A stretch of 64,000 nucleotides of DNA from assembly GCA_965221105.1 (NCBI GenBank), contig OZ244871.1, forward strand, positions 188,924 to 252,923. The letters run 5' to 3'. This DNA is from Pseudomonadales bacterium (GTDB taxonomy: Bacteria; Pseudomonadota; Gammaproteobacteria; Pseudomonadales; GM7GCV1). This document shows positions 1 to 64,000 of this stretch, piece by piece; positions within the stretch are counted from its first letter, which is position 1; each line of letters starts with the position of its first letter. Under the pieces are notes generated by a model. The model was not told the origin of the DNA. It saw only the letters and a program-made list of their open reading frames with translations, and made no database searches. Position numbers and translations under genes: made by a program.

Positions 1-91
1 TGATCGTGCTCCATCTACCCGGTCTCCTCCTCACCGAAGATCCCAAGCGCGCCAGGCAAACCGCACGTCATCGCCATCGAAAACGATAGGC

Positions 92-239
92 TCAGACGTC
101 CTGACCTCAGTCGCTTATATTAGAAGCATACAGCCGGATATATGCCTGAAAAACATACATTTTTCCAGTTTTTTGGAGGGAGATAGTGCGCTCTTGGGGT
201 GCTCATATAATCTGAAAGACTATTTCTGGGTGCTCGCCG
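92..239 (+). mobile_element. Left-end stub of an unclassified IS-like family ('T-terminus' family)
   Basis: Begins with TCAGACGTCCTGACCTC (92-108). The same 17-mer, with 1-2 changes, recurs in left-end orientation at 14828, 37917 and 57114, and in right-end orientation at 5211-5227, 15288-15304 and 32024-32040. The next bases (AGTCGCT) are shared with the 57114 copy. It is cut off by the IS21-like end at ~240. Confidence 0.35.
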
Positions 240-950
240 TGCAGACACCCCAAATACAACTGCGTATTCCGGTAAAACTGGACAGTGATTCCGGCCTAAA
301 GTGGACAGCTGATCCGGTGTACAACGGACAGTCGTCGGAGCGCAGCGACGCGGGGGTGTCATTATGATCACAAGTGTCCAGTTTGGGTCAAGCCTGTGTG
401 GCGTTTTCGCATGGATTCTCCAGTCAGATGTATCTTGTGGGCGTTGTGGACGAGGCGATCCAGGATGGCATCGGCCAGGGTCGGATCATCGATGAGTTCA
501 TGCCAGTGATCGACCGGGAACTGGCTGGTAACCAGGGTGGAGTGCACACTGTAGCGGTCGTCCAACAGTTCGAGTACATCCCGCCGGTGTTCGTCCTTGA
601 GCCGGGTGCCGTCCTAATCGGTCAGATCATTCCAGTGAGCGATCATGCCGTGGAGTTTGGGACCGGTGGCGCACACTTTCAGACTATCCAAACCGGCGGG
701 GTCAGTCGGTGTCGTCATGGGCTCTCTCCGAGTGTGTCGGGTGCGACCTGTTGCGTACCATGCCCGATATCACTGCGGTCTACTCTGCCAGCGTGGCGGA
801 CCGTACCACAATGTTATGAGCCTTCTCAGGCAGTGGGAGTTTCAGCAAGGATTCGCGCTCCCGCTCAAAGACCTCGTGTACTGTCAGGTCAGAATCTTCC
901 CGGCACTTGGGGTGAAAATCACACCGGAGACAGATAGGACATACACCTGA
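240..950 (-). mobile_element. IS21-family remnant (terminal repeat region, istB stub, istA 3' stub)
   Basis: GGACAG occurs at 280, 303 and 326 (23-bp spacing), like the reiterated terminal repeats of IS21-type ends. An IstB C-terminal block is translated on the minus strand. There is no intact istA. Confidence 0.6.
368..720 (-). pseudogene. istB: IstB-like ATP-binding helper protein, internally deleted with an in-frame stop
   Basis: The minus-strand translation reads [104 protein letters not shown]. The Walker A/B core is missing. Confidence 0.65.
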
Positions 951-968
951 CAGTCGCCGCTTCCGGAT

Positions 969-2210
969 TTACCGCTCAGTCTTCTTAAAGAGAATTGTTT
1001 TCAGGTGGTCCTCTGTCGATTCAAACACTGGTTCGTTTCGGTTTTCGCTTTTCATAAGAGGTACTACTTTTGTACGCACACCCATACCTCTTGCTTCGAC
1101 ATATCCAAAATCCTTCAATATATCAACAATGAGTACATTTCGAGGCGATCGCTGACCCGCTATCATTTTCTCAACAGTCATCGAGTTCTGCATGGCACCC
1201 GGGCTCATCACTTCGAGACGATCTGAGTAGCACGTAATCTCAATGTCCGTAAAGCGCGTCCAGTCACGATGGACGATTGCATTGACCACAATTTCCCTGA
1301 CTGCCTCAATCGGGTAGTGCCACATTTTTTCCCGCTTCATACCCTCATCAATAGTCTTGCTTTCCTCAGAGATAAACGGCTTCAGCCTTTGAATGACACC
1401 TTCGACAATGCCACCTGATACAAATTTTCGTTCACCTTCAGGTTCCAATTTCCAGTGACCAACCATTGGCATATCCAGTACCTCATCCAACACCGCCCGG
1501 TACGCTCTATCTGCTCCTTCAAATACCATCAATCTGACGCCAGCTTGTCTAAGATGTCTTCTGGGTCTATATCCAAACAAAAGTAATCCGGCCATTGTGC
1601 ATACAGGTGCAGCACCGACTTTATTGATGAGGAACCCTAAATCAAGCAGGCGGCGTATCCATCCCTCTTCAGAGGACGGGAAGCCTGGATCCTCCATAAC
1701 ATTTTTAATGTAATCCTCAACTCTTTCTATGTGCAGAGATTCAATAGAAGTACCTGAAACAGGAAGCGTTTCAGCATGAAGCATTCCCCCTACTTCAAAT
1801 AGGCGGGCCTGCTGCTCTCGGGTAGCCAATCTTGAAGTACTGCCAACTCGTATGAATATTTCTTCTCGATCAGAGTGGCGACGTACGTAGGGTTTAGATA
1901 TCCCTTGCTCAAAAGATACAATGGCAACCCGTTTAACATCGTCTACCTGAATTTCCTGATAGGACGGAAGAATCAGCGGATGAATCTTGCGTGCAACCAC
2001 ACCATCCATTATCCATTCTTCAAGGTCTTCTCTTTGAATTCCGCCGATTTCACCGTCATCTTCAACACCAAGGAGAATCATCCCACCACGGTGATTAACC
2101 ATAGCAACTATCTCCTTGGCTAGCTGCTCCGGCCGACAATCATCGCGCTTGAATTCCACACCAGAGTTCTCTCCATTACTGATGACTTCAAGCAAATCTG
2201 TCTTCAACAT
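969..2210 (-). CDS. AlbA_2 (Schlafen-like) + HATPase_c_4-like + wHTH protein (often annotated 'putative DNA-binding / RecG-like')
   Basis: ORF 969..2507 is trimmed to Met100 (ATG at 2210) because the upstream part overlaps the 3' end of the preceding gene. Motifs: NSGVEFKRDD...GGMILLGVEDDGEIGGI (N-terminal) and AVREIVVNAIVHRDW...LEVMSPG (C-terminal). It lies 25 bp downstream of 2236..4872 on the same strand. Confidence 0.8.
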   Translation of the reverse strand: MLKTDLLEVISNGENSGVEFKRDDCRPEQLAKEIVAMVNHRGGMILLGVEDDGEIGGIQREDLEEWIMDGVVARKIHPLILPSYQEIQVDDVKRVAIVSFEQGISKPYVRRHSDREEIFIRVGSTSRLATREQQARLFEVGGMLHAETLPVSGTSIESLHIERVEDYIKNVMEDPGFPSSEEGWIRRLLDLGFLINKVGAAPVCTMAGLLLFGYRPRRHLRQAGVRLMVFEGADRAYRAVLDEVLDMPMVGHWKLEPEGERKFVSGGIVEGVIQRLKPFISEESKTIDEGMKREKMWHYPIEAVREIVVNAIVHRDWTRFTDIEITCYSDRLEVMSPGAMQNSMTVEKMIAGQRSPRNVLIVDILKDFGYVEARGMGVRTKVVPLMKSENRNEPVFESTEDHLKTILFKKTER

Positions 2211-2235
2211 AAATGCACTCTGGTACTCGTAACGA

Positions 2236-4872
2236 CTAAAACCCGTATTTTTCCTTACGCTGCACAAACGCAGTTCTGCCGCCCTCGAGGATGTCTGCTG
2301 CACTTTCTCGAATATTTGCGAGGTCAATGGAGCCCTGATGCTCCGCTGGCAAGTTCGCTTTTGAATCCAACACACTAAAGACACCAATCCACTCCGCGTC
2401 TCCAAAGACTGGTATATTTGCATTGTGGGTGGCAAACAAAAATTGCCGCTTGAGTTTCGCATCCCGTAACTCGACGACAATACGGTCTGCAATAAACGCA
2501 TTATCAAGATTGTCTTCGGGCTGATCGAGAATCAAGGGATCTCTGTTGTCAAGAAGTAAAAGATGTAAGATTGCCGTGCACTGCTGACCCGTCGACACAC
2601 GACCAAGTAAGCGGTAATTTTCTTTCCCTGCATGCGATACATTCAATTCAATGTTCACTGTATCTTTCAGTTCAAGAGTCTCCAACTCATAGAGTTGCGC
2701 TGATGTACATCGATACAATGCAGCAGCGACTGAAGGGGTAATGCCCCAGCTCATGGCTTGCAGCACATCACTGCCTTCCCGGATTGCTTGTGCGAGGGAA
2801 ATCGGGCTCAAGTCCGCTGCCTTATCGACCCAAGCCAACCGTTTCTCACCGATGCCATCAAGCTTTTGCAGGAATCCTTTCAGTTTTGAGCGCTCCCCTT
2901 CAGGATCCATTGATATCCTCAATTTTCCAGCAAGGCGTTTATTCAAATTTTTAAGTACCACTTGCACTTCTTTCGTGCGTCTGGCGCGACTGTCTGACAA
3001 CTCTGCCAAAAGATTGGCTCGCTGCTGCAGAAGTTCCAGCTTCAGTTTCTGCTGATGCTCGAGTTGAGACCTCAAGGGTTTGGTTGCTTCAATTTCCTTC
3101 AGCAACCGCTGGTACGTCAGCCCTATTTCACGACCACTCTTCCCCTCCGACTCTGGCAGCTCCTTAAAGGCCTCTACTAACTCCCCTTCTCTCTGTTTAA
3201 TTGAGGTACAAAGCTTATCGCTCAAATTGTTAACGTCTTGCCGCGCTTCATTGAATCTCTCGTCTGTTGACTTCAGCGACATCTCCACTTTCTGCTTTAG
3301 GTTGGCCAAAACCTCTCTCAACTCCTTCAGCAGATCACGGTCAGGCAATCCGTCTAGTGCTTTATCACTCAGAAAAACCAAATCAGGCAAATCTTCACGC
3401 AGCTGCTGAAGTGACGCCCCCACACGATCAAGTTCTTCTTCAACCCGTTTCCGAAGATTTTTCTCACGCTCAAGCAGGGGTGTAATTTCCAATGTATTTT
3501 CCAGACCCAGCGCTTTACATTGTCGTGCCTGTTCTTCTAAACGTGGAAGCAGCGCTACCCTCATTTCAATTTCTTCGATAGCATCTTCTGCCTTCAACAA
3601 TTTGTCCTTGTTTGCCAGCAGTTTTTTTTGAATCTCTCCTAATTTCTCCTGACCTTTGGTTTTTTCGGCGGGCAAAAACCTTTCCAATAGCCGAAACTGG
3701 CTTTCACGATCCTGGGCTATTTCATATATTTCGTTCTGACCATAGATTTCAATCCTTGGGAGAAGATCCAATGGCCGAAAATTCGACACATTACCGCTAT
3801 CGTCCCGAACAATCGCGCCTTCCCCATAGCGGCGCGAAATTATGTACCGATTTCCATGAAAGGCTGAAGATCGAACCGTCAGTTCCACTCGTCCTCTTTC
3901 TTTCCCCAGATTCTCCTTCAGTATCTCCTCATGCTGTCTTCTGGCGTCCTTTCCCTTGGGGAGAGTTTCTAATGCATAACGTATACACTCGAGTAATGTA
4001 GATTTTCCTGTTCCTCGTCCGCCAATGACTGTATTCAGATGTTCGGAAAGTAGAATTTCAATCCCATCAAGATACCCGCCATCAAACCTGATACTTTCAA
4101 TTTTTGAGAAATACTCCTTCGGAACATCTGTATGAAGTCGAACCCGAGAATCCGGGTCCAGAAAAGCCATCTTGAACGACTCAAAACAGGGACGGGTCAT
4201 CTTAATCAGGCATGAGGCTTCAGGCTTCTTCAGGTCATCAGGCTTCGCTACGTCCTGTGCATTGATTATTACGATTGGATGCTCACGCTGATAAGCATCA
4301 TTTTCATTCATCACAATACTTTTAAATTTTTCTGGTAGCGCACTGACAGAGCCGGGTATTTGTGCAGCCTTCAGTTCTCGCGAACACCACACATGATTGA
4401 GCTTTTTTTTCAAAACACCACTGTCACTGGTAACGTGTGCTGCAAAGCAAAAACCACCTAAATTGTTAGCACACTGTATCAACTCTTCTGCACCTAAGCC
4501 CGATGGCCTTACTCCATCTTGTGGATCAACCAGGCCCAGCTTCCCAAGGTAGCGATTAAGTTGAGTTGTCGTTACATTTTCCGGGAACAGGCATACAAAA
4601 TGAGCTTTCTCTGTGGATGAGACCTCAAATCCCGGGAATACAGTAATGCCGCTTCCACTAAACAAATTGCGAATGTCATCTATAGTGTCCACATTGCCAT
4701 GATTTGCTAAACCCACGACCTTAATATCTTCCTGCAGACATATCTCCAGTAGCTGTTGGTTGTATTCTTTTTCTGACATTCCATGATCCTGGCCTCGATA
4801 AGATATGTATCCTGAGGGGTTTACTTGCAGGGCACATTTCCAGAACCGTGCAAAAGTGTGGCATTCCATCAT
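2236..4872 (-). CDS. PHP-like N-terminal domain fused to a Rad50/SbcC/SMC-like coiled-coil ABC ATPase
   Basis: 878 aa. The N-terminal ~270 aa show a PHP-like pattern (GLANHGN, FPGFEVSS, HFVCLFP, FAAHVTSDSG). This is followed by Walker A GGRGTGKST and ~300 aa of charged heptad-rich sequence. Then come the signature-like STGQQ, Walker B PLILDQPEDNLD, and FLFATHNANIPVFGDAE. Confidence 0.85.
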   Translation of the reverse strand: MMECHTFARFWKCALQVNPSGYISYRGQDHGMSEKEYNQQLLEICLQEDIKVVGLANHGNVDTIDDIRNLFSGSGITVFPGFEVSSTEKAHFVCLFPENVTTTQLNRYLGKLGLVDPQDGVRPSGLGAEELIQCANNLGGFCFAAHVTSDSGVLKKKLNHVWCSRELKAAQIPGSVSALPEKFKSIVMNENDAYQREHPIVIINAQDVAKPDDLKKPEASCLIKMTRPCFESFKMAFLDPDSRVRLHTDVPKEYFSKIESIRFDGGYLDGIEILLSEHLNTVIGGRGTGKSTLLECIRYALETLPKGKDARRQHEEILKENLGKERGRVELTVRSSAFHGNRYIISRRYGEGAIVRDDSGNVSNFRPLDLLPRIEIYGQNEIYEIAQDRESQFRLLERFLPAEKTKGQEKLGEIQKKLLANKDKLLKAEDAIEEIEMRVALLPRLEEQARQCKALGLENTLEITPLLEREKNLRKRVEEELDRVGASLQQLREDLPDLVFLSDKALDGLPDRDLLKELREVLANLKQKVEMSLKSTDERFNEARQDVNNLSDKLCTSIKQREGELVEAFKELPESEGKSGREIGLTYQRLLKEIEATKPLRSQLEHQQKLKLELLQQRANLLAELSDSRARRTKEVQVVLKNLNKRLAGKLRISMDPEGERSKLKGFLQKLDGIGEKRLAWVDKAADLSPISLAQAIREGSDVLQAMSWGITPSVAAALYRCTSAQLYELETLELKDTVNIELNVSHAGKENYRLLGRVSTGQQCTAILHLLLLDNRDPLILDQPEDNLDNAFIADRIVVELRDAKLKRQFLFATHNANIPVFGDAEWIGVFSVLDSKANLPAEHQGSIDLANIRESAADILEGGRTAFVQRKEKYGF

Positions 4873-5194
4873 TTAGCTGCCTCAGAATTCTGTGTAAGCT
4901 TTATTTTCTACTTTTTGTGCGGATTGAGTAACCGGATCCGGTGGAAGGTTTATAGAGCTACATGACTAGGATTTACGATTTTCTTGTTGCCTGAGTCAAG
5001 CATGGAAGTCCTCAGGGGGCATGGATTTGGACCGCTTCTGGCAGGCCTCCTATGGCTCATCATACTCCTCCTGTTTCGCTAACCCAAATTCAGGTGCCCA
5101 GTTGCTCTGCTCTGCTGCTGGATCTGATGTACTGGCGCAAGTCGAGTGTATCTCAAATGCAGTTTGTACAGAAAGGTCAGAACGTTCCGGAGCA

Positions 5195-5227
5195 CCTGAA
5201 GTCAGGTCACGAGGTCAGGATATCTGA
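5195..5227 (+). repeat. Right-end inverted repeat of the T-terminus IS family (solo end)
   Basis: CCTGAAGTCAGGTCACGAGGTCAGGATATCTGA is the reverse complement, with 3 changes, of the left end at 37917-37949. Confidence 0.5.
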
Positions 5228-5382
5228 TCTCTGTGACCGCCGGTTTATTGCGCGGCACCCGCCAAGGACACAACCATCAGAACAACAAGCGTGCTGGCTT
5301 ACAAGAAACCCAATGCTCCAAAGACCAAGGCCAAATGACCAATGTGCCGGTGAATTCGGCAGTTTTAATCGAATGTGTCGGC

Positions 5383-5619
5383 TCACCAATCCAATCGGTA
5401 TACACTCCAAACACTGCCCGCAACATACTGGCCACCCGGATTGCCATCACAGTGAGCGCCGCACTCTCTGCGCCGCTGAACCTCAAGGTCGTTTGCTTGT
5501 TGGTAAGTCAGGCCGGACTGGAGGATAGTATGCCTTGCGTGGGAAGGTACCGTTCCGTCGTCATTCGGCTCTTTGATTCGTGCGGCAACATTGGTCGCCA
5601 TTCCAATTCGACAGCTCAT
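5383..5619 (-). CDS. Small hypothetical protein with GIY-YIG-like core motif
   Basis: 78 aa. RIGMATNVAARIKE...LTYQQANDLEVQ...WSVYRLDW resembles a widespread small-protein family. There is no clear RBS. Confidence 0.3.
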   Translation of the reverse strand: MSCRIGMATNVAARIKEPNDDGTVPSHARHTILQSGLTYQQANDLEVQRRRECGAHCDGNPGGQYVAGSVWSVYRLDW

Positions 5620-5904
5620 ATTTTACTTCTTATGGTAATGGGTGGATGTTGATAGCCGTTTCGTGGTTCTTGGGCGGTTATGAGGTAGATTAAACCTAGT
5701 TGAAAATTTTACCGTAGTTCGAAGGATAGCAACATAGGAATGTATGAAAAGCTCCTGACCCGGGTGGTTCAATCCGGGCAATACTGTGGCCCTATTGGCA
5801 GCGGGCTCATTTGTCAATGTGCTGGTGTTAGGTGGCTCTACGCTAAAGAATTTTGATAGTATCATCGCTGTCTTCGGCCCATTGACGGGAGCCATGACGG
5901 GATT

Positions 5905-6552
5905 CTATTTTGCTAACCGTTCTGCTACACCAAATAATGCAGCACACAGAAATAAGGCTGATTTAAGCGGCGATTGAAATCGTTCCGCAAGTACTGGAAA
6001 GCCATATCCGGCTATGAGCCGTGGAAGGTTCGTTTCGTGAGCTCTCTCTGGATCAGCGAGCACACACTCCCCAACCCCAAGTCGACCCAATAACTCAGCC
6101 AGTACTGAGCCGGCACCACCCAACCCGATTATGCCGACACCTGTGCGTTTCAGCAGATCCTGGTCGGCATCCCCGAACAGACGGCTCTGGCGGTCATACA
6201 TTCCCACCGCGACTGCTCGCTCCTCCGGCCTGGGAAACAACTCCCGACGGCGACGACCTACAATGACCGCGTGGCTCAGCTGCCCACGCTCGCACCCCGG
6301 AAACCAAAGGTCTCCGGCTACTGCCGACCGCGCGAAGACCAGTGCGCCTACCGGCATGCCCCGTGCAATGTCGAGTAATGCTGGGTATCCCCTTTCATGC
6401 GACGCCATATCAGGTCCAGAAAACCCGACCGAATCAGCGCCGCCATGGTTGTGTATCGCAAGATAGGCAAGCCGACGATCTCTCGCTCGTAATATCCTGC
6501 CTTGTATGAATTCCGCCTTCAGCATTCGGCAGTCCCCTTTTGCCGGGCACAT
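5905..6552 (-). pseudogene. JAB/MPN-like peptidase fused to ThiF/E1-like adenylyltransferase, truncated at both ends
   Basis: HNHGGADSVGFSGPDMASHE (JAB-type H-x-H...S..D) is followed by YDRQSRLFGDADQDLLKRTGVGIIGLGGAGSVLAELLGRLGVGECVLADPERAHETNLPR (E1 Rossmann start). The sequence becomes unrelated after ~6020. A stop lies directly upstream of 6552. Confidence 0.55.
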
Positions 6553-6819
6553 CGAGTGCTCACACGTGGCGACCGCCAGGGGCCAGGTGCGTCCGGACCC
6601 TGCTCATCCGGTCAATAATCAGTCACAGAGACCGAAATGTGCGCTGCTGGCAGTTCACACCATCGACTCGATCCTGTGCATCGTGCTGTATGATCGAAAT
6701 TGAAGCCGCGCATGAGTATTTTTTTAAGCTGGTGAGAAATGCCGGCTCGGGATCTATTTTCACTACCTATCTCATGCTGCCTATCTCATAAAAAGTGACG
6801 ACAGAGTGCGTGTTCTTTT

Positions 6820-7440
6820 TCAGACTGGGGAACTGCGCTGTTTGATGCAGTCGTGCATGGACGGGATGGGTACTGTGAGGTTGCCTGTGCCGTCTTTCTG
6901 GAGTACGCCACGATGGATAAGCGTGTCAAATGCGTCTTCGGCGGGGAGGGTTTTTTCAAGAAGTCGTTCGTTTGCATAGGCACGTTCAACGGCCTTATGG
7001 ATTTCGAGTTCACTCACACCGCCGCCTTTTGGCACTGTCGTGACAAGCTCGTATAAGAGGGGATCAGGAATAGTCTCTGCCCGACGCATGTAATAATGTT
7101 CTCTGCGAGCTTGCGACCGGTGCTGTATCGCATTGATGTCACATTCGGCGAGTTGTCCGTTGACCCTGATCAGTTCTTCGCTGATGGCGTGTAGGGTGTT
7201 GGTGAGATGTTGGGGCGCCAAAGGATTCGTTGATGACGAGTTGTTGGAGGAGCGTAGTGCCGCACCCACGCCCATCAATACAGAAGTCTTCGTTGTTCAG
7301 AAATGCTTCAAGTGAAGCAATCACTTCTTGTTCGTGAAGTGGTTGAAGTGTTTCTGTGTTGCTATACGATAATCTGGAAATACCAAGCCGGTCCAACGTT
7401 ACATATGTGTTACTCAAGCCGCCTGCAACCAGAAACACCT
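6820..7440 (-). pseudogene. Remnant of an unidentified gene (frameshifted, 5' end removed by the IS30 fragment)
   Basis: Two overlapping minus-strand ORFs (6820..7278 and 7139..7738) read through each other around 7140-7280. The upstream part is antisense to IS30-like sequence. Confidence 0.3.
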
Positions 7441-7725
7441 TCCCTGCATCGCCACGCTGCTGCAGAGTGGTCTGTCGAAGCGGGCGATTGCCCGCGAGCT
7501 GGACCGGGATTTCGGCATGATCTCCCGTGAGGTCTCGCGCACCCCTGGGCAGCGGAGCGAGCGGCCCACGCAGGCCTAAGACAGGGTGGCGACCCGGCGC
7601 CATGATGCCTCGGCGGTTCCCTGGACGATGACGCCTGAGCGCTGGGGGTGGTTGAGGACAGGCTGCATGAGGGATGGAGTCCGGAACAAATCGCGGGCCG
7701 CTCATGGCCGGGTTTGCGGCTGATG
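7420..7725 (+). pseudogene. IS30-family transposase N-terminal fragment (frameshifted)
   Basis: NQKHLPCIATLLQSGLSKRAIARELDRDFGMISREVSR is an HTH typical of IS30 transposases. ..HEGWSPEQIAGR.. appears in another frame at 7660-7700. There is no DDE region. Confidence 0.55.
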
Positions 7726-7767
7726 CTATGATGATCACCCGCTGTGCTATTGTGCTATACTCGCCCG

Positions 7768-8016
7768 ATGACTGAGCATGAACTCTCGGAGCGGATCGCC
7801 CGACTGGAGGAACGCATGAAGACCAACCAGGCCGAGTATAAGACAGACATTGCGCGGCTGGCCGAAGCTATGGCCAGGCGCGACGCCGAATTGGCCAAAA
7901 ACGCACAGGACAACCAGCGGTGGACTGTCGGCTTTGGCATTGCACAGATCGTGTTGATGCTCTCAGTGCTGGGCGCAGGCTTCGCGTTCCTCGGTATCCT
8001 GATCAGCTCCCCGTAG
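7768..8016 (+). CDS. Small tail-anchored coiled-coil membrane protein, paralogue 1 (XhlA/DUF1640-like architecture)
   Basis: MTEHELSERIARLEERMKT... plus the C-terminal TM segment WTVGFGIAQIVLMLSVLGAGFAFLGILI. The start is set at the conserved ATG, not the GTG of the ORF track. Confidence 0.6.
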   Translation: MTEHELSERIARLEERMKTNQAEYKTDIARLAEAMARRDAELAKNAQDNQRWTVGFGIAQIVLMLSVLGAGFAFLGILISSP

Positions 8017-8708
8017 AGCACTCAACAATAATGGTGCACTGCGCTGCGGATTCTATCAGCAGCACCCAGCCATCTTGTATTTCTATTTGACACGCATGCA
8101 CAGCAGCCAGTGACTATGCATAACAGCAGGGTACTGATTGTGGGCACACCTCTCACAAAGAACCCGTGATTACGCCAATTTATATCAACCTTGATGGGGG
8201 CAGCGCCTCCAGAGGCTGGCTCTCCTGTTACGAATTCACTTCAGAGCGGTGAGTGCAATCTGATCAGCGCGGCACAGTGTGGATACCAAAGTGCCCAGTG
8301 CGGCGTAAAACATATATGACCCGCCCCGGTATGTCCTTATCAGTTGATCGACCTCGACGGTGAATACCCTCAGGGTCTCCATCGGGTCTGTGAACTTCTC
8401 AGGTTCTCACTCTGGCGGTGTGCCGTGTCTGCCATCACGATTCAGTACTCTCACGCACCCCTGGTGGGTTCAACTCGTATGCGCTGCTCTACGCTGCGCT
8501 ATCTGATTGATACTCTGGGTCGGGAACCGGGTTCCCGATCCCCCTATGCCTCGGCAGTTCCCTGGACGATGACGCCTGAGCGCTGGGGGTGGTTGAGGAC
8601 AGGCTGCATGAGGGATGGAGTCCGGAACAGATCGCGGGCCGCTCATGGCCGGGTTTGCGGCTGATGCTATGATGATCACCCGCTGTGCTATTGTGCTATA
8701 CTCGCCCG

Positions 8709-8936
8709 ATGACTGAGCATGAACTCTCGGAGCGGATCGCCCGACTGGAGGAACGCATGAAGACCATGCAAGCCAAGAATGAAAGCGCGCTCGACCGGCT
8801 GCGGGCCGACATATCAAAAAACGCGCAGGACAACCAGCGGTGGACTGTCGGCTTTGGCATTGCGCAGATCGTGTTGATGTTCTCGATGCTGGGCGCGGGC
8901 TTCGCGTTCCTCGGTATCCTGATCGGCTCCCCGTAG
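8709..8936 (+). CDS. Small tail-anchored coiled-coil membrane protein, paralogue 2
   Basis: It has the same N-terminus and TM segment as paralogue 1. The middle is replaced (MQAKNESALDRLRADIS). Confidence 0.6.
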   Translation: MTEHELSERIARLEERMKTMQAKNESALDRLRADISKNAQDNQRWTVGFGIAQIVLMFSMLGAGFAFLGILIGSP

Positions 8937-9730
8937 AGCACTCAACAATAATGGTGCACTGCGCTGCGGATTCTATCAGCAGCGCCCAGCCATCTTGTAT
9001 TTCTATTTGACACGCATGCACAGCAGCCAGTGACTATGCATAACAGCAGGGTACTGATTGTGGGCACACCTCTCACAAAGAACCCGTGATTACGCCGATT
9101 TATATCAACCTTGATGGGGGCAGCGCCTCCAGAGGCTGGCTCTCCTGTTACGAATTCACTTCAGAGCGGTGAGTGCAATCTGATCAGCACGGCACAGTGT
9201 GGATACCAAAGTGCCCAGTGCTGCGTAAAACATATGTGACCCGCCCCGGTGTGCACGAGCACTTTTCGATCTGGAAGAGACGGGCTGCTGCCATATATCC
9301 GACCTGTCAACGGGCTCTCTACGCCCCTGGCCCTGACGGAGAGTCGCACCGGTGTGTCCTTATCAGTTGATCGACCTCGACGGTGAATACCCTCAGGGTC
9401 TCCATCGGGTCTGTGAACTTCTCAGGTTCTCACTCTGGCGGTGTGCCGTGTCTGCCATCACGATTCAGTACTCTCACGCACCCCTGGTGGGTTCAACTCG
9501 GATGCGCTGCTCTACGCTGCGCTATCTGATTGATACTCTGGATCGGGAACCCGGTTCCCGATCCCCCTGCCCCGCCGGTTCCCTGGAAGATGATGCCTGA
9601 GCGCTGGGCGGTGGTTGAGGACGGGCTGCGTGAGGGATGGAGTCCGGAACAGATCGCGGGCCGCTCATGGCCGGGTTTGCGGCTGATGCTATGATGATCA
9701 CCCGCTGTGCTATTGTGCTATACTCGCCCG

Positions 9731-9946
9731 ATGACTGAGCATGAACTCTCGGAGCGGATCGCCCGACTGGAGGAACGCATGAAGACCAACCAGGCCGAGT
9801 ATAAGACAGACATTGCGCGGCTGGCCGAAGACATCGCCAAACGCGACAAGGCGAACATCCAATGGATGATCGGTATGGCGGTGGCTGGCGTGTTGCTGAT
9901 TATCGGTGTCCTGGGGTTTTTGATCCGCTTTCCAACGCCTCACTAG
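9731..9946 (+). CDS. Small tail-anchored coiled-coil membrane protein, paralogue 3 (divergent TM tail)
   Basis: It has the same N-terminus. The tail is DIAKRDKANIQWMIGMAVAGVLLIIGVLGFLIRF. Confidence 0.55.
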   Translation: MTEHELSERIARLEERMKTNQAEYKTDIARLAEDIAKRDKANIQWMIGMAVAGVLLIIGVLGFLIRFPTPH

Positions 9947-9986
9947 GTATCAGCTCTCGGAGCGGATTGCCCGACTGGAGGAACGC

Positions 9987-10208
9987 ATGCAGACCAACCA
10001 GGCCGAGTATAAGACAGACATTGCGCGGCTGGCCGAAGCTATGGCCAGGCGCGACGCCGAATTGGCCAGGCGCGACACCGAATTGGCCAAAAACGCGCAG
10101 GACAACCAGCGGTGGACTGTCGGCTTTGGCATTGCACAGATCGTGTTGATGCTCTCAGTGCTGGGCGCAGGCTTCGCGTTCCTCGGTATCCTGATCAGCT
10201 CCCCGTAG
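9987..10208 (+). CDS. Small membrane protein paralogue 4, 5'-truncated copy abutting paralogue 3
   Basis: Homology starts at ..LSERIARLEERMQT (9952) with no start codon before Met 9987. It carries the internal duplication ARRDAELARRDTEL. Confidence 0.4.
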   Translation: MQTNQAEYKTDIARLAEAMARRDAELARRDTELAKNAQDNQRWTVGFGIAQIVLMLSVLGAGFAFLGILISSP

Positions 10209-10919
10209 AGCACTCAACAATAATGGTGCACTGCGCTGCGGATTCTATCAGCAGCGCCCGGCCATCTTGTATTTCAATGTAACACACATGCACAGCAGCC
10301 AGTGGCTGAGCTTGACAACAGGGTGCCGATCTGTGGGCACACCTCTCACAGAGAACCCGTGATTACGCCAATTTATATCAACCTTGATGGGGGTAGCGCC
10401 TCCAGAGGCTGGCTCTCCTGTTACGAATTCACTTCAGAGCGGTGAGCGCAATCTGATCAGCACGGCACAGTGTTGGATACCGAAGTGCCCAGTGCGGCGT
10501 AGAGTGCATCAGAATAAACCTAATCAAAAACCAACTTTTCAGCTATAGGCCGAGAAAAAATCAGCGTCGCCATCATCTGGCTTCCACAACCTGCCCTCCA
10601 TCAAGCAGGCTCACTGGCGATACACAGCAGTGCACTTCGGACTGGAGGCGGAGTTACAAAGACACACAGTCGATGTACGGGAATGAACTACCGGTGAACC
10701 CAATGTCTTTAAGGGTGAGACGAGTGAGCCGAATTGAAAACATGTGACTTGGTTTAACAGTGTAGCTGATTGAATAGCTGACCTACATATATGCCTTTCT
10801 GTTGACCCTAAACACACTATTCCGTATCGATTGATTCAATGAAGCGGAGATGAAGACAGGCTTTCATTTCTGATTTGGCGCTGCATAAAACTGAGGGTCC
10901 GTTGCCAAACCAACGCCCA

Positions 10920-11753
10920 TTACGATTTTCGCCAAAAGCTTTCTTCGCCTCTATAGTAGGGACGAACGTACGCAGTATCAGGCATGACGCTGCCATTGGC
11001 CCTTTGTCCTCCATCGACGTGAATGACTTCTCCGTTAATAAAATCAGCATTGTCTGAAACGAGAAAGGCGATGGTATGAGCGATGTCCGTGGTTTCTCCC
11101 ATTCGATCATTCGGAATGTTGTGGAGAAACTCCTCGTGGATATCCTCCCTTTCTATGATCGGCGCGGTTTGTTGGGTTCTAATGTAGCCGGGGGCAAGCG
11201 TAACAACTCGTACATTTATGTCGCGAAATTCTTCCGCAGCTATGCGAGTGAGATGGTTGACTCCAGCTCGGGCAGCGGCATAGGGTGAAAGGCCAATAGA
11301 AGCGAGATTTGCGGTAACGGAAGTTAGATTGACGATCACCCCGCCGAGACCGGAATCCCGCATCTTGCGGGCTTGATGTTTCATGCACAGAAAGGTCCCA
11401 GTAAGATTCAAATCAATTGTTTGGCGCCAGGTATCTGCGGGTATCTCCAGCAGAGGACCGCCACTGCCTACACCTGCACAGTTGACTCCGATATTGACGC
11501 TGCCGAACGCTTCAGATGCACGTGCAACGAGGGACTCGACCTGTTCTTCATCAGTTATGTTGGTCTGTTGGATGACACAGGCAGTGCCCAATTCTTCTTT
11601 AAGAGAGTTCAATCCATCCACATTGATATCTCCGACAGCTACTTTTGCACCAATGGATGCAAGCGCGATAGCGGTCTCTCGACCCATGCCGCTGGCTCCG
11701 CCATGAATAACAGCCACCTTGTCTTCTAAATTTATTTCTCCGTATTGAGTCAT
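10920..11753 (-). CDS. SDR-family oxidoreductase
   Basis: Glycine motif HGGASGMG, NCAG, and the Rossmann order are present. The active-site motif reads YAAAR where SDRs have YxxxK. Confidence 0.85.
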   Translation of the reverse strand: MTQYGEINLEDKVAVIHGGASGMGRETAIALASIGAKVAVGDINVDGLNSLKEELGTACVIQQTNITDEEQVESLVARASEAFGSVNIGVNCAGVGSGGPLLEIPADTWRQTIDLNLTGTFLCMKHQARKMRDSGLGGVIVNLTSVTANLASIGLSPYAAARAGVNHLTRIAAEEFRDINVRVVTLAPGYIRTQQTAPIIEREDIHEEFLHNIPNDRMGETTDIAHTIAFLVSDNADFINGEVIHVDGGQRANGSVMPDTAYVRPYYRGEESFWRKS

Positions 11754-11915
11754 TGGAAAATCCTGCTCTTCTTATTTCGCGGCTCGAACGCCTGGCCCAG
11801 TCACTTTCTATCTGAAATTTGGTTCGATTGTAACGCTGAATGTATCGCCGTGCATAAAAAAAAGCCCGCTGCGAAAGCAGCGGGCTCAATCATCTATGCT
11901 GTCAGGTACTGGTTG

Positions 11916-14375
11916 TTAAAACCTATAGTTGAGGTCCACGCCAAAGGTTCGTGGAGGGCCGACGCTGCCCCAAGTATTACCGAAAGAAACCGGCGAAGCG
12001 GCTTGTCGATCAATATACTCCTCATCAGTCAGATTTGCTGACCAGAGGGCGACACTGTACCGATCATCAGCCGCAGTGAAGCTGATTCGAGCATCGATGA
12101 GCTTTCTATCCTCAATGAGGTCAAATACGCCACGATCAGAATACATTTCATCTCGATAGTTATAGTTCAGGGATGCACCGAGAGTACCAGCCTCAATGTC
12201 CTGACTGTAGATCAACTGCACGTTGTAAGTGATCTCAGGAGTGTTTGCAAATGGCTCATGTGAACGATCAAAAATCTCTTCCGGTTTAGATAGGTCTCTT
12301 ACCTCATCAAATGTATCGAATTCAGCATCGATATAACCGATGTTGGAGCTCAGCGTAAACTGCTCACTCAAAACCAGATTCACTTCAAGCTCCATACCTT
12401 TGATCGTGGCTTCACCGGCATTGAGGGTTACGGTCGCTGGCGTACCACTCTCAGTTACTATGCGTGAAACAGTTTGAATGTCCGTGTAATCACTCAAAAA
12501 CGTTGCAAAGTTCGTCTGCAGTCTGTTGTCGAGGAACATCCCTTTTACACCGACTTCGAAATCCTGGACGTTTTCCTCGTTAAAGGACTGAGGGTTAGGC
12601 AGCTGGCGAGAGTTATACCCTCCTGCGCGATAACCAGTACTTGTTTTTGCATAGTAGAGAATACCGTCATCCGATTGATATTCAACGCCAAGTGTACCCG
12701 AAACGTTTGAGAACTCGAGCGTAGGCAGCGTGGTAATAGGTGACCCCGCAACCGGACCTTTCGTGTAATCTGGGTCAATTATATCTTGTAGGGAGCCTAA
12801 CACTGGTAATATCGGGGGCCGGTCCGTCCCCCTGTCTTCAACAGACACTGATCGCTCGTCTCGGGTGTACCGAAGACCAAAGGTTGTGGACCAATTATCA
12901 TCAAAGCTATAGGTGGCCTGAGCAAAGATTGCCTCGGCACTGTTTCCTACAAACTGGACAGCGGCAACGTTACGGAACCCATTAGGAAACACTGGAGTAA
13001 GGGGAACAACGAAAGCCAGCTGACTTTCCGAAAGGAAAACAAATGAATCCAACCGTGTAACATCCTGGACCTGGACTTCTTCATCAATGTAGTACGCGCC
13101 TACCAGCCAGTCCAGTTTCTCATCGAAGGCCTCACCAAAGAGGTTGAACTCTTGCGTCACTACTTCCTGGTCTCTGTGGGCCACATTGCTGGCGAGGAAA
13201 TAGCTTGTACCATCAATATCAAATCCGTGGGTAAATCTGTCCTCGCGATAGCCGCTAATCGAGCGGAGAGTAACGTTCTCAAACTCGTGTTCAATGGTCA
13301 GGTTTGTTCCCCAGTACCGTGCATCGAGTCCATTGCTGGTGAGGTTCGGGTCAAGGATATTGCCCGTGGAGTCTAAATCCAGAGAGGTGTCTTGCCAACC
13401 GAAAGAGCTGTTTATAAACCTGTCGCGTAACAATTGTGCTGCCACCACAACGTCTGGCTCTCCATCCGCATCGAGTAATCCTTCAGCCCGTGCAACAACC
13501 CATGGCAGGGCGGTACGGGTGCGGGGAGGATTGCCAGAATTGAGAGTACCGGGATCGAACTCATTCACGCTGGTAAGCCTCATTGCTGTGGCGGTATTGT
13601 CAACACTGTAATAGTCGGCGGTAAACCGTACTGTGGTTTTATCGCTGTCCCACAATGTGCTCAAGCGGAAACTTTCTGAATCAATGACTCCAAATTCGCC
13701 TTCAGTGGGGTTCGTGTTGAGTCCAGCGAGAGCTTGGTTCTCGCCAGTGGCATCTCTATCGGTGAAACGTGCCGCTAAGCGAATGCCTAACTCATCTTCA
13801 ATGATGGGGACACTGACGGCACCGGTCAGAGTACGCAGGTCATAGTTTCCAAATGTTGTACTGAAATTGCCTTCTGCTTCACTGAGATTAGGCGCTTTGG
13901 TCACAACCGAAATGGCTCCACCGGTCGTATTGCGACCATAGAGCGTACCCTGCGGACCCTTTAACACTTCAACACGTTCAATATCGAAAAACTCAAAAGA
14001 ACGGTTGCGTGTAACTGTTACGCCGTCAAGATACAGTCCAACAGAACCATCCTGAGTTGCATCCGCATCGCGGGTATATTGGCCGCGCATAGAGCTCTGG
14101 AAATATGGAGTACCCCCGAGTATGGGGATTTCCAGGTTCGGTGCAAGGAGATCCAGGTCGCCAATGTCGAAAATCTGTGCTTCTGCCAGTTCTTCCCCTG
14201 ATGCAACGGTTATGAAAATAGGGACATCTTGAGCACTTTCAGCCGTCTTACGGGCTGTCACAATGATTTCCTCAAGCAATGCAGTTTCAGCCCCAAATGA
14301 CAGTGGAGTCATTGCTAATAAAGGGCCTCCCAGCATCGCTAAAAAAATGGATTGTGTGAATGATTTTATATTCAT
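11916..14375 (-). CDS. TonB-dependent receptor
   Basis: 819 aa with a signal-peptide-like N-terminus, the plug motif EEIIVTARK...DVPIFITV, beta-barrel-type repeats, and a C-terminal ...LNYRF. Confidence 0.9.
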   Translation of the reverse strand: MNIKSFTQSIFLAMLGGPLLAMTPLSFGAETALLEEIIVTARKTAESAQDVPIFITVASGEELAEAQIFDIGDLDLLAPNLEIPILGGTPYFQSSMRGQYTRDADATQDGSVGLYLDGVTVTRNRSFEFFDIERVEVLKGPQGTLYGRNTTGGAISVVTKAPNLSEAEGNFSTTFGNYDLRTLTGAVSVPIIEDELGIRLAARFTDRDATGENQALAGLNTNPTEGEFGVIDSESFRLSTLWDSDKTTVRFTADYYSVDNTATAMRLTSVNEFDPGTLNSGNPPRTRTALPWVVARAEGLLDADGEPDVVVAAQLLRDRFINSSFGWQDTSLDLDSTGNILDPNLTSNGLDARYWGTNLTIEHEFENVTLRSISGYREDRFTHGFDIDGTSYFLASNVAHRDQEVVTQEFNLFGEAFDEKLDWLVGAYYIDEEVQVQDVTRLDSFVFLSESQLAFVVPLTPVFPNGFRNVAAVQFVGNSAEAIFAQATYSFDDNWSTTFGLRYTRDERSVSVEDRGTDRPPILPVLGSLQDIIDPDYTKGPVAGSPITTLPTLEFSNVSGTLGVEYQSDDGILYYAKTSTGYRAGGYNSRQLPNPQSFNEENVQDFEVGVKGMFLDNRLQTNFATFLSDYTDIQTVSRIVTESGTPATVTLNAGEATIKGMELEVNLVLSEQFTLSSNIGYIDAEFDTFDEVRDLSKPEEIFDRSHEPFANTPEITYNVQLIYSQDIEAGTLGASLNYNYRDEMYSDRGVFDLIEDRKLIDARISFTAADDRYSVALWSANLTDEEYIDRQAASPVSFGNTWGSVGPPRTFGVDLNYRF

Positions 14376-14397
14376 ATTCCCACCTAAGTTAGTTGTA

Positions 14398-14430
14398 GTT
14401 GATAGTTAGTTGACAGTTAGTCGATAGTTT
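14398..14430. repeat. Three tandem 11-bp repeats (GTTGATAGTTA / GTTGACAGTTA / GTCGATAGTTT) 23-55 bp upstream of the TonB-dependent receptor start
   Basis: Read directly from the sequence. A weaker fourth copy lies at 14387-14397. Confidence 0.8.
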
Positions 14431-14827
14431 TGCAGTTTATAGTGGTGTCTAAAACCGGTTTTTCTCAAGTAATAAAAGAGTGTAGCGCCACTTTCGCGTG
14501 CCCTAATTTTAAACCACGGTTTTAACCCCCACTTAACGGACAAGTATTATCAAATCAGCCGAAAACTCAGCACTTGAAGTCAAAGTCCTATCCTATTCAG
14601 CATGGTACATATGCGTGAACATTCGCAATTATGGACAATGCATCAGTCTTGTCAAGCGAAACTTCCTGCTGGCTTCTCTATGATCCCGCCCCAGTTATCA
14701 AGAAACCATAATAAGCTCAAGCAGTCTACATGGTGGAACGATTCTTCAGGGATTTGACGACGGATCGTTTGAAGCGGGGCGTCTTTCACAGCGTCCCGGA
14801 TCTCATCAATGCGATTGAGGGATATGT

Positions 14828-15304
14828 TCAGATGTCCTGACCTCGTGGTCTGACTTTCGGCATCAGACATTCCGATATCTCTCTGATGACGTGGCTCTGT
14901 GTGTAGTTTTTGGGTGTGCAGTGCTCGGTTTCTATGTGTCAACATACTATGGTGGACACTGTGAAAAATCAGCCATGCATTCACTGCCCTTCAGGCACCC
15001 AGATTGGCATGTCCGGGTTCTCCTCTGCGTGTGTCGACGACATCACCCAGCTCTCCTCCCTCCGACCCTTCAGCATCCACGACGAGGCTGACCGCACCCT
15101 CTACCGTACCGACATGACCGTGCAGACCACCGACCTCCTGACCACATGTGACGTTAGCCCGACCACCATTCGCACCGGGCGACGGCCAAGTTGCGCATGC
15201 GATACGTGCTGCCTGAAAACGGGTGAACACCGGTGTATGCGGTGTATGATCTCCCACCCACCCAAACAAACGAACAGAAAAAGGCCCGAGGTCAGGACAT
15301 CTGA
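14828..15304 (+). mobile_element. 477-bp non-autonomous (MITE-like) member of the T-terminus family with both ends
   Basis: The left end is TCAGATGTCCTGACCTCG. The right end is its perfect 18-bp inverse (CGAGGTCAGGACATCTGA). The interior keeps ~45 codons homologous to the transposase N-terminus at 38065 (..LPF..TQIG.S.FS...PF..HDE.DR..), joined to the right-end ~220 bp that is shared with 31837-32040. Confidence 0.6.
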
Positions 15305-15311
15305 GACTGGT

Positions 15312-17210
15312 ATGAAAGAGGCTGGCATTCAACTACGCCCGATCAGCACCCTGCTGACCGATGCCGCTGGTCAACCGGCACGCTACTGGATACCCGCCTA
15401 TCAACGCGGCTACCGCTGGACACCACTCCAGGTTACCCAACTGCTAGATGACATCTGGGAGTTTATACAGCACTGTGAACGCATTGATGAACCTCCGGAG
15501 GCGTTCTATCGCCTTCAGCCACTGGTCATCAAGGAACGGCCTGGTGGGGAATATGAGGTGGTGGATGGTCAGCAACGCCTGACCACGCTGTATATCCTGC
15601 TGACCTATTTAGGTGACATGCTCGGTGAACTGGGCAAGGTGCGTTACCAGATTCATTTCGAGACCCGTGGCGAGGCCAACGAACCATTTCTAGGGGACAT
15701 CGACCTGGACCGTGCTGATGAGAATGTGGATTTTTTCCATATCTGTAACGCTCGGAAGGCCATAGATAAGTGGTTTGCCGAGCGGGACAAGATGCATAGA
15801 CGCAAGCTGCTACAACATGTGCTCAACGATGACGACATCGGGCACAACGTCAAGGTGACCTGGTTCGAGTTGGAAGACCAGGATGACCCAGTTGCAGCAT
15901 TCACACGCCTGAATGTTGGCAAGATTCCGCTCACCAATGACGAGTTGATTCGAGCATTATTCCTGCGGCGCGCAGCAGCGAAGGATAAGGATGAGGAGCA
16001 TGGACTCGCTCTGCGTATTGCCCACGAATGGGACCAAATGGAAAAGGCGTTACAAGACGATTCCTTCTGGTATTTTTTGAGCAATGAGCAAGCACCAGGA
16101 CACAATCGGATCGGATTGATCTTTGAACTGGTCGCATCGGATGGACTCAACGACCTGCTGAAGCAGGATGCATACGGCGTTTTCCATGTCTTCAACGAAC
16201 GCCGCGAAGATCAGGAGGTGGAGCAGGAATGGCTCGCGGTTAAGCAAACCTTCATGGCGCTGGAAGAGTGGTATGAGGATCGGGAATTATTCCATGTGGT
16301 GGGTTTCCTGATCCATCAAGGCGAGGTAATCAATGACCTGTTAAAGTCCACCCAGGAGTGCCGCAAGGGCGGTCTGGCCCGTGATCTACGTCGCCGGGCC
16401 TTTGCAAAATCCATTGGAGGCAAACTGGATGATCTGGACCCGCAGGAATTAAGGGAGACTATTCAAAAACGCTGTGAGACCATCAGCTACGGCAGCGAGT
16501 CTGGGGCTATCCGCACCATTCTGCTGCTCTTCAACCTGGCCACCCTGTTAGATAACCCACGCTCCAATATGCGCTTCCAGTTCGATAGCTTCAAGAGCAA
16601 GGCGTGGGACATCGAGCATGTGCGCTCTGTCGAGGTGCGCAGCCCGGCACGCCACAATGAACGCAAGGTCTGGCTCAGCCACTGTCGGGATTACATATAC
16701 TCGTGTCGAGGCTACATAAACTCAAGCGAGGATGATGAAAAACTGCTTACGGATATCGATGGGTTTCTGGAGTTGACGGACGGGGACGAAGCCGAAGCCG
16801 CGTTTGACCCCCTCTATGAACGTGTGCTGGAGTATTTCAAGGAAAATGGCGAGGGCGGCGAGGACGGACTTGCCAACCTGACCTTGCTCGACGAGAGCAC
16901 AAACCGCAGCTATAAAAACTCCGTGTTCGCAGTAAAACGGCAACGCCTCCTGGAACTCGATAAATCGGGTATCTTTGTGCCACTTTGTACCCGTAATGTT
17001 TTCCTCAAGTGCTACAGCACTCAGGTGGACAATATCTTGTTCTGGCGCAAGCAGGATGCTGAGGCGTACCTGGAGGAGATCATCGACACCCTGACCCGCT
17101 TCTTTTTACAGAAGGGGGGATTCAGGCATGAGCGAACAGGGCGCGCAACTGATTTTCAGCGAGCTGCTTGCGCGGCATGGCCGTATCCGGGTGCCACTGA
17201 TTCAGCGTGA
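15312..17210 (+). CDS. GmrSD-like type IV restriction candidate (DUF262 N-terminal + DUF1524/His-Me C-terminal)
   Basis: IPAYQRGYRW and DGQQRLTT (DUF262) plus WDIEHVRS...NLTLLDESTNRSYKNSVF (DUF1524-type). The start is set at ATG 15312 because the ORF upstream of it is MITE sequence. Confidence 0.8.
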   Translation: MKEAGIQLRPISTLLTDAAGQPARYWIPAYQRGYRWTPLQVTQLLDDIWEFIQHCERIDEPPEAFYRLQPLVIKERPGGEYEVVDGQQRLTTLYILLTYLGDMLGELGKVRYQIHFETRGEANEPFLGDIDLDRADENVDFFHICNARKAIDKWFAERDKMHRRKLLQHVLNDDDIGHNVKVTWFELEDQDDPVAAFTRLNVGKIPLTNDELIRALFLRRAAAKDKDEEHGLALRIAHEWDQMEKALQDDSFWYFLSNEQAPGHNRIGLIFELVASDGLNDLLKQDAYGVFHVFNERREDQEVEQEWLAVKQTFMALEEWYEDRELFHVVGFLIHQGEVINDLLKSTQECRKGGLARDLRRRAFAKSIGGKLDDLDPQELRETIQKRCETISYGSESGAIRTILLLFNLATLLDNPRSNMRFQFDSFKSKAWDIEHVRSVEVRSPARHNERKVWLSHCRDYIYSCRGYINSSEDDEKLLTDIDGFLELTDGDEAEAAFDPLYERVLEYFKENGEGGEDGLANLTLLDESTNRSYKNSVFAVKRQRLLELDKSGIFVPLCTRNVFLKCYSTQVDNILFWRKQDAEAYLEEIIDTLTRFFLQKGGFRHERTGRATDFQRAACAAWPYPGATDSA

Positions 17211-19506
17211 CTATGCACAGGGACGGAGCGATCAGGAAGAAGTTAGAGAGGGATTCCTCGCAGCATTGCATGATGCGCTTTTGCTGCCTCCCGAACATGA
17301 AAAACTGCCAATCAATCTCGATTTCGTCTACGGTAGTGTCGAAGGTGAAAATCCGACCCGCTTCCAGCCGCTGGATGGCCAGCAACGGCTAACCACGCTT
17401 TTCTTGCTGCATTGGTATCTAGCATGGCGCGACGATTGCAGTGAGATGTTCCGCAAGATTTTCGTCGTTGGAAACCATTCGAGGTTTAGTTACGAGGTTC
17501 GCACCAGCAGCACGGAGTTTTTCGATGAATTGGTGAGATTCTTCCCGGACCAGGCACCGGAAAATGTGGAGCACCTTGGCGCGCTCCTGCAAGACCAGCC
17601 GTGGTACTACCGAAGTTGGCGACTCGACCCCACGGTACAATCCGCGCTGGTGATGCTCGACGCCATCCATGCGCGCTTCAAGGACACGCATAATCCGAGA
17701 CTCTATGCGCGGCTGACCGACTCTGAGCAGCCAGCGATCACATTCCAGTTGCTCGACCTCAACAATTTCGACCTCTCGGATGATCTCTATATAAAGATGA
17801 ATGCACGCGGCAAACCGCTGACGCCCTTTGAAACCTTCAAAGCTCGCTATGAGGAGATTCTTAAAGTCCAGTCCTCAAACGAGACTTACGAGCTGGACGG
17901 ACAGTCTGTTTCTCTCGCCAAATATTTCGCAAGGCGCATGGATACGCGCTGGGCGGATTTTTTCTGGCGGTTTCGGGATCCAGACAGCCACGTTTTCGAC
18001 GCAGCGGTAATGAATGTGTTTCGGGTGGTCATTCTTATTACGCGACCCACAAAAAGTTCGACCTTCTCGGAAGATGTCACCAAACTTCGATCCCAAGACC
18101 GGAAAAATAGTTACCATTTTTTCCATGAGCCTGGCTGGCTGGACGTTTCATTCGCCGAAACACTAGTCACCCTGCTGGACAAATGGAGCGGTCAACCGGG
18201 TGGGTTCGCGCCACTTCTACCGGATGGGCGATATTTTGACGAGGGGGCAGTTCTTGAGAAAGTTTTGAAGAAACCCAGCTCGCTTGGCTACGATGAACTT
18301 GTTCAACTCGCGGCCTATGTGCAGTTCCTCAGAACGCAGGAAGGTGCTCCCGATCCGAAGGTATTTCAGGAATGGGCACGGGTGGTGTCCAACCTGTCTG
18401 TGAACACGGACTACAACCGGGCATCAGACTTTGAGCGCAGCCTCTCATCGCTTGCAGACCTTGCGCCACACATGGTCACAGTACTGGATCATTTGGCTGA
18501 TCCCAAAACAGAAATCAAGGGATTCTTCCAGGAGCAGGTCAGGGAAGAAAGAATAAAGGCGCGCCTTCTGCTGGAAAACGATAGCTGGAGGCCCCTGATC
18601 GACGAGGCGGAAGCGCATGGCTACTTCCAAGGTCAGATCGGTTTCCTGTTGAAGTTTGCCGGGATCGAGACCGACTCTGCTAACACCCTGCAATACCAGG
18701 CCGCTTTTTCTGACTACCTCAGCAAGGCGAAAGCGATGTTTGGCGACGGGGGTTTGAATAGTCTCCCGGATTACAAATGGGAGCGTGCATTACTGTCACT
18801 CGGCAACTATCTATTATTGGCTAGCAGTCAGAATTCATCGCTACTGGTCAATCGACAATCGGATCAGGCTAGTTGGAAGCGGTTGTTACGAGATGCGCCT
18901 TTAGGGAAACCGCAAGGAAAGGTACTTCTCAAACTGTGGGACTCCCTTTCAGGAACGTCAGACATCAGCAAGCAGTTGGATGGAGTCATTGCAGGCGTGT
19001 CAGGACTGGATGCATGGCGAGCGGCTCTGGTGGAATCTCCCGCCGCGATTGATTACTGCGGCAAACGCATGATTCGTCATGTAGAAAAAGATCGTGTGTA
19101 TCTGCTTAGCAAGGTTCGCACCAGTGGTGCTCATGTAGAGCTATTCAGCTACTGCTTTTATCTTAATGCAATAGTCCCTTCTCTTAACCAAGGGTTGTAT
19201 AAGGCTTTACGACCGGATTATTTTCAAAGTAACTCAGCGGCTAAAGAACCTAGTATTCAATTACATTTTGATATCTCAGATCAGCCATGTGTGATTGATA
19301 TTGTGTACGAGTCCGGTAGGTATCAGGTATGCATAAATTTTAAGGATGACCCTCCAGATGCTTTGTCCTGGCTGTTGAAAGATTTGAAGCCAGATGGAAC
19401 ACAAAATAGCTTTTGTACTTACTACCCGGCCGATGCGCTCGAAAAGTTGATCAGAGACCTTGACCAACGGTTAGCATGTATGAGTGGGGAAATATGTGAA
19501 GACTAA
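17128..19506 (+). CDS. Large DUF262-domain protein without a recognisable DUF1524 nuclease domain
   Basis: [11 protein letters not shown] and [16 protein letters not shown] are present. The strong RBS AAGGGGGGA lies 7 nt before the ATG. It overlaps the upstream gene by 83 nt. The C-terminal ~450 aa are unassigned. Confidence 0.8.
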
Positions 19507-19790
19507 AAAACCTCGCTCAGAGCGATTGACCCAGAATCGAGTTGTTTCTCTATTTACCGATACAAGTCGCACGGACCGTCATGGCTACGACAATCTGGGC
19601 GATTGGCAAAAAAGAGAAAATATCGATGCATCGAACCAGAGATATTGCATAAGAACCTGAACGACGCGGCTATTCGAATGCCCATATTTCCGCTGCATTA
19701 CATAAGCTGAACGCCGCTGCGGATGCCACGGGTGTAACGCTGGATCAGGTTAATAGGCGCACGTACAAGTTACTGCGCTTGCCGGTTCCG
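19496..19790 (+). pseudogene. hsdR: Type I restriction R-subunit N-terminal stub (frameshifted)
   Basis: [22 protein letters not shown]...[13 protein letters not shown] continues in other frames (..[13 protein letters not shown].., ..LDQVNRRTYKLLR). This pattern matches the N-terminus of one HsdR family. No helicase region follows. Confidence 0.45.
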
Positions 19791-19844
19791 TGCTCGAAGA
19801 CGAGCGTGTCGGCACCTGCGTGGCACCTCTCTTGTTGTGCGCGA

Positions 19845-20118
19845 TTTGCGTACCCGGTGAATAGCACTTGCACTGGATAGCGCAATTCCCACCCTCGTGT
19901 TCTTGTGCAACCAGGTCTATCCCTGTATCCCTTCCATCAAAATCTGGCTGCAGCTGTATCCACTCCGACCACAGCCAGACCCAATTGAACCGGACCTTAT
20001 AGATCGGAGCGTGCTGAAAGCAGGTTGTCATCAGCCGCTCGAACAGGCGGCCCTTCTCCGACTCAGAGCTGGTGATTGACCGGATATAATCCAGCACACA
20101 TTGGAAGCCATCTGTCAT
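19845..20118 (-). pseudogene. Mrr-like restriction-endonuclease N-terminal domain stub (as found at the N-terminus of type ISP / helicase-linked restriction enzymes)
   Basis: EKGRLFERLMTTCFQHAPIYKVRFNWVWLWSEW...GRDTGIDLVAQEHEGGNCAIQCKCY. Only ~90 codons remain before the sequence becomes unrelated. Confidence 0.5.
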
Positions 20119-20245
20119 AGATAGAGTGTCCCCAGTTGAATCCGTGCAATAACTACAGTGGAGTATGATGTTTCCAGTCCCAATGAGCGAGTCGAATATA
20201 GAGTTTTTGCCCCTTTTGTCTGCCCGGATTTCTTATCAGTTGTTT

Positions 20246-21307
20246 TCACCTGAAGGAGAAAGGGCGTACAAACTTCCCGTTCTGATCGTAAATGTCATTG
20301 AGTTGAAGCCTGAACGACCTTGCAATCCACTGCAAAACTGTGACTTCTATCTGCGCTTCAAATTCGGATTTTTCATAAACCTCCCCGAACTCAAGTAACT
20401 CACTGCTTGCAGGGTAGCCAAAAATACCCTCACCCCAATCATCTTCATACGAGTATATTGTTAACCCTCGGGCAGAAAGGATTTGGACGCGAAAACCCAT
20501 GTGCCGGAATGGCAGAAGTTGCTCCCACACCTGCCTAAACCACGCCATACTAGAAACAACGCGTTCCGCAAGCTCTGTGTATCGGATCAGCTTGGTAGCG
20601 CCATGTTGATTTCCGCGTCGGTCTTTGGAAGCTTCGGCGAGCCGCTCAGACTCACGATTTAGCGCATAGACAACTTCACAGTGTCCTGAGTTGAAAAGAT
20701 GAAAAGAGTACCCGTCAGGTCCGCTTAACTCTCCAATACGCTCATTACAGATGCCGTGCTCTGATGGTGTGGTGTCATAGCGATTAAGACCGCCTGGATA
20801 CCTATGGCCAGCTAATTGTGCGGCCTCCAGAGTTTGCTGACCAAGTTCGCCAAGAACATCTATCAGGCCAGACTCTATGTCTAAAGGAGTGAGTGAGAAG
20901 CAGATACCCAGCCCCCCTTCGCAGAAAAGCTTCCAATACTGGTTTCGGTCTTCCAATAACCGGGAATTATCGATCTTGGCAACCGCAATGTTGCCGCGAG
21001 CGAGCATTTCGGAAACCCATCGCTCGTGTTCAGACTTGGCGGACCTTAATTTATCAGAAGGCCAATCAGCCTCATTCTTGTCGATCTCTCTATGATGTGT
21101 GGGACAGAGAAGAATTAAATTCGAATACTCATCCCTTTCGTCCGACGGCAAATCATCGCTTCCACGCGGACCATTCGTCTGTCTGCCAACGATATGTGCC
21201 ATTTCACCGACCGTTTCCCGATCACCACTTGGGGTAAGCTCAAGTTTGCATAGTGCGCAGCGGTTTCCTGATCGCCCCCATAGCATTTTTAGATCGCGTT
21301 CCTTCAT
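20246..21307 (-). CDS. HNH endonuclease domain protein with an unassigned ~240-aa C-terminal domain
   Basis: CALCKLEL...GEMAHIVG...NLILLCPTHHREIDKN lies in the first 90 aa. The ORF is intact at 353 aa. Confidence 0.75.
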   Translation of the reverse strand: MKERDLKMLWGRSGNRCALCKLELTPSGDRETVGEMAHIVGRQTNGPRGSDDLPSDERDEYSNLILLCPTHHREIDKNEADWPSDKLRSAKSEHERWVSEMLARGNIAVAKIDNSRLLEDRNQYWKLFCEGGLGICFSLTPLDIESGLIDVLGELGQQTLEAAQLAGHRYPGGLNRYDTTPSEHGICNERIGELSGPDGYSFHLFNSGHCEVVYALNRESERLAEASKDRRGNQHGATKLIRYTELAERVVSSMAWFRQVWEQLLPFRHMGFRVQILSARGLTIYSYEDDWGEGIFGYPASSELLEFGEVYEKSEFEAQIEVTVLQWIARSFRLQLNDIYDQNGKFVRPFSFR

Positions 21308-21516
21308 CGTGACTATCTCGATTTGCAGCTACCACTGCCATAACTGGAGTTTACTGTTTCAGTTACTCGCACATTTCATCCGGGCAGGAGGATCACCCAG
21401 TCGGCGATCAAGAAAAGTACTCAAAATGGACATTCATAACGCTTAAGCCAAGCGGCGCCGTTATAGCACGGGTGGAAGCATAGTGCCGGACGTACCTGAG
21501 CCGTTTGATAGGCCTA

Positions 21517-21903
21517 TTATTTGGTACCCACGCATTTTCCGTCGAAGAAACCAAAAGGTGTTTGCAATGCCAGTGTTTTGCTTAACGTTGAAAAATTGCC
21601 TTTCAGTTCGTTCGGTGAATCAAAAATATGACGATGATTTCCAACTTTGACTACATGGAAAAAATTACCAAGTAATTGGTCTGGATATTCGAGATGAACC
21701 CTGCCATCAGAATCAGTCCAAAGACGGACCCACCATCGATAATCCACAAGCACGATAAATAAAGATATTGAATGTTTATTTTCACCAGCAGATATCTCAC
21801 CTGTGCATTCATAGTTTGATGCGACTTCCGAAAAATTAGCGACGAACAGGAACAATCCAACAATAGTAATTAGCAACAACCCCAGATATTTTGCAACTTT
21901 CAT
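21517..21903 (-). CDS. Hypothetical secreted/membrane-anchored protein
   Basis: 128 aa with an N-terminal hydrophobic segment (LGLLLITIVGLFLFV) and AT-rich coding. Confidence 0.5.
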   Translation of the reverse strand: MKVAKYLGLLLITIVGLFLFVANFSEVASNYECTGEISAGENKHSISLFIVLVDYRWWVRLWTDSDGRVHLEYPDQLLGNFFHVVKVGNHRHIFDSPNELKGNFSTLSKTLALQTPFGFFDGKCVGTK

Positions 21904-21913
21904 AATAATTCTT

Positions 21914-22037
21914 GTAACTACTCGCCCCCCTTGACATCATAGGAAGGCGATTCTATGATGTGTGCGTTTCATTATTGCACAGGGTCATGGGCGACGCATA
22001 TTTCAGTACCAAGGCGACAGCGGGGGTGAGTAGTTAC
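21914..22037 (+). mobile_element. 124-bp MITE of the IS66-like family (left-end sequence plus right IR only)
   Basis: GTAACTACTCGCCCCCC... ...GGGGGTGAGTAGTTAC. The interior is identical in pattern to the first ~100 bp of the 27812 and 51613 copies. Confidence 0.8.
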
Positions 22038-22247
22038 GTCGATCATTGGTTCTTTTTATACGGCTTCGGAAAAAACGAGCGCTCCAATATCAATGAAGAT
22101 GAGCTCAAAGCTTTTCAAGAAATGGCAGCAGAATTTCTAGGACTCAACGACAAACAGTTGGAGACAGCACTTAATTCGGGAATGATTACTGAGGTACACA
22201 ATGGTAACAACGAAGCGCACAAGCCGTATTCTGAGCGAAATGCATGA
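22038..22247 (+). pseudogene. RelE-superfamily toxin (COG4737-type), 5' half removed at the MITE
   Basis: ..WFFLYGFGKNERSNINEDELKAFQEMAAEFLGLNDKQLETALNSGMITEV matches the conserved C-terminal half of this toxin family. The N-terminal ~55 codons are absent. Confidence 0.6.
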
Positions 22248-22521
22248 AACTGCTCGTGACTTGCACGGTGTCAAGCTCATCAGCAAGCGACGTATGCGTG
22301 AGTTCGATGCATTGTGTCATCTGGACGTGGCGGAAATGCCACCGCAAAAGATCAAATCACTGCGCGAGGAGGCTCATGTTAGCCAGGCAGTCTTCGCTGC
22401 CGTGCTGAATACCAGTCTGTCCACAATTCAGAAATGGGAGGTGGGCGACAAGAAACCCAGCGGCCCATCACTCAAGCTCCTTCACTTGATCGAGCGAAAA
22501 GGACTCGAGGCAGTACTGTAA
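22201..22521 (+). CDS. HTH (Xre/NadS-type, COG2944-like) antitoxin
   Basis: ..IKSLREEAHVSQAVFAAVLNTSLSTIQKWEVGDKKPSGPSLKLLHLIERKG.. It sits in the usual position downstream of the COG4737-type toxin. Confidence 0.7.
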   Translation: MVTTKRTSRILSEMHETARDLHGVKLISKRRMREFDALCHLDVAEMPPQKIKSLREEAHVSQAVFAAVLNTSLSTIQKWEVGDKKPSGPSLKLLHLIERKGLEAVL

Positions 22522-22559
22522 TATCGTGTGCATGCTGACAATATGATTGTTCGATTCCC

Positions 22560-22860
22560 ATGCTACCGACGAATCACCGGGTGACGTTCAGTCGGTACTG
22601 CCTGTGCGATGACGGGCCAGTGCGAGTAGGCGCACCGAGCGCTGTTGCTCACGATGGCAACCATGCGGCTGGACGCGCTCTGTCGGCAGCTGTCCATGTT
22701 GCTGTGCCGGAGGCAGATGGATTCCTGTTCTCCTCGCGGTTCACCGGCGATGCCTGTGTGGCTGTATTCGGCGCGCTCTCACCAAGCTGGCGGTGCTGGA
22801 CGTTGCAGAGCTTGCCCGGCACGCCGATTTCCTGGGCGAGCCGGCCGCATCGTCATGATC
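22560..22860 (+). pseudogene. RES-domain toxin C-terminal fragment (frameshifted)
   Basis: ..AVHVAVPEADGFLFSSRFTGDACVAVFG.. continues in another frame (RALTKLAVLDVAELARHADFLGEPAA). There is no N-terminal half. Confidence 0.35.
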
Positions 22861-23219
22861 AACCATGACCACCTGGCTGGAGGTCCAGACACTCTCCACA
22901 ACCCGAATCTTCGTCTCGCCGTTTCTGGACAGCTCCAGCGAGTCACCGGGGGACAGGGACATGACAAATGCCGCGCCGCTCGACCCAGTCCCTGATGATC
23001 TCCCGCACCCGCTGGTCGGGCTAGAGATCGCTGTTCCTGTCCTGCAGGGCGCTCCTGCCCAGCATCTCGACGTGCTTGCGCGATACGAAATACCGGTAGG
23101 TCGGCCCACCCCCGGAGGCGTGCTCCTCGCCGGTATCGCCGTACACCGTCTCCTTGTGACAGTCGTCGGGTCAATTTTTGCCGATGTTGCCGCCACCCTC
23201 AAAAGATCGTGTACCAACT

Positions 23220-23432
23220 TCAAACCACCACAACCTCGTCACAGACGTGATGCAGCCAAATGACCCGCGGTGCGTGTTCGTCGCCGAAATGGCAGAGGAC
23301 TGCTTCCCAGGCCATGACTTTCAAGTCTTCCCAGTCATCGCCCTGGGTGAAGATGCTGTGACGGAGCGCGCGTGCGTCGTAGCCGCCTTCGGTCGCTTCA
23401 TGTACCTCGAAAATGATTTCACAGGATTTCAT
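23220..23432 (-). CDS. HicB-like (UPF0150-type) small antitoxin-fold protein
   Basis: MKSCEIIFEVHEATEGGYDARALRHSIFTQGDDWEDLKVMAWEAVLCHF..PRVIWLH. Confidence 0.45.
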   Translation of the reverse strand: MKSCEIIFEVHEATEGGYDARALRHSIFTQGDDWEDLKVMAWEAVLCHFGDEHAPRVIWLHHVCDEVVVV

Positions 23433-23635
23433 CTTTGCTCGCCGTCACCCCTACTCCACATATACAGTCAGTAATATAGCCAAAATTTGGGATTGACAAA
23501 GGCGCTGACTGGGACAACTGGTACTTCTCAGTCTGGTGCCGGGAGCCTTTGCCAGTCAGACCATCTGAGGTTGAAATCTTGTTTCACCAGCGGGGCGATG
23601 GCCTATGTATTTGAGTATTCACAGAGCAATCGAAA

Positions 23636-23881
23636 ATGACCAACGAGTCATCGCTCCTTGAGCGAATCACGGCGCGGCCTGACATGTTCAACGGCAAGCC
23701 CATAGTGCGCGACATGCGAATTTCTGTGGAACTGATCCTGAGCCTGATGGCGCAAGGCGTCTCCAATGAGGAGATTCTCGACGACTACCCGGATCTTGAG
23801 CCGGACGACATTCGTGCCTGCATGGCTTATGCGCATGCCCTGATCGCCGGCGACACCCTGTCCGCGATCAATGTAGGGTAG
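23636..23881 (+). CDS. DUF433-domain protein
   Basis: RPDMFNGKPIVRDMRISVELILSLMAQGVSNEEILDDYPDLEPDDIRACMAYA. The usual downstream partner is reduced to about 7 codons (VRLLVDR) at 23882. Confidence 0.7.
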   Translation: MTNESSLLERITARPDMFNGKPIVRDMRISVELILSLMAQGVSNEEILDDYPDLEPDDIRACMAYAHALIAGDTLSAINVG

Positions 23882-23913
23882 GTGAGATTACTGGTTGACC
23901 GGTGCGATGGCCT

Positions 23914-25095
23914 TTATAAGTTCCACAAGTCGCCCTTTGCCGCTTCCGCCGCGAACCGCGCCGCCGGCCAGACGTCGATGCCGTCCGCCGACCGGAACGA
24001 CCTTCTGCCTGTGTATACCAAAATACGGCGGGTCAGCCCGGATACGGGTGCAATTGCCCGCAGCCCCTTCAACAGCGCTGTGTGATACCGGTCGGTGGCC
24101 TTCACCTCTATTGCCAGCAGGTCGTCTTCCCTCCGCAGCAGGAAATCCACCTCCACGCCTGATTGGTGGGGGGACCAGTACGCGATCTCGTCGTACAGAC
24201 GCTTTGCCTCGCCCGGCGCCCCGGTCCACGCGCCGGCATGTGCGCGCAAGGTGGTCAGCACCCAGCTTTCCAGCAGCGATCCGCGCTCCTCGGCGGTCAC
24301 TTCGCCAAGCTGTCCCTTGAGGGCGCGAACGACTCCGGGATCGATCCAGTAGAGTTTCGGCAGCTTGCGCTCGCGTACGCGGGGTCGGGTCTCGAAGGCG
24401 GGCAGGCGGTGAACGAGCAGCGTGTCTTCCAGAATTTCCAGGTAGCCACGCACGGTGCCGCGGGCTACTCCCGCGTCGCGGCCGATACCGGCAACGTTGA
24501 TTACCTGACCGTTGAAGAGCGCCGCTATCGGCAGGAAACGGACAAAACCGGGCAGATTGCGCACCAGGGCTTCCCCGCGTATTTCCTCGCGCAGGTAAAG
24601 TTGCGTATAGGATTCCAGCACGGCGTGCGGCTCCGGGTTACGCCACACCAGGGGCAGTGCGCCATAACGGAGTATCCGGTCAAGATCGAAATCCGGGTCC
24701 AGTTCGGCGGCGGTAAGCGGAAACATGGTCTTGTTGAGTGCTCGGCCGGCCAACAGGTTGACCCCTGCGGCTTTCAGCTTGCGGGCGCTCGACCCGAGCA
24801 AGGCGAAGCGCAAGCGATGCGATTCGATAAAGCGATGCACTTCGTTCAGCAGCATCGGCAGTCTCTGAATTTCGTCGACAATCACCCAGTCGTTCGGAGC
24901 CAGATGATCGATGGCTTGCGCGAACAACGAAGGGTCGCCCAACAGATCCTGGTACAGGCGTTCGTCCAGCAAATCGATGTGCAGGGAGTCGGGCAGGACG
25001 GCGCGGACCCAGGTGCTCTTGCCGACGCCTCTCATACCGAGCAGGAAGAAGCTTTGCTGCGGCAGCTTGTTGATGCGCTTATAGGTGGATAGCAT
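23914..25095 (-). CDS. AAA_14/DUF4143-type ATPase
   Basis: Walker A GMRGVGKST and Walker B WVIVDEIQR are present. The overall length and layout are typical for this family. Confidence 0.8.
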   Translation of the reverse strand: MLSTYKRINKLPQQSFFLLGMRGVGKSTWVRAVLPDSLHIDLLDERLYQDLLGDPSLFAQAIDHLAPNDWVIVDEIQRLPMLLNEVHRFIESHRLRFALLGSSARKLKAAGVNLLAGRALNKTMFPLTAAELDPDFDLDRILRYGALPLVWRNPEPHAVLESYTQLYLREEIRGEALVRNLPGFVRFLPIAALFNGQVINVAGIGRDAGVARGTVRGYLEILEDTLLVHRLPAFETRPRVRERKLPKLYWIDPGVVRALKGQLGEVTAEERGSLLESWVLTTLRAHAGAWTGAPGEAKRLYDEIAYWSPHQSGVEVDFLLRREDDLLAIEVKATDRYHTALLKGLRAIAPVSGLTRRILVYTGRRSFRSADGIDVWPAARFAAEAAKGDLWNL

Positions 25096-25458
25096 GCCAC
25101 CGATTATACATGAAAAATGGCGACAACATATACACAGACTCTTTCACAGCACGTGCCTGGGATGTGTGCTGGGACCATGTCATGGTGCGACGATAGGGCA
25201 AACATAGCCTTTAATTTCAATAACTTAGAACCTAGATAGTCGGGGTTGTGAGGGTATTGATTTCGTTCCGAGAGCAGATCAGATGATCCGGCTGAGCGGC
25301 TCGGCCGAGTGGCCCAGGCTGCGCACTCATCGAATCCAGTTGGGGCTGTACAACTTCGAGCGCGAGGGGGTGGTGACACACCTGCTGCCGGTGACCTACT
25401 CGGGTGCGCGGACCGCGGTTCCCGAGGCCGTGGGCCTTTCAATGGCCCACACTTATAA

Positions 25459-26575
25459 TTGGATTTCGATTCCTGTATAACAGCATGTATGCAGGTTGGA
25501 TTGCGCCATTTCGATGCAGAGACCCTTGACTGGTTTGCTGGCGCGCTTCGCGCCGGCGAACTGACGCGTCATGCGCTGGCCCGTGAGTTGTGCCAACGGA
25601 TCAACTGGCGCAACGCGCTCGGTGAGATCTGCCATTCGGCGGCAGCCACAGCCCTGCCGCAGCGTGCTGCGCATGTAGGTCTTGAGCTGCCACCAGTCCG
25701 CGAGGGCCCCGACCCGACGCGGACCACCCTCGTCCCGCCCGGCGAGATTCCTGATACGCGCCTGTCATGCTCCCTCGAACAGCTTGGCCTGGTGACACTC
25801 GAACCGGTGGGCGACCGGGCTGACCGCCATCGCTGGGAGGCGATGATTGACACCCATCATGAACTGGGGTGGAATCGGTCACCCGGCGGCCAGATGCGCT
25901 ACTGGGTCCGCTCGGCACGGCACGGGGTACTCGGTGGCATCGGCTTTGGGTCAGCGACCTTTCAACTGAAGGCGCGGGATGACTGGGGTGGCTGGTCGAA
26001 CGATGATCTTCCCGACCAGGGCGGCACAGAAGGCGGCGTACCGCCTGGTCTCGAATCGAGGGGTGACCATGGAGCATATTCTGGACGCACACTATGAAGC
26101 GACGGCTGATCGCTGCCGCACGGCCGAGGTGGCGCTCATGCTGCAGGACACGACAGTGTTGAACGACAGTACCCTGAAGACCACCGAGGGACTGGTTCCG
26201 ATTGGGGGTGGCGGCACGGGCAGCCGGGGTCTTCTGGCCCATGCCGGTCTGGCGGTGACACCGCAGGGTCTGCCGCTGGGGCTGTTCAGCATGGAGACCA
26301 GGTTCCGTGATGAGCCGGACAGCGCGGGGACGACCGGGACGAGACAGGCACACACGACAGAGCGTCACCGCTGGATCGCCGGCCTTAGACGGGCACGGGA
26401 AGTGGCCGCCGTCTGCCCGGACACCCGGGTGGTGACGGTCTGTGACCGCGAAGGTGACTTCTGGGCGCTGCTGGCGGAGGCGGACCGTCAGGGCGATGCG
26501 CTGCTGGTGCGCGCCAGCCGTTCGGCCCGGCGGCAGGTACTGACCGCCACCGGAGACAGGGCCTGCGAATTGCCG
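25459..26575 (+). pseudogene. DUF4338-domain segment fused/frameshifted to an IS4 (Tn5-like) DDE transposase segment, 3'-truncated
   Basis: ..HELGWNRSPGGQMRYWVRSARHGVLGGIGFGSATFQLKARDDWGGW.. (DUF4338) is followed by ..AAYRLVSNRGVTMEHILDAHYEAT...LMLQDTTVLN...VVTVCDREGDFWALL.. (IS4 DDE region). A 50-bp piece is repeated at 36493-36541. Confidence 0.55.
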
Positions 26576-26592
26576 CCACCTGTCAGGCGTTG

Positions 26593-27521
<929 letters not shown>

Positions 27522-27811
27522 GCTCAGGCACCAAGGATTGACCACGACGCCCCAAGGCTGGGTCAGGATGAACTGCACGAAGTTAAGGGGCGATTATCCG
27601 GAAGGTGGAAGAGGGTGGATTCCGGACGGTGGTGCCAAGCATCGCGGACTGTGCCGTGCAAAATCGATTGGACAAAAATCCCAGTGCTGCAGGGATCAGG
27701 CGACAAACAGCCGAACACGCCCCTAGAACAATCAATTCATGGATGGGATCGACGCTCCTTTACGAAAACGAAGAGGAAAGTAGCTACGGAGAAGAGCTTG
27801 TATGTTCTGAC

Positions 27812-28459
27812 GTAACTACTCACCCCCCTTGACGTCATAGGAAGGCGATTCTATGATGTGTGCGTTTCATTATTGCACAGGGTCATGGGCACCGCATATT
27901 TCAGTTCCAATGCGACGGCGGGGGTGTGTCAGGCGCTGATCGCGCTGATGCCGCCAGCGGAGCGCTTGGCGGTGGGGTCCGGGTAGCCCATGGCGACGGT
28001 CAACACCGCGTCGCTGCGCTCGGAGTTCGACGCACTCAAGGCGCGCTTCGAGGCGCTGTGCGCGGACGGCGCGATGAGCGCCGAGAGCCGCGCCTTGGTC
28101 GAGGCTCTGCTGACGCTCTTTCAGGTGCTGATGGCGGTGTTCATGGAGAAGAACACTCCGAAGGGTTCGCGCACCTCCGGGCTGCCGAGCTCCCGGACGG
28201 AGCCCGACGAGACCGCCCGCACGCGCCCCGATACCCCGTTCACCAACACCCGCGCCGAGCGCAATATCCGCATGGCCAAGGTCAAACACACAGTCTCCGG
28301 CTGCTTCCGAACCCTCCGCCACGCCCAGGCCCACTGCCGAATCTCCAGCTATCTCCAGTCCATGGCCCACCAAGGCTACAACCCCCTGACCGCCATCCAG
28401 ATCGCCCTCAACGGCACCGCCGCCACAATGATCAAGCAGGAGAAGGGGCGAGTAGTTAC
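27812..28459 (+). mobile_element. 648-bp internally deleted IS66-like element (both IRs; transposase N-terminus fused to C-terminus, DDE core missing)
   Basis: IRs GTAACTACTCACCCCCC / GGGGCGAGTAGTTAC. ORF 27990..28466 joins a leucine-zipper-type N-terminus (..MEKNTPKGSRTSGLPSS..) directly to ..PFTNTRAERNIRMAKVKHTVSGCFRT...MIKQEKG. Confidence 0.8.
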
Positions 28460-28751
28460 CACTTAAGATTATCCAGCATGCACTACTCACTACTGGGGAC
28501 TGACAGCCTCCGAAGTAACTGCATAATTCTGGAACATCGTAAAAACCACAAGTGCCTCGTGAGTTTTGGGGTCATTGCACTTTTCAATGTTCCTTTGAAA
28601 AACTGGCGGCTCGTTTTTCCAATTGGCCCGGTGATATTGCTTCCAGCAATGTTGGTCGTGAAAACTTGATTCTCCGGCTTCTCCATCTCCAAGCCCCCTC
28701 AAGCTTCATGCAGTTGCAGGTATAATGCGCGCACCATTTGAGGACTAATCA

Positions 28752-29771
28752 ATGCCAACTCCAGAAAAAATCAATGAACTCAAAGCCGAGCTGACCAAGA
28801 TCACCCAGTATACAGAGGAAAATCTCATCGGCCGACCTGACTGGGGCGCTATTAACTTTGAGATGGCCCGTCCAGACATTGAATTGGCTATTTCCATTGC
28901 AACAGATTTATCTGGCTTGCCGCTCCAATACCTTTCGGACAGTGCGATTGGGGACATCATTTCCCAATTGCCATCTGTCACCCAGCAACTCCAGAATATC
29001 GACAACTTCGACCTGACCGGTGATGCTGGCGCCAGACGCGACCAAATATCGCAGGAGCTACATGATTTTGCAGAGCAACTAAATACCTTTGCTTGCTCAC
29101 ACATTCCGTATTTGGCCTACAGACGAGGGGACATGTCCAGCAATATTGCTGCATTAAATTCGGCGGTAACCCAAGCCGAGCAGCAGCTTGATAATGCCAG
29201 GACTACGATTGAAACCAAGACGGAGGAGATTAATGCCATCATTTCAGCAGCCAGAGACGCCGCAGCGAGCGTGGGCGTTGCTACGTTTACGCAGGAGTTC
29301 GACCAGGAAGCCGCAGACCTAAAGAATCGATCCCTGAAGTGGCTTTGGGCTGCAGGGATATTCGCGGGATTGACGATTGGAACTGCATTCCTGTTCTACT
29401 CTTGGCCGAAAATATCTGCAGACGCCTGGGCATGGGAAACAGTTAGAAACGTTTTTAGCAAGATCGCTATCATCGCTGTACTATTTACGGGAACGGCATG
29501 GTGCGGAAGAATCTACCGGGCACTCACCCATCAAGCGACCATAAACCGGCACAGAGCACTAAGTCTCAAGACATTTCAGGCCTTTGTTGCCGCGACCGAT
29601 GACGACAGAATTAAAGATACGGTTCTTATGGCTGCAACCCGAACAGTGTTCGGGCAAGCATCTACAGGACTCGTAAATGACAACGGCTCGGGTCAAGACT
29701 CAGAAGTCAATTTCGTGGAGATCGGGCGATCATCCTCTGAGAAAACACTCGATACCTCAGTCGACCCTTAG
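28752..29771 (+). CDS. Hypothetical membrane protein: ~200-aa helical N-terminal region, two TM helices, ~90-aa C-terminal domain
   Basis: RBS GAGGA lies 7 nt upstream and TATAAT is at 28721-28726. TM segments are WLWAAGIFAGLTIGTAFLFYSW and IAIIAVLFTGTAWCGRIY. Confidence 0.7.
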   Translation: MPTPEKINELKAELTKITQYTEENLIGRPDWGAINFEMARPDIELAISIATDLSGLPLQYLSDSAIGDIISQLPSVTQQLQNIDNFDLTGDAGARRDQISQELHDFAEQLNTFACSHIPYLAYRRGDMSSNIAALNSAVTQAEQQLDNARTTIETKTEEINAIISAARDAAASVGVATFTQEFDQEAADLKNRSLKWLWAAGIFAGLTIGTAFLFYSWPKISADAWAWETVRNVFSKIAIIAVLFTGTAWCGRIYRALTHQATINRHRALSLKTFQAFVAATDDDRIKDTVLMAATRTVFGQASTGLVNDNGSGQDSEVNFVEIGRSSSEKTLDTSVDP

Positions 29772-29960
29772 TTGCGCTAACTCTGACCATTCAAAATATC
29801 TGGATCGAGCTTCAAACCCGATAAACTTCCGCACAGTGGGAAATATGTGCTCTCTGCTCTTGGTGTCGCCTGTCAGAGAATTTCTGCAAAGCGCGCACGT
29901 CATCGCGGCTTCCGGCAGATTTTCTAATTGATGTTCTTTGTTCACGGTATCTCTTCGCAT
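29757..29960 (-). pseudogene. HNH-type endonuclease N-terminal stub
   Basis: ..CALCRNSLTGDTKSREHIFP.. then unrelated sequence. It overlaps the convergent 28752..29771 gene by 15 nt. Confidence 0.3.
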
Positions 29961-30184
29961 GACTACTACCTTCCGTATTGTCGCCCGACCCCCCAGGTTT
30001 TCAGTATTGAACAGCTAGAATTAGCTGCGTATGAGTAATGGTATCTCCCGGATATGATTCTCCGATTCATCCGGGAAATACAGCGTGACCAGAGCGACAA
30101 GGTATGGCGGTAGACACTGGCGCCGCGATGCTGGTAGGGCAGGACGGACTATCCCGCAGAGCTAACTGTTAAGAATTAATTTCC

Positions 30185-30736
30185 CTACCAGAACCTGACC
30201 ACAAGGACTACGAAAGCATACGAAAGTGCTACTGTCCCCAACAACATTAGACCTCCGGCGACGGCATTGACCCATGCTGGATACCGGACTGTTGGTAAAA
30301 CTCTCAGAACTTTTGCGAAGCCTTCGTCAGACTTGACGGCCCTATTGATTGTGTCCCATGTCGCAGGTGGGTAGTAGAGATACGCAATCGTCATTTCCTG
30401 CTGGGGAACCAACACGGGAATAACTATATCAACATCACCACCAGGCAAATGTTCAGTTGTATATTGAATGCTCGGATGAATATTGAAGTTTGGTAGAAAG
30501 GCATGTGTCAATCTCACGTTATGTGCGGGGCTACGTCCCGCATTTTTCAGCACCACAGAATGAGTATAGATATCGATGGGTGTGCTGACACCTTGGTCAA
30601 TGCGATGAGCTGATACATAACCCAGGTACATCACCAGACGAGGACGATTCTCAATCACGCGATTTAGAACCGCACCGACAAACAGTGCAATTATCGGGGC
30701 CGCAATTGTTGCAACGATACTCCATTGAATCTCCAT
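30185..30736 (-). CDS. Hypothetical membrane protein (TM helix at each end)
   Basis: 183 aa. The N-terminal segment is WSIVATIAAPIIALFVGAVL and the C-terminal segment is AVAGGLMLLGTVALSYAFVVLVV. Confidence 0.6.
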   Translation of the reverse strand: MEIQWSIVATIAAPIIALFVGAVLNRVIENRPRLVMYLGYVSAHRIDQGVSTPIDIYTHSVVLKNAGRSPAHNVRLTHAFLPNFNIHPSIQYTTEHLPGGDVDIVIPVLVPQQEMTIAYLYYPPATWDTINRAVKSDEGFAKVLRVLPTVRYPAWVNAVAGGLMLLGTVALSYAFVVLVVRFW

Positions 30737-31040
30737 CCTATCTTGCCTTCAGTTATCGCCTGTATTAGAGACCGGGCGAAGCCAATTCTACTGTCTTCGG
30801 TCGTGGCCTTCATCACCGTTCGAGCCCATTCATCTTGACCTCATTCAGCTGCGATGCATCCCAGTGTCCGGCTTGGCCTGGAATACGCAGCTTTTGCAGA
30901 TCAGTGTAGTGTTTGCACAATAAGCTTGTTTTTAGTATATTTTACTCAGGACGCGGTATTCCAGCCTTTGGGTGGGAATAACGCTCCAATTCCGAAGCCT
31001 GGCCCTATGGTCGGGCTTTCGTGTTTTTGGACTATGGATA

Positions 31041-31354
31041 ATGCTGTATATCGCCTACATAGATGAATTTGGTCACATTGGCCCCTGTCTCTCGCCACAC
31101 GATCCCCGCTGTAACACTCACCCTGTTTTTGATTTGGGTGGCCTCGTCTTGCCCTATGATACAGTCAGGGAGTTCTCTACCTTTTTTTACCAGCTAAAAA
31201 ATAATCTCCTCCAGTGGGAAATCGGGCAATCAGGTATACACCCGGCAAAGTGGGAAAAGAAAGGCTCAAGCCTTTATACGACTAAGAATGTTACAGCCTA
31301 CCCCCAGCTTAGGCGGGCTACCAACAGGTTGCTCAACAAGATCGAGAAGTGTGG
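31041..31354 (+). pseudogene. DUF3800-family protein, N-terminal ~105 codons, truncated by an inserted repeat
   Basis: MLYIAYIDEFGHIGP...HPVFDLGGLVLPYD.. The sequence switches at 31355 to a segment that also interrupts the transposase gene at 38700. Confidence 0.55.
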
Positions 31355-32040
31355 AGGTGTTGTTTCCAACAGTAAACTGCAATCCACCGGCACTTTCTTC
31401 TCTCTTTCGTTCAGCGGTGAACATGCATTGCCGGTGACGTAAAGCGGTGGACCTGCTGTAGGGTATTTCTCACACCCGCCACCGGGCAACTGATTGCCCG
31501 TTGAACCTGTGTACCCTGTGGTCGCGAAGGGCGAGACTGTGGTCAAGCGGTGGGCAACAGGCCTGTTGTCCACGGCTTGTCCAGAGGCCCCGGCAGGGCT
31601 CGCCCTGGTCCATCGGACGCGTCCACAAGTGCACAGCTGTCTTGACCAGTTGATCCTGTGTGGCGGATACGCTCACCGAACCTTCAGGCTCAGGTTCCGT
31701 TGGACACTGCCAGGCACTCATCCGCTGCCTGAGCCATAATGGGGACCTGTCTGGACAAGGAGGGAGGTGGCCCGCACGGGTGTGACTGTAGCGGGCCGGT
31801 GCCGGTGCAACTCCGCTTCGAGTGTGGGTTAACCGGCGAGGATGACCGCACCCTATACCGCGCCGACATGACCGCGCAGATCACCGACCTCCTGGCCCAC
31901 ATGTGACGTCAGCCCGACCACCATTCACCGGGCTACGGCCAAGCTGCGCATGCGGTACGTGCTACCTGAAAACGGGTGAAAACCGGCGTATGATCTCCCA
32001 AACAATGGAGCAGAAAAGGGCCCGAGGTCAGGACGTCTGA
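31355..32040 (+). mobile_element. Composite repeat: 'Y' segment (31355-~31836) joined to the right-end module of the T-terminus family (31837-32040)
   Basis: The left boundary AGGTGTTGTTTCCAACAG is identical at 38700. The last 204 bp are homologous to 15083-15304 and end in GAGGTCAGGACGTCTGA. Confidence 0.5.
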
Positions 32041-32128
32041 GGCTACAACCCGCTGACCGCCATCCAGAACGCCCCCAACGGCACCGCCGTCGACATGATC
32101 AAGAAGGAGAAGGGGGGCGAGTAGTTAC
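32041..32128 (+). mobile_element. IS66-like right-end remnant (88 bp)
   Basis: GGCTACAACCCGCTGACCGCCATCCAG...GGGGGGCGAGTAGTTAC. Confidence 0.7.
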
Positions 32129-32191
32129 CTGTATTGTTAGTAGCGCAGCTTCCTAGGAACAGGACGGCACACAGGACGATGAATCTCATGG

Positions 32192-32566
32192 TTAATTCTC
32201 CGCTGGAAAAACTGTTTGCTCCTTTTCTCCATCGAGTCTACCCTTGATATAGCCGACTTCCTTGTGTAAGTCGCCTACTTCGCGTTGGATTTCCATTACA
32301 TCTTCACGCACTTCGCCAACTTCGCTCCGGGTATCGCTGATGTTCCTATCTAAAGAATCGAATCTACCCAACACGGAATTGTTTAAGATAAGCATGGCGG
32401 TGAATAAGACACCCGCTGCGCCAATGACCAGAGTAGCTGTGGACTGCCACCATCTCTTCTGCTCAGACGCATCACGCTGATTTTTATTTTGTTGTGCTTG
32501 CGCCAAAGCTGTCACCTTATTTTCTGGATCATTCACAACCTGCTCCACGCATCCAGCTTCTCCCAC
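32192..32566 (-). CDS. Hypothetical single-pass membrane protein with a coiled-coil C-terminal region
   Basis: 124 aa with the TM segment ATLVIGAAGVLFTAMLIL. It overlaps the upstream ORF by 34 nt. Confidence 0.5.
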   Translation of the reverse strand: MGEAGCVEQVVNDPENKVTALAQAQQNKNQRDASEQKRWWQSTATLVIGAAGVLFTAMLILNNSVLGRFDSLDRNISDTRSEVGEVREDVMEIQREVGDLHKEVGYIKGRLDGEKEQTVFPAEN

Positions 32567-32790
32567 AGCCCTCTGTCATAGCACCCGTGGTAATCGTCGA
32601 TTTTCACAACAACACCGCTGCGACCATTTTCTTCGGCATTGAATCCAAGAAATTCAGAGACATCCGAGGTGGTAGTCATAGGGCTCTTGACAGCCCAGAC
32701 ATTACCTTCATGCAATGGGTAGTTTTCTGGAAACATTATGTCCATGATCTCTTTTTTGAGATCGCCGGAGATAATTAGATATCTATACAT
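32533..32790 (-). CDS. Hypothetical small protein
   Basis: 85 aa. It is co-directional with and overlaps 32192..32566. Confidence 0.45.
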   Translation of the reverse strand: MYRYLIISGDLKKEIMDIMFPENYPLHEGNVWAVKSPMTTTSDVSEFLGFNAEENGRSGVVVKIDDYHGCYDRGLWEKLDAWSRL

Positions 32791-32904
32791 ATTCTGTGAA
32801 ATTTGACAAAGCCCCTACACGAGCATACACCATCAGAACTTAACCAAGGTACTGGACATATTTTCAGATACTTCCAGTTGCGCACTGTACTCCGCGGCTT
32901 CTAA

Positions 32905-33727
32905 CCCGAATTTCTCACCACATGAATTGAAAAAGGCCGTCTGTCGTGGTAAAAATGGCGTACATTCAATAACTTACACAAAATAAGAAGGACGGACTTA
33001 TGACGACAGAGTGTACACCAAATCAACTCGAATTTCACACTAGCCTAAGCATTGTCCAACGGGACATGAGCCTGAAGGCGAGATTGGCCAGGGTGCATTT
33101 CTTGACCCGTCCGTTGTGTCGGTATGACTCGCGCAGCAGCACGGCGGGCGGGGAGGTGTGGTTGGGGACGGATTCCGCACTGTCGGACGGCCATGGATGG
33201 ACACAGGGGCTGGTGTCAGGCCCGGGTGAGTCGTGCTGGAGTGCCTGCCGGGCATCCTGCCGCAGCGCCCTGACGAGTATCTCCTTGGGCTCGCCGTGGG
33301 GGTCGGTGTAGCGACCGTTGGTGTGGGCGTACCCCTTGGTCCGGCCCAGACCCGTCCAGCCAGCCGCACGGTACATCGTGCCGGAGAAGCGCGCCGGATC
33401 CACGAAGGTCTCCGCCACGCCGAGGCCCACTGTCGAACCTTCAGCTACCTCCAATCCACGGCCCACCAAGGCTACAATCCGCTCGCCGCCATTCAGATCG
33501 TACTCAACGGCGACGGACGCTGCCACAATGATCAAGCAGGAGAAGGGAGCGAGTACAGTCGCCTCATCATGGCACAATCTCACATCTGCCGCACCCTGCG
33601 AAGCGCATCGGGACGCGAGCGCGTCTCCGCTCTCCTGGCACAGGAGCAGTTTCCCAGCCGCAGTGCTCTGAGCCGTCGGGTCTGCGAGGTATTCTCCTTT
33701 TTCAATTCATGTGGTGAGAAATTCGGG
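32905..33727. mobile_element. 823-bp non-autonomous element bounded by perfect 32-bp terminal inverted repeats
   Basis: CCCGAATTTCTCACCACATGAATTGAAAAAGG (32905-32936) is the exact reverse complement of 33696-33727. The interior holds only scraps: a DUF4338 C-terminal end (FVDPARFSGTMYRAAGWTGLGRTKGY), an IS1634-like N-terminus (SYRHNGRVKKCTLANL) and an IS66-like tail. Confidence 0.75.
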
Positions 33728-33732
33728 CTGAT

Positions 33733-35355
33733 ATGTTTTGACCTGTCAATCGTTATATTTCTTACTCTGTTGTGAATGCCTGTTGGGTCAGGACAGGGCC
33801 AAGCAGTGTGCGATGGTGGATCATGCTGATATACGTGGATTGGTTACCGACTGGACTTCACTGCATCGCGGAGCTGGTTTTTCTCTCGTGTCAGGGATCA
33901 TCGACCGGGACTGCTCGCTTGAGGTTATCCCGTCATGGCCGATGCCGGCAGAGCCCGAACACGGGTTCTCCACACCGGCTTGACCATGCCCTGACCCAAC
34001 AGGTCTCACATCTCCTCTATTCTGTGGATATGATTGGCTGCTTCACCTGGCTGAGCCTCACCTGGCCGCCCGGCCATCGATCTTCGGCATCTCTTGGCAG
34101 GCAGCACTATCCCAAATACATCCAGCCAATTCCCGCGCCACAGCGACGCAGACCAGCTTGGTATTCTTGCCGGCCTGGGTCAGTGTCCTGTAGCGCCCAC
34201 AGAGCCGTTTCTGGGCCTTCCAGGCAATCTCTTTGGCCTCATCGGTCGCGCCGGCGGCCGTGCGTTTGAGATGGGCCGTCTGTCGTGCCGGGAAGCGATA
34301 GCTCCAGGCCGATTCAACCAGCATCCGCCGGGCATGGGCATTCCCTGTCTTGGTCATCGCGCCCTGACGGCGGCGGGTACTGCTGCTGTGTTCGCGTGGC
34401 ACCAATCCCAAAAAAGCCATCAATTGCTGTGCGGATTCGAAGCGACTGATATCACCCAGCTCTGCCAGTACGACCATCGCCGCCAGCGTGTCGATGCCGC
34501 GCAGTGCCACCAGCGAGTCCACGACCGGGGCAAGCGACCAGTGCGGCAAAGACCCGCTCCATCTGTGCCGTAATATCGGCCACACGCCGGGTCGCCGCTT
34601 TCACCGCATCAATGTACTCCTGCAACACGACCTGCTGCCAGTCATGGGCACACCGGAGTGACTCCAGCCAGCTGTAGTGGGTCTTGCTCCAGCCTGTCTT
34701 GTTTGACGGCCAGGCATGACCATGACGCAGGACACAGGCATTGAGCTGCTGACGCGCCGTGCGCTCTTGGGACTTCATGTCATCTCGCGCCCGGGTCAGA
34801 TCCCGCATCGCCTCCTGTTCTTCGTCCGACACCCAGACGACCGTCAAGTCGCCACCGCGCAACACCTGCGCCAGTGTGCGTGCATCACGCCGGTCAGTCT
34901 TGATGCGATCTCCCGGTTTCTGCGGAATCAGCGATGGCGCAATCACCTGGCAGTCTTGACCCAAGGCGATCAGTTGACGAGAGATGCTGTACCCACAGGG
35001 ACCCGCCTCATAGCACAACAACAGCACTTCACCACCACACTCTGTGCTCAGGCGCTCAACCAGCCTAGCACTGCTCTTCGGCGTGTTGCCAATCTCTCCC
35101 CTCGATTCCGCCTCGCCCCGACCAGCTCGCGCAACGGCATAGGCACTCGTATCTTTATGCACGTCAAGCCCAATAGAGGCCGGATACCGACCACCTGCCG
35201 ACCTGCTGTTGATCGCTTCACCTGCGGTGACTGTTTCGATCTGTTGCGCGTGTACTGTGCACTCTTTCATGACCTGTCCTCTCAAGAATGGCTCTGTGTT
35301 AAAGTGTCCCATTTCAACATAATCCACGTGTGTTGAGATGGGCAGGTCAAAACAT
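33733..35355 (-). mobile_element. IS110-family (IS1111-like layout) element
   Basis: A 13-bp inverted repeat ATGTTTTGACCTG sits at 33733-33745 and 35343-35355. The upstream leader is short (~85 bp) and the 3' non-coding region is long (~310 bp). Confidence 0.7.
34058..35270 (-). pseudogene. IS110-family DEDD transposase with one frameshift near 34550-34585
   Basis: IGLDVHKDT... (DEDD N-terminal domain) in ORF 34452..35327. ..LVALRGIDTLAAMVVLAELGDISRF...KTGNAHARR.. (C-terminal domain) in ORF 34058..34585. RBS GAGAGGA lies before ATG 35270. Confidence 0.8.
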
Positions 35356-35373
35356 GATGTCTAGGAAATTCCC

Positions 35374-36033
35374 TTGGCTGAAATACTCGTAACGAAACCG
35401 GCTGCGGCGCAACGCCTACTTCAGGCGGCGATTCGCATGTTCTTTGCTCGAGAAGATGAACTTGCGGTCCATACCGTTGCTTCGGCCGGATATCGCTTGA
35501 TTGCCGATCTAAAGGAACACCGTGGTCGTAAAGAGGTTGACGATTACCACTTGACGATGGTGTTCTACGCCGTCAGAGATTACCGCAGAAAATCGTTACC
35601 AAAATACCTCGCCGATGATCCCGAAATGATGAAATACATTCGCGAATTGGCCGAGGCACTTCCACAAATTGCGGAGAATACGGAATACCAAGACGTACGA
35701 GCGACCGTCTCTGACGATGTCGCGAAAAGTTTCCGGAGGAAACGAAACAAGGTCTATAACTTCTTGAAACACGCGGACCATGACCCGGAAAAGCACATCT
35801 CGCTTGAGGAGGTGGACAACTTCAACCTTTTGATGCAGGCGGCGGGATCATGCGTCGATCTCGGAGTAGACTTGGGCGCCGAGGGCTATGTTCTTTGGCT
35901 TTACTCGTGCGCTTATCTTGGAGAAGAGAGCGAGGCTTTGCCGCGCGACATAGAGGATCTATCGAGCAATGAGTTGTTGATATTTTTCTCGAATCTCTTG
36001 ACCGAACTCAAGACAGAGCGTCGGGAAATCTGA
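35374..36033 (+). CDS. Hypothetical protein (TTG start, 18 bp from the IS110-like end)
   Basis: 219-aa ORF with no recognised motif. The 5' end may have been clipped by the IS. Confidence 0.45.
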   Translation: MAEILVTKPAAAQRLLQAAIRMFFAREDELAVHTVASAGYRLIADLKEHRGRKEVDDYHLTMVFYAVRDYRRKSLPKYLADDPEMMKYIRELAEALPQIAENTEYQDVRATVSDDVAKSFRRKRNKVYNFLKHADHDPEKHISLEEVDNFNLLMQAAGSCVDLGVDLGAEGYVLWLYSCAYLGEESEALPRDIEDLSSNELLIFFSNLLTELKTERREI

Positions 36034-36097
36034 AGTTTGTTCGCATCTGGAGACAACAAAGGCACTGACTTAAACCTGAGATTCGATAGTGGGCCTC

Positions 36098-36111
36098 GGG
36101 GGGGGGGGGGG
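36098..36111 (+). repeat. G14 homopolymer tract
   Basis: Read directly from the sequence. It lies at the junction between unique sequence and a transposase mid-fragment. Confidence 0.95.
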
Positions 36112-36609
36112 ATGACCGAAGCGCCTCCGCAGTTCACTGAACCGCTGTCGGCCGTCGCCTGTGGCGGCGTGCTCACCGCACTGCCGGCACTGCTCAAGGA
36201 AGGACTTCTGCAGCACGCGGACTGCCTGTCCCTGCCCAAGGGGTACTACGGACTGACCAGTACCCTGCTCCTGCTCGCGTTCCTCTGTATGGCCCGGGTT
36301 CGCACGCCCGAAGCGCTGCGCCACCAGGCACCGGGGGAGTGGGGTGCACTCCTCGGTGCCTGGTGCCCTGAGGCCAAAACCCTGCGGTGCAAGACGAAGC
36401 AGTTGGCGGCAGACGAGCAGCGGGTTCGGGACTGGCAGGATGCTCTGGCCACGAGCTGCGCCTGTACTGAGGCTGGTGTTCAACCGGGAGGGCTGGCGGA
36501 GGCGGACCGCCAGGGCGATGCGCTGCTGGTGCGCGCCAGCCATTCTTCCGCCCGTTCACGATTGACTGCCCAAGTTGCCGGTCTGGCTCCTTTCCATCCC
36601 GGTGAATAG
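36112..36609 (+). pseudogene. Mid-section of the T-terminus-family transposase joined to a 50-bp IS4-like scrap
   Basis: MTEAPPQFTEPLSAVACGGVLTALPALLKEGLL...PKGYYGLTSTLLLLAFLCMARVRTPEALRHQAPGEWGALLG.. continues where the N-terminal fragment at 38065-38699 breaks off. 36493-36541 repeats 26470-26520. Confidence 0.5.
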
Positions 36610-36633
36610 AATGGAGCAAATGCGTCGGGCAGC

Positions 36634-36888
36634 TCACGTTTTTTGAAAGCTGGATATCCAATTCTGTTGGTAGGCACTTTGCACGTTCGCTTCAAATGTT
36701 TTAGGGATTGGCAATTTATCGTTGCGCCTTTTACTCTCCAAGCGGTCAAGGACACGCTGTCGAAGCATTCCGTTCTTATGCGGCAACAGCAAAACGATCA
36801 TGTCCGCAAAGTAGGTGTGTCCCCTTCTCCGTTTCTTCAAAGCGATATATTCGTCTAGTCCTTGCAGGAAGTTGTCAAGTTCACCCAT
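36634..36888 (-). CDS. Hypothetical small protein (possibly 3'-truncated)
   Basis: 84-aa ORF with AT-rich coding. Its end abuts IS debris. Confidence 0.3.
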   Translation of the reverse strand: MGELDNFLQGLDEYIALKKRRRGHTYFADMIVLLLPHKNGMLRQRVLDRLESKRRNDKLPIPKTFEANVQSAYQQNWISSFQKT

Positions 36889-37005
36889 TGATTGACTCTC
36901 CTTTAGCTGTCATCTGCGTCAATGTCCAAGGCATAGGATTCGTTCTGCTTGGGGTGTGCCAGCTTGTCTTCTGAATCTCTGTTGAAAGTGTTCTTACACA
37001 AGGCA

Positions 37006-37275
37006 CTACTTGCCCATTAGCCGGCGGCGTTGCGATCTTCTGGCGCGAAAAGCTGTCTTCATGGTTTCGCCTTCAGTGGCAACGAAAACATCCTGCAGGC
37101 GCGACAGTCGATTCACCAGACGTTGTGCTTCCCGCTCAACTTCCGCAACATCCTTGCGGGTCAGGATCAGGCCCCTGGAGGTTTCAGTGCCGAACTGGGC
37201 AACAAGCATCAGGTCGTCCATTTTGATCCCTCGTTGCTGGCAACGTGCCAGAATGTGTTTGGTCAGCATGTACAT
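37006..37275 (-). CDS. Hypothetical small protein (DUF4258-like toxin pattern possible)
   Basis: 89 aa with HILARCQQRGIKMDDLMLV.. It lies 42 bp downstream of 37318..37830. Confidence 0.45.
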   Translation of the reverse strand: MYMLTKHILARCQQRGIKMDDLMLVAQFGTETSRGLILTRKDVAEVEREAQRLVNRLSRLQDVFVATEGETMKTAFRARRSQRRRLMGK

Positions 37276-37317
37276 GACAATGTTTTCAAATTGCTAGCTT
37301 GCTGGAATCGGTGATCA

Positions 37318-37830
37318 TTAGAAATCGGACAAGCCAAGAATTTTCCCGTGGCGCCTGCAGCGCAGGGTGTCCGCGAGCATCCACGATGTTTCACCCGGAA
37401 ACTTTATATACAGGTCGCGCCATGCATTACGGTTAGTGTTCCCAGCAACACAACTGGCAAACTGCGAGGGAGACATGCTCTCCTCGCCATAGCAGAATCT
37501 CGCATGGCGAATTTCAGCATAAACATCCTGGCCCTTGTACGACATCCGAACCTGCGTGCCGTTTCGCAAGAAAACGGTACTCCATTGATAACTCTTCCCG
37601 GGATCGCCGTATTTCTCCCGGAACGCTTCGTCTTCCTCGTCGGCAAGTTTCTCAATGTACTCGGCCGACCAAATTTGGGGGTCGCCTTCAGTTCGTTCCA
37701 GGAAACTTTCCACGGAATGATCAATGAAGCGTGACACATCCGCATCACCGGAGCGCCGGACAAGATCAGCATAGAGATCGACGTGGAGCGGCACATAGAT
37801 GTAATCCGTTGGGTTGCTAGGTTGGGTCAT
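37318..37830 (-). CDS. Hypothetical protein with a DUF4357-like C-terminal motif
   Basis: 170 aa with ..MSPSQFASCVAGNTNRNAWRDLYIK.. Confidence 0.5.
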   Translation of the reverse strand: MTQPSNPTDYIYVPLHVDLYADLVRRSGDADVSRFIDHSVESFLERTEGDPQIWSAEYIEKLADEEDEAFREKYGDPGKSYQWSTVFLRNGTQVRMSYKGQDVYAEIRHARFCYGEESMSPSQFASCVAGNTNRNAWRDLYIKFPGETSWMLADTLRCRRHGKILGLSDF

Positions 37831-37916
37831 GACAAGCTCCTTAAACTATTTAGCACGAAGTATAATAGTACTGAATAGTACTTTTAATAGTAAAAAGGAT
37901 TTTAAACCGGATAATT

Positions 37917-38699
37917 TCAGACGTCCTGACCTCGTGACCTGATTTCAGGTACATTCGGGGTCAATTTCTTCAATGATAATAACAAGTTTCGAGCATTTCG
38001 TGCGTGACAGATTGGTTCATGGTGTGTTCACAGAATATGGAACATATGTGATTGACAGCACCTCATGAACACACTCCCTTTTAGCCCCCCAGACGCCACC
38101 CAGATCGGCACCTCCTGCTTCTCTTTCGCCAGCCAGAACGGCCGCACCTTCTCCTTCTCCAACCTCGAGCCCTTCGACTGCCACGATGAGGACGACCGTC
38201 AGGCACTGCTGCTGCGCCTGGCCCGGTTCGCCAGACATGGTGTCCCCCACAGAGACCTGATGGCGGCCTTCGGGATCAGCCGCACCAGGGTGCACCGGGC
38301 ACTGGACAGGCTCCAGAGACAGGGCGAGGCGGCGTTCCACAGGCCCCGACGGGGCCGCGGGACACAGGTCATCACCGGGGCGCTCAAGGAGACAGCGAAC
38401 CGCCTGCTGGCCTCAGGCATGAGTGGGGCGGCCGTGGCACGCGAACTCGGGGTGTCGGTGGCGACGCTCAACCACAACCGCCGACGGGGATTTCTCGGAC
38501 CAGGCACGCAGGGTCCGGAGTCTGAGCCAGCGGAGACCACACTCGATCCTGAAGTCGATACTGAGGCTGAGGCTGAAGCTGGCACTGAGGCTGAAGCTGG
38601 TGGTGACCTGCTCGACCGCAGCGCACGGGATCGGCGCGACCGGGCCGCACCCATGGGCCGGGCGGCCCGCGACTGCGCGGGGCGCGTGGCGGCCTCGGC
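37917..38699 (+). mobile_element. T-terminus IS family: left end plus transposase N-terminal 212 codons (38065-38699), interrupted
   Basis: The left IR is TCAGACGTCCTGACCTCGTGACCTGATTTCAGG. The ORF has HTH-like segments (..DLMAAFGISRTRVHRAL.., ..AAVARELGVSVATLN..). It is broken at 38700 by the 'Y' segment. Confidence 0.55.
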
Positions 38700-38856
38700 A
38701 GGTGTTGTTTCCAACAGTAAACCGCAATCCACCGGCACTTTCTTCTCTCTTTCGCTCAGCGGTGAACCTGCATTGCCGGTGACGTAAAGCGGTGGACCTG
38801 CTGTAGGGTATTTCTCACACCCGCCACCGGGCAGCTGATTGCCCGTTGAACCTGTG
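38700..38856 (+). mobile_element. 'Y' segment, left 157 bp (second copy)
   Basis: It is about 95 percent identical by eye to 31355-31511. It is truncated by the IS66-like end, with CCTGTG microhomology at the junction. Confidence 0.6.
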
Positions 38857-38919
38857 CAATAATGAAACGCACACATCATAGAATCGCCTTCCTATGACGT
38901 CAAGGGGGTGAGTAGTTAC
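38851..38919 (-). mobile_element. IS66-like left-end remnant (69 bp, inverted orientation)
   Basis: The reverse complement reads GTAACTACTCACCCCCTTGACGTCATAGGAAGGCGATTCTATGATGTGTGCGTTTCATTATTGCACAGG. Confidence 0.75.
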
Positions 38920-39217
38920 TAATATTGTTGATTTTGCAGGTCGAGGAGAACTTACAAAACATGCAGATAGGTGAAAAGAACTGGTACGTAGAGCCCGCTC
39001 ATACAATTGTTCAACACGGACCCTGACGATCTGTGGGCACCAGTATCGCACCATGCAGCGGATCCTTTCCACGAGCCAACAATAAAACCTCCAGCAGACT
39101 CATCACCAACAAGATGCTGTTGTTCCTGGTCCCTGAGTTATCAGACCGCTTTTCTCGGTGACGCAGTTCGGCAAACAGCGCTGGTCGCCAAGCCCCTGCT
39201 GCCGGAGCACCGCTGCG

Positions 39218-40213
39218 CTACCTTGACAGACTCCCTATCCATTCCAGGGCACCCCCGAAATGGAACCGTTCGTCTGGGATATCCCCGAGTACTGATCGGT
39301 AGCGCCTGTGTGTCATAGCAGCCTCCGACTCATCGCGGCTCAGATTGACGACCGTGATGTCGTCCCGCGGGAGGTCCTTCAGCGCTTCGGAGAACAGCGT
39401 CCGCGCGGCCATGTCCGTTGTCGGGAACGAATAGCCGATGAACGTGACCTCGTGGGCCTTCGCCAGGCGGTCGAAAGCCTGCGCCCAGACGAGCCGAAGA
39501 ACCGGTTGTTCGACGAGGCCGGACTTCGAAAGAACAGGAGGGACCATCACGGGTTCGGGTTCCAGATGGCCGTCGACTTGTGGATGGACATAGCCGATAT
39601 CTGACCAAGCGTGATGGTGTGTGATGCTGTCGATCGCAACCGGGCTCGCATAGCCCAGTTTCGGCCTCCAATTGATCGAACCGTGGAGTTTCAGTAACAG
39701 GAGCTCCGGCTCACCTATCAGTTCCTCGCCCTTGGCAATGGTGTCCCGTGACGACGGGCAGAAAAACCCGTATCCCCAGTACGGGTTCCAACTGTCAACC
39801 CTCTCCAGCGCCTCGTCGAGGAAGTCGTCATAGTTGAAAGTGATACAGCTACTGTAATTGCTTGCGCAGAACCTGGCGAAGTGATTCAAGTCCTCGCGAT
39901 GAATGTCTCCCTTTCGAGCTTCATGGAGCCGATCGAGAAATGCTCTCTTCAATTCCGAAAGCAGAAAGCCGTATTCGTTCGCTGCGTTGCCTGATGTCTC
40001 GGCGTAGTCGTAAGGCATCAGAGAATCAAGGCGTGTCATCAGCCGCTCAAGGTCGATGTGACCTGTCGGATGGAGACTTCGTTCCCAGTCCAGCAAACGG
40101 CTCGCGTTGGGCAATCCGCGAACCCTGTCTTCAAGGACATCGTTGTTGAAATCGTCGACCAGCAGCGGCGCGTCGGGAAAGAGCGCGCGGGTGAAGCCAG
40201 CGCCGGTGACCAA
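39218..40213 (-). CDS. SIR2-like (SIR2_2-type) protein
   Basis: VTGAGFTRA..., ITFNYDDFLDEAL and LKLHGSINW are present. The start is uncertain: TTG at 40213, with the frame open upstream to the preceding gene. Confidence 0.75.
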   Translation of the reverse strand: MVTGAGFTRALFPDAPLLVDDFNNDVLEDRVRGLPNASRLLDWERSLHPTGHIDLERLMTRLDSLMPYDYAETSGNAANEYGFLLSELKRAFLDRLHEARKGDIHREDLNHFARFCASNYSSCITFNYDDFLDEALERVDSWNPYWGYGFFCPSSRDTIAKGEELIGEPELLLLKLHGSINWRPKLGYASPVAIDSITHHHAWSDIGYVHPQVDGHLEPEPVMVPPVLSKSGLVEQPVLRLVWAQAFDRLAKAHEVTFIGYSFPTTDMAARTLFSEALKDLPRDDITVVNLSRDESEAAMTHRRYRSVLGDIPDERFHFGGALEWIGSLSR

Positions 40214-40277
40214 GACATGATTGCGGGGAGGATCTGCGCTGTGTCCGCATCCACCGGGGAGGATTCCTGCGAAGACA

Positions 40278-40493
40278 TCAGGAAGCGGAGCTGAAATGCT
40301 GCTCGACTTGCTGCCTCTCCCAGTGCCACGCTTCTTCGCGTGTGGTTGCCGACCCCACCTGTTCGATGCGGCCTGTCGGCCACCGACGGAGGTGCTCGTG
40401 CTCGCGGCGCTCCAGATCGGTCGTGATGCCGATATACACGACCTTTCCGTCCACCTTGAAGCGATATCTGTAGGTCGTTCCTGCGGCCATCAT
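40278..40493 (-). CDS. Mini GIY-YIG-domain protein (~71 aa)
   Basis: YRYRFKVDGKVVYIGITTDLERREHEH...TREEAWHWE. The start is set at Met23 (GAGGGA RBS 3 nt upstream). Confidence 0.6.
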   Translation of the reverse strand: MMAAGTTYRYRFKVDGKVVYIGITTDLERREHEHLRRWPTGRIEQVGSATTREEAWHWERQQVEQHFSSAS

Positions 40494-40879
40494 GCGTCCC
40501 TCAACAGCAAGCAATATGCGTGAAGCGACTCTGTCTGTCAATACCGACAGTCGGATCAAACGGCCGGGCCTATGCGTCGAACTCTGGGACTGTGGGCGGT
40601 CTCTCGCTAAGCTCGGCCAGTTTTAACTCTACCCTGGACCCCACCGCGCAACTGCACGCGCTCCTGCGCGCATTTCAGAGAAGTTTACGACCCTTACCCC
40701 ACCAAATTCAACCAAGCGCGAGGTTTTTTCCGGTTGTGCAGTCGATCTCAGGTAGCTCGTACACCATGCGCAGTCTAGTTCCGAGGTAGATCGTGCGGTC
40801 TGGGTGGCATACGAACGCTCAGGGCGCTCAAAGCCGGAAAAATCACTATGGAGGAATGGGACTATGGATGATCACCTCA

Positions 40880-41349
40880 ACAGATGCGTTATGTGTGGGG
40901 TGGTAATAGGTCATCGACCCCAATACGCCCCGACAGATGGCTGTAATCATCGCGCTCCATCAGGACCTGCATCAGCTGGTGCTTCAGGCGCCAGCGGCGT
41001 TCTACGAAATCCCCAGGTGCCGGTGAACCGTCATCGCCGAGAGACCTTTCTTATCCTGGGTCATCACATACATCGCCTGAAACCAGACCGTCAATGGCAC
41101 TGTGGTCGACGCCCATATGGTGCCGGCGGTGATCACCGTGTCGATGACAGCGGGTACACTGCTGCAGCGTTCGTTCCGACAGCTGGCAGCAGCTGTCATG
41201 ACCACAATGGGGGCATCGAACCCCCTGCGGGCACCGCCAGGCGTAGAGTGCATCGACACGTTGATCCTCGGTGGATTCTCGGTGCCATACTGTTCAAGAC
41301 ATTCACTCACACTCAGGCCTGTGTAAACCTGAACTGGAGTGTGGGCCAT
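40880..41349 (-). pseudogene. IS1595-family transposase N-terminal fragment (frameshifted)
   Basis: ..VITAGTIWASTTVPLTVWFQAMYVMTQDKKGLSAMTVHRHLGIS.. then ..RRWRLKHQLMQVLMERD.. in another frame. A paralogous stub lies at 63111-63305. Confidence 0.6.
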
Positions 41350-41466
41350 GGTCTGTTCCTGTGGGCATCAAGAAGAGATGCTACACATGCATGCAAAAGA
41401 ACAGAGCTTGACAAAAATGGTAATGAGGTAATTTTATGATCGGACTATCAATAATAGGAGAATATC

Positions 41467-43122
41467 GTGTCTCATAAAAAAAAGCGCGAATGTCTGTCTG
41501 TCCCCCAGTGGTGGAGGGAAGTTGTTGTGAGGAGTCAACAGCCAAGTGCAAGCGATACAGTGTGTATTGAGGAAGGGCGGGTCATCAGCGTGCGCGAACT
41601 TGACGAAAGATCAGCTAATTTGGCTCGAGGACTACTGTGCACGGGCGCCCAAAAAGGATCTCGAATCGGGATTCTTTTCCCTAATTGCCTGGACTGGATA
41701 GTCAGCTGGTTGGCGGTGCAGAGGATCGGCGGCATAGCTGTCTTAATGAGTACTTTTAGCTCACCTCGGGAGTTGGCGTACACACTTTCCCATGCGGACG
41801 TATTTATGCTGCTTGCAACACAAAAATACTTGAACAATGACTATGCAGAACGATTGCAAACAGCCATACCTGAGCTCAGTGAATGTGGGGATGAGCTTCA
41901 TTTGTCCAATTGTCCGTATCTTCGCAGTATTTGGATCGATGCGGAAAAAAGCTGGAGCAGAGGAACACTTGCGGATCTTGAGGATTTAGGTGCTGAGAAT
42001 GATCAATGTTCCGGGCAGCTGCTTGAACACATAGAAGCCAATGTTTCTCCTGCTGATTTGAGTGTACTGCTGTATACGTCGGGGAGCACATCATTACCAA
42101 AAGCTGTGTTACATACTCAGTTTACGGTTGTGGACATGCCACGCTTCCTTTCTGAGTCTGGAGCGATGATTCCTTTCGAGCAGACAGCTGGCGATCGGTC
42201 ATTGATTACGAACCCGTACTTCTGGGTAGGTGGGTTCATAGCCATGATTGGCACTATAGAAAACGGTGCCACTGTTGTTTGTCAGCGCGACCTTTCTCCC
42301 GCGGGTTGTTTACGTGCTATTCAGAGCGGTGAAGTGAACAGCGTGAGCGGTAATATGAACTTTGTCCGAGCGATGCTGGATCTACCCAATTATCGCGAGG
42401 GTGATTTCGACGCGCTTAAGCCACAAAATGCCCTTCAGCTGGGCTATTTTGATCCGGACTACAATCATATCCAATCAGCTAGTTTGGCCATGACTGAGAC
42501 CTTTGGACCTCATACAGGTGTTGAAAAGAAAACGGACTATCTTAAGCTTTTTGGCAATGCGCTTGGGGTGCCATTAGGAGATATGCAGACAAAGATTGTC
42601 GACCCTGAAAGTGGCATTGAGCTTGAAGCAGGCATTAAAGGCGAGCTGTGCGTCAGGGGCAATTGGTTAATGGAGGGATTCTACAAGCGATTAAGACACG
42701 AAGTATTTGACGCCGACGGGTACTATCATACTGGCGATGAATGTGAGTTGGATGAAGCGAATTGTCTGTATTTTCATGCACGTCTGGGCTCGATGATTAA
42801 AACACGTGGTGCCAATGTTTCACCCCTAGAAGTAGAGGCGGCGCTGTTGGGAATCGAAGGGGTCGTCGAAACAGCTGTGCTCGGTTTGAAAGATGAAGCT
42901 GCTGGACAAAAAGTTGTTGCCGTAATTGCGAAGGGGCAGGCTCAGATGCTTGAAGTCGATACGATACGCCGCCATTTACTGGGCGAGTTATCGGCTTTTA
43001 AGGTACCGAAAGAATTTTACTTCGTCGATCGCGAAGATTTGCCACGCACTCCAAGTCAGAAAATTAAAAAGCCCGAACTGATTTCGATGATTGAGCGGGG
43101 GGAGCTTGTCGCGGCACAATAG
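41467..43122 (+). CDS. AMP-dependent synthetase/ligase (acyl-CoA synthetase family)
   Basis: LLYTSGSTSLPKAVLHT and YHTGDECE..., RLGSMIKTRGANVSP are present, with a C-terminal ..PRTPSQKIKK. GTG start. Confidence 0.85.
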   Translation: MSHKKKRECLSVPQWWREVVVRSQQPSASDTVCIEEGRVISVRELDERSANLARGLLCTGAQKGSRIGILFPNCLDWIVSWLAVQRIGGIAVLMSTFSSPRELAYTLSHADVFMLLATQKYLNNDYAERLQTAIPELSECGDELHLSNCPYLRSIWIDAEKSWSRGTLADLEDLGAENDQCSGQLLEHIEANVSPADLSVLLYTSGSTSLPKAVLHTQFTVVDMPRFLSESGAMIPFEQTAGDRSLITNPYFWVGGFIAMIGTIENGATVVCQRDLSPAGCLRAIQSGEVNSVSGNMNFVRAMLDLPNYREGDFDALKPQNALQLGYFDPDYNHIQSASLAMTETFGPHTGVEKKTDYLKLFGNALGVPLGDMQTKIVDPESGIELEAGIKGELCVRGNWLMEGFYKRLRHEVFDADGYYHTGDECELDEANCLYFHARLGSMIKTRGANVSPLEVEAALLGIEGVVETAVLGLKDEAAGQKVVAVIAKGQAQMLEVDTIRRHLLGELSAFKVPKEFYFVDREDLPRTPSQKIKKPELISMIERGELVAAQ

Positions 43123-43129
43123 TCTTATG

Positions 43130-43195
43130 GTAACTACTCACCCCCTTGGCATCATAGGGAAGCGGTTCTATGATGTCAAGGGGGTGAGTAGTTAC
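43130..43195. mobile_element. 66-bp minimal MITE of the IS66-like family (two IRs back to back)
   Basis: GTAACTACTCACCCCCTTGGCATCATAG-10 nt-CTATGATGTCAAGGGGGTGAGTAGTTAC. It starts 8 bp after the synthetase stop codon. Confidence 0.85.
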
Positions 43196-43227
43196 ACCGT
43201 AATTTCCTTTACTAACATTCGTCATGC

Positions 43228-43273
43228 CCGCTTGCAGCATTTCTATCTGCAACATCAGCCCTGGTTGTTTAAG
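43228..43273 (+). repeat. 46-bp hairpin-containing repeat, copy 1
   Basis: CCGCTTGCAGCATTTCTATCTGCAACATCAGCCCTGGTTGTTTAAG (stem TTGCAG/CTGCAA). The second copy is at 47691-47736. Confidence 0.8.
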
Positions 43274-43291
43274 TATTTGTGAAAAAAATTA

Positions 43292-43338
43292 GGCAGTAGC
43301 GCGGATGCCGAAAGCATCTGCCAGCTTATTTTTTTTGC
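43292..43338 (+). terminator. Possible intrinsic terminator
   Basis: An imperfect GC-rich hairpin (GGCA..GATGC-CGAAA-GCATC-TGCC) is followed after 8 nt by T8. Confidence 0.3.
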
Positions 43339-43793
43339 CTGTGCGAAAAACCAGAAACGTTAGACAGCTTATACAGTCCGTGGCTCACAACCGTAGCGAA
43401 TCGTCTGTGAATCGACCATTTGCGGCATCAGGAGTGCGTGCGTAAAAAGCTGGAGCTGCTACACCCACCACCTGCGAATCACCCAGAGTCTGAAACGGAA
43501 TTTGAGTCTCGCGTTATCGCAACAACCACGTTTGCTTTGCCACACAAGACCGGATAAACAGCTCGCCAATCAACAAACATTGAAGGCCATCAACACCCGA
43601 TTACAGTCACTACCCGCCAACGCCAGCAGTATCCTTAATAGGTTACCGTTTACACGACCAAACTGGCCCACAACTGTCACAGCACTAAGATGTCTCCATT
43701 ACAACCGTACGAAACCACTTGCGGGATGCTTCAAAGAAGCTATCTGATTTAGCGGCTTCTATTTGATGGCTTTGGCAGGCTGATCTTTTGCGT

Positions 43794-44195
43794 TTAGGGA
43801 TCCACCCAGTTTTCGAGAATAAGGTTACCCACTCGTTTGAATTCTTTAATATCATTGCTTACGAGTGTATGGCCGAGAGATCGAGCATGGGCAGCAATCC
43901 ACAAATCGTTATTGCCGATAAGCGTGCCTCTTGCTGCCAGATCAGCCCTAATATCTGCGTACTCTTTAGCAACATCTAAACCAGCAGGCAGTACTGGAAT
44001 ATAATTGACCAGCTCTTCAAGTATATTAAGGGCTTTCTTTGAATTATTGCTCCTTAAAGCGCCATATTCGAGTTCACCGTAGGTAACAAGCGACATGGCA
44101 ACTGACCCAATCGAGAGCTTCTCGAACTTTTCAAAAACGGATACCGGTTTCTTTTTAATGATATAGATACAGATGTTGGTATCCAGCATATACAT
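43794..44195 (-). CDS. vapC: PIN-domain toxin VapC
   Basis: MLDTNICIY..., GELEYG, GNNDLWIAAHA and LVSND acidic/PIN motifs are present. It lies 2 bp downstream of vapB. Confidence 0.9.
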   Translation of the reverse strand: MYMLDTNICIYIIKKKPVSVFEKFEKLSIGSVAMSLVTYGELEYGALRSNNSKKALNILEELVNYIPVLPAGLDVAKEYADIRADLAARGTLIGNNDLWIAAHARSLGHTLVSNDIKEFKRVGNLILENWVDP

Positions 44196-44197
44196 AA

Positions 44198-44425
44198 TTA
44201 GAAATCCTCCCTTTCTTGCGGACGGGAATCCTTCCGGCCGTTTTCCATAAAATCATTAGGCATCTCACAGATGAGTTTAAAAGCCGAACCCAGACTTTTC
44301 GGTTTGGGCTTCAGAATGACTTCATCGCCCCGTTTGAAAATCTCGAGTTCGGCAACATCAAAACGGAACTCTTTTGGGATTCTTACAGCTTGGCTGTTTC
44401 CAGACTGAAAAATTTTCGCTTTCAT
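44198..44425 (-). CDS. vapB: AbrB/SpoVT-type antitoxin VapB
   Basis: FQSGNSQAVRIPKEFRF motif. Confidence 0.9.
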   Translation of the reverse strand: MKAKIFQSGNSQAVRIPKEFRFDVAELEIFKRGDEVILKPKPKSLGSAFKLICEMPNDFMENGRKDSRPQEREDF

Positions 44426-44524
44426 TTTTTACCCTCCTTTTTTCGATATGTATATACATAGAAGTATATACGCTAAAAAACTGGCGTCAACTTAAGGCTG
44501 CGATTTTCTAATACAAAAAAAACC

Positions 44525-45010
44525 GTAACTACTCGCCCCCCTCTCCTGCTTGATCATCGTGGCGGCGGTGCCGTTGAGTGCGATCTGGATGGCGGTCAGC
44601 GGATTGTAGCCCTGGTGGGCCATGGACTGGAGGGAGCTGGAGATTCGGCAGTGGGCCTGGGCGTGACGGAGGGTTCGGAAGCACCCGGAGACTGTCTGCT
44701 TGACCTTGTCCATGCAGATATCGCGCTCGGAGCGGGTGTTGGTGAACGGGGTGTCGGGGTCGCGGTCGCGGTCGCGGGCGAAGCGCAGCACCTCGGCGTT
44801 GGACTTGGCGATGCGCCCGCGCTGTCCGTCGAGGCGGGCAAGGGTCTTGGGAAGTTCCCGTATGGACTGGGTGAGGATGGTTCGGTCGCGCGTGCGCACG
44901 GCCGTGAAGGCTGCCTCGTCGAGAGCCGTGGCGTCGAGTTCACTGACCCTTCGGCAGGTTCCGTTCAGGAACCAGTCCACTCCTGAATCGCGCCCTGAAC
45001 CGGGCTGACA
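44525..45010 (-). mobile_element. IS66-like right-end fragment with the transposase C-terminal ~150 codons (inverted orientation)
   Basis: ..LARLDGQRGRIAKSNAEVLRFARD..PFTNTRSERDICMDKVKQTVSGCFRTLRHAQAHCRISSSLQSMAHQGYNPLTAIQIALNGTAATMIKQERG, ending in the IR at 44525. Confidence 0.8.
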
Positions 45011-45099
45011 CCCCCCTGTCCTCGACAGATGCTGAAGCACAATGGATGTCTGGTGAGTGCTGTCTGAAATCACATATACAAGAATGGCATATTGAAAGA

Positions 45100-45444
45100 T
45101 CCCCGGACCCCGATCATCCTTCCGCGCCCCGTAGCTTCGAAGCAGCGAAAAAGCACTGGTTGAAATCAGTAACCAATATGAAGAAGAATGAGCTTGGCCT
45201 GCTAAAGTGGGATATTCTGCAGTCATCCCACAATCCACTGATTTTTTACTGTGTGGAAGAATTTGTCGATCAGGCGGCGATTAAGTTTCATCTGCAGCAA
45301 GACTACGTCAAACAAGCGGTTGAGGATGTCAATACGACAGCCGGAGTGCAGAAAACAGTTTTGTCGGTAATACTCGCACCAAGTTCAATAATCTATCTGC
45401 GGGATATGGAGGTCACTTATCATTTATTATCGACCAGCAGATAA
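45100..45444 (+). pseudogene. ABM (antibiotic-biosynthesis-monooxygenase)-like protein, probably 5'-truncated
   Basis: ..KKNELGLLKWDILQSSHNPLIFYCVEEFVDQAAIKFHLQQDYVK.. The first beta-strand region is replaced by IS-derived sequence. Confidence 0.3.
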
Positions 45445-45790
45445 TTGGAGATATGGCCTGACATTCAGAAGCGAAGTCGATATGGAACTTGACGGTGATC
45501 TGGCCTTTGGTGAGAGCGAAATCGAGATGTCTCTCGAGTTGACCATGGGGTGATCCGTTGAACTGCTCATTGCCCATTCACTGTCGCCGAAGTTGAACTT
45601 GGCCACCTCTGCATCGAATCGTTACTGGGGGCGGACTGATACCTTTAGGATCGGCTCCTAGGTGATTCCTGCAGGCCCGAAAATAGTTGGGTTCTCTTCT
45701 GTGTGGATGGAATATATGGACTCAACCGCCGAACTGCACTATGTGTACCTGATGTTCTGGCCCACCAGCATTGATACAACAACCGTGCAG

Positions 45791-46080
45791 GCGCTGTTGG
45801 GAATCGAAGGAGTCGTCGAAACAGCTGTGCTCGGCTTGAAAGATGTAGCTGCTGGACAAAAAGTTGTTGCCGTAATTGCGAAGGGGCAGGCTCAGATGCT
45901 TGAAGTCGATACGATACGCCGTCATTTGCTGGGCGAGTTATCGGCTTTTAAGGTACCCAAAGAATTTTACTTCGTCGATCGCGAAGATTTGCCACGCACG
46001 CCAAGTCAGAAAATTAAAAAGCCCGAACTGATTTCGATGATTGAGCGGGGGGGAGCTTGTCGCGGCACAATAGTCTTATG
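45791..46080 (+). pseudogene. Duplicated 3' end (last ~95 codons) of the acyl-CoA synthetase gene
   Basis: It is near-identical to 42841-43122. One extra G in the run at 46047-46053 shifts the last codons. Confidence 0.9.
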
Positions 46081-46147
46081 GTAACTACTCGCCCCCTTGA
46101 CATCATAGAAAGGCGGTTCTATGATTTAAAGGGGGGTGAGTAGTTAC
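46081..46147. mobile_element. 67-bp minimal MITE of the IS66-like family (duplicate of 43130-43195)
   Basis: It has the same structure and the same flanks as the 43130 copy. Confidence 0.85.
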
Positions 46148-46276
46148 ACCGTAATTTACTAACATTCGTCATGCCCACGAAGGCGGGCATCCAGTACTGT
46201 GCGCTTATCCTCAATATGCATACTCTCAACAGCGCTGTAACTGGCAAAATCAAAGTGGCATAGCAAGGGAGGCTAT

Positions 46277-47272
46277 ATGACCAACCCTATTGGAATTTAT
46301 CAGACTGAGAGTGGTGAGACGACTTTAGAGGTCAAGCTAGACCAGGATACGGTTTGGCTGACCCAGGCTCAAATGTCTGAGTTGTTTGATGTTAAGCCCC
46401 AAAATATCACCATGCATCTTAAAAATATCTATGCAGAACAAGAGCTTGTGGAATCGGCAACCTGTAAGGATTTCTTACAAGTTCAAACAGAGGGTGAGAG
46501 AAAAGTCAGCCGGAAGCGAAAGCACTATAGTTTAGATGCGATTATTTCTGTTGGTTATCGGGTAAATTCGTCGCAGGCTACACAATTCCGTATTTGGGCC
46601 ACTCAAGTTTTGAAGAGGCATTTGGTTGAGGGTTATACCCTGAATCAACAGCGGTTGGCACAACGTGGCGTTGAAATGGAGCAAGCACTAAGCTTGTTAT
46701 CGTCTACCTTAGAGAACCAACAGCTAATTCAGCAAGAAGGTTTAACTGTTATCAGCGTGATTACCGAATACGCTCGCAGTTGGAGCCTGTTGCAGGCTTA
46801 CGACGAGCAATCCCTGAGTGAAAGCCGTCAAAAACAAACTGAGATGCAGCCGCTGAATATGGATGATATTCTGCCTGCTATCGCTGACTTGAAAAAGGAA
46901 CTGATGGACAAAGGTGAAGCGACCGAGTTATTTGGCCAGTTGCGCGGTGACGGTTTGGCTTCCGCCATTGGCACTATTGAGCAGGGGTTTGGTGGCGAGC
47001 TGTTTTACCCCAATGTGGCCAGCCGGGCAGCAAACCTACTGTACCTGGTGATTAAAAACCACCCTCTAGCCGATGGTAACAAGCGAACTGGCTCGTTCCT
47101 GTTTTTGTGGTATTTGCGTTTGCATCAGGGTTTATTAGCTAAACCTGTCGAGCAGCTTGTTAATGACAATACACTTGTGGCACTGGCCTTGCTGGTGGCA
47201 GAAAGTCAACCGGATCAAAAAGAATTAATGATCCGGTTAATTGAGCATTTTATTGAGCTAAAAGCTGAATAG
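46277..47272 (+). CDS. RhuM-like N-terminal domain fused to a Fic/Doc domain
   Basis: ..LDAIISVGYRVNSSQATQFRIWATQVLK.. (RhuM-type) and ..HPLADGNKRTGSF.. (Fic/Doc motif). Confidence 0.8.
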   Translation: MTNPIGIYQTESGETTLEVKLDQDTVWLTQAQMSELFDVKPQNITMHLKNIYAEQELVESATCKDFLQVQTEGERKVSRKRKHYSLDAIISVGYRVNSSQATQFRIWATQVLKRHLVEGYTLNQQRLAQRGVEMEQALSLLSSTLENQQLIQQEGLTVISVITEYARSWSLLQAYDEQSLSESRQKQTEMQPLNMDDILPAIADLKKELMDKGEATELFGQLRGDGLASAIGTIEQGFGGELFYPNVASRAANLLYLVIKNHPLADGNKRTGSFLFLWYLRLHQGLLAKPVEQLVNDNTLVALALLVAESQPDQKELMIRLIEHFIELKAE

Positions 47273-47274
47273 GA

Positions 47275-47637
47275 GTGACGTCTAGATGGTCAACCAACCA
47301 AACAAACGAACAGGCTCTGGAACAAGCCATTCAGCTTGCGCTGACCGGGCGCAGTATCGAATCGGTTAAAGAAGGGCAGAAAGAAGAGCAAAAAGGAGGC
47401 GCTGTAAGTGAAACCCCGGCTGACTATGTGGTGGAAAATAATGGTTTCAAGCTGGGTTTGCCCACGGACTTTAAGCTGCAATATGCGCTGGATGAAAAAT
47501 TCTTCTGGCAATTTTTTGAAAATACTCAGGAGGATGAGCTTGAGAAAATTCAGCGTAATAACCTCAATGACTGGCAGCTTTGCCCCGGTTCGGGTGGCAT
47601 CCTTCAGCGCCTTCGCGGGTATGACAACACCATTTAA
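47275..47637 (+). pseudogene. hsdR: Type I restriction R-subunit N-terminal stub (different family from 19496)
   Basis: ..TNEQALEQAIQLALTG...FKLGLPTDFKLQYALDEKFFWQFFENTQEDELEKIQ.. There is no helicase region, and unrelated sequence follows after ~100 codons. Confidence 0.45.
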
Positions 47638-47690
47638 ACCATGCCATTATCAACACCTTCCAGAGCAAAGCCATTACAGCCGAATGATGT

Positions 47691-47736
47691 CCGCTTGCAG
47701 CATTTCTATCTGCAACATCAGCCCTAGTTGTTTAAG
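47691..47736 (+). repeat. 46-bp hairpin-containing repeat, copy 2
   Basis: CCGCTTGCAGCATTTCTATCTGCAACATCAGCCCTAGTTGTTTAAG. Confidence 0.8.
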
Positions 47737-47917
47737 CAGACCCCCCTATTAAAATGTCCCGGGCTCCAGTGTTTTTCCAGAAATGATCGAGAGCATCGCG
47801 TTCAGCACATGAGGATTCTTCCCATAGATGGTGATGTGGATCGATGATTGAGCGCTCAGGATTCAAAGCGGTTTCCTCTTGCACGCTCAGCCAATGTGTT
47901 GGTGAATCTGGGCTCAT
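47732..47917 (-). pseudogene. Amidohydrolase-family N-terminal stub
   Basis: ..NPERSIIDPHHHLWE.. Only ~60 codons remain. Confidence 0.35.
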
Positions 47918-47983
47918 GGGAAAATGGATGGTCTGCTGTGTGTACGCTAACTGTTTGGCAGCAGATACTCGTTTGCGAGACCG

Positions 47984-48745
47984 CTATTCAATTCCCGCCT
48001 TTTTCAAAGCCTCTGCCAAAATCGGCACTCCCACAGCCATGGATTGGTGGCTAATTGATGAGGTCAGAATCAATGTTTCAATAATATCCTGGCGGGTCGC
48101 ACCTGCATCAAGTGCTGCTTCTATATGAATCTCTGCTCCGGAAGTCATCATTAAGGTACAGGAGCTATCGTATCCAATGATCATTAACTCGATCAAACGA
48201 TCGGATAATACCTTGAGGTTATTATTTCTTCTGAAGCTATCTATAAGTGATGCAGCGTATTCCGGGTCCATACGGTAAAACGCAGCCATTGGTGCCAGCG
48301 TGGGCTTGCCTTCGAAATTGGCTTTGAGAAGCTCGAATGCCGACTCCGACTCTTCATCGAGTAAATTGCGTTCTTCCATAACACGTATGAAGCCCGGAGC
48401 GTTAGTGCTAAATGTATGAAAACCAACCCCTGAGCTTAGATGCAATGCAGCTAGGATTTCGGCCTTACTTGCGCCAAATTCCAGTGCACGAGGAATATGT
48501 GTTTTTAGGCCGTCAACAGATAATGTGGAAATTGCAGCATTAACCACAATTAGAATAAGTTCGCGTTCTTTGGGTGTTAATGAGCCATTTTCCCAAGGGT
48601 AGCTTAAGTTAAATAGAATATAGGGGAAGTATTCGGGCGCGTTGTCCAACACTGTTTTCCACATGGACGGAAGTGCAAGCCCACCGGTTTTTTCAATATA
48701 GGCTTGTTCTAACGCATTTATATCGATGTCGTCGCTACTGATCAT
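47984..48745 (-). CDS. Carboxymuconolactone decarboxylase (CMD/AhpD-like) family protein, two-domain form
   Basis: 253 aa with ..LTPKERELILIVVNAAI.. and a second ..LSDRLIELMIIGYDSS.. repeat. Confidence 0.65.
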   Translation of the reverse strand: MISSDDIDINALEQAYIEKTGGLALPSMWKTVLDNAPEYFPYILFNLSYPWENGSLTPKERELILIVVNAAISTLSVDGLKTHIPRALEFGASKAEILAALHLSSGVGFHTFSTNAPGFIRVMEERNLLDEESESAFELLKANFEGKPTLAPMAAFYRMDPEYAASLIDSFRRNNNLKVLSDRLIELMIIGYDSSCTLMMTSGAEIHIEAALDAGATRQDIIETLILTSSISHQSMAVGVPILAEALKKAGIE

Positions 48746-49165
48746 TGTTCTTCAGGCAGTGTCTGTTCTATTTAAGTACTTTAATAGCTTATACCAAGGC
48801 CATCTTAGTTGCCTATTGCGTCACTATGGGTCGCGTAGGTGCGGGTGAAAGAAAATCATAACTGCAAAGGGTATCAGCAGGCCGCAATTGAGCCAGAAGG
48901 GCCGATTCATTGGCAATTGGAGGCACGACCGAGAATAGCGCTGCTCCTCCAATGCTAATACACATTGAAGAGAGGAACAGCAGCGCAAAATGAAGTTTGG
49001 CTAGCGGCTCGATACTTGTTTCGATGGCACCGGGTCATAGGTGCTCATACAATTCCATCTTGATTCAGTTGGGCGTTGTGATGTGCGGGGGTTGCACCAG
49101 ATAGAGGCAACGGCAGTCCAGCGTTACTGCACTTTCTGCCGCTGATTAAATCTTTCGGTCTCTTA

Positions 49166-51514
49166 TTACCCCTTGCCAATTTGGTCGAAGGGCAGACCTT
49201 TGTCGGGACGGTAATCTTGAGGCAGGCCCAGTACACGCTCAGCGATCGTATTACGCAAAGTTTCGTCTGTACCGCCAGCTATTCGAGCGGAAAGAATCGA
49301 AAGCCAGGTGTTTTGTGGTGTGACCGTTATGCCTCTAGGGTCAGGCGGCACTTCGAGTCCTGATGCTCCCATCCAGTCCATAGCCATGGAAGATAGTCTC
49401 TGTTGCTTGCTTATCGTGGTCAGTTTGTGAATAGCCCCCTCAGGCCCGGGCTCTTCGCCTGCCACCAATGCTGCGAATGCTCTGTCTTTAATCGAGGTGA
49501 GGCCTTGCTCCTCAATATAGGCTTCTGCAATAGCATGCTGAACAGCTCCGTCCTCGATTGCAGGTTGGCCATCCACACTGGCCGAGACAGCCATATCGAT
49601 GTAATCCGTAATTTTTGGACCGTAACCACTGACATCCGACGCAGAAAAACGTTCGAGCATTAAGGTTTCCAAGGCAACTCTGAAACCTTCGCCCACTTCG
49701 CCAAGACGTTGGTTATCTGGTACGACGACGTCATTGAAAAAGACTTCGTTGATTTCTGATTCGCCATGAAGCTTACGAATAGGTCGAACTTCGATGCCCT
49801 GAGAACGCATATCAATAAAGAAAAATGTCAAGCCAGCGTGCTTGGGTACCTTGGGGTCTGTGCGAACGATGATGATGCCGTAATCAGCGTGCTGCGCATG
49901 TGAAGTCCATACCTTTTGGCCGTTAAAAATCCAGTTGTCACCATCTTTTCTGGCGCTCATGCGCAATCCGGCAAGGTCCGAGCCCGCAGCGGGTTCCGAA
50001 AATAGTTGACACCAGATGGTCTCACCTCGAATAGCGGGAGGCACATACTTTAATTTTTGCTCTTCGGTGGCGCGTTTCAGCATAATGGGTACAGGCATAT
50101 TCTGGGATATGATGAACAGGCTGCTTGGTGTGTCGTACCTGAGTTCTTCTTCGCCAAATATCACCTTCTCAACATGGGTCCCACCGCCGCCGCCGAATTC
50201 TTGAGGTTGTGGAATGCATGCGTAGCCATTGTCTGCCAGTAAAGCCATCCATTCTCGAGCTTTGATCAGGTATTCTTTCTCACTCAGTCCCGCAAGCTTT
50301 TTAGAAGTGAAATTCGGCGCGTGTTTTGCCAAGAACTCTCGTGCTTTCTGACGGTATGTTTCTGCAGGTGTTTGTGGGTCGACAATAGGTTCAAAGCCCG
50401 AATCTTTCTCCGCTGATTGATCCCGAAGCGCTGCGATTAACCGAGAACGCCAATAGGGTGCACCGCCAAGCTCTATACTGAGGCTGCGGCCACGCCGGTA
50501 ATAAAGATGGCAATCTGCTTCCCAGGTGACTCCGATTCCGCCATGAATTTGAATGTTCTCTTTGCCGGCATAATCTGATGCCTTAATCGCGCCCAATCGT
50601 GCGGCAGCAGCCCGCTTACTGAGAACGATGGGGTCTTCTTTCGAGATGCTGTCCAAAGCGCGGTAGGCACACCCTCGAGCGAGCTGGTTGTAGGCATACA
50701 TGTTGACGAGGTTGTGCTTGACCGCCTGAAATTTTGCAATTGGCTGACCAAATGCCTGGCGTTCTAATGCATATTCCCTCGCCATTTCGAGGCAAACATC
50801 AGCGCTACCGATTTGCTCAAACGCGCTGGCAATGGCTGCTATGTCTAGCACCAACTGCAATGCTGCTTTTCCTGTGCCTTCAATGATTTGCGCATTGGCT
50901 TCATTAAAATTGATATCTGCGATGTTTCGGTTGTTGTCTAGATATTCTTTGGTAGTTCGTTCAATGCCATTGCCGTCCAAATCAACCAGCACAAGCACAC
51001 CTTCAGAAGCGCCGTCTGTAGCTGCGTAGACCACAGCAGTGTTTGCAACGGCTCCGCCAACAACACCACTTTTTTTGCCTACAAGTTTTCCGTTTCTGAA
51101 ATGCGTCTCTGGGTTAATCGGAATCCCGGATTCCTGACCTTCGGCAAACGCCAATGCACCTATTAATTCACCTGTGGCGAAGCGAGGCAAGTACCTGTTA
51201 CGTTGCGCTTCATTTCCCCAACGAATAAGTGCTTCGGTGACAGAGGTTATTGAAGATATGAGGGGAATAGCGGCTGCCACGCGTCCGAGTTCCTCGGCAA
51301 TGAGGCACACTTCAGTGAGGCTCATCCCAAGGCCGTCAAACTGTTCAGGAATAGTGATGGCTGGCCAGCCCATTTCAACAACTGAATGCCACAGATCCCT
51401 ATCCAAATGTTCATCGGCATCCAGAAACCCCTTTAGTTTTTCCGCCGAGAAGCTGTCTTTCAACAGGCGCTGCGCTTGGTCGCGGATCATCAACTGCTCT
51501 TGATTAAGTTCCAT
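49166..51514 (-). CDS. Fused double acyl-CoA dehydrogenase
   Basis: 782 aa. There are two ACAD-like halves (..WPAITIPEQFDGLGMS.. and ..GETIWCQLFSEPAAGSDLAG..), each with the C-terminal helical domain. Confidence 0.85.
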   Translation of the reverse strand: MELNQEQLMIRDQAQRLLKDSFSAEKLKGFLDADEHLDRDLWHSVVEMGWPAITIPEQFDGLGMSLTEVCLIAEELGRVAAAIPLISSITSVTEALIRWGNEAQRNRYLPRFATGELIGALAFAEGQESGIPINPETHFRNGKLVGKKSGVVGGAVANTAVVYAATDGASEGVLVLVDLDGNGIERTTKEYLDNNRNIADINFNEANAQIIEGTGKAALQLVLDIAAIASAFEQIGSADVCLEMAREYALERQAFGQPIAKFQAVKHNLVNMYAYNQLARGCAYRALDSISKEDPIVLSKRAAAARLGAIKASDYAGKENIQIHGGIGVTWEADCHLYYRRGRSLSIELGGAPYWRSRLIAALRDQSAEKDSGFEPIVDPQTPAETYRQKAREFLAKHAPNFTSKKLAGLSEKEYLIKAREWMALLADNGYACIPQPQEFGGGGGTHVEKVIFGEEELRYDTPSSLFIISQNMPVPIMLKRATEEQKLKYVPPAIRGETIWCQLFSEPAAGSDLAGLRMSARKDGDNWIFNGQKVWTSHAQHADYGIIIVRTDPKVPKHAGLTFFFIDMRSQGIEVRPIRKLHGESEINEVFFNDVVVPDNQRLGEVGEGFRVALETLMLERFSASDVSGYGPKITDYIDMAVSASVDGQPAIEDGAVQHAIAEAYIEEQGLTSIKDRAFAALVAGEEPGPEGAIHKLTTISKQQRLSSMAMDWMGASGLEVPPDPRGITVTPQNTWLSILSARIAGGTDETLRNTIAERVLGLPQDYRPDKGLPFDQIGKG

Positions 51515-51612
51515 AGAGTTCTACCACTCAGTTACATTTTAAAAATTTAGACTGAAGCTCCAAATAGCCACCTGATGAAGTGGCAATTGAAGTTACTAAA
51601 GAAAAATTAATT

Positions 51613-51859
51613 GTAACTACTCACCCCCCTTGACACCACAGGAAAGGGGTTCTCTGGTGTGTGCGTTTCATTATTGCACAGGGTAATGGGCAACGACGCA
51701 TATTTTGGTTCCAAGGCGACAGCGGGGGTGTGTCAGGCACTGATCGCACTGATGCCGCTGGCGGAGCGCCTGGCGGTGCTGGCGGCGGTCAACACCGCGT
51801 CGCTGCGCTCGGAGTTCGACGCACTCAAGGCGCGCTTCGAGGCGCTGTGTGCGGACGGC
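51613..51859 (+). mobile_element. IS66-like left-end fragment (247 bp), truncated by the IS256-like element
   Basis: GTAACTACTCACCCCCCTTGACACC... through ..ASLRSEFDALKARFEALCADG coding. The left flank is AATTAATT. Confidence 0.8.
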
Positions 51860-53238
51860 GAGTTATAACCAAATCTGGTGTATGAGGCATTGAAAAAAGG
51901 CGGCGTATCTGGTTGATGTGTTTTTGGCAAACACTACTCAACACAGGAGATACGCCACCATGAGCCAGAGTACTCTTGTTGAGTATGCAGGTCGAGCAGA
52001 GAGTCCCGATCCAGTGACCGAGCTGTTGAGAACCAGCGCCCACCAGCTGCTGTATCAGGCTGTGGGTGCCGAAGCCGAGGCGTGTGTTGCCGGTTATGAG
52101 GATCAGCGCCTGGCGGACGGACGCTTCAGGGTCGTGCGCACTGGGTATCAACCGGAGCGGGCGATACAGACCAGCCGTGGACCGGTGAGGGTTCGGATTC
52201 CCAAGGTGCGGTCGAGGGATGGTGCGCCGGTCACTGTCCGCTCGGCGCTGGTGCCGTCCTCTGTGCGCACACCCACAACGCTGGAGGCGGCCGTGCGCTG
52301 GGTGTATCTGAAGGGTGTGTCCACTGGCGAGATGGGCGCTGCGCTGGAAGTCCTGGTTGGCCCGGAGGCCAAGGGTGTGTCAGCCAGCACGGTATCGCGG
52401 TTCAAGCGCAGCTGGGCGCAGGAATACCGGGCGTGGCGCGAGGCGCCGCTGTACAAGGATCGCTGGGTGTATGTCTGGGCTGACGGCGTGGCGGCCTCAG
52501 GGCTGAGCACGCCACGCTCTGTGCCCTGGTGGTGATTGGCGTCAATGAGCGCAGTGAGAAACACTTCCTGGCGATTGAGGACGGGGTTCGGGAATCGACC
52601 CAGAGCTGGCGGGAGGTACTCTTGAGGCTGAAGTCGCGAGGCATGAATGTCCCCCAACTGGCCATCGGCGATGGTGCCATGGGCTTCTGGGCCGCGCTGG
52701 AGGAGGTCTCTCCAGAGAGCCGGCAACAGCGATGCTGGATGCACAAGACCATGAATGTGCTCAATGGCCTGCCCACATCGGTCCAGCCGAAGGCCAGGCA
52801 GGCAGTACATGAGATCTGGCAGGCCAGTACGCGGGAGGATGCGGAGCGGGCGTTCGACCTGTTCCTGGAGACCTGTGAGCCCAAGTACCCCAAGGCCGCC
52901 CTGTGTCTGGAGAAGGATAGGGATGAGCTCATGGCCTTCTACGATTTCCCGGCGCAGCACTGGCAGAGTATACGGACGAGCACTCCGATCGAATCGACCT
53001 GTGGCACGATCCGCCACCGCACCAAGCGATCAAAGGGCTGCCTGACCCGGGATGGCATGGTGCATATGATGTTCAAGCTGGGCATGTGCGCTGAGGGCAG
53101 ATGGCGCCGAGTGCGAGGCTTCGACTCCCTGGCGAAGGTCAGTACGGGAGTGAAGTTCACAGACGGAATTGAGGTGACAGCAGACAACCAGGTCGCCGCC
53201 TGATTCAGTGTCTCACACACCACTTTTGACAATAACTC
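51860..53238 (+). mobile_element. IS256-family element (1,379 bp)
   Basis: Imperfect ~35-bp IRs: GAGTTATAACCAAATCTGGTGTATGAGGCATTGAA versus the reverse complement of 53204-53238, GAGTTATTGTCAAAAGTGGTGTGTGAGACACTGAA. No target duplication is visible. Confidence 0.8.
51960..53203 (+). pseudogene. IS256-family (Mutator-like) transposase with a frameshift near 52480-52530
   Basis: ..RWVYVWADGV.. then ..LCALVVIGVNERSEKHFLAIEDGVRESTQSW...QRCWMHKTMNVLN... in the next frame. Confidence 0.8.
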
Positions 53239-53445
53239 CTGCGATTCCAGCAAACTGTTCTTTTAGGAAGTCTTCATCCAGGTGAACGGCATCTCGAAGA
53301 GTGAAATCCGAGTCTTCAGAAAAGCGGTAGGTTTCAAAGTAGCATTTTTTTAGGAAGGTACCGCCTTTAAAGACCCATGATCCAGAAAATACATCATGTG
53401 CATTAACTGCTGCCAAAAGCCAGCCGAGGACGTAGTCTTTTTCAA
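53239..53445 (-). pseudogene. abiEii: AbiEii/AbiGii-family nucleotidyltransferase toxin, internal fragment (codons ~24-92)
   Basis: EKDYVLGWLLAAVNAHDVFSGSWVFKGGTFLKKCYFETYRFSEDSDFTL.. It is cut by the tnpB unit at 53446 and by IS256 at 53238. Confidence 0.75.
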
Positions 53446-54740
53446 GGGAATTATATACCTATTGACACAGGCTACTGTTCTATGCGGCACGACGGGTACT
53501 CCCGCCGATCAATTCACCATCAGGCCGCATATCGGGGACATTCCCACCCGACGAGCCACGCTCCCTGATGTTGAGTGCGGCATTCAGGTCTCTATCGAGA
53601 CTCAAGCCGCACTGTTCACACTCAAAGACTCTGTCCTTCAGGGTCAGTGATTCATGGACTGAACCACAGCCTGAACAGGTCTTCGATGTGTTCCTGGGAT
53701 TCACCTTCACAACCGACCCACCGGCACTCTCAGCCGTGTAGGTCAGTTGTTGGATAAAGGTTCCCCATTGTTGCTCAAGGAGTGATCGGTTCAACCCCCG
53801 CTTGTGATTGCCACCATGGGCAGTCATGTTCTTGATCTTCAGGTCTTCAACAGCGAAGTGTCTGTGTCGCCTCACCAGGTCAGTAGTCGTTCTGTGCAGG
53901 GCAGTGCGCTGTCTCTCTGCGACCCTGTACGCCTCTCTGGCCAGCGATTGGCGTTTCTTATATCGGTTGTGACTGCCCCTCTTGGCTTTACTCAGTTTTC
54001 GCTGAAGCCGCTTCTGTCGGGTCCTATCAATGACCACCTTCGGCACTGACTCACCGGTCGAGAGGGTGGCCCGTGCCTTCACGCCAACATCAATACCGAC
54101 GACGGGAGACTGATCAGCCACGACCTCCCGCTCCTGCTCACAGACACACTGAACCATGACGCGAACAGGTGTTGTCACAACGCGAACCAGCGTGATCTCG
54201 CCCTCTGGCAGAGCCTTCACAATGAACCTGCCACAGCCCTTGATCTGTACGGCATGCCTCGTGCCAGACGCGAAGAGACGAAAACTGGATGTTTCAAATG
54301 ACCGGATGCCCCGGTGCCTGCCCTTGAATCTCGGAAAGCCACCCTGCTTGAAGAATCGCTTGAATGATCTATCCAGTCTGTACAGGACAGATCGGAACGG
54401 CAGCACCCCATACCCCTCAATTTCAGGATCATCATGGCGAAGAGCCGTGAATGACGTACATTGATCGTAGTAGCTGATAGACACGCCCGCCTTCCGATAC
54501 GCATTGATGCGCTCATCAAGGGCAGCGTTGTACAGTTGGCGAGAGAGATACAGGAATCTGTTCAGCCGCTGATGTGTTGCGGCTGACATCTTCGCCTGTT
54601 GACTGTAGGTGCGTATCATCCGCATCGGTGTGGTCGCTCCATCAAGCGTTTGGGGTGGTTGCTGCACACAACCTTCACGCACACTGATTCCAGTGCCTGT
54701 CCCTGTCAAGACCCTGTGTGTCAATAAGTATATAATTTCC
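53446..54740 (-). mobile_element. 1,295-bp tnpB-only unit with terminal inverted repeats and an 8-bp target duplication
   Basis: TIRs are GGGAATTATATACCTATTGACACAGG (53446-53471) and the reverse complement of 54713-54740, GGAAATTATATACTTATTGACACACAGG. The direct repeat TTTTTCAA is at 53438-53445 and 54741-54748. Confidence 0.8.
53480..54625 (-). CDS. tnpB: TnpB-like RNA-guided nuclease (OrfB_IS605 + zinc ribbon)
   Basis: 381 aa with RuvC-like GIDVGVK, FAVEDLKIKNM, DRDLNAALNI and zinc ribbon CSGCG...CEQCG. The start is set at MRMIRTY because the ORF-track extension runs into the TIR. Confidence 0.85.
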   Translation of the reverse strand: MRMIRTYSQQAKMSAATHQRLNRFLYLSRQLYNAALDERINAYRKAGVSISYYDQCTSFTALRHDDPEIEGYGVLPFRSVLYRLDRSFKRFFKQGGFPRFKGRHRGIRSFETSSFRLFASGTRHAVQIKGCGRFIVKALPEGEITLVRVVTTPVRVMVQCVCEQEREVVADQSPVVGIDVGVKARATLSTGESVPKVVIDRTRQKRLQRKLSKAKRGSHNRYKKRQSLAREAYRVAERQRTALHRTTTDLVRRHRHFAVEDLKIKNMTAHGGNHKRGLNRSLLEQQWGTFIQQLTYTAESAGGSVVKVNPRNTSKTCSGCGSVHESLTLKDRVFECEQCGLSLDRDLNAALNIRERGSSGGNVPDMRPDGELIGGSTRRAA

Positions 54741-54809
54741 TTTTTCAACAACTGGCGGCCTAAGACCTGTTTCGTCAGCAACGGCAATAATTTCTTCCCG
54801 AGTAATCAC
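54741..54809 (-). pseudogene. abiEii: AbiEii toxin, first 23 codons (GTG start 3 nt after the abiEi stop)
   Basis: VITREEIIAVADETGLRPPVVEK. Joined to 53445 it restores ..VVEKDYVLGWLL.. Confidence 0.7.
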
Positions 54810-54812
54810 AAG

Positions 54813-55601
54813 CTATAGCCTTTTGGTCGCCCATAGTCGCCATTTGGTAATGAGGTTATTGTCTTTAGTGTTTTTATCGAGAAAGGTATAGCCTGTTGTG
54901 AGATTAGCCGCGCATTCATCAACAAAAGAAGCGTCAAATTCGAGTTTTTCAGCAAGAAATCCCAGTTTTTTAAAGAGCGCACCATTGCTCAAATGTTTGG
55001 CATGGCTCAGGAGTTTTTCAAGACCTTTCTCGTCGCCATATAGTTTTTTGAATTCTAATAGGCAATCTACGGTGTGCTGCAATCCCGCCCCTAAGTACGG
55101 ATCGTCAATAATATCCAGGATCGTTTTCTGCGGATCGGAGATCTGTAGTTTCTTATTGCCCCGCCAAATCGTTTTGGTGCCGAATAGGTTTTTCTCCGGG
55201 CAGTATTTGATATAAAAATTAATGCCTTGGTGCTTGGTTTCGCCGTAGGGTGCGCGTTTACTGGTAAGCACGCACACTGATCTAAAGAGTTGCTCCGTCA
55301 GTTCCCAATGTTCGAGCGCACTCCATCCCCCGATGTATCCGGGTTCATATAGCTCAGGTACGAGAATCCAAGGATCATCGAGAACTTGGGTCTGCCCCAG
55401 GGCGTTGGGTTGAATGGGTACGTAAAGCCCTCGTGCAACACGCCTGATCGCACCTTGCTTGTGCCAGCCAGCTAGCAGTTTTGCTGCGTGCGTGCGGTCG
55501 AGATCAAGGACTTCCATCGCATCATCTATGCGGATAGTGCCGACTGTAGCGCGCATCAGAGCGGCTAAACGCCGCTGCTTTGATGAGACTTGATCAGACA
55601 T
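54813..55601 (-). CDS. abiEi: AbiEi-family antitoxin/transcriptional regulator
   Basis: It has an N-terminal wHTH (..AAKLLAGWHKQGAIRRVARGLYVP..) and a C-terminal AbiEi domain. The start is set at Met7. Confidence 0.75.
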   Translation of the reverse strand: MSDQVSSKQRRLAALMRATVGTIRIDDAMEVLDLDRTHAAKLLAGWHKQGAIRRVARGLYVPIQPNALGQTQVLDDPWILVPELYEPGYIGGWSALEHWELTEQLFRSVCVLTSKRAPYGETKHQGINFYIKYCPEKNLFGTKTIWRGNKKLQISDPQKTILDIIDDPYLGAGLQHTVDCLLEFKKLYGDEKGLEKLLSHAKHLSNGALFKKLGFLAEKLEFDASFVDECAANLTTGYTFLDKNTKDNNLITKWRLWATKRL

Positions 55602-55762
55602 AAAACTATAAAAAAACACACATTATTCGTTATTATAAAGAATACCACGTTACTTGATATAGCGCTATATGAAAAATCAATAAATTCTATATAATAGCGA
55701 ATAATGTGTATTATCGTATAGTCATGCCGGTCCCAACGGCACTCCCATTGGGATGAAACCAA

Positions 55763-57006
55763 TTATGGGCATCTCTATTAATTGCCCGAAAATGTTCAGA
55801 TACGCTGTATCCTGATTACTATGTGACAGGCTCATGACTCTCAGTATTTTCGGTTCACTTGATGACCTTCAAGATAGGCGTTTGGATGCATTGGGTGTTC
55901 CTTTGGTTGAGTTATCCAATACGACTGACTGGGAGTCATTTCGTCCTATTGTGTCCCAATTAGAAAAACGATCTGGCACAAGTAGAGCAGGTGCCCCCCG
56001 TAAGGATGTCGTGATGATGTTCACAGGGCTGATCATACACGACCTCTATGGGTTGAGTGATGACCAATGGGAGTTTCAATGAGAAGACCGACGGAGCGTT
56101 CAGCGTTGTGTAGGGTTGAAGCCTGAGCATAGGGTGCCTGACGCACAGACTTTTTGGGCATGTAAGGAACACCTGACTCGGCTGGAGTTCATTCGGCCCC
56201 TGTGTGATGTGTTTTCAAGTCAGCTCAATGACTTGGGTTATCGGGCGCGCACAGGTCCATTAGGTGATGCGAGTTGTGTACCTGGTCCTATCCAGCGTAA
56301 TAGTCGTGAAGAGCATGCGATCCCGATAGAGTGGTCACAGGATCACAAGCGCCGCCAGAAAGACACCGATGCGCACTGGACGAAGAAGAATGGCACGAGT
56401 CACTATGGCTACACGAATCATGTCACTGTGGATACTCAGAACACACTGATTCGCGGCTATGATGTCAGCGACGCTCGTGTGCATGATTCGCGGGTCTGTG
56501 AAGGCCTGCTGGATGAGAGTACTAGCACCAAGGATGTTTGGGCAGAGAGCGCGTATCGCTCTGAGGATCACGAGGCCTCATTGAAGTCAAAAGGGTATCG
56601 AAGCAAGATACACCGCACAGGGAGCCGGAATAAGCCGTTGACACAACGAGAGCGGCAAGGCAAGGCAACACAACCCGCTCCAAAACCCGATGTCGGGTTG
56701 AACATATATTTGGTGCTCAGTCGTCATTGAGGAGTACATCGATTCGCTGCATCGGCATCGCCCGTGCTAAAACCGAAATCGGTTTGATGAATGTGGTGTA
56801 TACCATGAGACGATTGTGCTTTGTACAGAGGGAAGTTGCGTCTGAACCATGAGAATTGACCGATTCATTGGCAATAATCGGGATAAAAAGCCAATGTGTT
56901 GACCACAACTCATTGGTAGAGCGATTGTACGCATAAAGGATATGCCAAAATGAGCTGATTTTTTTCAGCAACCCATAAATACCTCAATTAATAGAGGTTC
57001 CCATAA
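55763..57006 (+). mobile_element. IS5-family element (1,244 bp) with a multiply frameshifted transposase (coding 55834-56850)
   Basis: 22-bp IRs: TTATGGGCATCTCTATTAATTG versus the reverse complement TTATGGGAACCTCTATTAATTG. Transposase motifs are ..MMFTGLIIHDLYGLSDDQWEFQ.., ..QKDTDAHWTKKNGTSHYGY.NHV.VD.., ..VWAESAYRS.. and ..RVEHIFG...IGIARAKTEIGLMNVVYTMRRL, spread across three frames. Confidence 0.75.
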
Positions 57007-57113
57007 GTACATATCTGTCACTGCGCTAGTGTCCGATCCCGACCCTGTCGTACAGCGTCCGGGGACGATGAACTGGGTCTGCATGGAGTGCCGATCAGGG
57101 TCGAGGGAATAGT

Positions 57114-57145
57114 TCAAACGTCCTGATCTCAGTCGCTGAGTCGGG
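57114..57145 (+). mobile_element. T-terminus family left-end stub (32 bp)
   Basis: TCAAACGTCCTGATCTCAGTCGCTGAG resembles 92-118. Confidence 0.4.
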
Positions 57146-57469
57146 CAACGCGGGCGCATCGCCAGGTCCGACGCCGAAAACCTCCCCGAGGCGCTGACCC
57201 AGTGCGACACCGAGGTGCTGCGCACCGCCGCGACCCCGACACCCCGTTCACCAACACCCGCGCCGAGCGCGATATCCGCATGGTCACAGTCAGGCAGACA
57301 GTCTCCGGGCGCGTCCGAACCCCCCGCCACGCCGAGGCCCACTGCCGAATCTCCAGCTCCCTCCAGTCCATGGCCCACCAAGGCTCCAACCCGCTCGCCG
57401 CCATCCAGATCGCCCTCAACGGCACCGCCGCCGAAATGATCAAGCAGGAGAAGGGAGACGAGTAGTTAC
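57146..57469 (+). mobile_element. IS66-like right-end fragment (324 bp)
   Basis: ..PFTNTRAERDIRMVTVRQTVSG...NGTAAEMIKQEKG plus the IR GACGAGTAGTTAC. The right flank is AATTAATT. Confidence 0.8.
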
Positions 57470-57599
57470 AATTAATTTTTCATAGAAGTTAGCCAAAGTT
57501 CCGTCCTTAATCCATCAGCCCATGGTTGGCACCAAAATTAATAGCTATACTCCTACCACTATCATACGACGAAATAATTAACAAACAGTCAATAAACGG

Positions 57600-58523
57600 A
57601 TGGTTAGAACGATGATGCCACAAAAAATAGTACTACTGACCGCACTGGTACTGACAGGTGTGTTGTTTGTGACAGATTCTGTTTCAACGGCCTATGCTGA
57701 AGACAGCGCAATTGAAAAAAAATCCCTGCCTTTGCACGCGGCGTACCATCGAGTATTACCGCTTAGGGGTGGTTCAAACTTTAGAGATTTGGGAGGTTAC
57801 CTCACTGATAGTGGCAAGCGCGTGGTACGCGGCAAACTATTTCGGTCTGGCGTGATGTCCTCTCTCACCAATGAAGATCAGCTCTATCTCAATCAATATG
57901 ACTTCAAGACCGTAGTCGATCTTCGATCGAGCGAAGAAATAGCGTTATTCCCCAATCATTGGGCGAAGGAGTCGGACATCGATTTCCTTTCCGTCGATTA
58001 CGACATCGTAAGGCTCACCGAGGACCTGATAAAGAAGCATGGAGGCCGACCAAGCATGGAACAGGGCTACCCTGAAATGTCCAAAATGATCGCCCCGCAA
58101 TTAAAGTTGTTTTTTGAGCGGTTAGTCGACGAACAGGTACCTTTAGTTGTAAATTGTTCCGCCGGACAGGACCGAACGGGTATAGCCTCTGCTTTATTAC
58201 TCAGCGTGCTCGGTGTCCCAAGAGAAGTCATTATTGAAGACTACATGCTTTCAAGTGATTTTCGCAGGCCGGAAAACGAATTAATCGGCCTGGACGAGCA
58301 AACTGCTCAGGACAGCGAATTTATGCAGATGGCCCTTCGCTACCAACCGGAAGGTGAGCATACACGGGCTCAACCATTAAAAACATCGGATGGCACCCCA
58401 TATCTTGTGTACGCACTCAACGCCATTGAATCCGAATATGGAAGCACAAACGCTTACGTGGTGAATGCTCTGGGTATAGATCAAAATGATCTCAACCGTC
58501 TAAGAACACTGTATCTGGAATAG
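57600..58523 (+). CDS. Secreted tyrosine-protein phosphatase (Y_phosphatase3-type)
   Basis: There is a signal-peptide-like N-terminus and the CX5R loop VNCSAGQDRTG. Confidence 0.8.
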   Translation: MVRTMMPQKIVLLTALVLTGVLFVTDSVSTAYAEDSAIEKKSLPLHAAYHRVLPLRGGSNFRDLGGYLTDSGKRVVRGKLFRSGVMSSLTNEDQLYLNQYDFKTVVDLRSSEEIALFPNHWAKESDIDFLSVDYDIVRLTEDLIKKHGGRPSMEQGYPEMSKMIAPQLKLFFERLVDEQVPLVVNCSAGQDRTGIASALLLSVLGVPREVIIEDYMLSSDFRRPENELIGLDEQTAQDSEFMQMALRYQPEGEHTRAQPLKTSDGTPYLVYALNAIESEYGSTNAYVVNALGIDQNDLNRLRTLYLE

Positions 58524-58550
58524 AAGCAAAGCTCGCGAGAAATCTGTCAG

Positions 58551-59357
58551 ATGTCAATTAGAGAACTTGAAGATCGAGTCATTGTCATAACGGGAGCTGG
58601 AAAGGGGTTAGGCAAAGCGCTGGCTCTTGGTCTGCATGATCGAGGCGCAAGAGTGGCGCTAATTGCTCGGAGTGAACATCCGATCAGTGAAATTGCAGAC
58701 AGTTTGGGCAGTCACGCAATAGCTGTACCCACTGATATAGGCGATCCAGACTCCGTTAGATCTGCATTTAAACGTGTGGGCGAAACCTTTGGCTACATTG
58801 ATGCATTAATTAACAATGCAGCAGTTTATCCCAACATCGATATAGCAACAGCATCAGACCAAGACCTGCAGGCTGTTTACAATACCAACCTATTGGGGCT
58901 GTCATATTGCATTAGAGAATCCATCCCCTGGATGGATAAACAAAACAGGGGCATGATTATCAATATGTCCTCTGAATCCGTATTGGATCCGATGCCCTAT
59001 GTAGCAAGTTATTCCGCGAGTAAGTCTGCAGTCGAAACCCTGGGAAGAGGCTTAAAGCTCGAACTTTCCGAAAGGAACATCCGCCTTACGTCGTTGCGGC
59101 TGGGAAATCTTGCAAATCCAGACAGCACTTTCGATTTTGACTCAGAGATCAACAAAAAATTTATTGAAGCTGGTACAAAATATGGAATGTTTGCCAAAAT
59201 GGGCGCGCAAGGCATTGATTTATCTACCGCCGTTTCAACCGTCACATTTCTGTTGAATCTGCCAGAGGACTCAATCATAGACTTGTTGGAACTGCGTTCG
59301 GCGCCAACCAAAACCATGACAGAAAACCCCGAGTTTTCTGAAAGTGATAAATATTAA
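58551..59357 (+). CDS. SDR-family oxidoreductase
   Basis: ITGAGKGLGKA, NNAA and YSASKSAV are present. Confidence 0.85.
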   Translation: MSIRELEDRVIVITGAGKGLGKALALGLHDRGARVALIARSEHPISEIADSLGSHAIAVPTDIGDPDSVRSAFKRVGETFGYIDALINNAAVYPNIDIATASDQDLQAVYNTNLLGLSYCIRESIPWMDKQNRGMIINMSSESVLDPMPYVASYSASKSAVETLGRGLKLELSERNIRLTSLRLGNLANPDSTFDFDSEINKKFIEAGTKYGMFAKMGAQGIDLSTAVSTVTFLLNLPEDSIIDLLELRSAPTKTMTENPEFSESDKY

Positions 59358-60375
59358 GCAGGTACCAGGATTGGAAAAAAAACAATTGGGTGTACATGGC
59401 CCCAACATTACGCCGCTTGGATTGGGCGTTATGTGTATGTCTGGAGACTACAATAACGGAGTTCGTGATGACAAAAAGAGCGCAGAGGTTCTAAATTCTG
59501 CTTTGGATTTGGGAGTCCAAATGCTTGATACATCTGACCTCTATGGCAGAGGGCACAATGAGCAGTTGATTTCTGCGGCAGTTGGCTCTCGATACAAAGA
59601 TGCTTTTCTCGCGACCAAATTTGGATTTGTATACGATGAAGTACAAAAGAACGTTAGTGTTTCGGGCAAGCCCGAGTACGTGCGCGCATGCTGTGACGCC
59701 TCATTGCAGAGACTAAAGGCTGATTGTATCGATCTTTACTACACGCACCGCACCGACCCCAACACGCCCATCGAAGATACTGTCGAAGCGATGGCAGATT
59801 TGGTCAAACAAGGCAAAGTGAAACATATTGGTTTATCGGAAGCATCACCAAATACTATTCGTCGGGCGGCCGCCGTACATCCAATTACCGCGGTACAATC
59901 CGAATATTCCATATTTTCACGTGAAATTGAGGAAGAAGTTTTACCTACCTGCCGTGAAGTGGGAGCAGCGCTGGTGGCATACTGCCCCCTCGGTCGAGGT
60001 TTATTAACCGGCGGACTGCGATCGTTCAGTGAAACAGATATGCGCGTCCGCTCCTCAGAACGTTTTATTGGTGATCACCTGGATAAGAACCTGGAGCTCG
60101 TTCAACGTATAGTTGAGTTGGCGAATGCTCGTGAAGCCACGGCGGCGCAATTGGCTCTGGCCTGGTTACTCGCACAAGGAGAAGATATTTTTCCAATCTT
60201 TGGCACAACCAGAATGGAAAATTTGACTGCCAACCTTGCTGCATTGGATATCCAGCTATCGGCAGGTGAGTTAACTGAGCTTTCAGCACTATCCAAACAG
60301 GTCAGTGGCACACGATACCATCAAAGCATTGAAGAAATGAGTCTGATCGATACACCGGAACGAGCATCTATTTAG
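59344..60375 (+). CDS. Aldo/keto reductase
   Basis: ..LGLGVMCMSG..., DTSDLYGRGHNEQLI, ..IGLSEASPNTIRRA.. The exact start is uncertain. Confidence 0.85.
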   Translation: MINIKQVPGLEKKQLGVHGPNITPLGLGVMCMSGDYNNGVRDDKKSAEVLNSALDLGVQMLDTSDLYGRGHNEQLISAAVGSRYKDAFLATKFGFVYDEVQKNVSVSGKPEYVRACCDASLQRLKADCIDLYYTHRTDPNTPIEDTVEAMADLVKQGKVKHIGLSEASPNTIRRAAAVHPITAVQSEYSIFSREIEEEVLPTCREVGAALVAYCPLGRGLLTGGLRSFSETDMRVRSSERFIGDHLDKNLELVQRIVELANAREATAAQLALAWLLAQGEDIFPIFGTTRMENLTANLAALDIQLSAGELTELSALSKQVSGTRYHQSIEEMSLIDTPERASI

Positions 60376-60392
60376 AGACGAGGTACAATCAA

Positions 60393-60902
60393 TTGAGTTT
60401 TGTTGAACACTCTATCATCTGGGCAAGAGGCGAAATTGTAGAGGGAAACATAATTGCAATTGTCGGCATTCTTTCAATTCTCGTAGCTCTACTTTGCTGG
60501 AAATTAGGCGGTACGCCTGGAGTCAGGGCTATGTTCATACCAATATTGATTTACGGATTGGTTTTAACCCAGTCTGGCGTTTCCAGTCACATGAAAAATA
60601 ACGCTCTGATTGATCACTACAAGGAGATTTACGAGTCTCCCTCAGTCGAATTTATTCACAATGAAAAAGATCGCGTCGAAAGCTACACTACTCTTTTTAA
60701 AGCGGTCATGATTGGCGCACTAATTAGCTTTCTGTTGGCCGTTGCTCTGTTCTGGTTTTCGCTGAATCCTCATGTTCGAGCGGTAGCAATTATGTTGTCG
60801 CTGTTCGGAACGTCTGCCTTAACTATCGATTTTTTTGCCAAGGAACGCGCAGATGTCTACTACTCGGCCATTCAAGCAGAATTAGCAGATCCAGTAAAAT
60901 AA
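60393..60902 (+). CDS. Hypothetical multi-pass membrane protein
   Basis: 169 aa with four hydrophobic segments and a TTG start. Confidence 0.55.
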   Translation: MSFVEHSIIWARGEIVEGNIIAIVGILSILVALLCWKLGGTPGVRAMFIPILIYGLVLTQSGVSSHMKNNALIDHYKEIYESPSVEFIHNEKDRVESYTTLFKAVMIGALISFLLAVALFWFSLNPHVRAVAIMLSLFGTSALTIDFFAKERADVYYSAIQAELADPVK

Positions 60903-60990
60903 CCCGGACACTTTGTATTTACCCCCCGAAAGAAGTGCAGCGAGCATCGCTGCTTACCCTCAACAGAAGTGAATTTGTCATAAAATTTCG

Positions 60991-61290
60991 GTAACTACTC
61001 GCCCCCTTCTCCTGCTTGATCATTTCGGCGGCGGCGCCGTTGAGGGCGATCTGGATGGCGGTCAGCGGGTTGGAGCCTTGGTGGGCCATGCGGATATCGC
61101 GCTCGGCGCGGGTGTTGGTGAACGGGGTGTCGGGGTCGCGGCGGTGCGCAGCACCTCGGTGTCCTACTGGGTCAGCGCCTCGTGGAGGTTCTGGGCATCG
61201 GACCTGGCGATGCGCCCGCGCTGCCCGTCGAGGCGGGCGGGGGGCTTGTTCCCCTGTGGCCTGGGTGAGGATGGTCCGGTAGCGCGTGCA
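60991..61290 (-). mobile_element. IS66-like right-end fragment (inverted), with an internal deletion
   Basis: The IR is at 60991. ..PFTNTRAERDIRM is joined directly to AHQGSNPLTAIQIALNGAAAEMIKQEKG. Confidence 0.8.
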
Positions 61291-61363
61291 CACCCGGTTC
61301 ATCGTCCCGGGACGCTGTGACACCTTCGGGACCGGACACGAGCGCAGTGACAGAGATGTACTT

Positions 61364-62428
61364 ATGAGTGAAGACACACCGAAAAGACCAACTGGCCTGC
61401 CGACCACGCGGCACGATGCGCTGTTCCGCACCCTGCTGACCAATCCTGAGCGGGCAGGACAGGTCTTGCGCGATCATCTGCCAGAGCCGATTGCCACGCG
61501 TCTTGCTGCGCAGGATCCGCGATTGATCGATGGCAGTTTTGTTGATGAGGCCCTGCGCGGAAGCCAGGCCGACCGACTGTTCGAGGTGACACTGGATGGT
61601 GGCACTCCGCTGCTCATTTACGCATTGCTTGAACACAAAAGCGAACCGGACCAGAAAACCCCGCTCCAGCTTGCCGGGTATATGATCAATATCTGGAAAC
61701 GCTATGCCGATGAGCATCCAGACCTCAAGAGCCGATTGCCAGCGATCATTCCGATTGTCTTCTACCATGGTGCCGCGCACTGGACTGTTCCGCGCTCCCT
61801 GTTTGATCTGATCGAGGATGATGAGGAGATACGTCCATTCAGCCGTTCCATGGCCTATGTCCTGCGTGATATTGGTCAGATGAGCCTGGAGCAGATGTCG
61901 TCCCGCCCTGAAGTCCGGTCAGTGTTTCATGTGCTGCATATCTCGCGGCGAGACAGGATTGGGCACGAGGAACTGGCCGATATCATCGCCCCGCTTGTCG
62001 ATGGATCGGACTTGGAATCGGCCACTCTGCACTATATAGTAGGTGATCAGAAGATTACGCAGACCATGCTTGAGGCTGCGCTGCGTCAGGCGAAACCGGA
62101 ACGATGGGAGGCCCTCATGGGCACACTTGCTGAAACCTGGTTCGAACAGGGCAAAGCTGATGGGATGGCTGAGGGTGAAGCCAGAGGCAAGGCTGTTGGG
62201 ATGGCTGAGGGTGAAGCCAGAGGCAAGGCTGCTGGGATGGCTGAAGGTGAAGCCAGGGGCAAAGCTGAAACCTTCCTGCAACTGGCGCGTCTCAAATATG
62301 GCGATCTGTCCGAGCAGTGCATCGAAGCGGTGCGCATCGCCTCTGCCACGCAACTGGATCACTGGCTGCACGCTCTGCTCAGCGCTGAAACGCTGGAGGA
62401 CATTTTCAATCCTCCTCACTCACAGTGA
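61364..62428 (+). CDS. Rpn-family recombination-promoting nuclease / putative transposase (PD-(D/E)xK, YhgA-like)
   Basis: ..RHDALFRTLL...DRLFEV...IYALLEHKS...IIPIVFYHG.. The start is set at ATG 61364. Confidence 0.8.
   Translation: MSEDTPKRPTGLPTTRHDALFRTLLTNPERAGQVLRDHLPEPIATRLAAQDPRLIDGSFVDEALRGSQADRLFEVTLDGGTPLLIYALLEHKSEPDQKTPLQLAGYMINIWKRYADEHPDLKSRLPAIIPIVFYHGAAHWTVPRSLFDLIEDDEEIRPFSRSMAYVLRDIGQMSLEQMSSRPEVRSVFHVLHISRRDRIGHEELADIIAPLVDGSDLESATLHYIVGDQKITQTMLEAALRQAKPERWEALMGTLAETWFEQGKADGMAEGEARGKAVGMAEGEARGKAAGMAEGEARGKAETFLQLARLKYGDLSEQCIEAVRIASATQLDHWLHALLSAETLEDIFNPPHSQ
62162..62269 (+). repeat. Three tandem 36-bp repeats inside the Rpn gene (GMAEGEARGKA[V/A/E] x3)
   Basis: Read directly from the sequence. 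Confidence 0.9.
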
Positions 62429-62429
62429 A

Positions 62430-63081
62430 CTGAGTGCTGCCACACAGTGTCCGGTGGCCAATTGTCAGACGAGCCCTGGTCATGAGTCACACGTCTTGTC
62501 AGGACATCTGGATACTCTGAAAAGCGGAAAGGCTCTGGAGAGTGTACGTGACCCTGACCCACCCTGAGGCCCTGTTCCGCTGTCTGAAGACCGTGACCGC
62601 AGGCGCTGCATTCGGCGACCAGGCGGTTGGGCCCGTCCCCGGCGGGGCGGTCTTCGGCCCCGTGCTCGTGGCACCGGGGCGCTTCCGCGCAGTCTCGTTG
62701 GGCTCGGTCCGTGAACTCGGCAGGCCGGAGTTGTGTGAACCCTTCGGGGTGTTCTTCTCCATGAACACCGCCATCAGCACCTGAACGAGCGTCAGCAGAG
62801 CCTCGACCAGGGCGCGGCTCTCGGCGCTCATCGCGTCGTCCGCGCACAGCGCCTTGAGCGCGTCGAACTCCGAGCGCAGCGATGCCCTGTTGACCGTCGC
62901 CATGGGCGACCCGGACTCGACCGCCAGGCGCTCCGCCGGCAGCATCAGCGCGATCAGCATCTGACACACCCCCGCCGTCGCCTTGGAACCACACTATGCG
63001 TTGTCCATTACCCTGTACGATCATGAAACGCACACACCAGAGGACCTCTTTCCTATGGAGTCAAGGGGGGTGAGTAGTTAC
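62430..63081 (-). mobile_element. IS66-like left-end fragment (inverted) with the transposase N-terminal ~175 codons (frameshifted)
   Basis: The IR ends at 63081. ..MATVNRASLRSEFDALK...MEKNTPKGSHNSGLPSS.. is followed by ..LVAECSACGHGL.. (zinc-finger region) in another frame. Confidence 0.8.
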
Positions 63082-63110
63082 GCTCATTGTTATATTAGGG
63101 CGAACTATCG

Positions 63111-63305
63111 TTGCATTGGCAGCTGATCCTGCAGCGTTCATTCCGACAGCTGGCAGCAGCTGTCATGACCACAGTGGGGGTATCGAACCCCCTGCGGCCA
63201 CCGCCGGGCGCAGAGTGCATCAAAACAGTGATCCTCGGTGCCATACTGTTCAAGGCATTCACTCACTCTCAGGCCTGTGTAACCCTGAACTGGAGTGCGA
63301 GCCAT
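63111..63305 (-). pseudogene. IS1595-family transposase N-terminal stub
   Basis: The minus-strand translation is MARTPVQGYTGLRVSECLEQYGTEDHCFDALCARRWPQGVRYPHCGHDSCCQLSE*. This contains the RWP.G..CP.CG zinc-ribbon motif. Confidence 0.6.
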
Positions 63306-63394
63306 GGCATGTTCCTGTGGGCATCAAGAAGAGATGCTGTACATGAGCACAGCACACCAGAGCTTGGCAACAATAGTGCCGAGCAACACTTATG

Positions 63395-64000
63395 TTATTC
63401 GTGGATCCCTTCTATCAACCTGTCGCGAACGGTTTCAGGCAACAATTTGATCATCAGAGCAACGAGAATTTTGGTACCAAAAGGCGCTGTATAGCTAACC
63501 TTTGGTGAAGTTGCCGATATCGCCTGATAAACGATTTTTGAAATCTCTTCAGGTGATGCTCCTTTTCGTTGAGTCTCGTCAATAAAAGCCCTGGCCTTGG
63601 CGAAACTCTCTCTATATACATCCTCAACCCATGGCAAATCTTCCTCCTTTTGATACACCGCCGTACCTTCGAATATTTCACTCTTAATACTACCTGGACG
63701 AATAGTAGATACTCCGATGCCGTATCGTCTCACTTCCTGTTTTAAGCTTCTGGTCCAACCTTCAAGGGCAAACTTTCCTGACTGATACACGCTGTTAAAT
63801 GGCATGCTTGTCACGCCACCCACGGAAGTCACGTTAAGAATCCGTCCCCATTCTTGCTGACGCATATACGGTAAGCACTTTTGTGTGAGTTCAATCAATC
63901 CAAAGAAATTAATGTTATACAGTTTTTTTATCTCCTCCATGGGGACGCATTCTGCTGGCCCCATAAACATAACGCCGGCATTGTTAACTAATATATCGAT
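63395..64000 (-). CDS. SDR-family oxidoreductase, 5' end beyond the window
   Basis: ..NAGVMFMGP.., YQSGKFALEGW (YxxxK) are present, and the ORF is open at the window edge. Confidence 0.8.
   Translation of the reverse strand: MDILVNNAGVMFMGPAECVPMEEIKKLYNINFFGLIELTQKCLPYMRQQEWGRILNVTSVGGVTSMPFNSVYQSGKFALEGWTRSLKQEVRRYGIGVSTIRPGSIKSEIFEGTAVYQKEEDLPWVEDVYRESFAKARAFIDETQRKGASPEEISKIVYQAISATSPKVSYTAPFGTKILVALMIKLLPETVRDRLIEGIHE

What the first reader, a model, noticed from the sequence alone, without database searches (positions are those of the whole stretch)
969..4872. Two-gene operon: PHP-like/Rad50-like ATPase plus a Schlafen-type AlbA_2/HATPase_c_4 protein, a candidate uncharacterised anti-MGE module
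Seen in sequence: an 878-aa ORF joins a PHP-like N-terminal domain to a Walker A (GGRGTGKST), a ~300-aa coiled-coil insert, STGQQ, a Walker B (LILDQPEDNLD) and ATHNANI. This is a nuclease-type domain fused in one chain to an SbcC/Rad50-like ATPase. At the position where PHP domains normally carry their first D-x-H-x-H metal motif, the protein reads C-A-L-Q-V-N-P. The phosphoesterase site may therefore be altered or inactive. A 413-aa AlbA_2 + HATPase_c_4 + wHTH protein follows 25 bp downstream. The pair is AT-richer than its flanks and is bracketed by an IS21 remnant (240-950) and a solo IS end (5195-5227). Inference: the architecture (sensor/DNA-binding partner plus SMC-like nuclease) resembles the logic of Lamassu/Wadjet/Gabija-type systems without matching any of them by motif.
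Basis: partly seen in the sequence, partly recalled or inferred. Interest (0 to 1): 0.68.

Follow-up and report, generated by a model that had tools for sequence, protein, structure and literature searches.

The report
PHP-SMC ATPase plus Schlafen defence cassette
These two genes form a widely shared, horizontally mobile cassette (a Ppl-like ATPase whose nuclease-type pocket has been rewired, plus a Schlafen-type nuclease) that sits inside other anti-phage operons, so it is very probably an untested two-gene immune module rather than anything housekeeping.

Summary
ORF 2236-4872(-) (878 aa) and ORF 969-2210(-) (413 aa) are intact, 25 nt apart, and AT-richer than their flanks.

**Protein 1** is not unnamed. 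It scores above the cut-off for the NCBIfam 'TrlF family AAA-like ATPase'. It is a distant paralogue of the single-gene anti-phage exonuclease Ppl. It combines a PHP fold with an SMC/Rad50-like ABC head and a coiled coil.

Ppl and plasmid TrlF proteins carry D-x-H-x-H at the first PHP motif. This whole clade carries invariant A-L-Q-V-N, and it has also lost the last His of the fold. The domain is nevertheless as conserved as the ATPase head, so it has been remodelled rather than decayed.

**Protein 2** is a prokaryotic Schlafen with a GHKL-like module (HATPase_c_4). Its E-x4-E-x-K nuclease motif is conserved in about 100% of partner proteins.

**Linkage and context.** The two genes are adjacent in 74 of about 78 species loci, with a median gap of 9 nt, and they co-diverge (r = 0.91). 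The pair is found inserted inside BREX-1, type I R-M, Wadjet and BREX-related operons.

I found no paper or PADLOC model describing the pair. Verdict: a new two-gene variant of a known kind (Ppl/TrlF plus pSlfn). Its function is inferred, not tested.

The parts
2236..4872 (-). Gene 1, 878 aa: TrlF-family protein with a PHP-like domain, an SMC/Rad50-like ABC ATPase head and a coiled coil
   Evidence: NCBIfam NF045780 gives 561 bits against a cut-off of 350, covering residues 8-877. The best PADLOC hit is Ppl at 1.2e-41. The AF2 model has pLDDT 89.4. Foldseek finds MukB, Smc, JetC, Rad50 and LmuB heads and PHP folds.
4108..4872 (-). PHP-like (beta/alpha) barrel, residues 1 to about 255, with a remodelled metal site: Q16, N18, H58, E83, H91, H146, D207, A209
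   Evidence: Foldseek hits 3o0f, EndoQ 5zb8, RNase AM 7ug9 and Pol III alpha PHP at E 3e-4 to 7e-3. The NCBIfam CehA/McbA metallohydrolase domain hits at 3.6e-4. The domain is as conserved as the N-terminal ATPase half.
4819..4833 (-). A-L-Q-V-N (residues 14-18), replacing the D-x-H-x-H first PHP motif
   Evidence: Invariant in 20 of 20 close homologues and in 66 of the 68 full-length 50%-identity representatives that have this region. Ppl and enterobacterial plasmid TrlF read D-F-H-N-H here.
3997..4023 (-). Walker A GGRGTGKST (residues 284-292)
   Evidence: Read from the sequence. G284, G287, G289, K290 and S291 are invariant in 84 sequences.
2935..3669 (-). Antiparallel coiled-coil arm (residues about 402-646). 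No CxxC zinc hook is visible at the apex.
   Evidence: DSSP on the AF2 model shows long helices 402-439, 463-493, 512-569 and 580-646. This is the least conserved region.
2413..2595 (-). C-terminal half of the ABC head: signature STGQQ (760-764), Walker B/D-loop LILDQPEDNLD (780-790), H-loop ATHNANI (814-820)
   Evidence: Invariant columns.
2211..2235 (.). 25-nt intergenic spacer within the operon
   Evidence: In 118 related loci the gap has a median of 9-11 nt and is 40 nt or less in about 98%.
969..2210 (-).
   Evidence: Pfam PF04326 scores 74.5 bits and PF13749 scores 65.9 bits. PDB 3lmm matches at 6.7e-12. An orthologue lies immediately downstream of TrlF in 74 of about 78 loci.
2148..2171 (-). 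Schlafen nuclease motif E14-x4-E19-x-K21 (ENSGVEFK)
   Evidence: Conserved in 102, 101 and 103 of 103 partner proteins. The motif is defined as catalytic in bioRxiv 10.1101/2025.07.24.666596.
368..565 (-). IstB (IS21 helper ATPase) C-terminal fragment flanking the cassette
   Evidence: PF01695 at E 1.5e-18, profile positions 179-235 only.

Best explanation
A self-contained two-gene anti-phage/anti-MGE cassette.

Shown:
- Gene 1 is a TrlF-family protein and a paralogue of the defence protein Ppl. It has an intact SMC/Rad50-type ABC ATPase head, a coiled-coil arm and an N-terminal PHP-fold domain.
- In this clade three canonical PHP metal ligands are replaced (H to Q16, H to N18, last H to A209; also D to A14). 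The pocket nevertheless stays under strong purifying selection.
- Gene 2 is a Schlafen-type nuclease with an intact catalytic motif, fused to a GHKL-like module.
- The two genes are co-transcribed neighbours, are inherited as a unit, and are repeatedly found inside BREX-1, type I R-M, Wadjet-II and BREX-related operons.

Inferred mechanism:
1. The TrlF dimer is the ATP-dependent sensor. Its head and coiled coil engage foreign DNA, probably free 3' ends or replication intermediates.
2. Its rewired PHP pocket binds a DNA end or nucleotide instead of cutting it. In Ppl the same domains are reported to be gated by NTPs and 3'-OH ends.
3. Sensing is passed to the Schlafen partner, which cleaves tRNA or other RNA and stops growth of the infected cell.
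4. Within BREX, R-M or Wadjet operons the cassette acts as a second layer when the host system is evaded. This is analogous to PARIS.
For: - Family and fold.
- Active-site remodelling is clade-wide and not decay.
- Partner catalytic motif is conserved: with the motif definition.
- Synteny holds in 74 of about 78 GTDB species loci spanning at least 12 phyla. P2 identity is 53-64% among full-length orthologues.
- In a more distant clade about 45 of 80 metagenome loci also keep the partner.
- The gap has a median of 9-11 nt.
- P1 and P2 distance matrices correlate at r = 0.91 (0.75 within the close clade; Mantel 0 of 999 permutations).
- Embedding in other operons: PglX|pair|PglZ-BrxL with overlapping stop and start codons, HsdS|pair|HsdR, helicase|pair|DUF1156-DUF499, JetA-JetB|pair|JetC-JetD. 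In total 32 of 80 loci, and 21 of the 42 loci of 14 kb or more.
- Window context: AT-richer than the flanks, IS debris, and two GmrSD-like genes plus an HNH gene within 15 kb.
- Literature: Ppl is a regulated ssDNA 3'-5' exonuclease (PMC12904381). pSlfn proteins are phage-activated tRNases. Schlafen-HisK-wHTH genes were noted inside BREX loci of at least 1017 taxa (PMC12839542).
Against: - There is no experimental test of this pair or of any TrlF protein.
- The direction of signalling (TrlF senses, Schlafen executes) is inference.
- Gln and Asn can still ligate Mg/Mn, so residual PHP catalysis is not excluded.
- Canonical H-x-H TrlF relatives also occur with the Schlafen partner (L139, L141, L159, L090). 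One Q-V-N sub-clade (W[IV]RAALQVNP) lacks the partner. Loss of the His ligands is therefore not simply compensated by the partner.
- No physical interaction could be modelled.
- The window copy is not inside a BREX or R-M operon.
- Promoter and terminator scans were uninformative.
Confidence: 0.6

Rival explanations
1. TrlF is the effector nuclease, a Ppl-like exonuclease using a modified PHP site. The Schlafen/HATPase_c_4 protein is only a DNA-binding sensor or a transcriptional regulator of the operon, as BrxR and CapW are in other systems.
For: Ppl, the nearest characterised relative, is itself the nuclease. H58, E83, H91, H146 and D207 are retained and the pocket is highly conserved. Canonical H-x-H versions also carry the partner.
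Against: Three metal ligands are replaced by non-ionisable isosteres across the clade. The partner's nuclease motif E-x4-E-x-K is conserved in about 100% of orthologues, which is unexpected for a pure regulator. Gene 2 lies downstream and is tightly coupled, not divergently placed upstream as typical regulators are.
Confidence: 0.2
2. The pair is not autonomous. It is an obligate accessory of modification-based or SMC-based systems (BREX, type I R-M, Wadjet), for example an added nuclease layer that works only with the host system's recognition machinery. On this reading the window copy is an orphaned remnant.
For: The genes overlap or abut PglX and PglZ in the same orientation. The pair occupies the same internal slot in 23 BREX loci, 6 type I R-M loci and 3 Wadjet loci. 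The window copy is flanked by IS and gene fragments.
Against: The host operons are mechanistically unrelated (BREX, R-M, Wadjet, DUF1156/DUF499), which argues for a guest cassette rather than a dedicated subunit. Half of the long loci show none of these systems within 8 kb. Both window ORFs are intact and about 98-99% identical to a second genome.
Confidence: 0.15
3. The pair is a housekeeping DNA-repair factor of the RecN/SbcC type with an associated regulator, as some database names suggest ('DNA repair ATPase RecN', 'DNA repair protein').
For: Source names are listed. The head is structurally similar to RecN, RecF and Rad50 heads.
Against: The pair was detected in only 430 of 185,579 species genomes. 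About 55% identity is shared across unrelated phyla, which implies horizontal transfer. The pair sits in defence operons. Its composition is atypical for the window and it has IS flanks.
Confidence: 0.03

Closest known systems
Ppl (single-gene anti-phage system; NCBIfam NF042955, PADLOC PDLC02208)
   Same: The domain order and size are the same: an N-terminal PHP fold, then an ABC ATPase split by a coiled coil, about 880-890 aa. Ppl is the best PADLOC hit (1.2e-41). It is also found in defence and plasmid contexts.
   Different: The score is 183 bits against an equivalog cut-off of 1000, with about 23-25% identity. Ppl keeps D-x-H-x-H and D-x-H, whereas this clade has A-L-Q-V-N and D-V-A. Ppl acts alone, whereas this protein has a near-obligate Schlafen partner.
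TrlF family AAA-like ATPase (NCBIfam NF045780), as annotated on enterobacterial plasmids
   Same: The score is above the family cut-off over the full length. PGAP uses this name for close homologues.
   Different: The plasmid TrlF proteins examined (K. pneumoniae, E. coli) have a canonical PHP D-x-H-x-H motif and are solo genes. The window protein belongs to a distinct Q-V-N sub-clade that usually carries the partner. I found no publication on TrlF.
Prokaryotic Schlafens (pSlfn), HisKinase/HTH class
   Same: Gene 2 has the Slfn domain with E-x4-E-x-K and a histidine-kinase-like ATPase module. This is the commonest pSlfn architecture (34% + 19%) and is enriched near defence genes. The same architecture is reported inside BREX loci.
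   Different: The pSlfns shown experimentally to defend were single proteins with DUF262 or Ig-like sensor domains. Here the presumed sensor is a separate TrlF protein. The pairing is not mentioned in the papers I could read.
PARIS (AriA ABC ATPase + AriB Toprim tRNase)
   Same: The logic is the same only by analogy: an ABC ATPase partner plus a tRNA-targeting nuclease, frequently embedded in BREX and R-M operons as a back-up layer.
   Different: The families differ. AriA is an OLD-type ABC without PHP or a long coiled coil, and AriB is a Toprim. The hit to AriA is generic (about 1e-6). The trigger for the present pair is unknown.
Lamassu (LmuB SMC + LmuA effector) and Wadjet (JetABCD)
   Same: The SMC-like head with coiled coil resembles LmuB and JetC structurally. 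The two-component sensor-plus-effector idea is shared.
   Different: LmuB models hit only at 1e-7 or weaker, and there are no LmuA/LmuC or JetA/B/D equivalents. In three loci the pair sits inside a complete Wadjet operon as an additional guest.

Membership tests
TrlF family AAA-like ATPase (NCBIfam NF045780) | Whole-protein HMM score at or above the curated cut-off (350 bits), full-length match | tested here: met
   561.1 bits, E 7.4e-168, residues 8-877 on profile positions 3-944.
TrlF family AAA-like ATPase (NCBIfam NF045780) | PHP-fold N-terminal domain plus ABC ATPase with coiled-coil insert | tested here: met
   Foldseek PHP hits, SMC/Rad50 heads and a secondary-structure map of the pLDDT 89 model.
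Ppl anti-phage protein (NF042955 / Gao 2020 system) | Equivalog HMM score of 1000 bits or more | tested here: not met
   182.7 bits. The PADLOC Ppl model scores 140.8 bits in two stretches.
Ppl anti-phage protein (NF042955 / Gao 2020 system) | Catalytic PHP metal motifs (D-x-H-x-H ... D-x-H) | tested here: not met
   The window clade has A-L-Q-V-N and D-V-A where Ppl has D-F-H-N-H and D-A-H.
Ppl anti-phage protein (NF042955 / Gao 2020 system) | Single-gene system | tested here: not met
   A conserved downstream partner is present in 74 of about 78 loci. The Ppl locus examined has no such partner.
Prokaryotic Schlafen nuclease (pSlfn) | Slfn/AlbA_2 domain above the Pfam gathering score | tested here: met
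   PF04326 at 74.5 bits against 25.3.
Prokaryotic Schlafen nuclease (pSlfn) | Catalytic E-x4-(E/D)-x-K motif | tested here: met
   E14, E19 and K21 are present, and conserved in 102, 101 and 103 of 103 orthologues. The motif is defined.
Prokaryotic Schlafen nuclease (pSlfn) | Phage-triggered tRNA cleavage / abortive infection | not testable with these tools
   This needs wet-lab assays.
Lamassu | LmuB SMC plus LmuA effector (with or without LmuC) | tested here: not met
   The best LmuB hit is 1.2e-7. Gene 2 hits no LmuA model.
Wadjet | JetA kleisin, JetB, JetC SMC, JetD Toprim | tested here: not met
   Neither protein hits a Jet model (gene 1: none among the 25 of 35 families shown). Complete JetABCD operons flank the pair as separate genes in L019, L026 and L039.
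Gabija / PARIS (OLD-type ABC + Toprim) | OLD-family ABC ATPase with a Toprim nuclease (fused or as a partner) | tested here: not met
   GajA and AriA hit only at about 1e-6 over P-loop segments. There is no Toprim.
SbcCD / Mre11-Rad50 | Rad50/SbcC with a CxxC zinc hook and an Mre11/SbcD phosphoesterase partner | tested here: not met
   No CxxC is present in the coiled-coil apex (sequence). The partner is a Schlafen, not a calcineurin-like phosphoesterase.
BREX type 1 core | Is one of BrxA/B/C, PglX, PglZ or BrxL | tested here: not met
   Neither protein hits a BREX model (same caveat on the 25 of 35 families shown for gene 1). The pair is an insert between PglX and PglZ in 23 of 80 loci. No BREX gene was found in the ORFs examined between window positions 1 and about 26,600.

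The most novel reading that the evidence does not exclude
In this clade the PHP domain has become a pseudo-nuclease. The isosteric H-to-Q, H-to-N and H-to-A changes would keep the pocket able to read a 3' DNA end or a nucleotide but unable to cut it. This would convert a one-protein exonuclease defence (Ppl-like) into a two-protein relay, in which an SMC-like DNA sensor licenses a Schlafen tRNase. The cassette would act as a portable 'second line' that plugs into BREX, type I R-M, Wadjet and related operons. It would be a prokaryotic counterpart of DNA-activated Schlafen immunity (SLFN11-like).
Probability: 0.3. Interest if true: 0.78.

Novelty: new variant of a known kind. Interest (0 to 1): 0.6.

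Why it matters
If the pair defends, three things follow.

1. It would give the first function for the commonest class of bacterial Schlafens (the HisK/HTH type). That class was catalogued but was not among the architectures shown to defend on their own. The result would show that they can need a separate sensor.

2. It would document how a nuclease-ATPase immune protein (Ppl type) evolves into a sensor by rewiring its catalytic pocket. Natural intermediates are on hand: D-L-H-x-H, D-L-Q-V-H and A-L-Q-V-N.

3. It would add a widespread guest cassette to the list of back-up layers carried inside BREX, R-M and Wadjet operons. This affects how those systems' phenotypes are interpreted, and current PADLOC-type annotation would mislabel or miss it.

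Tried and rejected
- Literature on 'TrlF': no relevant paper. A search for Schlafen + PHP + ATPase + phage returned one unrelated paper.
- Krishnan et al. 2020 (ABC ATPase classification, NAR 48:10045) may describe Schlafen-linked ABC systems, but it is not held. Prior in-silico description cannot be excluded.
- PDB sequence search with protein 1 gave no hit, and no Ppl structure surfaced in Foldseek.
- The first AF2 model, built from 20 close homologues, was poor (pLDDT 69). It was replaced by a model from an 84-sequence alignment (pLDDT 89.4).
- Hypothesis 'loss of H-x-H is strictly coupled to gain of the Schlafen partner': rejected. H-x-H relatives with the partner exist (L090, L139, L141, L159), and a Q-V-N sub-clade without the partner exists (L135-138, L142, L146, L148, L153).
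- Phage carriage: only one close relative was found in IMG/VR (L172, 52%), so the cassette is not typically phage-borne.
- The plasmid DNA search for the window region gave only trivial IS hits.
- Promoter/terminator scans did not exceed shuffled controls, and Rfam found nothing in the window.
- The 'solo IS end' at 5195-5227 has no supporting repeat.
- DefenseFinder itself could not be run. Only the PADLOC-DB 2023 models were available.

Full report
**1. What is in the sequence**

On the minus strand, ORF 2236-4872 encodes 878 aa. The next ORF is best started at ATG 2210 and runs 969-2210, encoding 413 aa. The spacer is 25 nt. A GAGG lies 8-11 nt before the first ATG.

They are invariant in homologues:
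- CALQVNP, residues 13-19
- GGRGTGKST, 284-292
- STGQQ, 760-764
- LILDQPEDNLD, 780-790
- ATHNANI, 814-820

The segment has GC 0.44-0.50, against 0.52-0.62 on both sides. The left flank holds a C-terminal IstB fragment at 368-565 (PF01695, 1.5e-18). The right flank holds a truncated ThiF-like ORF at 5905-6552.

The proposed 'solo IS end' at 5195-5227 found no support. The only IS difference against a 98.8%-identical 2.8-Mb contig is an insertion of about 2.06 kb, carrying a DDE_Tnp_1 transposase gene, at window position about 5830. The window lacks it.

**2. Identity of gene 1**

Pfam sees only generic ABC/SMC models (AAA_21, AAA_23, SMC_N). NCBIfam places the protein in the 'TrlF family AAA-like ATPase', with 561 bits against a cut-off of 350 and a full-length match. 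It scores well below cut-off for 'Spaf_1101 family' (191 against 475) and 'anti-phage protein Ppl' (183 against 1000). In PADLOC-DB the best model is Ppl (1.2e-41). Everything else (mad3, LmuB, AriA, GajA, PtuA, PDC-M49A) is generic P-loop similarity.

A first AlphaFold model from 20 close homologues was poor. It still gave Foldseek hits to SMC/MukB/LmuB/Rad50 heads. For the N-terminus it gave hits to PHP-fold enzymes:
- BAD_1165 phosphoesterase
- EndoQ
- RNase AM
- the Pol III alpha PHP domain
- TM0559

A second model from an 84-sequence alignment is confident (pLDDT 89.4, pTM 0.76). It matches MukB, Smc, JetC, Rad50, cohesin, LmuB, RecF and RecN heads at E 1e-12 to 1e-6. Its secondary structure shows an eight-strand beta/alpha barrel in residues 9-225, a split ABC head, and a helical arm of about 245 residues. 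The PHP call and the Rad50/SMC-like call both hold.

**3. The altered PHP site**

I aligned the window protein with an E. coli plasmid Ppl, two enterobacterial plasmid TrlF proteins, and 70 full-length representatives of 50%-identity clusters found with the N-terminal 265 residues. That search found 894 clusters at E <= 1e-3 and 133 at E <= 1e-30.

Ppl and the K. pneumoniae plasmid TrlF read W-x-K-F-D-F-H-N-H-T-P, D-H, G-V-E, H, A-H and S-D-x-H-H. This is the canonical PHP ligand set.

The window clade reads W-K-C-A-L-Q-V-N-P, (D/N)-H, G-F-E, H, A-H and N-A-x-D-V-A. Thus D goes to A14, H to Q16, H to N18 and the last H to A209. H58, E83, H91, H146 and D207 remain.

A-L-Q-V-N is present in 66 of the 68 representatives that have this region, down to 29% identity. 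Rare intermediates also occur:
- A-L-H-V-N-P (P0216, P0244)
- A-L-H-I-H-P (P0246)
- A-D-L-Q-V-H-T-P (L154)

The PHP-like domain is as conserved as the N-terminal half of the ATPase. Mean pairwise identity is 0.67 against 0.72 in close homologues, and 0.39 against 0.40 in the broad set.

The pattern of isosteric, non-ionisable replacements under strong constraint argues for a remodelled pocket rather than decay.

**4. Identity of gene 2**

Pfam gives SLFN_AlbA_2 (residues 14-129) and HATPase_c_4 (322-406). The only PDB relative by sequence is the uncharacterised 3lmm.

A 2025 preprint shows that prokaryotic Schlafens are anti-phage tRNases with a catalytic E-x4-(E/D)-x-K motif. It also shows that Slfn-HisKinase (34%) and Slfn-HisKinase-HTH (19%) are the commonest architectures. 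Gene 2 reads E14-NSGV-E19-F-K21. In 103 TrlF-linked partners these three residues are conserved in 102, 101 and 103 sequences. Gene 2 is thus most likely an active nuclease, not only a DNA-binding partner.

**5. Are the two genes a unit?**

A scan of one genome per GTDB species found 430 genomes with a relative of gene 1. The best 80 loci come from many groups:
- Desulfobacterota
- Alpha-, Beta-, Gamma- and Zetaproteobacteria
- Spirochaetes
- Bacteroidota
- Verrucomicrobiota
- Acidobacteriota
- Nitrospirota
- Cloacimonadota
- Riflebacteria
- Muiribacteriota

In 74 of these loci a gene 2 orthologue (mostly 53-64% identity) lies immediately downstream on the same strand. One of these (L057) is split and one (L059) is cut by the contig end. 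Two loci end before the position can be read, and four lack the partner.

The gap has a median of 9 nt and is 40 nt or less in 99% of cases. P1 and P2 pairwise distances correlate at r = 0.91 over 103 pairs. Within the close clade r = 0.75, and no Mantel permutation out of 999 reached it.

A metagenome scan seeded with a distant clade (about 30-40% identity to the window protein) still finds the partner adjacent in about 45 of 80 loci. These include relatives with a canonical D-L-H-x-H PHP motif (L139, L141, L159). One sub-clade (W[IV]RAALQVNP) lacks the partner. The pairing is therefore older than the active-site change, and the two are not strictly coupled.

Enterobacterial plasmid TrlF and Ppl genes examined are solo.

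**6. Genomic company**

The pair is repeatedly found inside other defence operons, in the same orientation.

| Host operon | Position of the pair | Evidence |
|---|---|---|
| BREX type 1 | between PglX and PglZ-BrxL, with overlapping stop/start codons | L082-L084; 23 of 80 loci |
| Type I R-M | between HsdS and HsdR | L085; 6 of 80 loci |
| DUF1156/DUF499 BREX-related system | between a SNF2/NOV_C helicase and DUF1156-DUF499 | L090 |
| Wadjet type II | between JetA-JetB and JetC-JetD | L019, L026, L039 |

Half of the loci of 14 kb or more (21 of 42) show one of the BREX, type I R-M or Wadjet hosts. A 2026 survey independently reports Schlafen-HisK-wHTH genes inside BREX and BREX-related loci of at least 1017 taxa. 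It does not mention a PHP-ABC partner.

In the window itself the pair is not inside such an operon. It lies among IS and gene fragments. Two adjacent GmrSD-like genes, an HNH gene and an AAA_14/DUF4143 ATPase lie 10-20 kb away. Only one close relative was found in IMG/VR viral contigs.

**7. How it most likely works**

Shown:
- An intact ABC ATPase of the SMC/Rad50 structural type with a coiled coil.
- A conserved but ligand-depleted PHP pocket.
- A partner with an intact Schlafen nuclease motif and a GHKL-like module.
- Tight operonic coupling, co-inheritance, and residence in defence operons.

Known from the literature: E. coli Ppl is described as an ssDNA 3'-5' exonuclease. Its PHP and NTPase domains are inhibited by bound NTPs, and it responds to 3'-OH ends (PMC12904381). 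pSlfns cleave tRNA on phage sensing. PARIS is an ABC-plus-tRNase pair embedded in BREX and R-M operons.

Inferred: the TrlF dimer senses foreign DNA or nucleotide status, in an ATP-dependent way, through its head, arm and rewired PHP pocket. It then activates the Schlafen partner, which cleaves RNA and arrests the infected cell. As a guest in BREX, R-M or Wadjet operons the cassette provides a second layer of defence.

I put about 0.8 on 'two-gene defence cassette' and about 0.35 on the specific sensor-to-effector polarity.

Rivals:
- TrlF remains the nuclease and gene 2 is a regulator or sensor (0.2).
- The pair is an obligate accessory of the host system (0.15).
- The pair is a housekeeping repair factor (0.03).

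**8. Comparison with known systems, and novelty**

Gene 1 is a member of the NCBIfam TrlF family. It fails every membership test for Ppl except architecture. It is not Lamassu, Wadjet, Gabija, PARIS or SbcCD. Gene 2 is a member of the pSlfn HisK/HTH class.

Several things are new relative to what I could find:
- the near-obligate pairing of the two genes
- the clade-wide Q-V-N remodelling of the PHP site
- the cassette's habit of nesting in four unrelated defence operons

No PADLOC (2023) model set describes the pair. No paper in the searchable library links PHP-ABC proteins with Schlafens.

Caveat: Krishnan et al. 2020 on ABC ATPases in conflict systems could not be read and may contain an in-silico description.

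I rate this a new variant of a known kind, with moderate-to-good interest (0.6). It is a well-supported candidate that can be tested directly. It is not a categorically new mechanism.

Noticed in passing
window 7605-10500: Direct repeat units of about 0.92-1.0 kb, 93-99% identical. Each carries an 83-90 aa ORF (MLLCYTRPMTEHELSERIARLEERMK...) with a coiled-coil-like N-terminus and a hydrophobic C-terminus. Further copies are scattered in the related contig L081. Their nature is unknown.
   Followed up: no
window 14910-17210(+), 17128-19506(+), 20246-21307(-), 23914-25095(-): Two adjacent GmrSD_N (DUF262)-type proteins (type IV restriction-like), an HNH_2 endonuclease and an AAA_14/DUF4143 ATPase. 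This is a defence-island-like stretch 10-20 kb from the cassette.
   Followed up: partly
window 5905-6552(-) and about 5827-5836: A truncated ThiF/E1-like ORF; only profile positions 1-63 of ThiF are matched. In a 98.8%-identical genome an element of about 2.06 kb carrying a DDE_Tnp_1 transposase gene is inserted next to it at window position about 5830. The overlap between the two alignment blocks is 10 bp.
   Followed up: partly
L019, L026, L039 (for example L026 1988-14508): The TrlF-Schlafen pair is inserted between jetB and jetC of otherwise complete type II Wadjet operons. I have not seen a guest cassette inside Wadjet described elsewhere.
   Followed up: partly
L085 10001-15787: A variant arrangement inside a type I R-M operon. 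A DUF4268 gene lies between TrlF and a longer (649 aa) Slfn-HATPase_c_4 protein.
   Followed up: no
L154, L090 (P0246), P0216, P0244: Natural intermediates of the first PHP motif: A-D-L-Q-V-H-T-P, A-L-H-I-H-P and A-L-H-V-N-P. L154 and L090 are seen with the Schlafen partner. They could order the steps of active-site remodelling.
   Followed up: partly
L081 15206-16312: In the 98%-identical genome a SoFic-type Fic protein (Fic, Fic_N, SoFic-like_C) lies about 1.4 kb beyond the cassette, where the window sequence diverges (window position below 261).
   Followed up: no
L166, L170: Canonical H-x-H PHP-ABC relatives that lack the Schlafen partner. They are followed instead by an AAA_21-like ATPase gene of 400-430 aa, which suggests alternative partners in other branches of the family.
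   Followed up: no

Follow-up and report, generated by a model that had tools for sequence, protein, structure and literature searches.

In the study strain, the 5.9-kb unit that separates two divergent genes, one for an acyl-CoA dehydrogenase and one for a phosphatase, is bounded by a genuine target-site duplication, AATTAATT, which stems from a single old insertion of an IS66-family element. The best explanation of the unit, and one that we consider likely, is that one non-autonomous shell of the ISBst12 type inserted here once, before the study strain and its sister strain split, and was remodelled later. In the course of this remodelling the toxin gene of an abiE pair carried inside the shell was destroyed in the study strain, where abiEi alone is left intact as an orphan antitoxin gene.

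The duplication and its setting

One copy of AATTAATT lies directly outside the left IS66-type end GTAACTAC.. (GTAACTACTCACC) and the other directly outside the right end ..GTAGTTAC (..CGAGTAGTTAC), as a preliminary description of this DNA had reported, and its core inference, that the pair is an 8-bp duplication left by one IS66-family transposition and bounding the whole unit, holds. The abiE genes, IS256, the tnpB unit and IS5, which it had placed inside the unit, were all found at their mapped coordinates (Table 1). Joining the flanks indeed yields a plain AT-rich spacer of 220 bp (65% A+T), and no duplication was seen on the other paired ends of IS66-like pieces in the window (the whole 64,000-nucleotide stretch that was analysed), again as had been proposed. 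The octamer is palindromic and rare: it occurs 15 times in the 2,769,150-bp genome (55% GC), three times in the window, and it flanks no other terminus of the IS66-type family in the genome.

Table 1. Features of the unit in the study strain (positions in the window)
Feature	Position	Strand	Remarks
Left duplication copy AATTAATT	51605..51612		Same copy in sister strain
Left IS66 end, IS positions 1 to about 259	51613..51859	+	19-bp repeat GTAACTACTCACCCCCCTT; 82% identity to reference positions 1-260; cut by IS256
IS256-family element, 1,379 bp	51860..53238	+	Ends GAGTTATAACC.. / ..GACAATAACTC; matches to PF00872 and NF033543
abiEii toxin fragment, about codons 24-94	53239..53445	-	PF08843 E 6e-12; cut by IS256; holds TTTTTCAA copy 53438-53445
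tnpB-only unit, 1,295 bp	53446..54740	-	Terminal inverted repeats of ~26 bp (GGGAATTATATACCTATTGACACA..); tnpB ORF 53480-54640
abiEii fragment, codons 1-23	54741..54809	-	Translation VITREEIIAVADETGL.. matches N-terminus of sister protein
abiEi antitoxin/regulator gene, intact, 262 aa	54813..55601	-	PF13338 22.8 bits, just below cut-off 25
abiE promoter region, then about 23 bp of unassigned sequence	55602..55767	-	Long imperfect inverted repeat 55605-55722 (118-bp inverted self-match)
IS5-family element, 1,236 bp	55768..57003	+	18-bp terminal inverted repeats GGGCATCTCTATTAATTG / CAATTAATAGAGGTTCCC; matches to PF01609 and NF033581
rpn (YhgA-like, Transposase_31) leader, coding part gone	57004..57141	-	81-86% identity to leaders of four rpn modules elsewhere in genome
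Right IS66 end, IS positions 1318-1646	57142..57469	+	90% identity to reference copy
Right duplication copy AATTAATT	57470..57477		Present in sister strain as well

IS66-family elements of the genome

In the 2.77-Mb genome the family has about 54 left termini and 52 right ones. Eight of the 2,808 left-by-right combinations have flanks that match at all eight positions, against a chance expectation of about 0.06, and all eight are adjacent, correctly oriented end pairs, this locus included, with spans of 367, 390, 501, 770, 1272, 1646, 1646 and 5857 bp; among the roughly 2,800 non-cognate pairs there is no 8/8 match. Because all eight perfect matches belong to cognate pairs, we conclude that the family duplicates 8 bp, a trait of the ISBst12 group. 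Another trait of the group, the single ORF, is found too: the 1,646-bp reference copy carries on its coding strand only one full-length transposase ORF (487 aa) and an overlapping 169-aa frame, and it has no IS66 tnpA/tnpB accessory genes. The 487-aa product is recognised as an IS66-type DDE transposase, with 219.5 bits for NF033517 'IS66 family transposase' (cut-off 180) and an E of 1.2e-35 for PF03050, and the 19-bp inverted repeats of this copy, GTAACTACTCGCCCCCCTT, are identical at 19/19 positions. Two copies of 1,646 bp keep open 487/488-aa frames together with their own duplications and could supply matching transposase in trans.

At the locus itself both termini begin with GTAA (left GTAACTACTCACCCCCCTT; right, reverse-complemented, GTAACTACTCGTCTCCCTT), the right terminal repeat carries two private substitutions, and a C-terminal transposase scrap at 57202-57465 matches PF03050 with 20.1 bits (E 4.7e-4), under the cut-off of 23.1. 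The suggestion that the two ends are the same sequence variant did not find support in a comparison with the 19 other two-ended copies, where left and right identities show only a weak correlation (rho 0.32, p 0.19); two copies nevertheless rank among the closest at the left and the right end alike. In the plasmid collection the IS66 element had no close DNA-level match, and the matches to IS5 were all distant.

The unit in the sister strain and the rpn shell

In the sister strain (2.81-Mb ENA assembly), whose flanks are about 98% identical, this unit occupies the corresponding site and has the AATTAATT duplication and the outer junctions in common with the study strain. The interior of its unit measures 4,403 bp and comprises, from left to right, IS66 1-617, a 147-bp repeat and an rpn 3' fragment; an AAA-ATPase-like gene reduced to a stub, abiEii-WYL in intact form (486 aa) and abiEi; and what remains of IS5 (88 bp), followed by the rpn leader and IS66 1318-1646. 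This copy preserves the older state of the unit, and the later events were read base by base from a comparison of the study strain with it. Since the sister shares the shell structure, the site and the duplication, we place the insertion before the split of the two strains.

The IS66 parts, which on the left comprise positions 1-617 in the sister or 1-259 in the study strain and on the right positions 1318-1646, have no positions in common. The pieces beside them are the 3' fragment and leader of a single rpn gene, arranged and oriented as in other IS66::rpn shells of the genome. One of these shells, at genome positions 2347378-2349252, has the same left junctions (position 617, 147-bp repeat, rpn module) and a 7/8 duplication, and the rpn-only sibling shell has at least two related copies. 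IS5 adjoins the position of the rpn start codon, and inner IS66 termini were found in neither the study nor the sister strain. Because the IS parts and the rpn parts are collinear, non-overlapping and devoid of inner ends, they are read as one shell and not as two IS66 copies.

IS256, the tnpB unit and IS5

IS256 has a frameshifted transposase gene (ORFs 51918-52535 and 52529-53203), lacks a target duplication at the locus and stands in place of 2,373 bp that the sister strain has kept, namely IS66 260-617, the rpn fragment, the AAA stub and abiEii codons 95-486. Its nearest copy, at genome positions 773417-774801, is 95% identical; its frame of 430 aa is open, and it is flanked by a 9-bp duplication. 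The loss linked to IS256 would be either an IS-adjacent deletion or the outcome of recombination between two IS256 copies. Duplications are absent at both IS256 junctions, as they are at the rpn/AAA-stub and IS5/rpn-leader junctions.

The tnpB unit, of which the genome holds about 21 copies and whose protein is recognised as TnpB (NF040570, 228 bits), is bracketed by the 8-bp duplication TTTTTCAA (53438-53445 and 54741-54748). At this place the sister sequence is the unoccupied site GTAGTCTTTTTCAACAACTGG, and removing the unit in silico restores the abiEii reading frame; the unit is a simple later insertion which splits abiEii in the study strain.

IS5 is present in the study genome as this copy only, and three-frame translation reveals both an in-frame stop and a frameshift in its degenerate transposase gene. 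The 88-bp remnant in the sister has the same ends, which are MITE-like, at the same place and fits an internal deletion there, the study strain having kept the degenerate full-length element. A smaller IS5 (55819-56975), at which the sister alignment had first hinted, was rejected, since the 18-bp repeats at 55768 and 57003 and the sister remnant favour the full-length element.

The abiE cargo

The abiEii fragment at 53239-53445 is 99% identical to the intact sister gene, whose product matches PF08843 (DUF1814/AbiEii nucleotidyltransferase) with an E of 1.5e-38 and, at 486 aa, also contains a fused WYL domain and perhaps a zinc ribbon, an AbiEii-WYL architecture that is common among marine bacteria. 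The abiEi products of the two strains differ at 3 residues, and that of the sister scores 22.9 bits for AbiEi_4 (cut-off 25) and weakly matches the AbiEi_1 C-terminal domain. An adjacent abiEi-abiEii pair exists in the sister strain, and the study strain has abiEii fragments only. Homology to an unrelated metagenomic abiE locus stops 143 bp upstream of abiEi and assigns sister-unit positions 1430-3825 to the cargo. A search of 10 other same-family genomes found no AbiEii-WYL, and we therefore regard the abiE cargo as foreign to the lineage. The genome contains a further abiEii piece at 344202-344666, which was considered as the segment displaced by IS256; this was rejected because the sister also has a fragment at the orthologous, P450-adjacent site, and the piece is an older paralogous remnant.

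Discussion

The proposed check for an empty site in related genomes returned none, the sister strain carrying the unit at the same site. Exact scans of genome contigs with the joined flanks (38 bp) and with the left flank plus duplication (24 bp) gave no match, nor did an exact 24-bp scan of metagenome contigs. Orthologues of the dehydrogenase and phosphatase genes were found in none of three same-genus or seven same-family genomes, and homologues of the dehydrogenase of 49-59% identity have no phosphatase gene adjacent to them. Since no collection yielded an empty site, we infer the pre-insertion sequence from the joined flanks. The search for the 5.9-kb unit at a second site had the same outcome in the genome, in 10 same-family genomes and in a pattern scan of metagenome contigs, in which the IS5/rpn-leader junction had 0 matches. 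The unit is thus known from one locus, common by descent to the study and sister strains, and is only putatively mobile together with the abiE cargo.

We propose the following history. A non-autonomous derivative of a single-ORF element of the ISBst12 type would have transposed once into the AT-rich divergent promoter spacer and duplicated AATTAATT. Its left part would have consisted of IS66 1-617, the 147-bp repeat and the rpn module, and its right part of the rpn leader and IS66 1318-1646. In rpn, the 5' two-thirds would have given way to a chromosomal chunk of roughly 2.7 kb, made up of a 5' AAA stub, abiEii-WYL, abiEi and promoter and joined on one side to an IS5 copy. Movement would have been effected in trans by a transposase of the family, of which two open 487-aa frames remain. 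After the split, as the comparison of the two strains shows, the tnpB unit entered abiEii in the study strain, duplicating TTTTTCAA, and IS256 replaced 2,373 bp, and in the sister strain IS5 shrank to 88 bp.

Was abiE already aboard when the shell inserted, or was it captured in place? We hold the two to be about equally probable. As a more tentative reading, the IS66 shell may have served as a vehicle that lost its transposase core, gained an abiE cassette and moved with this cargo in trans, a defence-gene transporter IS in a host-restricted, IS-laden genome.

Two options had been put forward for the unit. Of the second, a single insertion remodelled by IS256 and IS5, the single insertion stands and the assigned roles do not, as abiE and IS5 were inside before IS256 arrived and the tnpB unit is a simple later insertion. 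The first, a composite transposon with two IS66 copies around abiE, is not supported by the data, and we consider it unlikely. It would require that two complete, directly oriented copies of IS66 or IS66::rpn moved a chromosomal abiE via their outer ends and that two later deletions erased the inner ends, one running from the left-copy rpn to codon 18 of the AAA-ATPase-like gene and the other from beside IS5 to the right-copy rpn start. Such a history accommodates the outer 8-bp duplication equally well; the cargo is a random piece of chromosome that stops in a truncated gene on one side and at an IS on the other, as expected of captured flanks, each deletion is a mechanistically simple IS-associated event, and the donor may have been the locus where both strains have their other abiEii remnant. 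However, two independent deletions are needed on top of transposition, neither strain retains an inner IS66 terminus, and the IS66 parts (1-617 and 1318-1646) and rpn parts are collinear and non-overlapping, as if derived from one copy.

An artefact of assembly, in which wrong joins at IS66, IS256 or tnpB-unit repeats produced an apparent unit, is very improbable. Dozens of copies of these repeats do exist in the genome, but the independent closed assembly of the sister agrees at the outer junctions and is collinear inside, the tnpB-unit junctions carry a clean 8-bp duplication that matches the sister empty site, the nearest IS256 copy reaches no more than 95% identity and IS5 occurs just once in the genome. 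Hardly credible, finally, is a chance repeat beside two independent IS66-like fragments flanking a native abiE, with coincidental octamers or a target preference for AATTAATT: the spacer is AT-rich, the octamer palindromic and the flanks of the family lean to A+T (59%), but the chance probability is about 2-4e-5 per pair, no non-cognate pair matches at 8/8, no other family terminus is flanked by AATTAATT, the octamer has only 15 genomic occurrences, a search of 10 related genomes found no AbiEii-WYL and the inner rpn fragments belong together.

With a single shell inserted once, the locus offers a dated, stepwise example of how, in a genome swamped by ISs, IS shells may gain and carry a defence module and later wreck it, the steps being the shared insertion, the IS256-linked 2.4-kb loss, the tnpB-unit insertion and the reduction of IS5 to an 88-bp remnant. 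The eight duplicated pairs serve as internal controls for 8-bp duplication by the ISBst12-type family. All this is ordinary mobile-element decay which leaves known IS66 or AbiE biology unchanged, and its main use lies in annotating this genome and in providing a worked case of how nested elements decay.

Comparison with known systems

Like the AbiE type IV toxin-antitoxin and abortive-infection system, the cargo has a bicistronic abiEi-abiEii arrangement, with a 3-bp gap in the sister strain, a DUF1814/AbiEii nucleotidyltransferase domain in the toxin and a promoter inverted repeat (PMC3985639; PMC7319586). Different from AbiE systems, the toxin is fused to a WYL domain and the toxin gene of the study strain is split and truncated. 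With the ISBst12 group (ISBst12, ISDge4) the family shares a single transposase ORF without tnpA/tnpB accessory genes (487 aa here, 449 aa in ISDge4), terminal repeats starting GTAACT.CTC (GTAACTGCTCAGCA in ISDge4) and an 8-bp direct target repeat (PMC12898284). The copy at the locus departs from these elements in that it lacks the transposase core (IS positions about 618-1317) and contains foreign DNA instead. Like the composite transposons Tn5 and Tn10, the unit has cargo enclosed by terminal IS ends and a single target duplication on the outside, but it has no inner IS ends and its two IS parts sum to less than one copy. Transporter IS and mobile insertion cassettes, as they are known from the ISfinder literature, consist of IS ends around passenger genes and are moved in trans. 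The unit differs from these in being known from one locus only and in having a ragged chromosomal chunk as cargo rather than a tidy cassette, whereas it resembles them in that family ends and a target duplication enclose passenger genes with no working transposase inside, and in that apparently intact transposase frames are present elsewhere in the genome.

Results

The 5.9-kb unit lies in the spacer between divergent acyl-CoA dehydrogenase and phosphatase genes, and both of its junctions read exactly as the preliminary description had them, with one 8-bp repeat outside either IS66-like end: ..GAAAAATTAATT/GTAACTACTCACC.. on the left (51605-51612/51613) and ..GACGAGTAGTTAC/AATTAATTTTTC.. on the right (57469/57470-57477). 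The repeat, AATTAATT, occurs 15 times in the genome, a single contig of 2,769,150 bp with 55% GC, and three of these occurrences fall within the window. BLAST with the unit's two end pieces found 54 left and 52 right termini of the family in the whole genome, and the 8 bases outside each left terminus were compared with the 8 outside each right terminus (2,808 pairs). Eight pairs were identical at 8/8 positions, as against a chance expectation of about 0.06, and in each of the eight the two termini belonged to a single element, lying next to each other in the correct orientation (spans of 367, 390, 501, 770, 1272, 1646, 1646 and 5857 bp); among the approximately 2,800 non-cognate pairs there was no 8/8 match. 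Since every perfect match is cognate, this IS66-type family makes 8-bp duplications in this genome, the AATTAATT pair among them.

The full-length form of the family measures 1,646 bp, has 19-bp inverted repeats (GTAACTACTCGCCCCCCTT) and holds one 487-aa ORF, which reaches 219.5 bits with the NCBIfam model NF033517 'IS66 family transposase', whose cut-off is 180, and matches PF03050 with E 1.2e-35. It thus resembles the ISBst12 group of IS66, whose published features are one ORF, GTAA.. ends and a direct repeat of 8 bp; ISDge4 of that group has repeats GTAACTGCTCAGCA and direct repeat CCTCGATG (PMC12898284). In the unit itself the right terminal repeat carries two private substitutions, which may make it inactive. 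Open transposase frames occur in only two IS66-type copies (genome 1629550-1631195 and 1641181-1642826), which are inverted relative to each other with 10 kb between them; 26 of their 1,646 positions differ, and each copy has an 8-bp duplication of its own.

For the acyl-CoA dehydrogenase flanking the unit, a homologue of 99% identity was found on a contig of 2,814,163 bp from ENA sample ERZ25070844, here called the sister strain. The corresponding locus (L021) aligns collinearly with the window, at 96-99% identity, and carries a unit of 4,403 bp. Its left junction is identical and so is its right one (..GTAGCTAC/AATTAATT), save for a single substitution in the repeat. Because both junctions are common to both strains, the insertion is older than their split, and the sister's site is filled, not empty. 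Together with the cognate-only matches, these shared junctions bear out the central proposal of the preliminary description, namely that the duplication stems from an IS66-type insertion bounding the unit. The empty site that it had suggested looking for was not found: exact-pattern scans of collections of genome contigs and of metagenome contigs gave no match, and the sister carries the insertion. Nor was the unit found at a second locus in the genome, related genomes or metagenome contigs searched. The flanking genes encode a fused double dehydrogenase of 782 aa and a Y_phosphatase3 protein, both without orthologues in ten other genomes of the family; among the relatives searched, their best matches share 44-48% identity and come from other families of the order, and more distant dehydrogenase homologues are not adjoined by the phosphatase. 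This neighbourhood looks like lineage-specific acquired DNA.

Features of the unit, its flanks and related sequences in the two strains (window coordinates for this strain and unit coordinates for the sister, unless stated)
Feature	This strain	Sister strain	Remark
Acyl-CoA dehydrogenase	49166-51514		
IS66 positions 1-620 by BLAST		1-609	alignment puts junction at ~617
IS256	51860-53238		ends GAGTTAT../..ATAACTC
147-bp repeat		607-753	~7 genomic copies
rpn (Transposase_31/DUF4351) module, 3' part		753-1144	
AAA-ATPase_like/PDDEXK_9 gene		1147-1426	upstream region and first codons
AbiEii-WYL gene	53239-53445, 54741-54809 (fragments)	1430-2890 (L021:7013-8473)	intact in sister, 486 aa
tnpB unit	53446-54740		
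abiEi		2894-3682	262 aa
abiE promoter		up to 3825	
IS5	55768-57003	3849-3936	88-bp remnant with IS5 terminal repeats in sister
rpn leader		3936-4075	
IS66 positions 1318-1646		4076-4403	
Phosphatase	57600-58523		
Second abiEii fragment	genome 344202-344666 (L022:6203-6667)	locus L024	

Events private to this strain were read by comparing its assembled unit with that of the sister. The tnpB unit sits in the context GTAGTC TTTTTCAA (tnpB unit) TTTTTCAA CAACTGG, where the sister reads GTAGTC TTTTTCAA CAACTGG; it is therefore bounded by a clean 8-bp duplication of which the sister holds the empty site, and its removal restores the abiEii frame. The unit holds tnpB alone, between terminal inverted repeats of about 26 bp, and some 21 further copies are present in the genome, most of them matching just 53446-54655 and four to five reaching 54745. 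TnpB elements of the IS200/IS605 type normally have neither terminal inverted repeats nor such a duplication, so that a DDE transposase acting in trans may have moved the unit.

IS256, which abuts IS66 position 259 on the left and abiEii codon 94 on the right, has no duplication at its ends and occupies the place of 2,373 bp still present in the sister. The copy is frameshifted; a 95%-identical one (genome 773417-774801) keeps a 430-aa frame open and is flanked by a 9-bp duplication, AGCGCCACG. The event would be either an IS256-linked deletion or recombination between two IS256 insertions. It removed from this strain's unit the 147-bp repeat that stands between the left IS66 part and the rpn module, copies of which, at 74-83% identity, are found at genome 2558795, 1729216, 50791, 117746 and 2479445.

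IS5, the only copy in the genome, is full length yet degenerate, with an in-frame stop and a frameshift. In the sister its interior is deleted and both 18-bp terminal repeats are kept, a remnant which shows a MITE-like element in the making, through loss of internal sequence at a defined site.

Discussion

Does the unit descend from one IS66 element or from two? Its IS66 parts, positions 1-617 and 1318-1646, do not overlap. Next to them stand two remains of one rpn gene, its 3' end and its leader, ordered and oriented as in other IS66::rpn shells of this genome, in which IS66 ends enclose rpn (window 60991-63081 and genome 2347378-2349252). The left junctions, from IS66 position 617 through the 147-bp repeat to the rpn module, equal those of the latter, 1,875-bp shell base for base. 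The simplest reading would be a single IS66::rpn shell in which a block of AAA stub, abiE and IS5, without duplications at its junctions, replaced about 670 bp of rpn, its 5' two-thirds. A composite transposon, in which two IS66 copies bracketed the abiE cargo, is improbable: besides the lack of overlap, inner IS66 termini are absent from the unit of either strain, and this model requires two additional deletions whose endpoints would have to be conveniently collinear. Transposition of rpn-bearing shells seems to have occurred, as the 1,875-bp one has a 7/8 duplication. The rpn module itself (about 1.2 kb, Transposase_31 plus DUF4351) is present in four genomic copies of 96-98% identity, two within these IS66 shells and two (genome 160900-163300 and 556300-558500) apparently outside such shells.

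The cargo of the unit is predicted to be an AbiE type IV toxin-antitoxin pair of standard make, belonging to the widespread type in which the toxin is fused to WYL (PMC3985639). AbiEii, 486 aa long, joins a nucleotidyltransferase domain to a WYL domain and possibly to a zinc ribbon at the C terminus; the database contains 7,676 relatives at E<=1e-20, of which many come from marine Gammaproteobacteria. An unrelated metagenomic abiE locus is homologous, at 82% identity, from exactly the stop codon of abiEii up to 143 bp upstream of abiEi, and these limits delineate the abiE genes themselves; the abiE promoter carries an inverted repeat. In this strain abiEi is intact, with three substitutions relative to the sister, and abiEii is cut down to codons 1-94 in two pieces. 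In both strains a cytochrome P450 gene has a second abiEii fragment (codons 186-365) upstream of it. Over 311 bp this strain's fragment shares 99.7% identity with the sister's intact gene, more than the sister's own fragment does (95.6%), a hint of gene conversion. abiE may have been aboard when the shell inserted or may have been captured in place afterwards; two observations lean towards arrival on mobile DNA, namely that AbiEii-WYL was not found among the 10 related genomes searched and that the second fragment lies beside the P450 gene.

Taken together, the finding is real, but the structure is one of ordinary mobile-element decay, with IS256, IS5 and the tnpB unit nested within the IS66 derivative. 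The unit is best read as an IS66 derivative of the ISBst12 type that is non-autonomous and carries passenger DNA, and as such is of like kind to transporter IS elements and mobile insertion cassettes.

What the first reader, a model, noticed from the sequence alone, without database searches (positions are those of the whole stretch)
53438..54809. tnpB-only unit with terminal inverted repeats and an 8-bp target duplication, inserted into abiEii
Seen in sequence: a tnpB-like ORF with intact RuvC (D/E/D) and zinc-ribbon motifs lies in a 1,295-bp unit bounded by 26-28-bp imperfect TIRs. The unit is flanked by the direct repeat TTTTTCAA (53438-53445 and 54741-54748). Deleting the unit plus one repeat copy restores an uninterrupted AbiEii N-terminus (..GLRPPVVEKDYVLGWLLAAV..), so the duplication is a genuine insertion scar. 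Established knowledge: IS200/IS605-type tnpB elements move as single strands via TnpA, have subterminal hairpins rather than TIRs, and make no target duplication. Inference: this tnpB is carried by, or behaves as, a cut-and-paste TIR element mobilised in trans (no transposase is in the unit), or it belongs to a poorly described IS type. The expected guide-RNA region (3' end of tnpB to the TIR, ~53446-53620 on the minus strand) would then read out into abiEii sequence.
Basis: partly seen in the sequence, partly recalled or inferred. Interest (0 to 1): 0.72.

Follow-up and report, generated by a model that had tools for sequence, protein, structure and literature searches.

The report
TnpB cassette on IS1595-type transposon ends
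A guide-RNA nuclease gene (tnpB) that is normally filed under hairpin-ended IS200/IS605 elements sits here in a small transposase-less unit with the inverted-repeat ends and 8-bp target duplication of the IS1595 family, so it is most likely moved in trans by an IS1595-type DDE transposase, and it has split an AbiE toxin gene.

Summary
A 1,295-bp unit (53446-54740) carries an intact tnpB. It has 24-nt terminal inverted repeats (TIRs) and the 8-bp duplication TTTTTCAA. Removing 1,303 bp restores the AbiEii N-terminus.

Thirteen tnpB-only relatives (40-92% identical TnpB) have TIRs. Nine of them have a perfect, A/T-rich 8-bp duplication that differs at every site.

A scan of viral contigs with the TIR found elements with the same ends and 8-bp duplications. 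Three carry an IS1595-family transposase, four carry TnpB, and seven are MITEs or carry other cargo. No unit has both genes. The window unit is therefore a non-autonomous IS1595-type cassette with tnpB as cargo.

The 3' end of tnpB holds a conserved RNA structure with the layout of the ISDra2 guide-RNA (omegaRNA) scaffold. Its pseudoknot pairs GGGAA, about 100 nt upstream, with the last five bases of the TIR (TTCCC). This pairing covaries across five different TIR tips. The guide should therefore be the duplicated target plus flank, which here is abiEii sequence.

TnpBs linked to DDE transposases and solo TnpBs moved in trans were described in 2023. I found no report of the IS1595 link or the shared TIR tip. 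The partner transposase in this genome and the TAM (the motif TnpB needs next to its target) remain unknown.

The parts
53213..53437 (-). abiEii, distal fragment (codons after the insertion point). It is cut off again at about 53213-53245 by the neighbouring IS256-like element.
   Evidence: Pfam AbiEii E 6e-12. After the unit is removed the frame is continuous with 54749-54809. Homologues continue beyond ..FAGIA whereas the window does not.
53438..53445 (.). Target-site duplication, copy next to the 3' end of tnpB (TTTTTCAA; TTGAAAAA on the tnpB strand).
   Evidence: (D19).
53430..53445 (-). Predicted guide segment of the omegaRNA. It is the first 16 nt outside the element, TTGAAAAAGACTACGT: the duplicated octamer plus 8 nt of abiEii sense strand.
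   Evidence: Inference from where the scaffold ends and the 16-nt guide of ISDra2 (PMC10097598). The transcript itself was not observed.
53446..53469 (-). TIR at the 3' end of tnpB (GGGAATTATATACCTATTGACACA read inward). Its outer five bases, 53446-53450 (TTCCC on the tnpB strand), form the 3' strand of the predicted pseudoknot.
53446..53552 (-). omegaRNA-like scaffold overlapping the tnpB 3' end. Helix A is 53552-53547 with 53536-53531. The pseudoknot is 53545-53541 (GGGAA) with 53450-53446 (TTCCC). Helix B is 53530-53524 with 53488-53482. Helix C is 53507-53501 with 53496-53490.
   Evidence: RNAalifold on 11 relatives. Pair counts: 90.9% of cells paired against 31-53% when slid, and 16 of 24 pairs with compensatory changes. 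No Rfam family matches.
53480..54625 (-). tnpB, 381 aa, with intact RuvC D179/E260/D346 and a C4 zinc finger.
   Evidence: (ISDra2 TnpB 8H1J, E 1.6e-31 over nearly the whole length).
54717..54740 (-). TIR at the 5' end of tnpB (GGAAATTATATACTTATTGACACA on the tnpB strand).
54741..54748 (.). Target-site duplication, second copy (TTTTTCAA).
54749..54809 (-). abiEii, proximal fragment (GTG start at 54809, MITREEIIAVADETGLRPPV..).
54813..55619 (-). abiEi antitoxin/regulator gene upstream of abiEii, apparently intact.
   Evidence: Pfam AbiEi_4, E 1e-4, 22.8 bits, just below the 25-bit cut-off. Its position directly upstream of abiEii fits an AbiE operon.

Best explanation
The unit is a non-autonomous insertion cassette of the IS1595 family that carries tnpB and its guide RNA as cargo. 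It is not an IS200/IS605 element.

Shown:
- It has TIRs and an 8-bp A/T-rich target duplication.
- Homologous tnpB-only units in other genomes have the same build.
- Elements with the same TIR encode IS1595-family DDE transposases.

Inferred:
- An IS1595-type transposase encoded elsewhere in the genome binds the two TIRs and inserts the unit at a cut staggered by 8 bp. Here the insertion site was inside abiEii.
- An omegaRNA is transcribed through the 3' end of tnpB and across the TIR. Its scaffold ends at the last base of the TIR, because TTCCC pairs with GGGAA about 100 nt upstream to form the pseudoknot that in ISDra2 sits directly before the guide.
- The guide is therefore the duplicated octamer plus the flank (TTGAAAAAGACTACGT..).
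- By analogy with IS605 TnpB, the TnpB-omegaRNA complex would recognise and cut a copy of this site that lacks the element, favouring its restoration by recombination.

The TAM and the benefit to a DDE element are unknown.
For: 1. Anatomy of the window unit.

2. The build is family-wide. I examined the ends of 13 tnpB-only relatives with 40-92% identical TnpB.
- Nine have a perfect 8-bp duplication, and the octamer differs at each site: L081 AAAAAGAT, L087 TATTTATT, L088 TAAATAAG, L089 CTTTAAAA, L171 ATAAACGA, L172 TATACTTT, L301 AACTATAT, L173 CTTACAGC, L174 CTTTGTTA.
- L300 matches at 7 of 8 positions. L170 and L299 have TIRs but no duplication. L090 is unclear.
- Sources.

3. The inner TIR differs between close copies but changes at both ends together (window ..CCTATTGACACA, L087 ..CGTGACAGCCAC).

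4. Negative control: among about 230 loci with TnpBs 37% identical or less, only L140 shows a convincing TIR plus duplication.

5. The pattern GGGAAYTATATACNTRTTG, which the window's TIR matches exactly, hit 44 viral-contig stretches. Fourteen TIR pairs there have perfect 8-bp duplications:
- L261, L266 and L275 carry a transposase. The L261 and L275 proteins match Pfam DDE_Tnp_IS1595 (E 1e-37 and 8e-45) plus Zn_ribbon_IS1595. The L275 protein matches NCBIfam transpos_IS1595 at 200 bits against a cut-off of 75. The L266 protein is 58% identical to the L275 protein.
- L267, L268, L269 and L280 carry TnpB.
- Seven are MITEs or carry other cargo.
- The window TIR is 21/24 identical to the L266 (transposase) TIR and 23/24 to an L267 (TnpB) TIR.

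6. A/T-rich 8-bp direct repeats are reported for the IS1595-family element ISApl4 (PMC12561309).

7. omegaRNA:
- Conserved structure: 90.9% of cells paired against 31-53% when slid; 16 of 24 pairs have compensatory changes; covariation score 0.53 against 0.10-0.17.
- The pseudoknot covaries with the TIR tip: GGGAA/TTCCC, GGGGA/TCCCC (L081), GGAAA/TTTCC (L090), GGTA/TACC (L268), GGCTA/TAGCC (Bosea L173, L174).
- The geometry matches ISDra2, where -5..-3 pair with -103..-105 (PMC10097598).
Against: - No IS1595 transposase with these TIRs was found in the window. The TIR occurs only twice in 64 kb.
- The IS1595-family remnant at 40.9-41.35 kb belongs to a subgroup with CCTGATTACC ends, so it is not the partner.
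- I could not read the rest of this genome or of its sister genomes.
- The transposase-bearing elements with the matching TIR come from A/T-rich viral-collection contigs, far from this more G+C-rich host.
- Three of the 13 relatives lack a perfect duplication.
- No transcript, TAM or activity has been observed.
- Why a DDE element would gain from TnpB is unresolved (discussed in PMC13565253).
Confidence: 0.8

Rival explanations
1. It is an ordinary IS200/IS605 (IS1341-group) tnpB-only element moved as single-stranded DNA by a Y1 TnpA. The TIR and the direct repeat would be coincidental.
For: The protein is a typical TnpB. Databases name its relatives 'IS200/IS605 family element transposase accessory protein TnpB' (P0010).
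Against: - The 24-nt TIR has 0 chance matches.
- The duplication restores a conserved reading frame.
- Nine relatives have perfect 8-bp duplications with different sequences. Peel-and-paste transposition does not produce these (PMC13565253).
- No asymmetric hairpin ends were seen.
Confidence: 0.02
2. Chance nesting: an IS605-type tnpB element once landed inside an unrelated MITE, and the composite has since been copied. tnpB and the TIRs would have no functional link.
For: MITEs with the same TIRs exist (L270, L256, L263, L265, L273). IS1595-type ends carry many unrelated cargos.
Against: - Only 34 nt separate the tnpB stop codon from the element's end, which leaves no room for an IS605 right end.
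- The scaffold's pseudoknot uses the TIR tip and covaries with it over five different tips, in TnpBs down to about 27-40% identity.
- This shows long co-evolution of the RNA with the TIR.
Confidence: 0.05
3. The TIRs are used by a different transposase that also makes 8-bp duplications (IS256, ISL3, IS6, IS66 or an undescribed enzyme). An example would be the IS256-like element next door.
For: - An IS256-family (Transposase_mut) gene lies 240 bp away. From my own knowledge, IS256 elements make 8-9-bp duplications.
- No IS1595 partner was found in this genome.
Against: - The unit's TIR occurs nowhere else in the window, so not at the IS256-like, IS110 or IS5-like copies.
- The only transposases found inside elements with this TIR are IS1595-family.
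Confidence: 0.08
4. The unit is a dead relic, or TnpB here has a fixed, non-flank guide (for example the TIR itself) and serves a role other than homing.
For: - The conserved motif AGAACAGTA lies 24-60 nt before the element's end, so a scaffold ending there would make the TIR the guide.
- The two TIRs differ at 2 of 24 positions.
- Copies within one genome differ by 8-16%.
Against: - The catalytic triad and zinc finger are intact.
- At least 30 paralogues, in several 90%-identity clusters, lie in two sister genomes.
- The pseudoknot places the scaffold's end at the TIR tip, with ISDra2-like spacing.
Confidence: 0.07

Closest known systems
IS200/IS605 family, IS1341 group (tnpB-only elements; ISDra2 TnpB as the studied example)
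   Same: - The TnpB protein aligns over nearly its whole length with ISDra2 TnpB (8H1J/8BF8, E about 1e-31).
- It has the RuvC D-E-D triad and the zinc finger.
- The omegaRNA overlaps the 3' end of the gene, with a pseudoknot between the nucleotides just before the guide and a site about 100 nt upstream (one search compared).
   Different: - It has TIRs instead of asymmetric subterminal hairpins.
- It makes an 8-bp target duplication.
- It inserts at variable A/T-rich octamers rather than next to a fixed 4-5-nt target.
- No Y1 TnpA is implied.
DDE-transposase-associated TnpB branches (DDE-1 to DDE-6; Altae-Tran et al. 2023, PMC10691335)
   Same: - TnpB lies inside inverted terminal repeats.
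- The 3' end of tnpB is within 250 bp of the transposon end.
- Solo TnpBs carry the ends of transposase-bearing elements and are presumed to be moved in trans.
   Different: - The families named in the texts I could read are IS630 (paper) and ISL2, IS630 and IS1031 (review PMC13565253), not IS1595.
- Here no unit carries both genes, so the link cannot be seen from gene neighbourhood.
- The duplication is 8 bp.
- Use of the TIR tip as the pseudoknot strand is not mentioned in those texts.
IS1595 family insertion sequences, their passenger-carrying forms and MITEs (Siguier et al. 2009; ISApl4, PMC12561309)
   Same: - TIRs starting with GG and A/T-rich 8-bp direct repeats.
- The TIR is shared with elements that encode DDE_Tnp_IS1595 plus Zn_ribbon_IS1595 transposases.
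- From memory of the ISfinder family table, the ends fit the ISNwi1-group consensus ggnnatTAT. I could not verify this here.
   Different: - The unit has no transposase.
- The cargo is an RNA-guided nuclease whose guide-RNA scaffold incorporates the TIR.
Fanzor (eukaryotic TnpB homologues) inside TIR/TSD DNA transposons (Bao and Jurka 2013, PMC3627910)
   Same: A TnpB-family nuclease rides as a passenger in DDE-type transposons that have TIRs and target duplications.
   Different: This case is prokaryotic, involves a different transposon superfamily, has a compact TnpB-type protein, and the units are solo cassettes.

Membership tests
IS200/IS605 (IS1341 group) | Encodes a TnpB (OrfB_IS605) protein | tested here: met
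   Pfam and NCBIfam hits. It scores 189 bits on the NCBIfam IS200_TnpB model, below that model's 425-bit cut-off.
IS200/IS605 (IS1341 group) | No terminal inverted repeats; asymmetric ends with subterminal hairpins | tested here: not met
   The TIR matches at 22 of 24 positions with 0 chance matches. Relatives have TIRs too.
IS200/IS605 (IS1341 group) | No target-site duplication; insertion 3' of a fixed 4-5-nt target | tested here: not met
   The window and 9 relatives have an 8-bp duplication with a different octamer at each site.
IS1595 family (as a non-autonomous derivative) | TIRs shared with elements that encode a DDE_Tnp_IS1595 transposase | tested here: met
   The TIRs of L261, L266 and L275 are 19-21/24 identical to the window's. 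The L261 and L275 transposases are confirmed by Pfam, and the L275 one also by NCBIfam.
IS1595 family (as a non-autonomous derivative) | 8-bp (7-9), A/T-rich direct target repeats | tested here: met
   Literature: PMC12561309.
IS1595 family (as a non-autonomous derivative) | Own IS1595-type transposase gene (needed for full, autonomous membership) | tested here: not met
   The 1,295-bp unit holds only tnpB. It is therefore a cassette (MIC-like), not an IS in the strict sense.
IS1595 family (as a non-autonomous derivative) | A partner transposase with matching TIRs in the same genome | tested here: inconclusive
   None lies in the 64-kb window. The remnant at 40.9-41.35 kb is of another subgroup. 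The rest of the genome could not be read.
IS1595 family, ISNwi1 subgroup | End consensus ggnnatTAT (recalled from the ISfinder table) | not testable with these tools
   GGGAATTAT fits the recalled consensus, but no ISfinder data or ISNwi1 sequence was available. The recalled CcTGATT consensus for the IS1595 subgroup did fit L303.
OMEGA system (TnpB plus omegaRNA) | Intact RuvC D-E-D triad and zinc finger | tested here: met
   D179, E260, D346 and C317/C320/C336/C339 are invariant in alignment A1.
OMEGA system (TnpB plus omegaRNA) | Structured RNA overlapping the 3' end of tnpB, with a pseudoknot directly before a flank-derived guide | tested here: met
   Covariation supports the structure and the geometry matches ISDra2. 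This is computational only; no transcript data exist.
OMEGA system (TnpB plus omegaRNA) | TAM-dependent, RNA-guided DNA cleavage | not testable with these tools
   The sequences 5' of the duplication show no clear motif. G is at position -1 in most of the proteobacterial copies, which is too weak to call.
DDE-associated TnpB branches (PMC10691335) | tnpB and a DDE transposase gene within one pair of inverted repeats | tested here: not met
   In every unit whose two ends were found, tnpB and the transposase are in separate units. No locus with a tnpB hit also had a transposase hit.
AbiE type IV toxin-antitoxin / abortive infection | Adjacent abiEi and intact abiEii genes | tested here: not met
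   abiEii is split by the unit and truncated at about 53213 by an IS256-like element. The system is inactivated.

The most novel reading that the evidence does not exclude
A widespread and old TnpB lineage exists only as transposase-less cassettes on IS1595-type ends. It is seen here in gammaproteobacterial metagenome-assembled genomes, in Bosea plasmids and in A/T-rich contigs of the viral collection. The last five bases of the TIR serve both as the transposon tip and as the pseudoknot strand of the omegaRNA. Every insertion would therefore automatically set the 8-bp target duplication plus flank as the guide. This would extend RNA-guided homing to DDE elements that make target duplications. 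It would also explain how many 'solo' TnpBs move, and it includes MITEs that carry only the omegaRNA (L279).
Probability: 0.45. Interest if true: 0.7.

Novelty: new variant of a known kind. Interest (0 to 1): 0.55.

Why it matters
- **Annotation.** Pipelines file these genes under IS200/IS605. Their ends and target duplications show a different transposition chemistry, so element boundaries and mobility are being mis-stated.
- **Solo TnpBs.** Most TnpBs are 'solo', and how they move is an open question. Here the partner family can only be seen through the shared TIR, not through neighbouring genes, which suggests a general way to assign solo TnpBs.
- **Guide-RNA boundary.** The TIR tip and the duplication give a base-exact end for the omegaRNA scaffold and start for the guide. 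This is what searches for compact genome editors need.
- **A testable link.** The same five bases are constrained both by the element's terminus and by the RNA pseudoknot. That allows a direct test of whether RNA-guided homing benefits DDE transposons, which a 2026 review treats as unresolved (PMC13565253).
- **Local effect.** The insertion, together with a second IS, has inactivated an AbiE defence locus.

Tried and rejected
- **Metagenome and viral scans with alignment A1.** These served only as a negative control for TIR plus duplication.
- **Exact look-ups of the closest paralogues P0001 and P0004.** They are not on record, so the 2.77-Mb contig that holds most close copies could not be read.
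- **Rfam at E up to 1 over 52500-56000.** No omegaRNA family matched; there was only one sub-threshold snoRNA hit.
- **Sigma-70 promoter scan of the unit.** None found.
- **BLAST of the TIRs against plasmids.** The Bosea TIR hit only its own elements. The window TIR gave no match, possibly because of the low-complexity filter.
- **The neighbouring IS256-like element as partner.** Rejected, because its ends do not carry the TIR.
- **The window's IS1595-family remnant (40.9-41.35 kb) as partner.** Rejected, because intact relatives have CCTGATTACC ends.
- **RNAalifold's nested pairing of the TIR tip with the DRD-codon region (columns 75-79).** This has 1 compensatory pair. I set it aside in favour of the pseudoknot with the GGGAA loop, which covaries across clades.
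- **A TAM from the sequence 5' of the duplication.** No convincing motif emerged.
- **Literature searches for TnpB with IS1595.** Nothing relevant was found.
Full report
**Observation**

- On the plus strand the host octamer TTTTTCAA (53438-53445) is followed by GGGAATTATATACCTATTGACACA.
- At the other end, TGTGTCAATAAGTATATAATTTCC (54717-54740) is followed by TTTTTCAA (54741-54748).
- The repeat finder reports the inverted pair as 26 nt at 92%, and the direct repeat as 9 nt with a spacing of 1,303.
- The degenerate 24-mer occurs only at these two places in 64 kb. None of 100 shuffles gave a match.
- The unit has no second copy in the window.
- The only long ORF is tnpB on the minus strand. 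Taken from the ATG at 54625 to the stop at 53480 it is 381 aa.
- It matches Pfam OrfB_IS605 and Cas12f1-like_TNB and NCBIfam guided_TnpB.
- It aligns over nearly its whole length with ISDra2 TnpB (8H1J, E 1.6e-31).
- In an alignment of 40 clade members, D179, E260, D346 and the four zinc-finger cysteines are invariant.

**The duplication is a real insertion scar**

- Deleting exactly 1,303 bp gives MITREEIIAVADETGLRPPVVEKDYVLGWLLAAV... in one frame. One base more or fewer breaks it.
- Thirteen AbiEii homologues (59-73% identical) align over the junction without a gap. V-E-K-D is invariant.
- The gene therefore does not naturally carry the octamer twice.
- abiEii is also cut off at about 53213-53245 by an IS256-family element whose transposase gene is frameshifted.

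**The build belongs to the whole family**

The closest TnpBs (80-92% identical) sit in three long metagenome contigs. At least 30 paralogues fall in several 90%-identity clusters. I could read some of these copies and more distant relatives. On the tnpB strand the flanks of the TIRs are:

| Locus | TnpB identity to the window | 8-bp flank repeat |
|---|---|---|
| L087 | 88% | TATTTATT |
| L088 | 80% | TAAATAAG |
| L089 | 80% | CTTTAAAA |
| L081 | 61% | AAAAAGAT |
| L171 | 49% | ATAAACGA |
| L172 | 47% | TATACTTT |
| L301 | 45% | AACTATAT |
| L300 | 48% | TTTAACTC / TTTAATTC (7 of 8) |
| L173 (Bosea plasmid) | about 40% | CTTACAGC |
| L174 (Bosea plasmid) | about 40% | CTTTGTTA |

- The two Bosea units have a different TIR sequence from the rest.
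- L170 and L299 have TIRs but no duplication, and L090 is unclear.
- All these units are tnpB-only, 1.2-1.4 kb long, and inserted among ordinary genes.
- In close copies the inner half of the TIR differs but changes at both ends together (window CCTATTGACACA, L087 CGTGACAGCCAC). This is what one expects of functional transposase-binding sites.
- As a control, I ran the same TIR-plus-duplication test on about 230 loci with TnpBs 37% identical or less. Only L140 was convincing, and its TIR is of the same type. A handful of low-complexity matches were at the chance level.

**Which transposase**

I scanned the viral-contig collection with GGGAAYTATATACNTRTTG, a pattern the window's TIR fits exactly. 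It returned 44 stretches. Fourteen plus/minus TIR pairs there are flanked by perfect 8-bp duplications.

- Three (L261, L266, L275; 2.2-2.5 kb) carry a 303-331-aa protein.
  - The L261 and L275 proteins match Pfam DDE_Tnp_IS1595 (E 1e-37 and 8e-45) plus Zn_ribbon_IS1595.
  - The L275 protein also matches NCBIfam 'IS1595 family transposase' at 200 bits against a cut-off of 75.
  - The L266 protein is 58% identical to the L275 protein.
- Four carry TnpB: L268 and L280 alone, L269 with a second ORF, and L267 as a truncated copy.
- Seven are MITEs of 238-614 bp or carry other cargo.
- No unit has both genes.
- The window TIR is 21/24 identical to the TIR of the transposase-bearing L266, and 23/24 to a TIR of the TnpB-bearing L267.
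- A/T-rich 8-bp direct repeats are what the IS1595-family element ISApl4 makes (PMC12561309).
- From memory of the ISfinder table, GGGAATTAT fits the ISNwi1-subgroup end consensus. I could not check this.

I conclude that the window unit is a non-autonomous IS1595-type cassette.

**Partner in this genome**

- None was found.
- The window does contain an IS1595-family transposase remnant (about 40900-41350, minus strand). It has several frameshifts and is truncated before the DDE domain.
- An intact relative (L303) has CCTGATTACC ends. That is another subgroup, so this remnant is not the partner.
- The other transposase genes I checked in the window are IS256-like, IS110, IS5-like and YhgA-like. 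None carries the TIR.

**Guide RNA**

I aligned the last 220 nt of 11 elements.

- Three nested helices are conserved, overlapping the tnpB 3' end.
- With the pseudoknot added, 90.9% of cells pair, against 31-53% when partners are slid by 1-3 columns.
- Sixteen of 24 pairs have compensatory changes, and no shuffle of 500 reached any of the observed measures.
- The pseudoknot pairs GGGAA (53545-53541, about -100) with the last five bases of the element, TTCCC (53450-53446).
- It covaries with the TIR tip: GGGGA/TCCCC in L081, GGAAA/TTTCC in L090, GGTA/TACC in L268 and GGCTA/TAGCC in both Bosea elements.
- In the ISDra2 cryo-EM structure the pseudoknot is formed by -5 to -3 with -103 to -105, directly before the 16-nt guide (PMC10097598). 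The geometry is the same.
- The scaffold therefore ends at the TIR tip.
- This is inference from covariation; no transcript was seen, and Rfam has no matching family.
- I could not derive a TAM. The bases 5' of the duplication show only a weak preference for G at -1.

**Comparison with what is known**

- IS200/IS605 elements have no TIRs and make no duplications (PMC13565253). Membership of that family fails on both features, although the protein and RNA work like those of ISDra2.
- Altae-Tran et al. 2023 described six DDE-associated TnpB branches with inverted terminal repeats. They noted solo TnpBs with the ends of transposase-bearing elements, probably moved in trans (PMC10691335).
- The families named in that paper and in a 2026 review are IS630, ISL2 and IS1031.
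- I found nothing on IS1595 with TnpB. I could not read the paper's supplementary tables.
- What seems new is the IS1595 link, the strictly separate carriage of tnpB and transposase, and the dual use of the TIR tip.
- I therefore rate it a new variant of a known kind, of moderate interest.

**What is shown and what is inferred**

- Shown: the anatomy, the insertion scar, the family-wide TIR plus duplication, the TIR shared with IS1595-transposase elements, and the covarying RNA structure.
- Inferred: mobilisation in trans in this genome, the guide sequence, and any homing function.

Noticed in passing
window 51918-53203 (+), ends roughly 51650-53245: An IS256-family (Transposase_mut) element whose transposase gene is split by a frameshift into ORFs of 205 and 224 aa. 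It truncates abiEii about 230 bp from the tnpB unit, so the AbiE locus has been hit twice. It is G+C-rich (62%) compared with the window average of 52%.
   Followed up: partly
window about 40900-41350 (-): Remnant of an IS1595-family transposase gene (zinc ribbon and helix-turn-helix part only, at least 3 frameshifts, DDE domain missing). An 84%-identical fragment lies in the 2.81-Mb sister contig (P0305). Intact relatives (P0266, L303) have CCTGATTACC ends, a different subgroup from the tnpB unit's ends.
   Followed up: yes
L279 5851-6088; L267 8073-8574: A 238-bp MITE with the same TIRs and an 8-bp duplication (TTAAAAGA) consists almost only of the omegaRNA scaffold (91% identical to the 3' 129 nt of the L289 tnpB unit). 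L267 is a 502-bp deletion derivative that keeps the TnpB C-terminus and the scaffold. Such guide-RNA-only satellites could use TnpB in trans.
   Followed up: partly
L087 2367-2403; L088 and L089 at the same end; L089 2346-2370: In the copies from the sister genomes, the TIR at the 5' end of tnpB is followed 17 nt later by an inverted copy of its own tip (GGGAATTATA...TATAATTCCC), a potential hairpin or extra binding site. L089 also has a 12-bp tandem duplication of the tip. The window copy lacks both, and its first ~75 nt are unrelated to those of L087.
   Followed up: no
L269 9438-11553; L275 2685-4884; L261 4945-7428; L276 4092-5370: The same IS1595-type ends carry other cargo. L269 has TnpB plus a 263-aa ORF that looked like a GIY-YIG nuclease by eye (no Pfam hit). 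L275 has the transposase plus a 277-aa repeat-rich ORF. L261 has the transposase plus a 309-aa ORF. L276 has small ORFs only.
   Followed up: no
L174 4236-4280; L173 right end: In the Bosea plasmid units the TIR at the 3' end of tnpB is the outer arm of a near-perfect palindrome (CCGGCATCCGAGGatcaaCCTCGGATGCCGG). L174 interrupts an adenylate-kinase-like gene, and its flank repeat can be read as 8 or 9 bp (CTTTGTTA(G)).
   Followed up: no
window 39218-40559 (-): A SIR2_2-domain protein (331 aa) lies next to a 93-aa ORF that looks like a GIY-YIG motif (..VVYIGITTDLERREHEH..). This may be a defence-island context. An AAA_14/DUF4143 ATPase (23914-25095) and an HNH_2 protein (20246-21307) lie further off.
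   Followed up: no
window 34452-35327 (-), 55834-56730 (+), 61286-62428 (+): Further mobile-element genes: an IS110-family DEDD transposase, an IS5-like DDE_Tnp_1 fragment that appears to be split, and a YhgA-like Transposase_31 protein. The window is dense in IS elements.
   Followed up: no
clusters of P0001-P0008: TnpB paralogues within one genome differ by 8-20% yet form several clusters of near-identical copies (18, 6 and 5 members). This points to several long-lived subfamilies, each with recent copies, rather than one burst.
   Followed up: no
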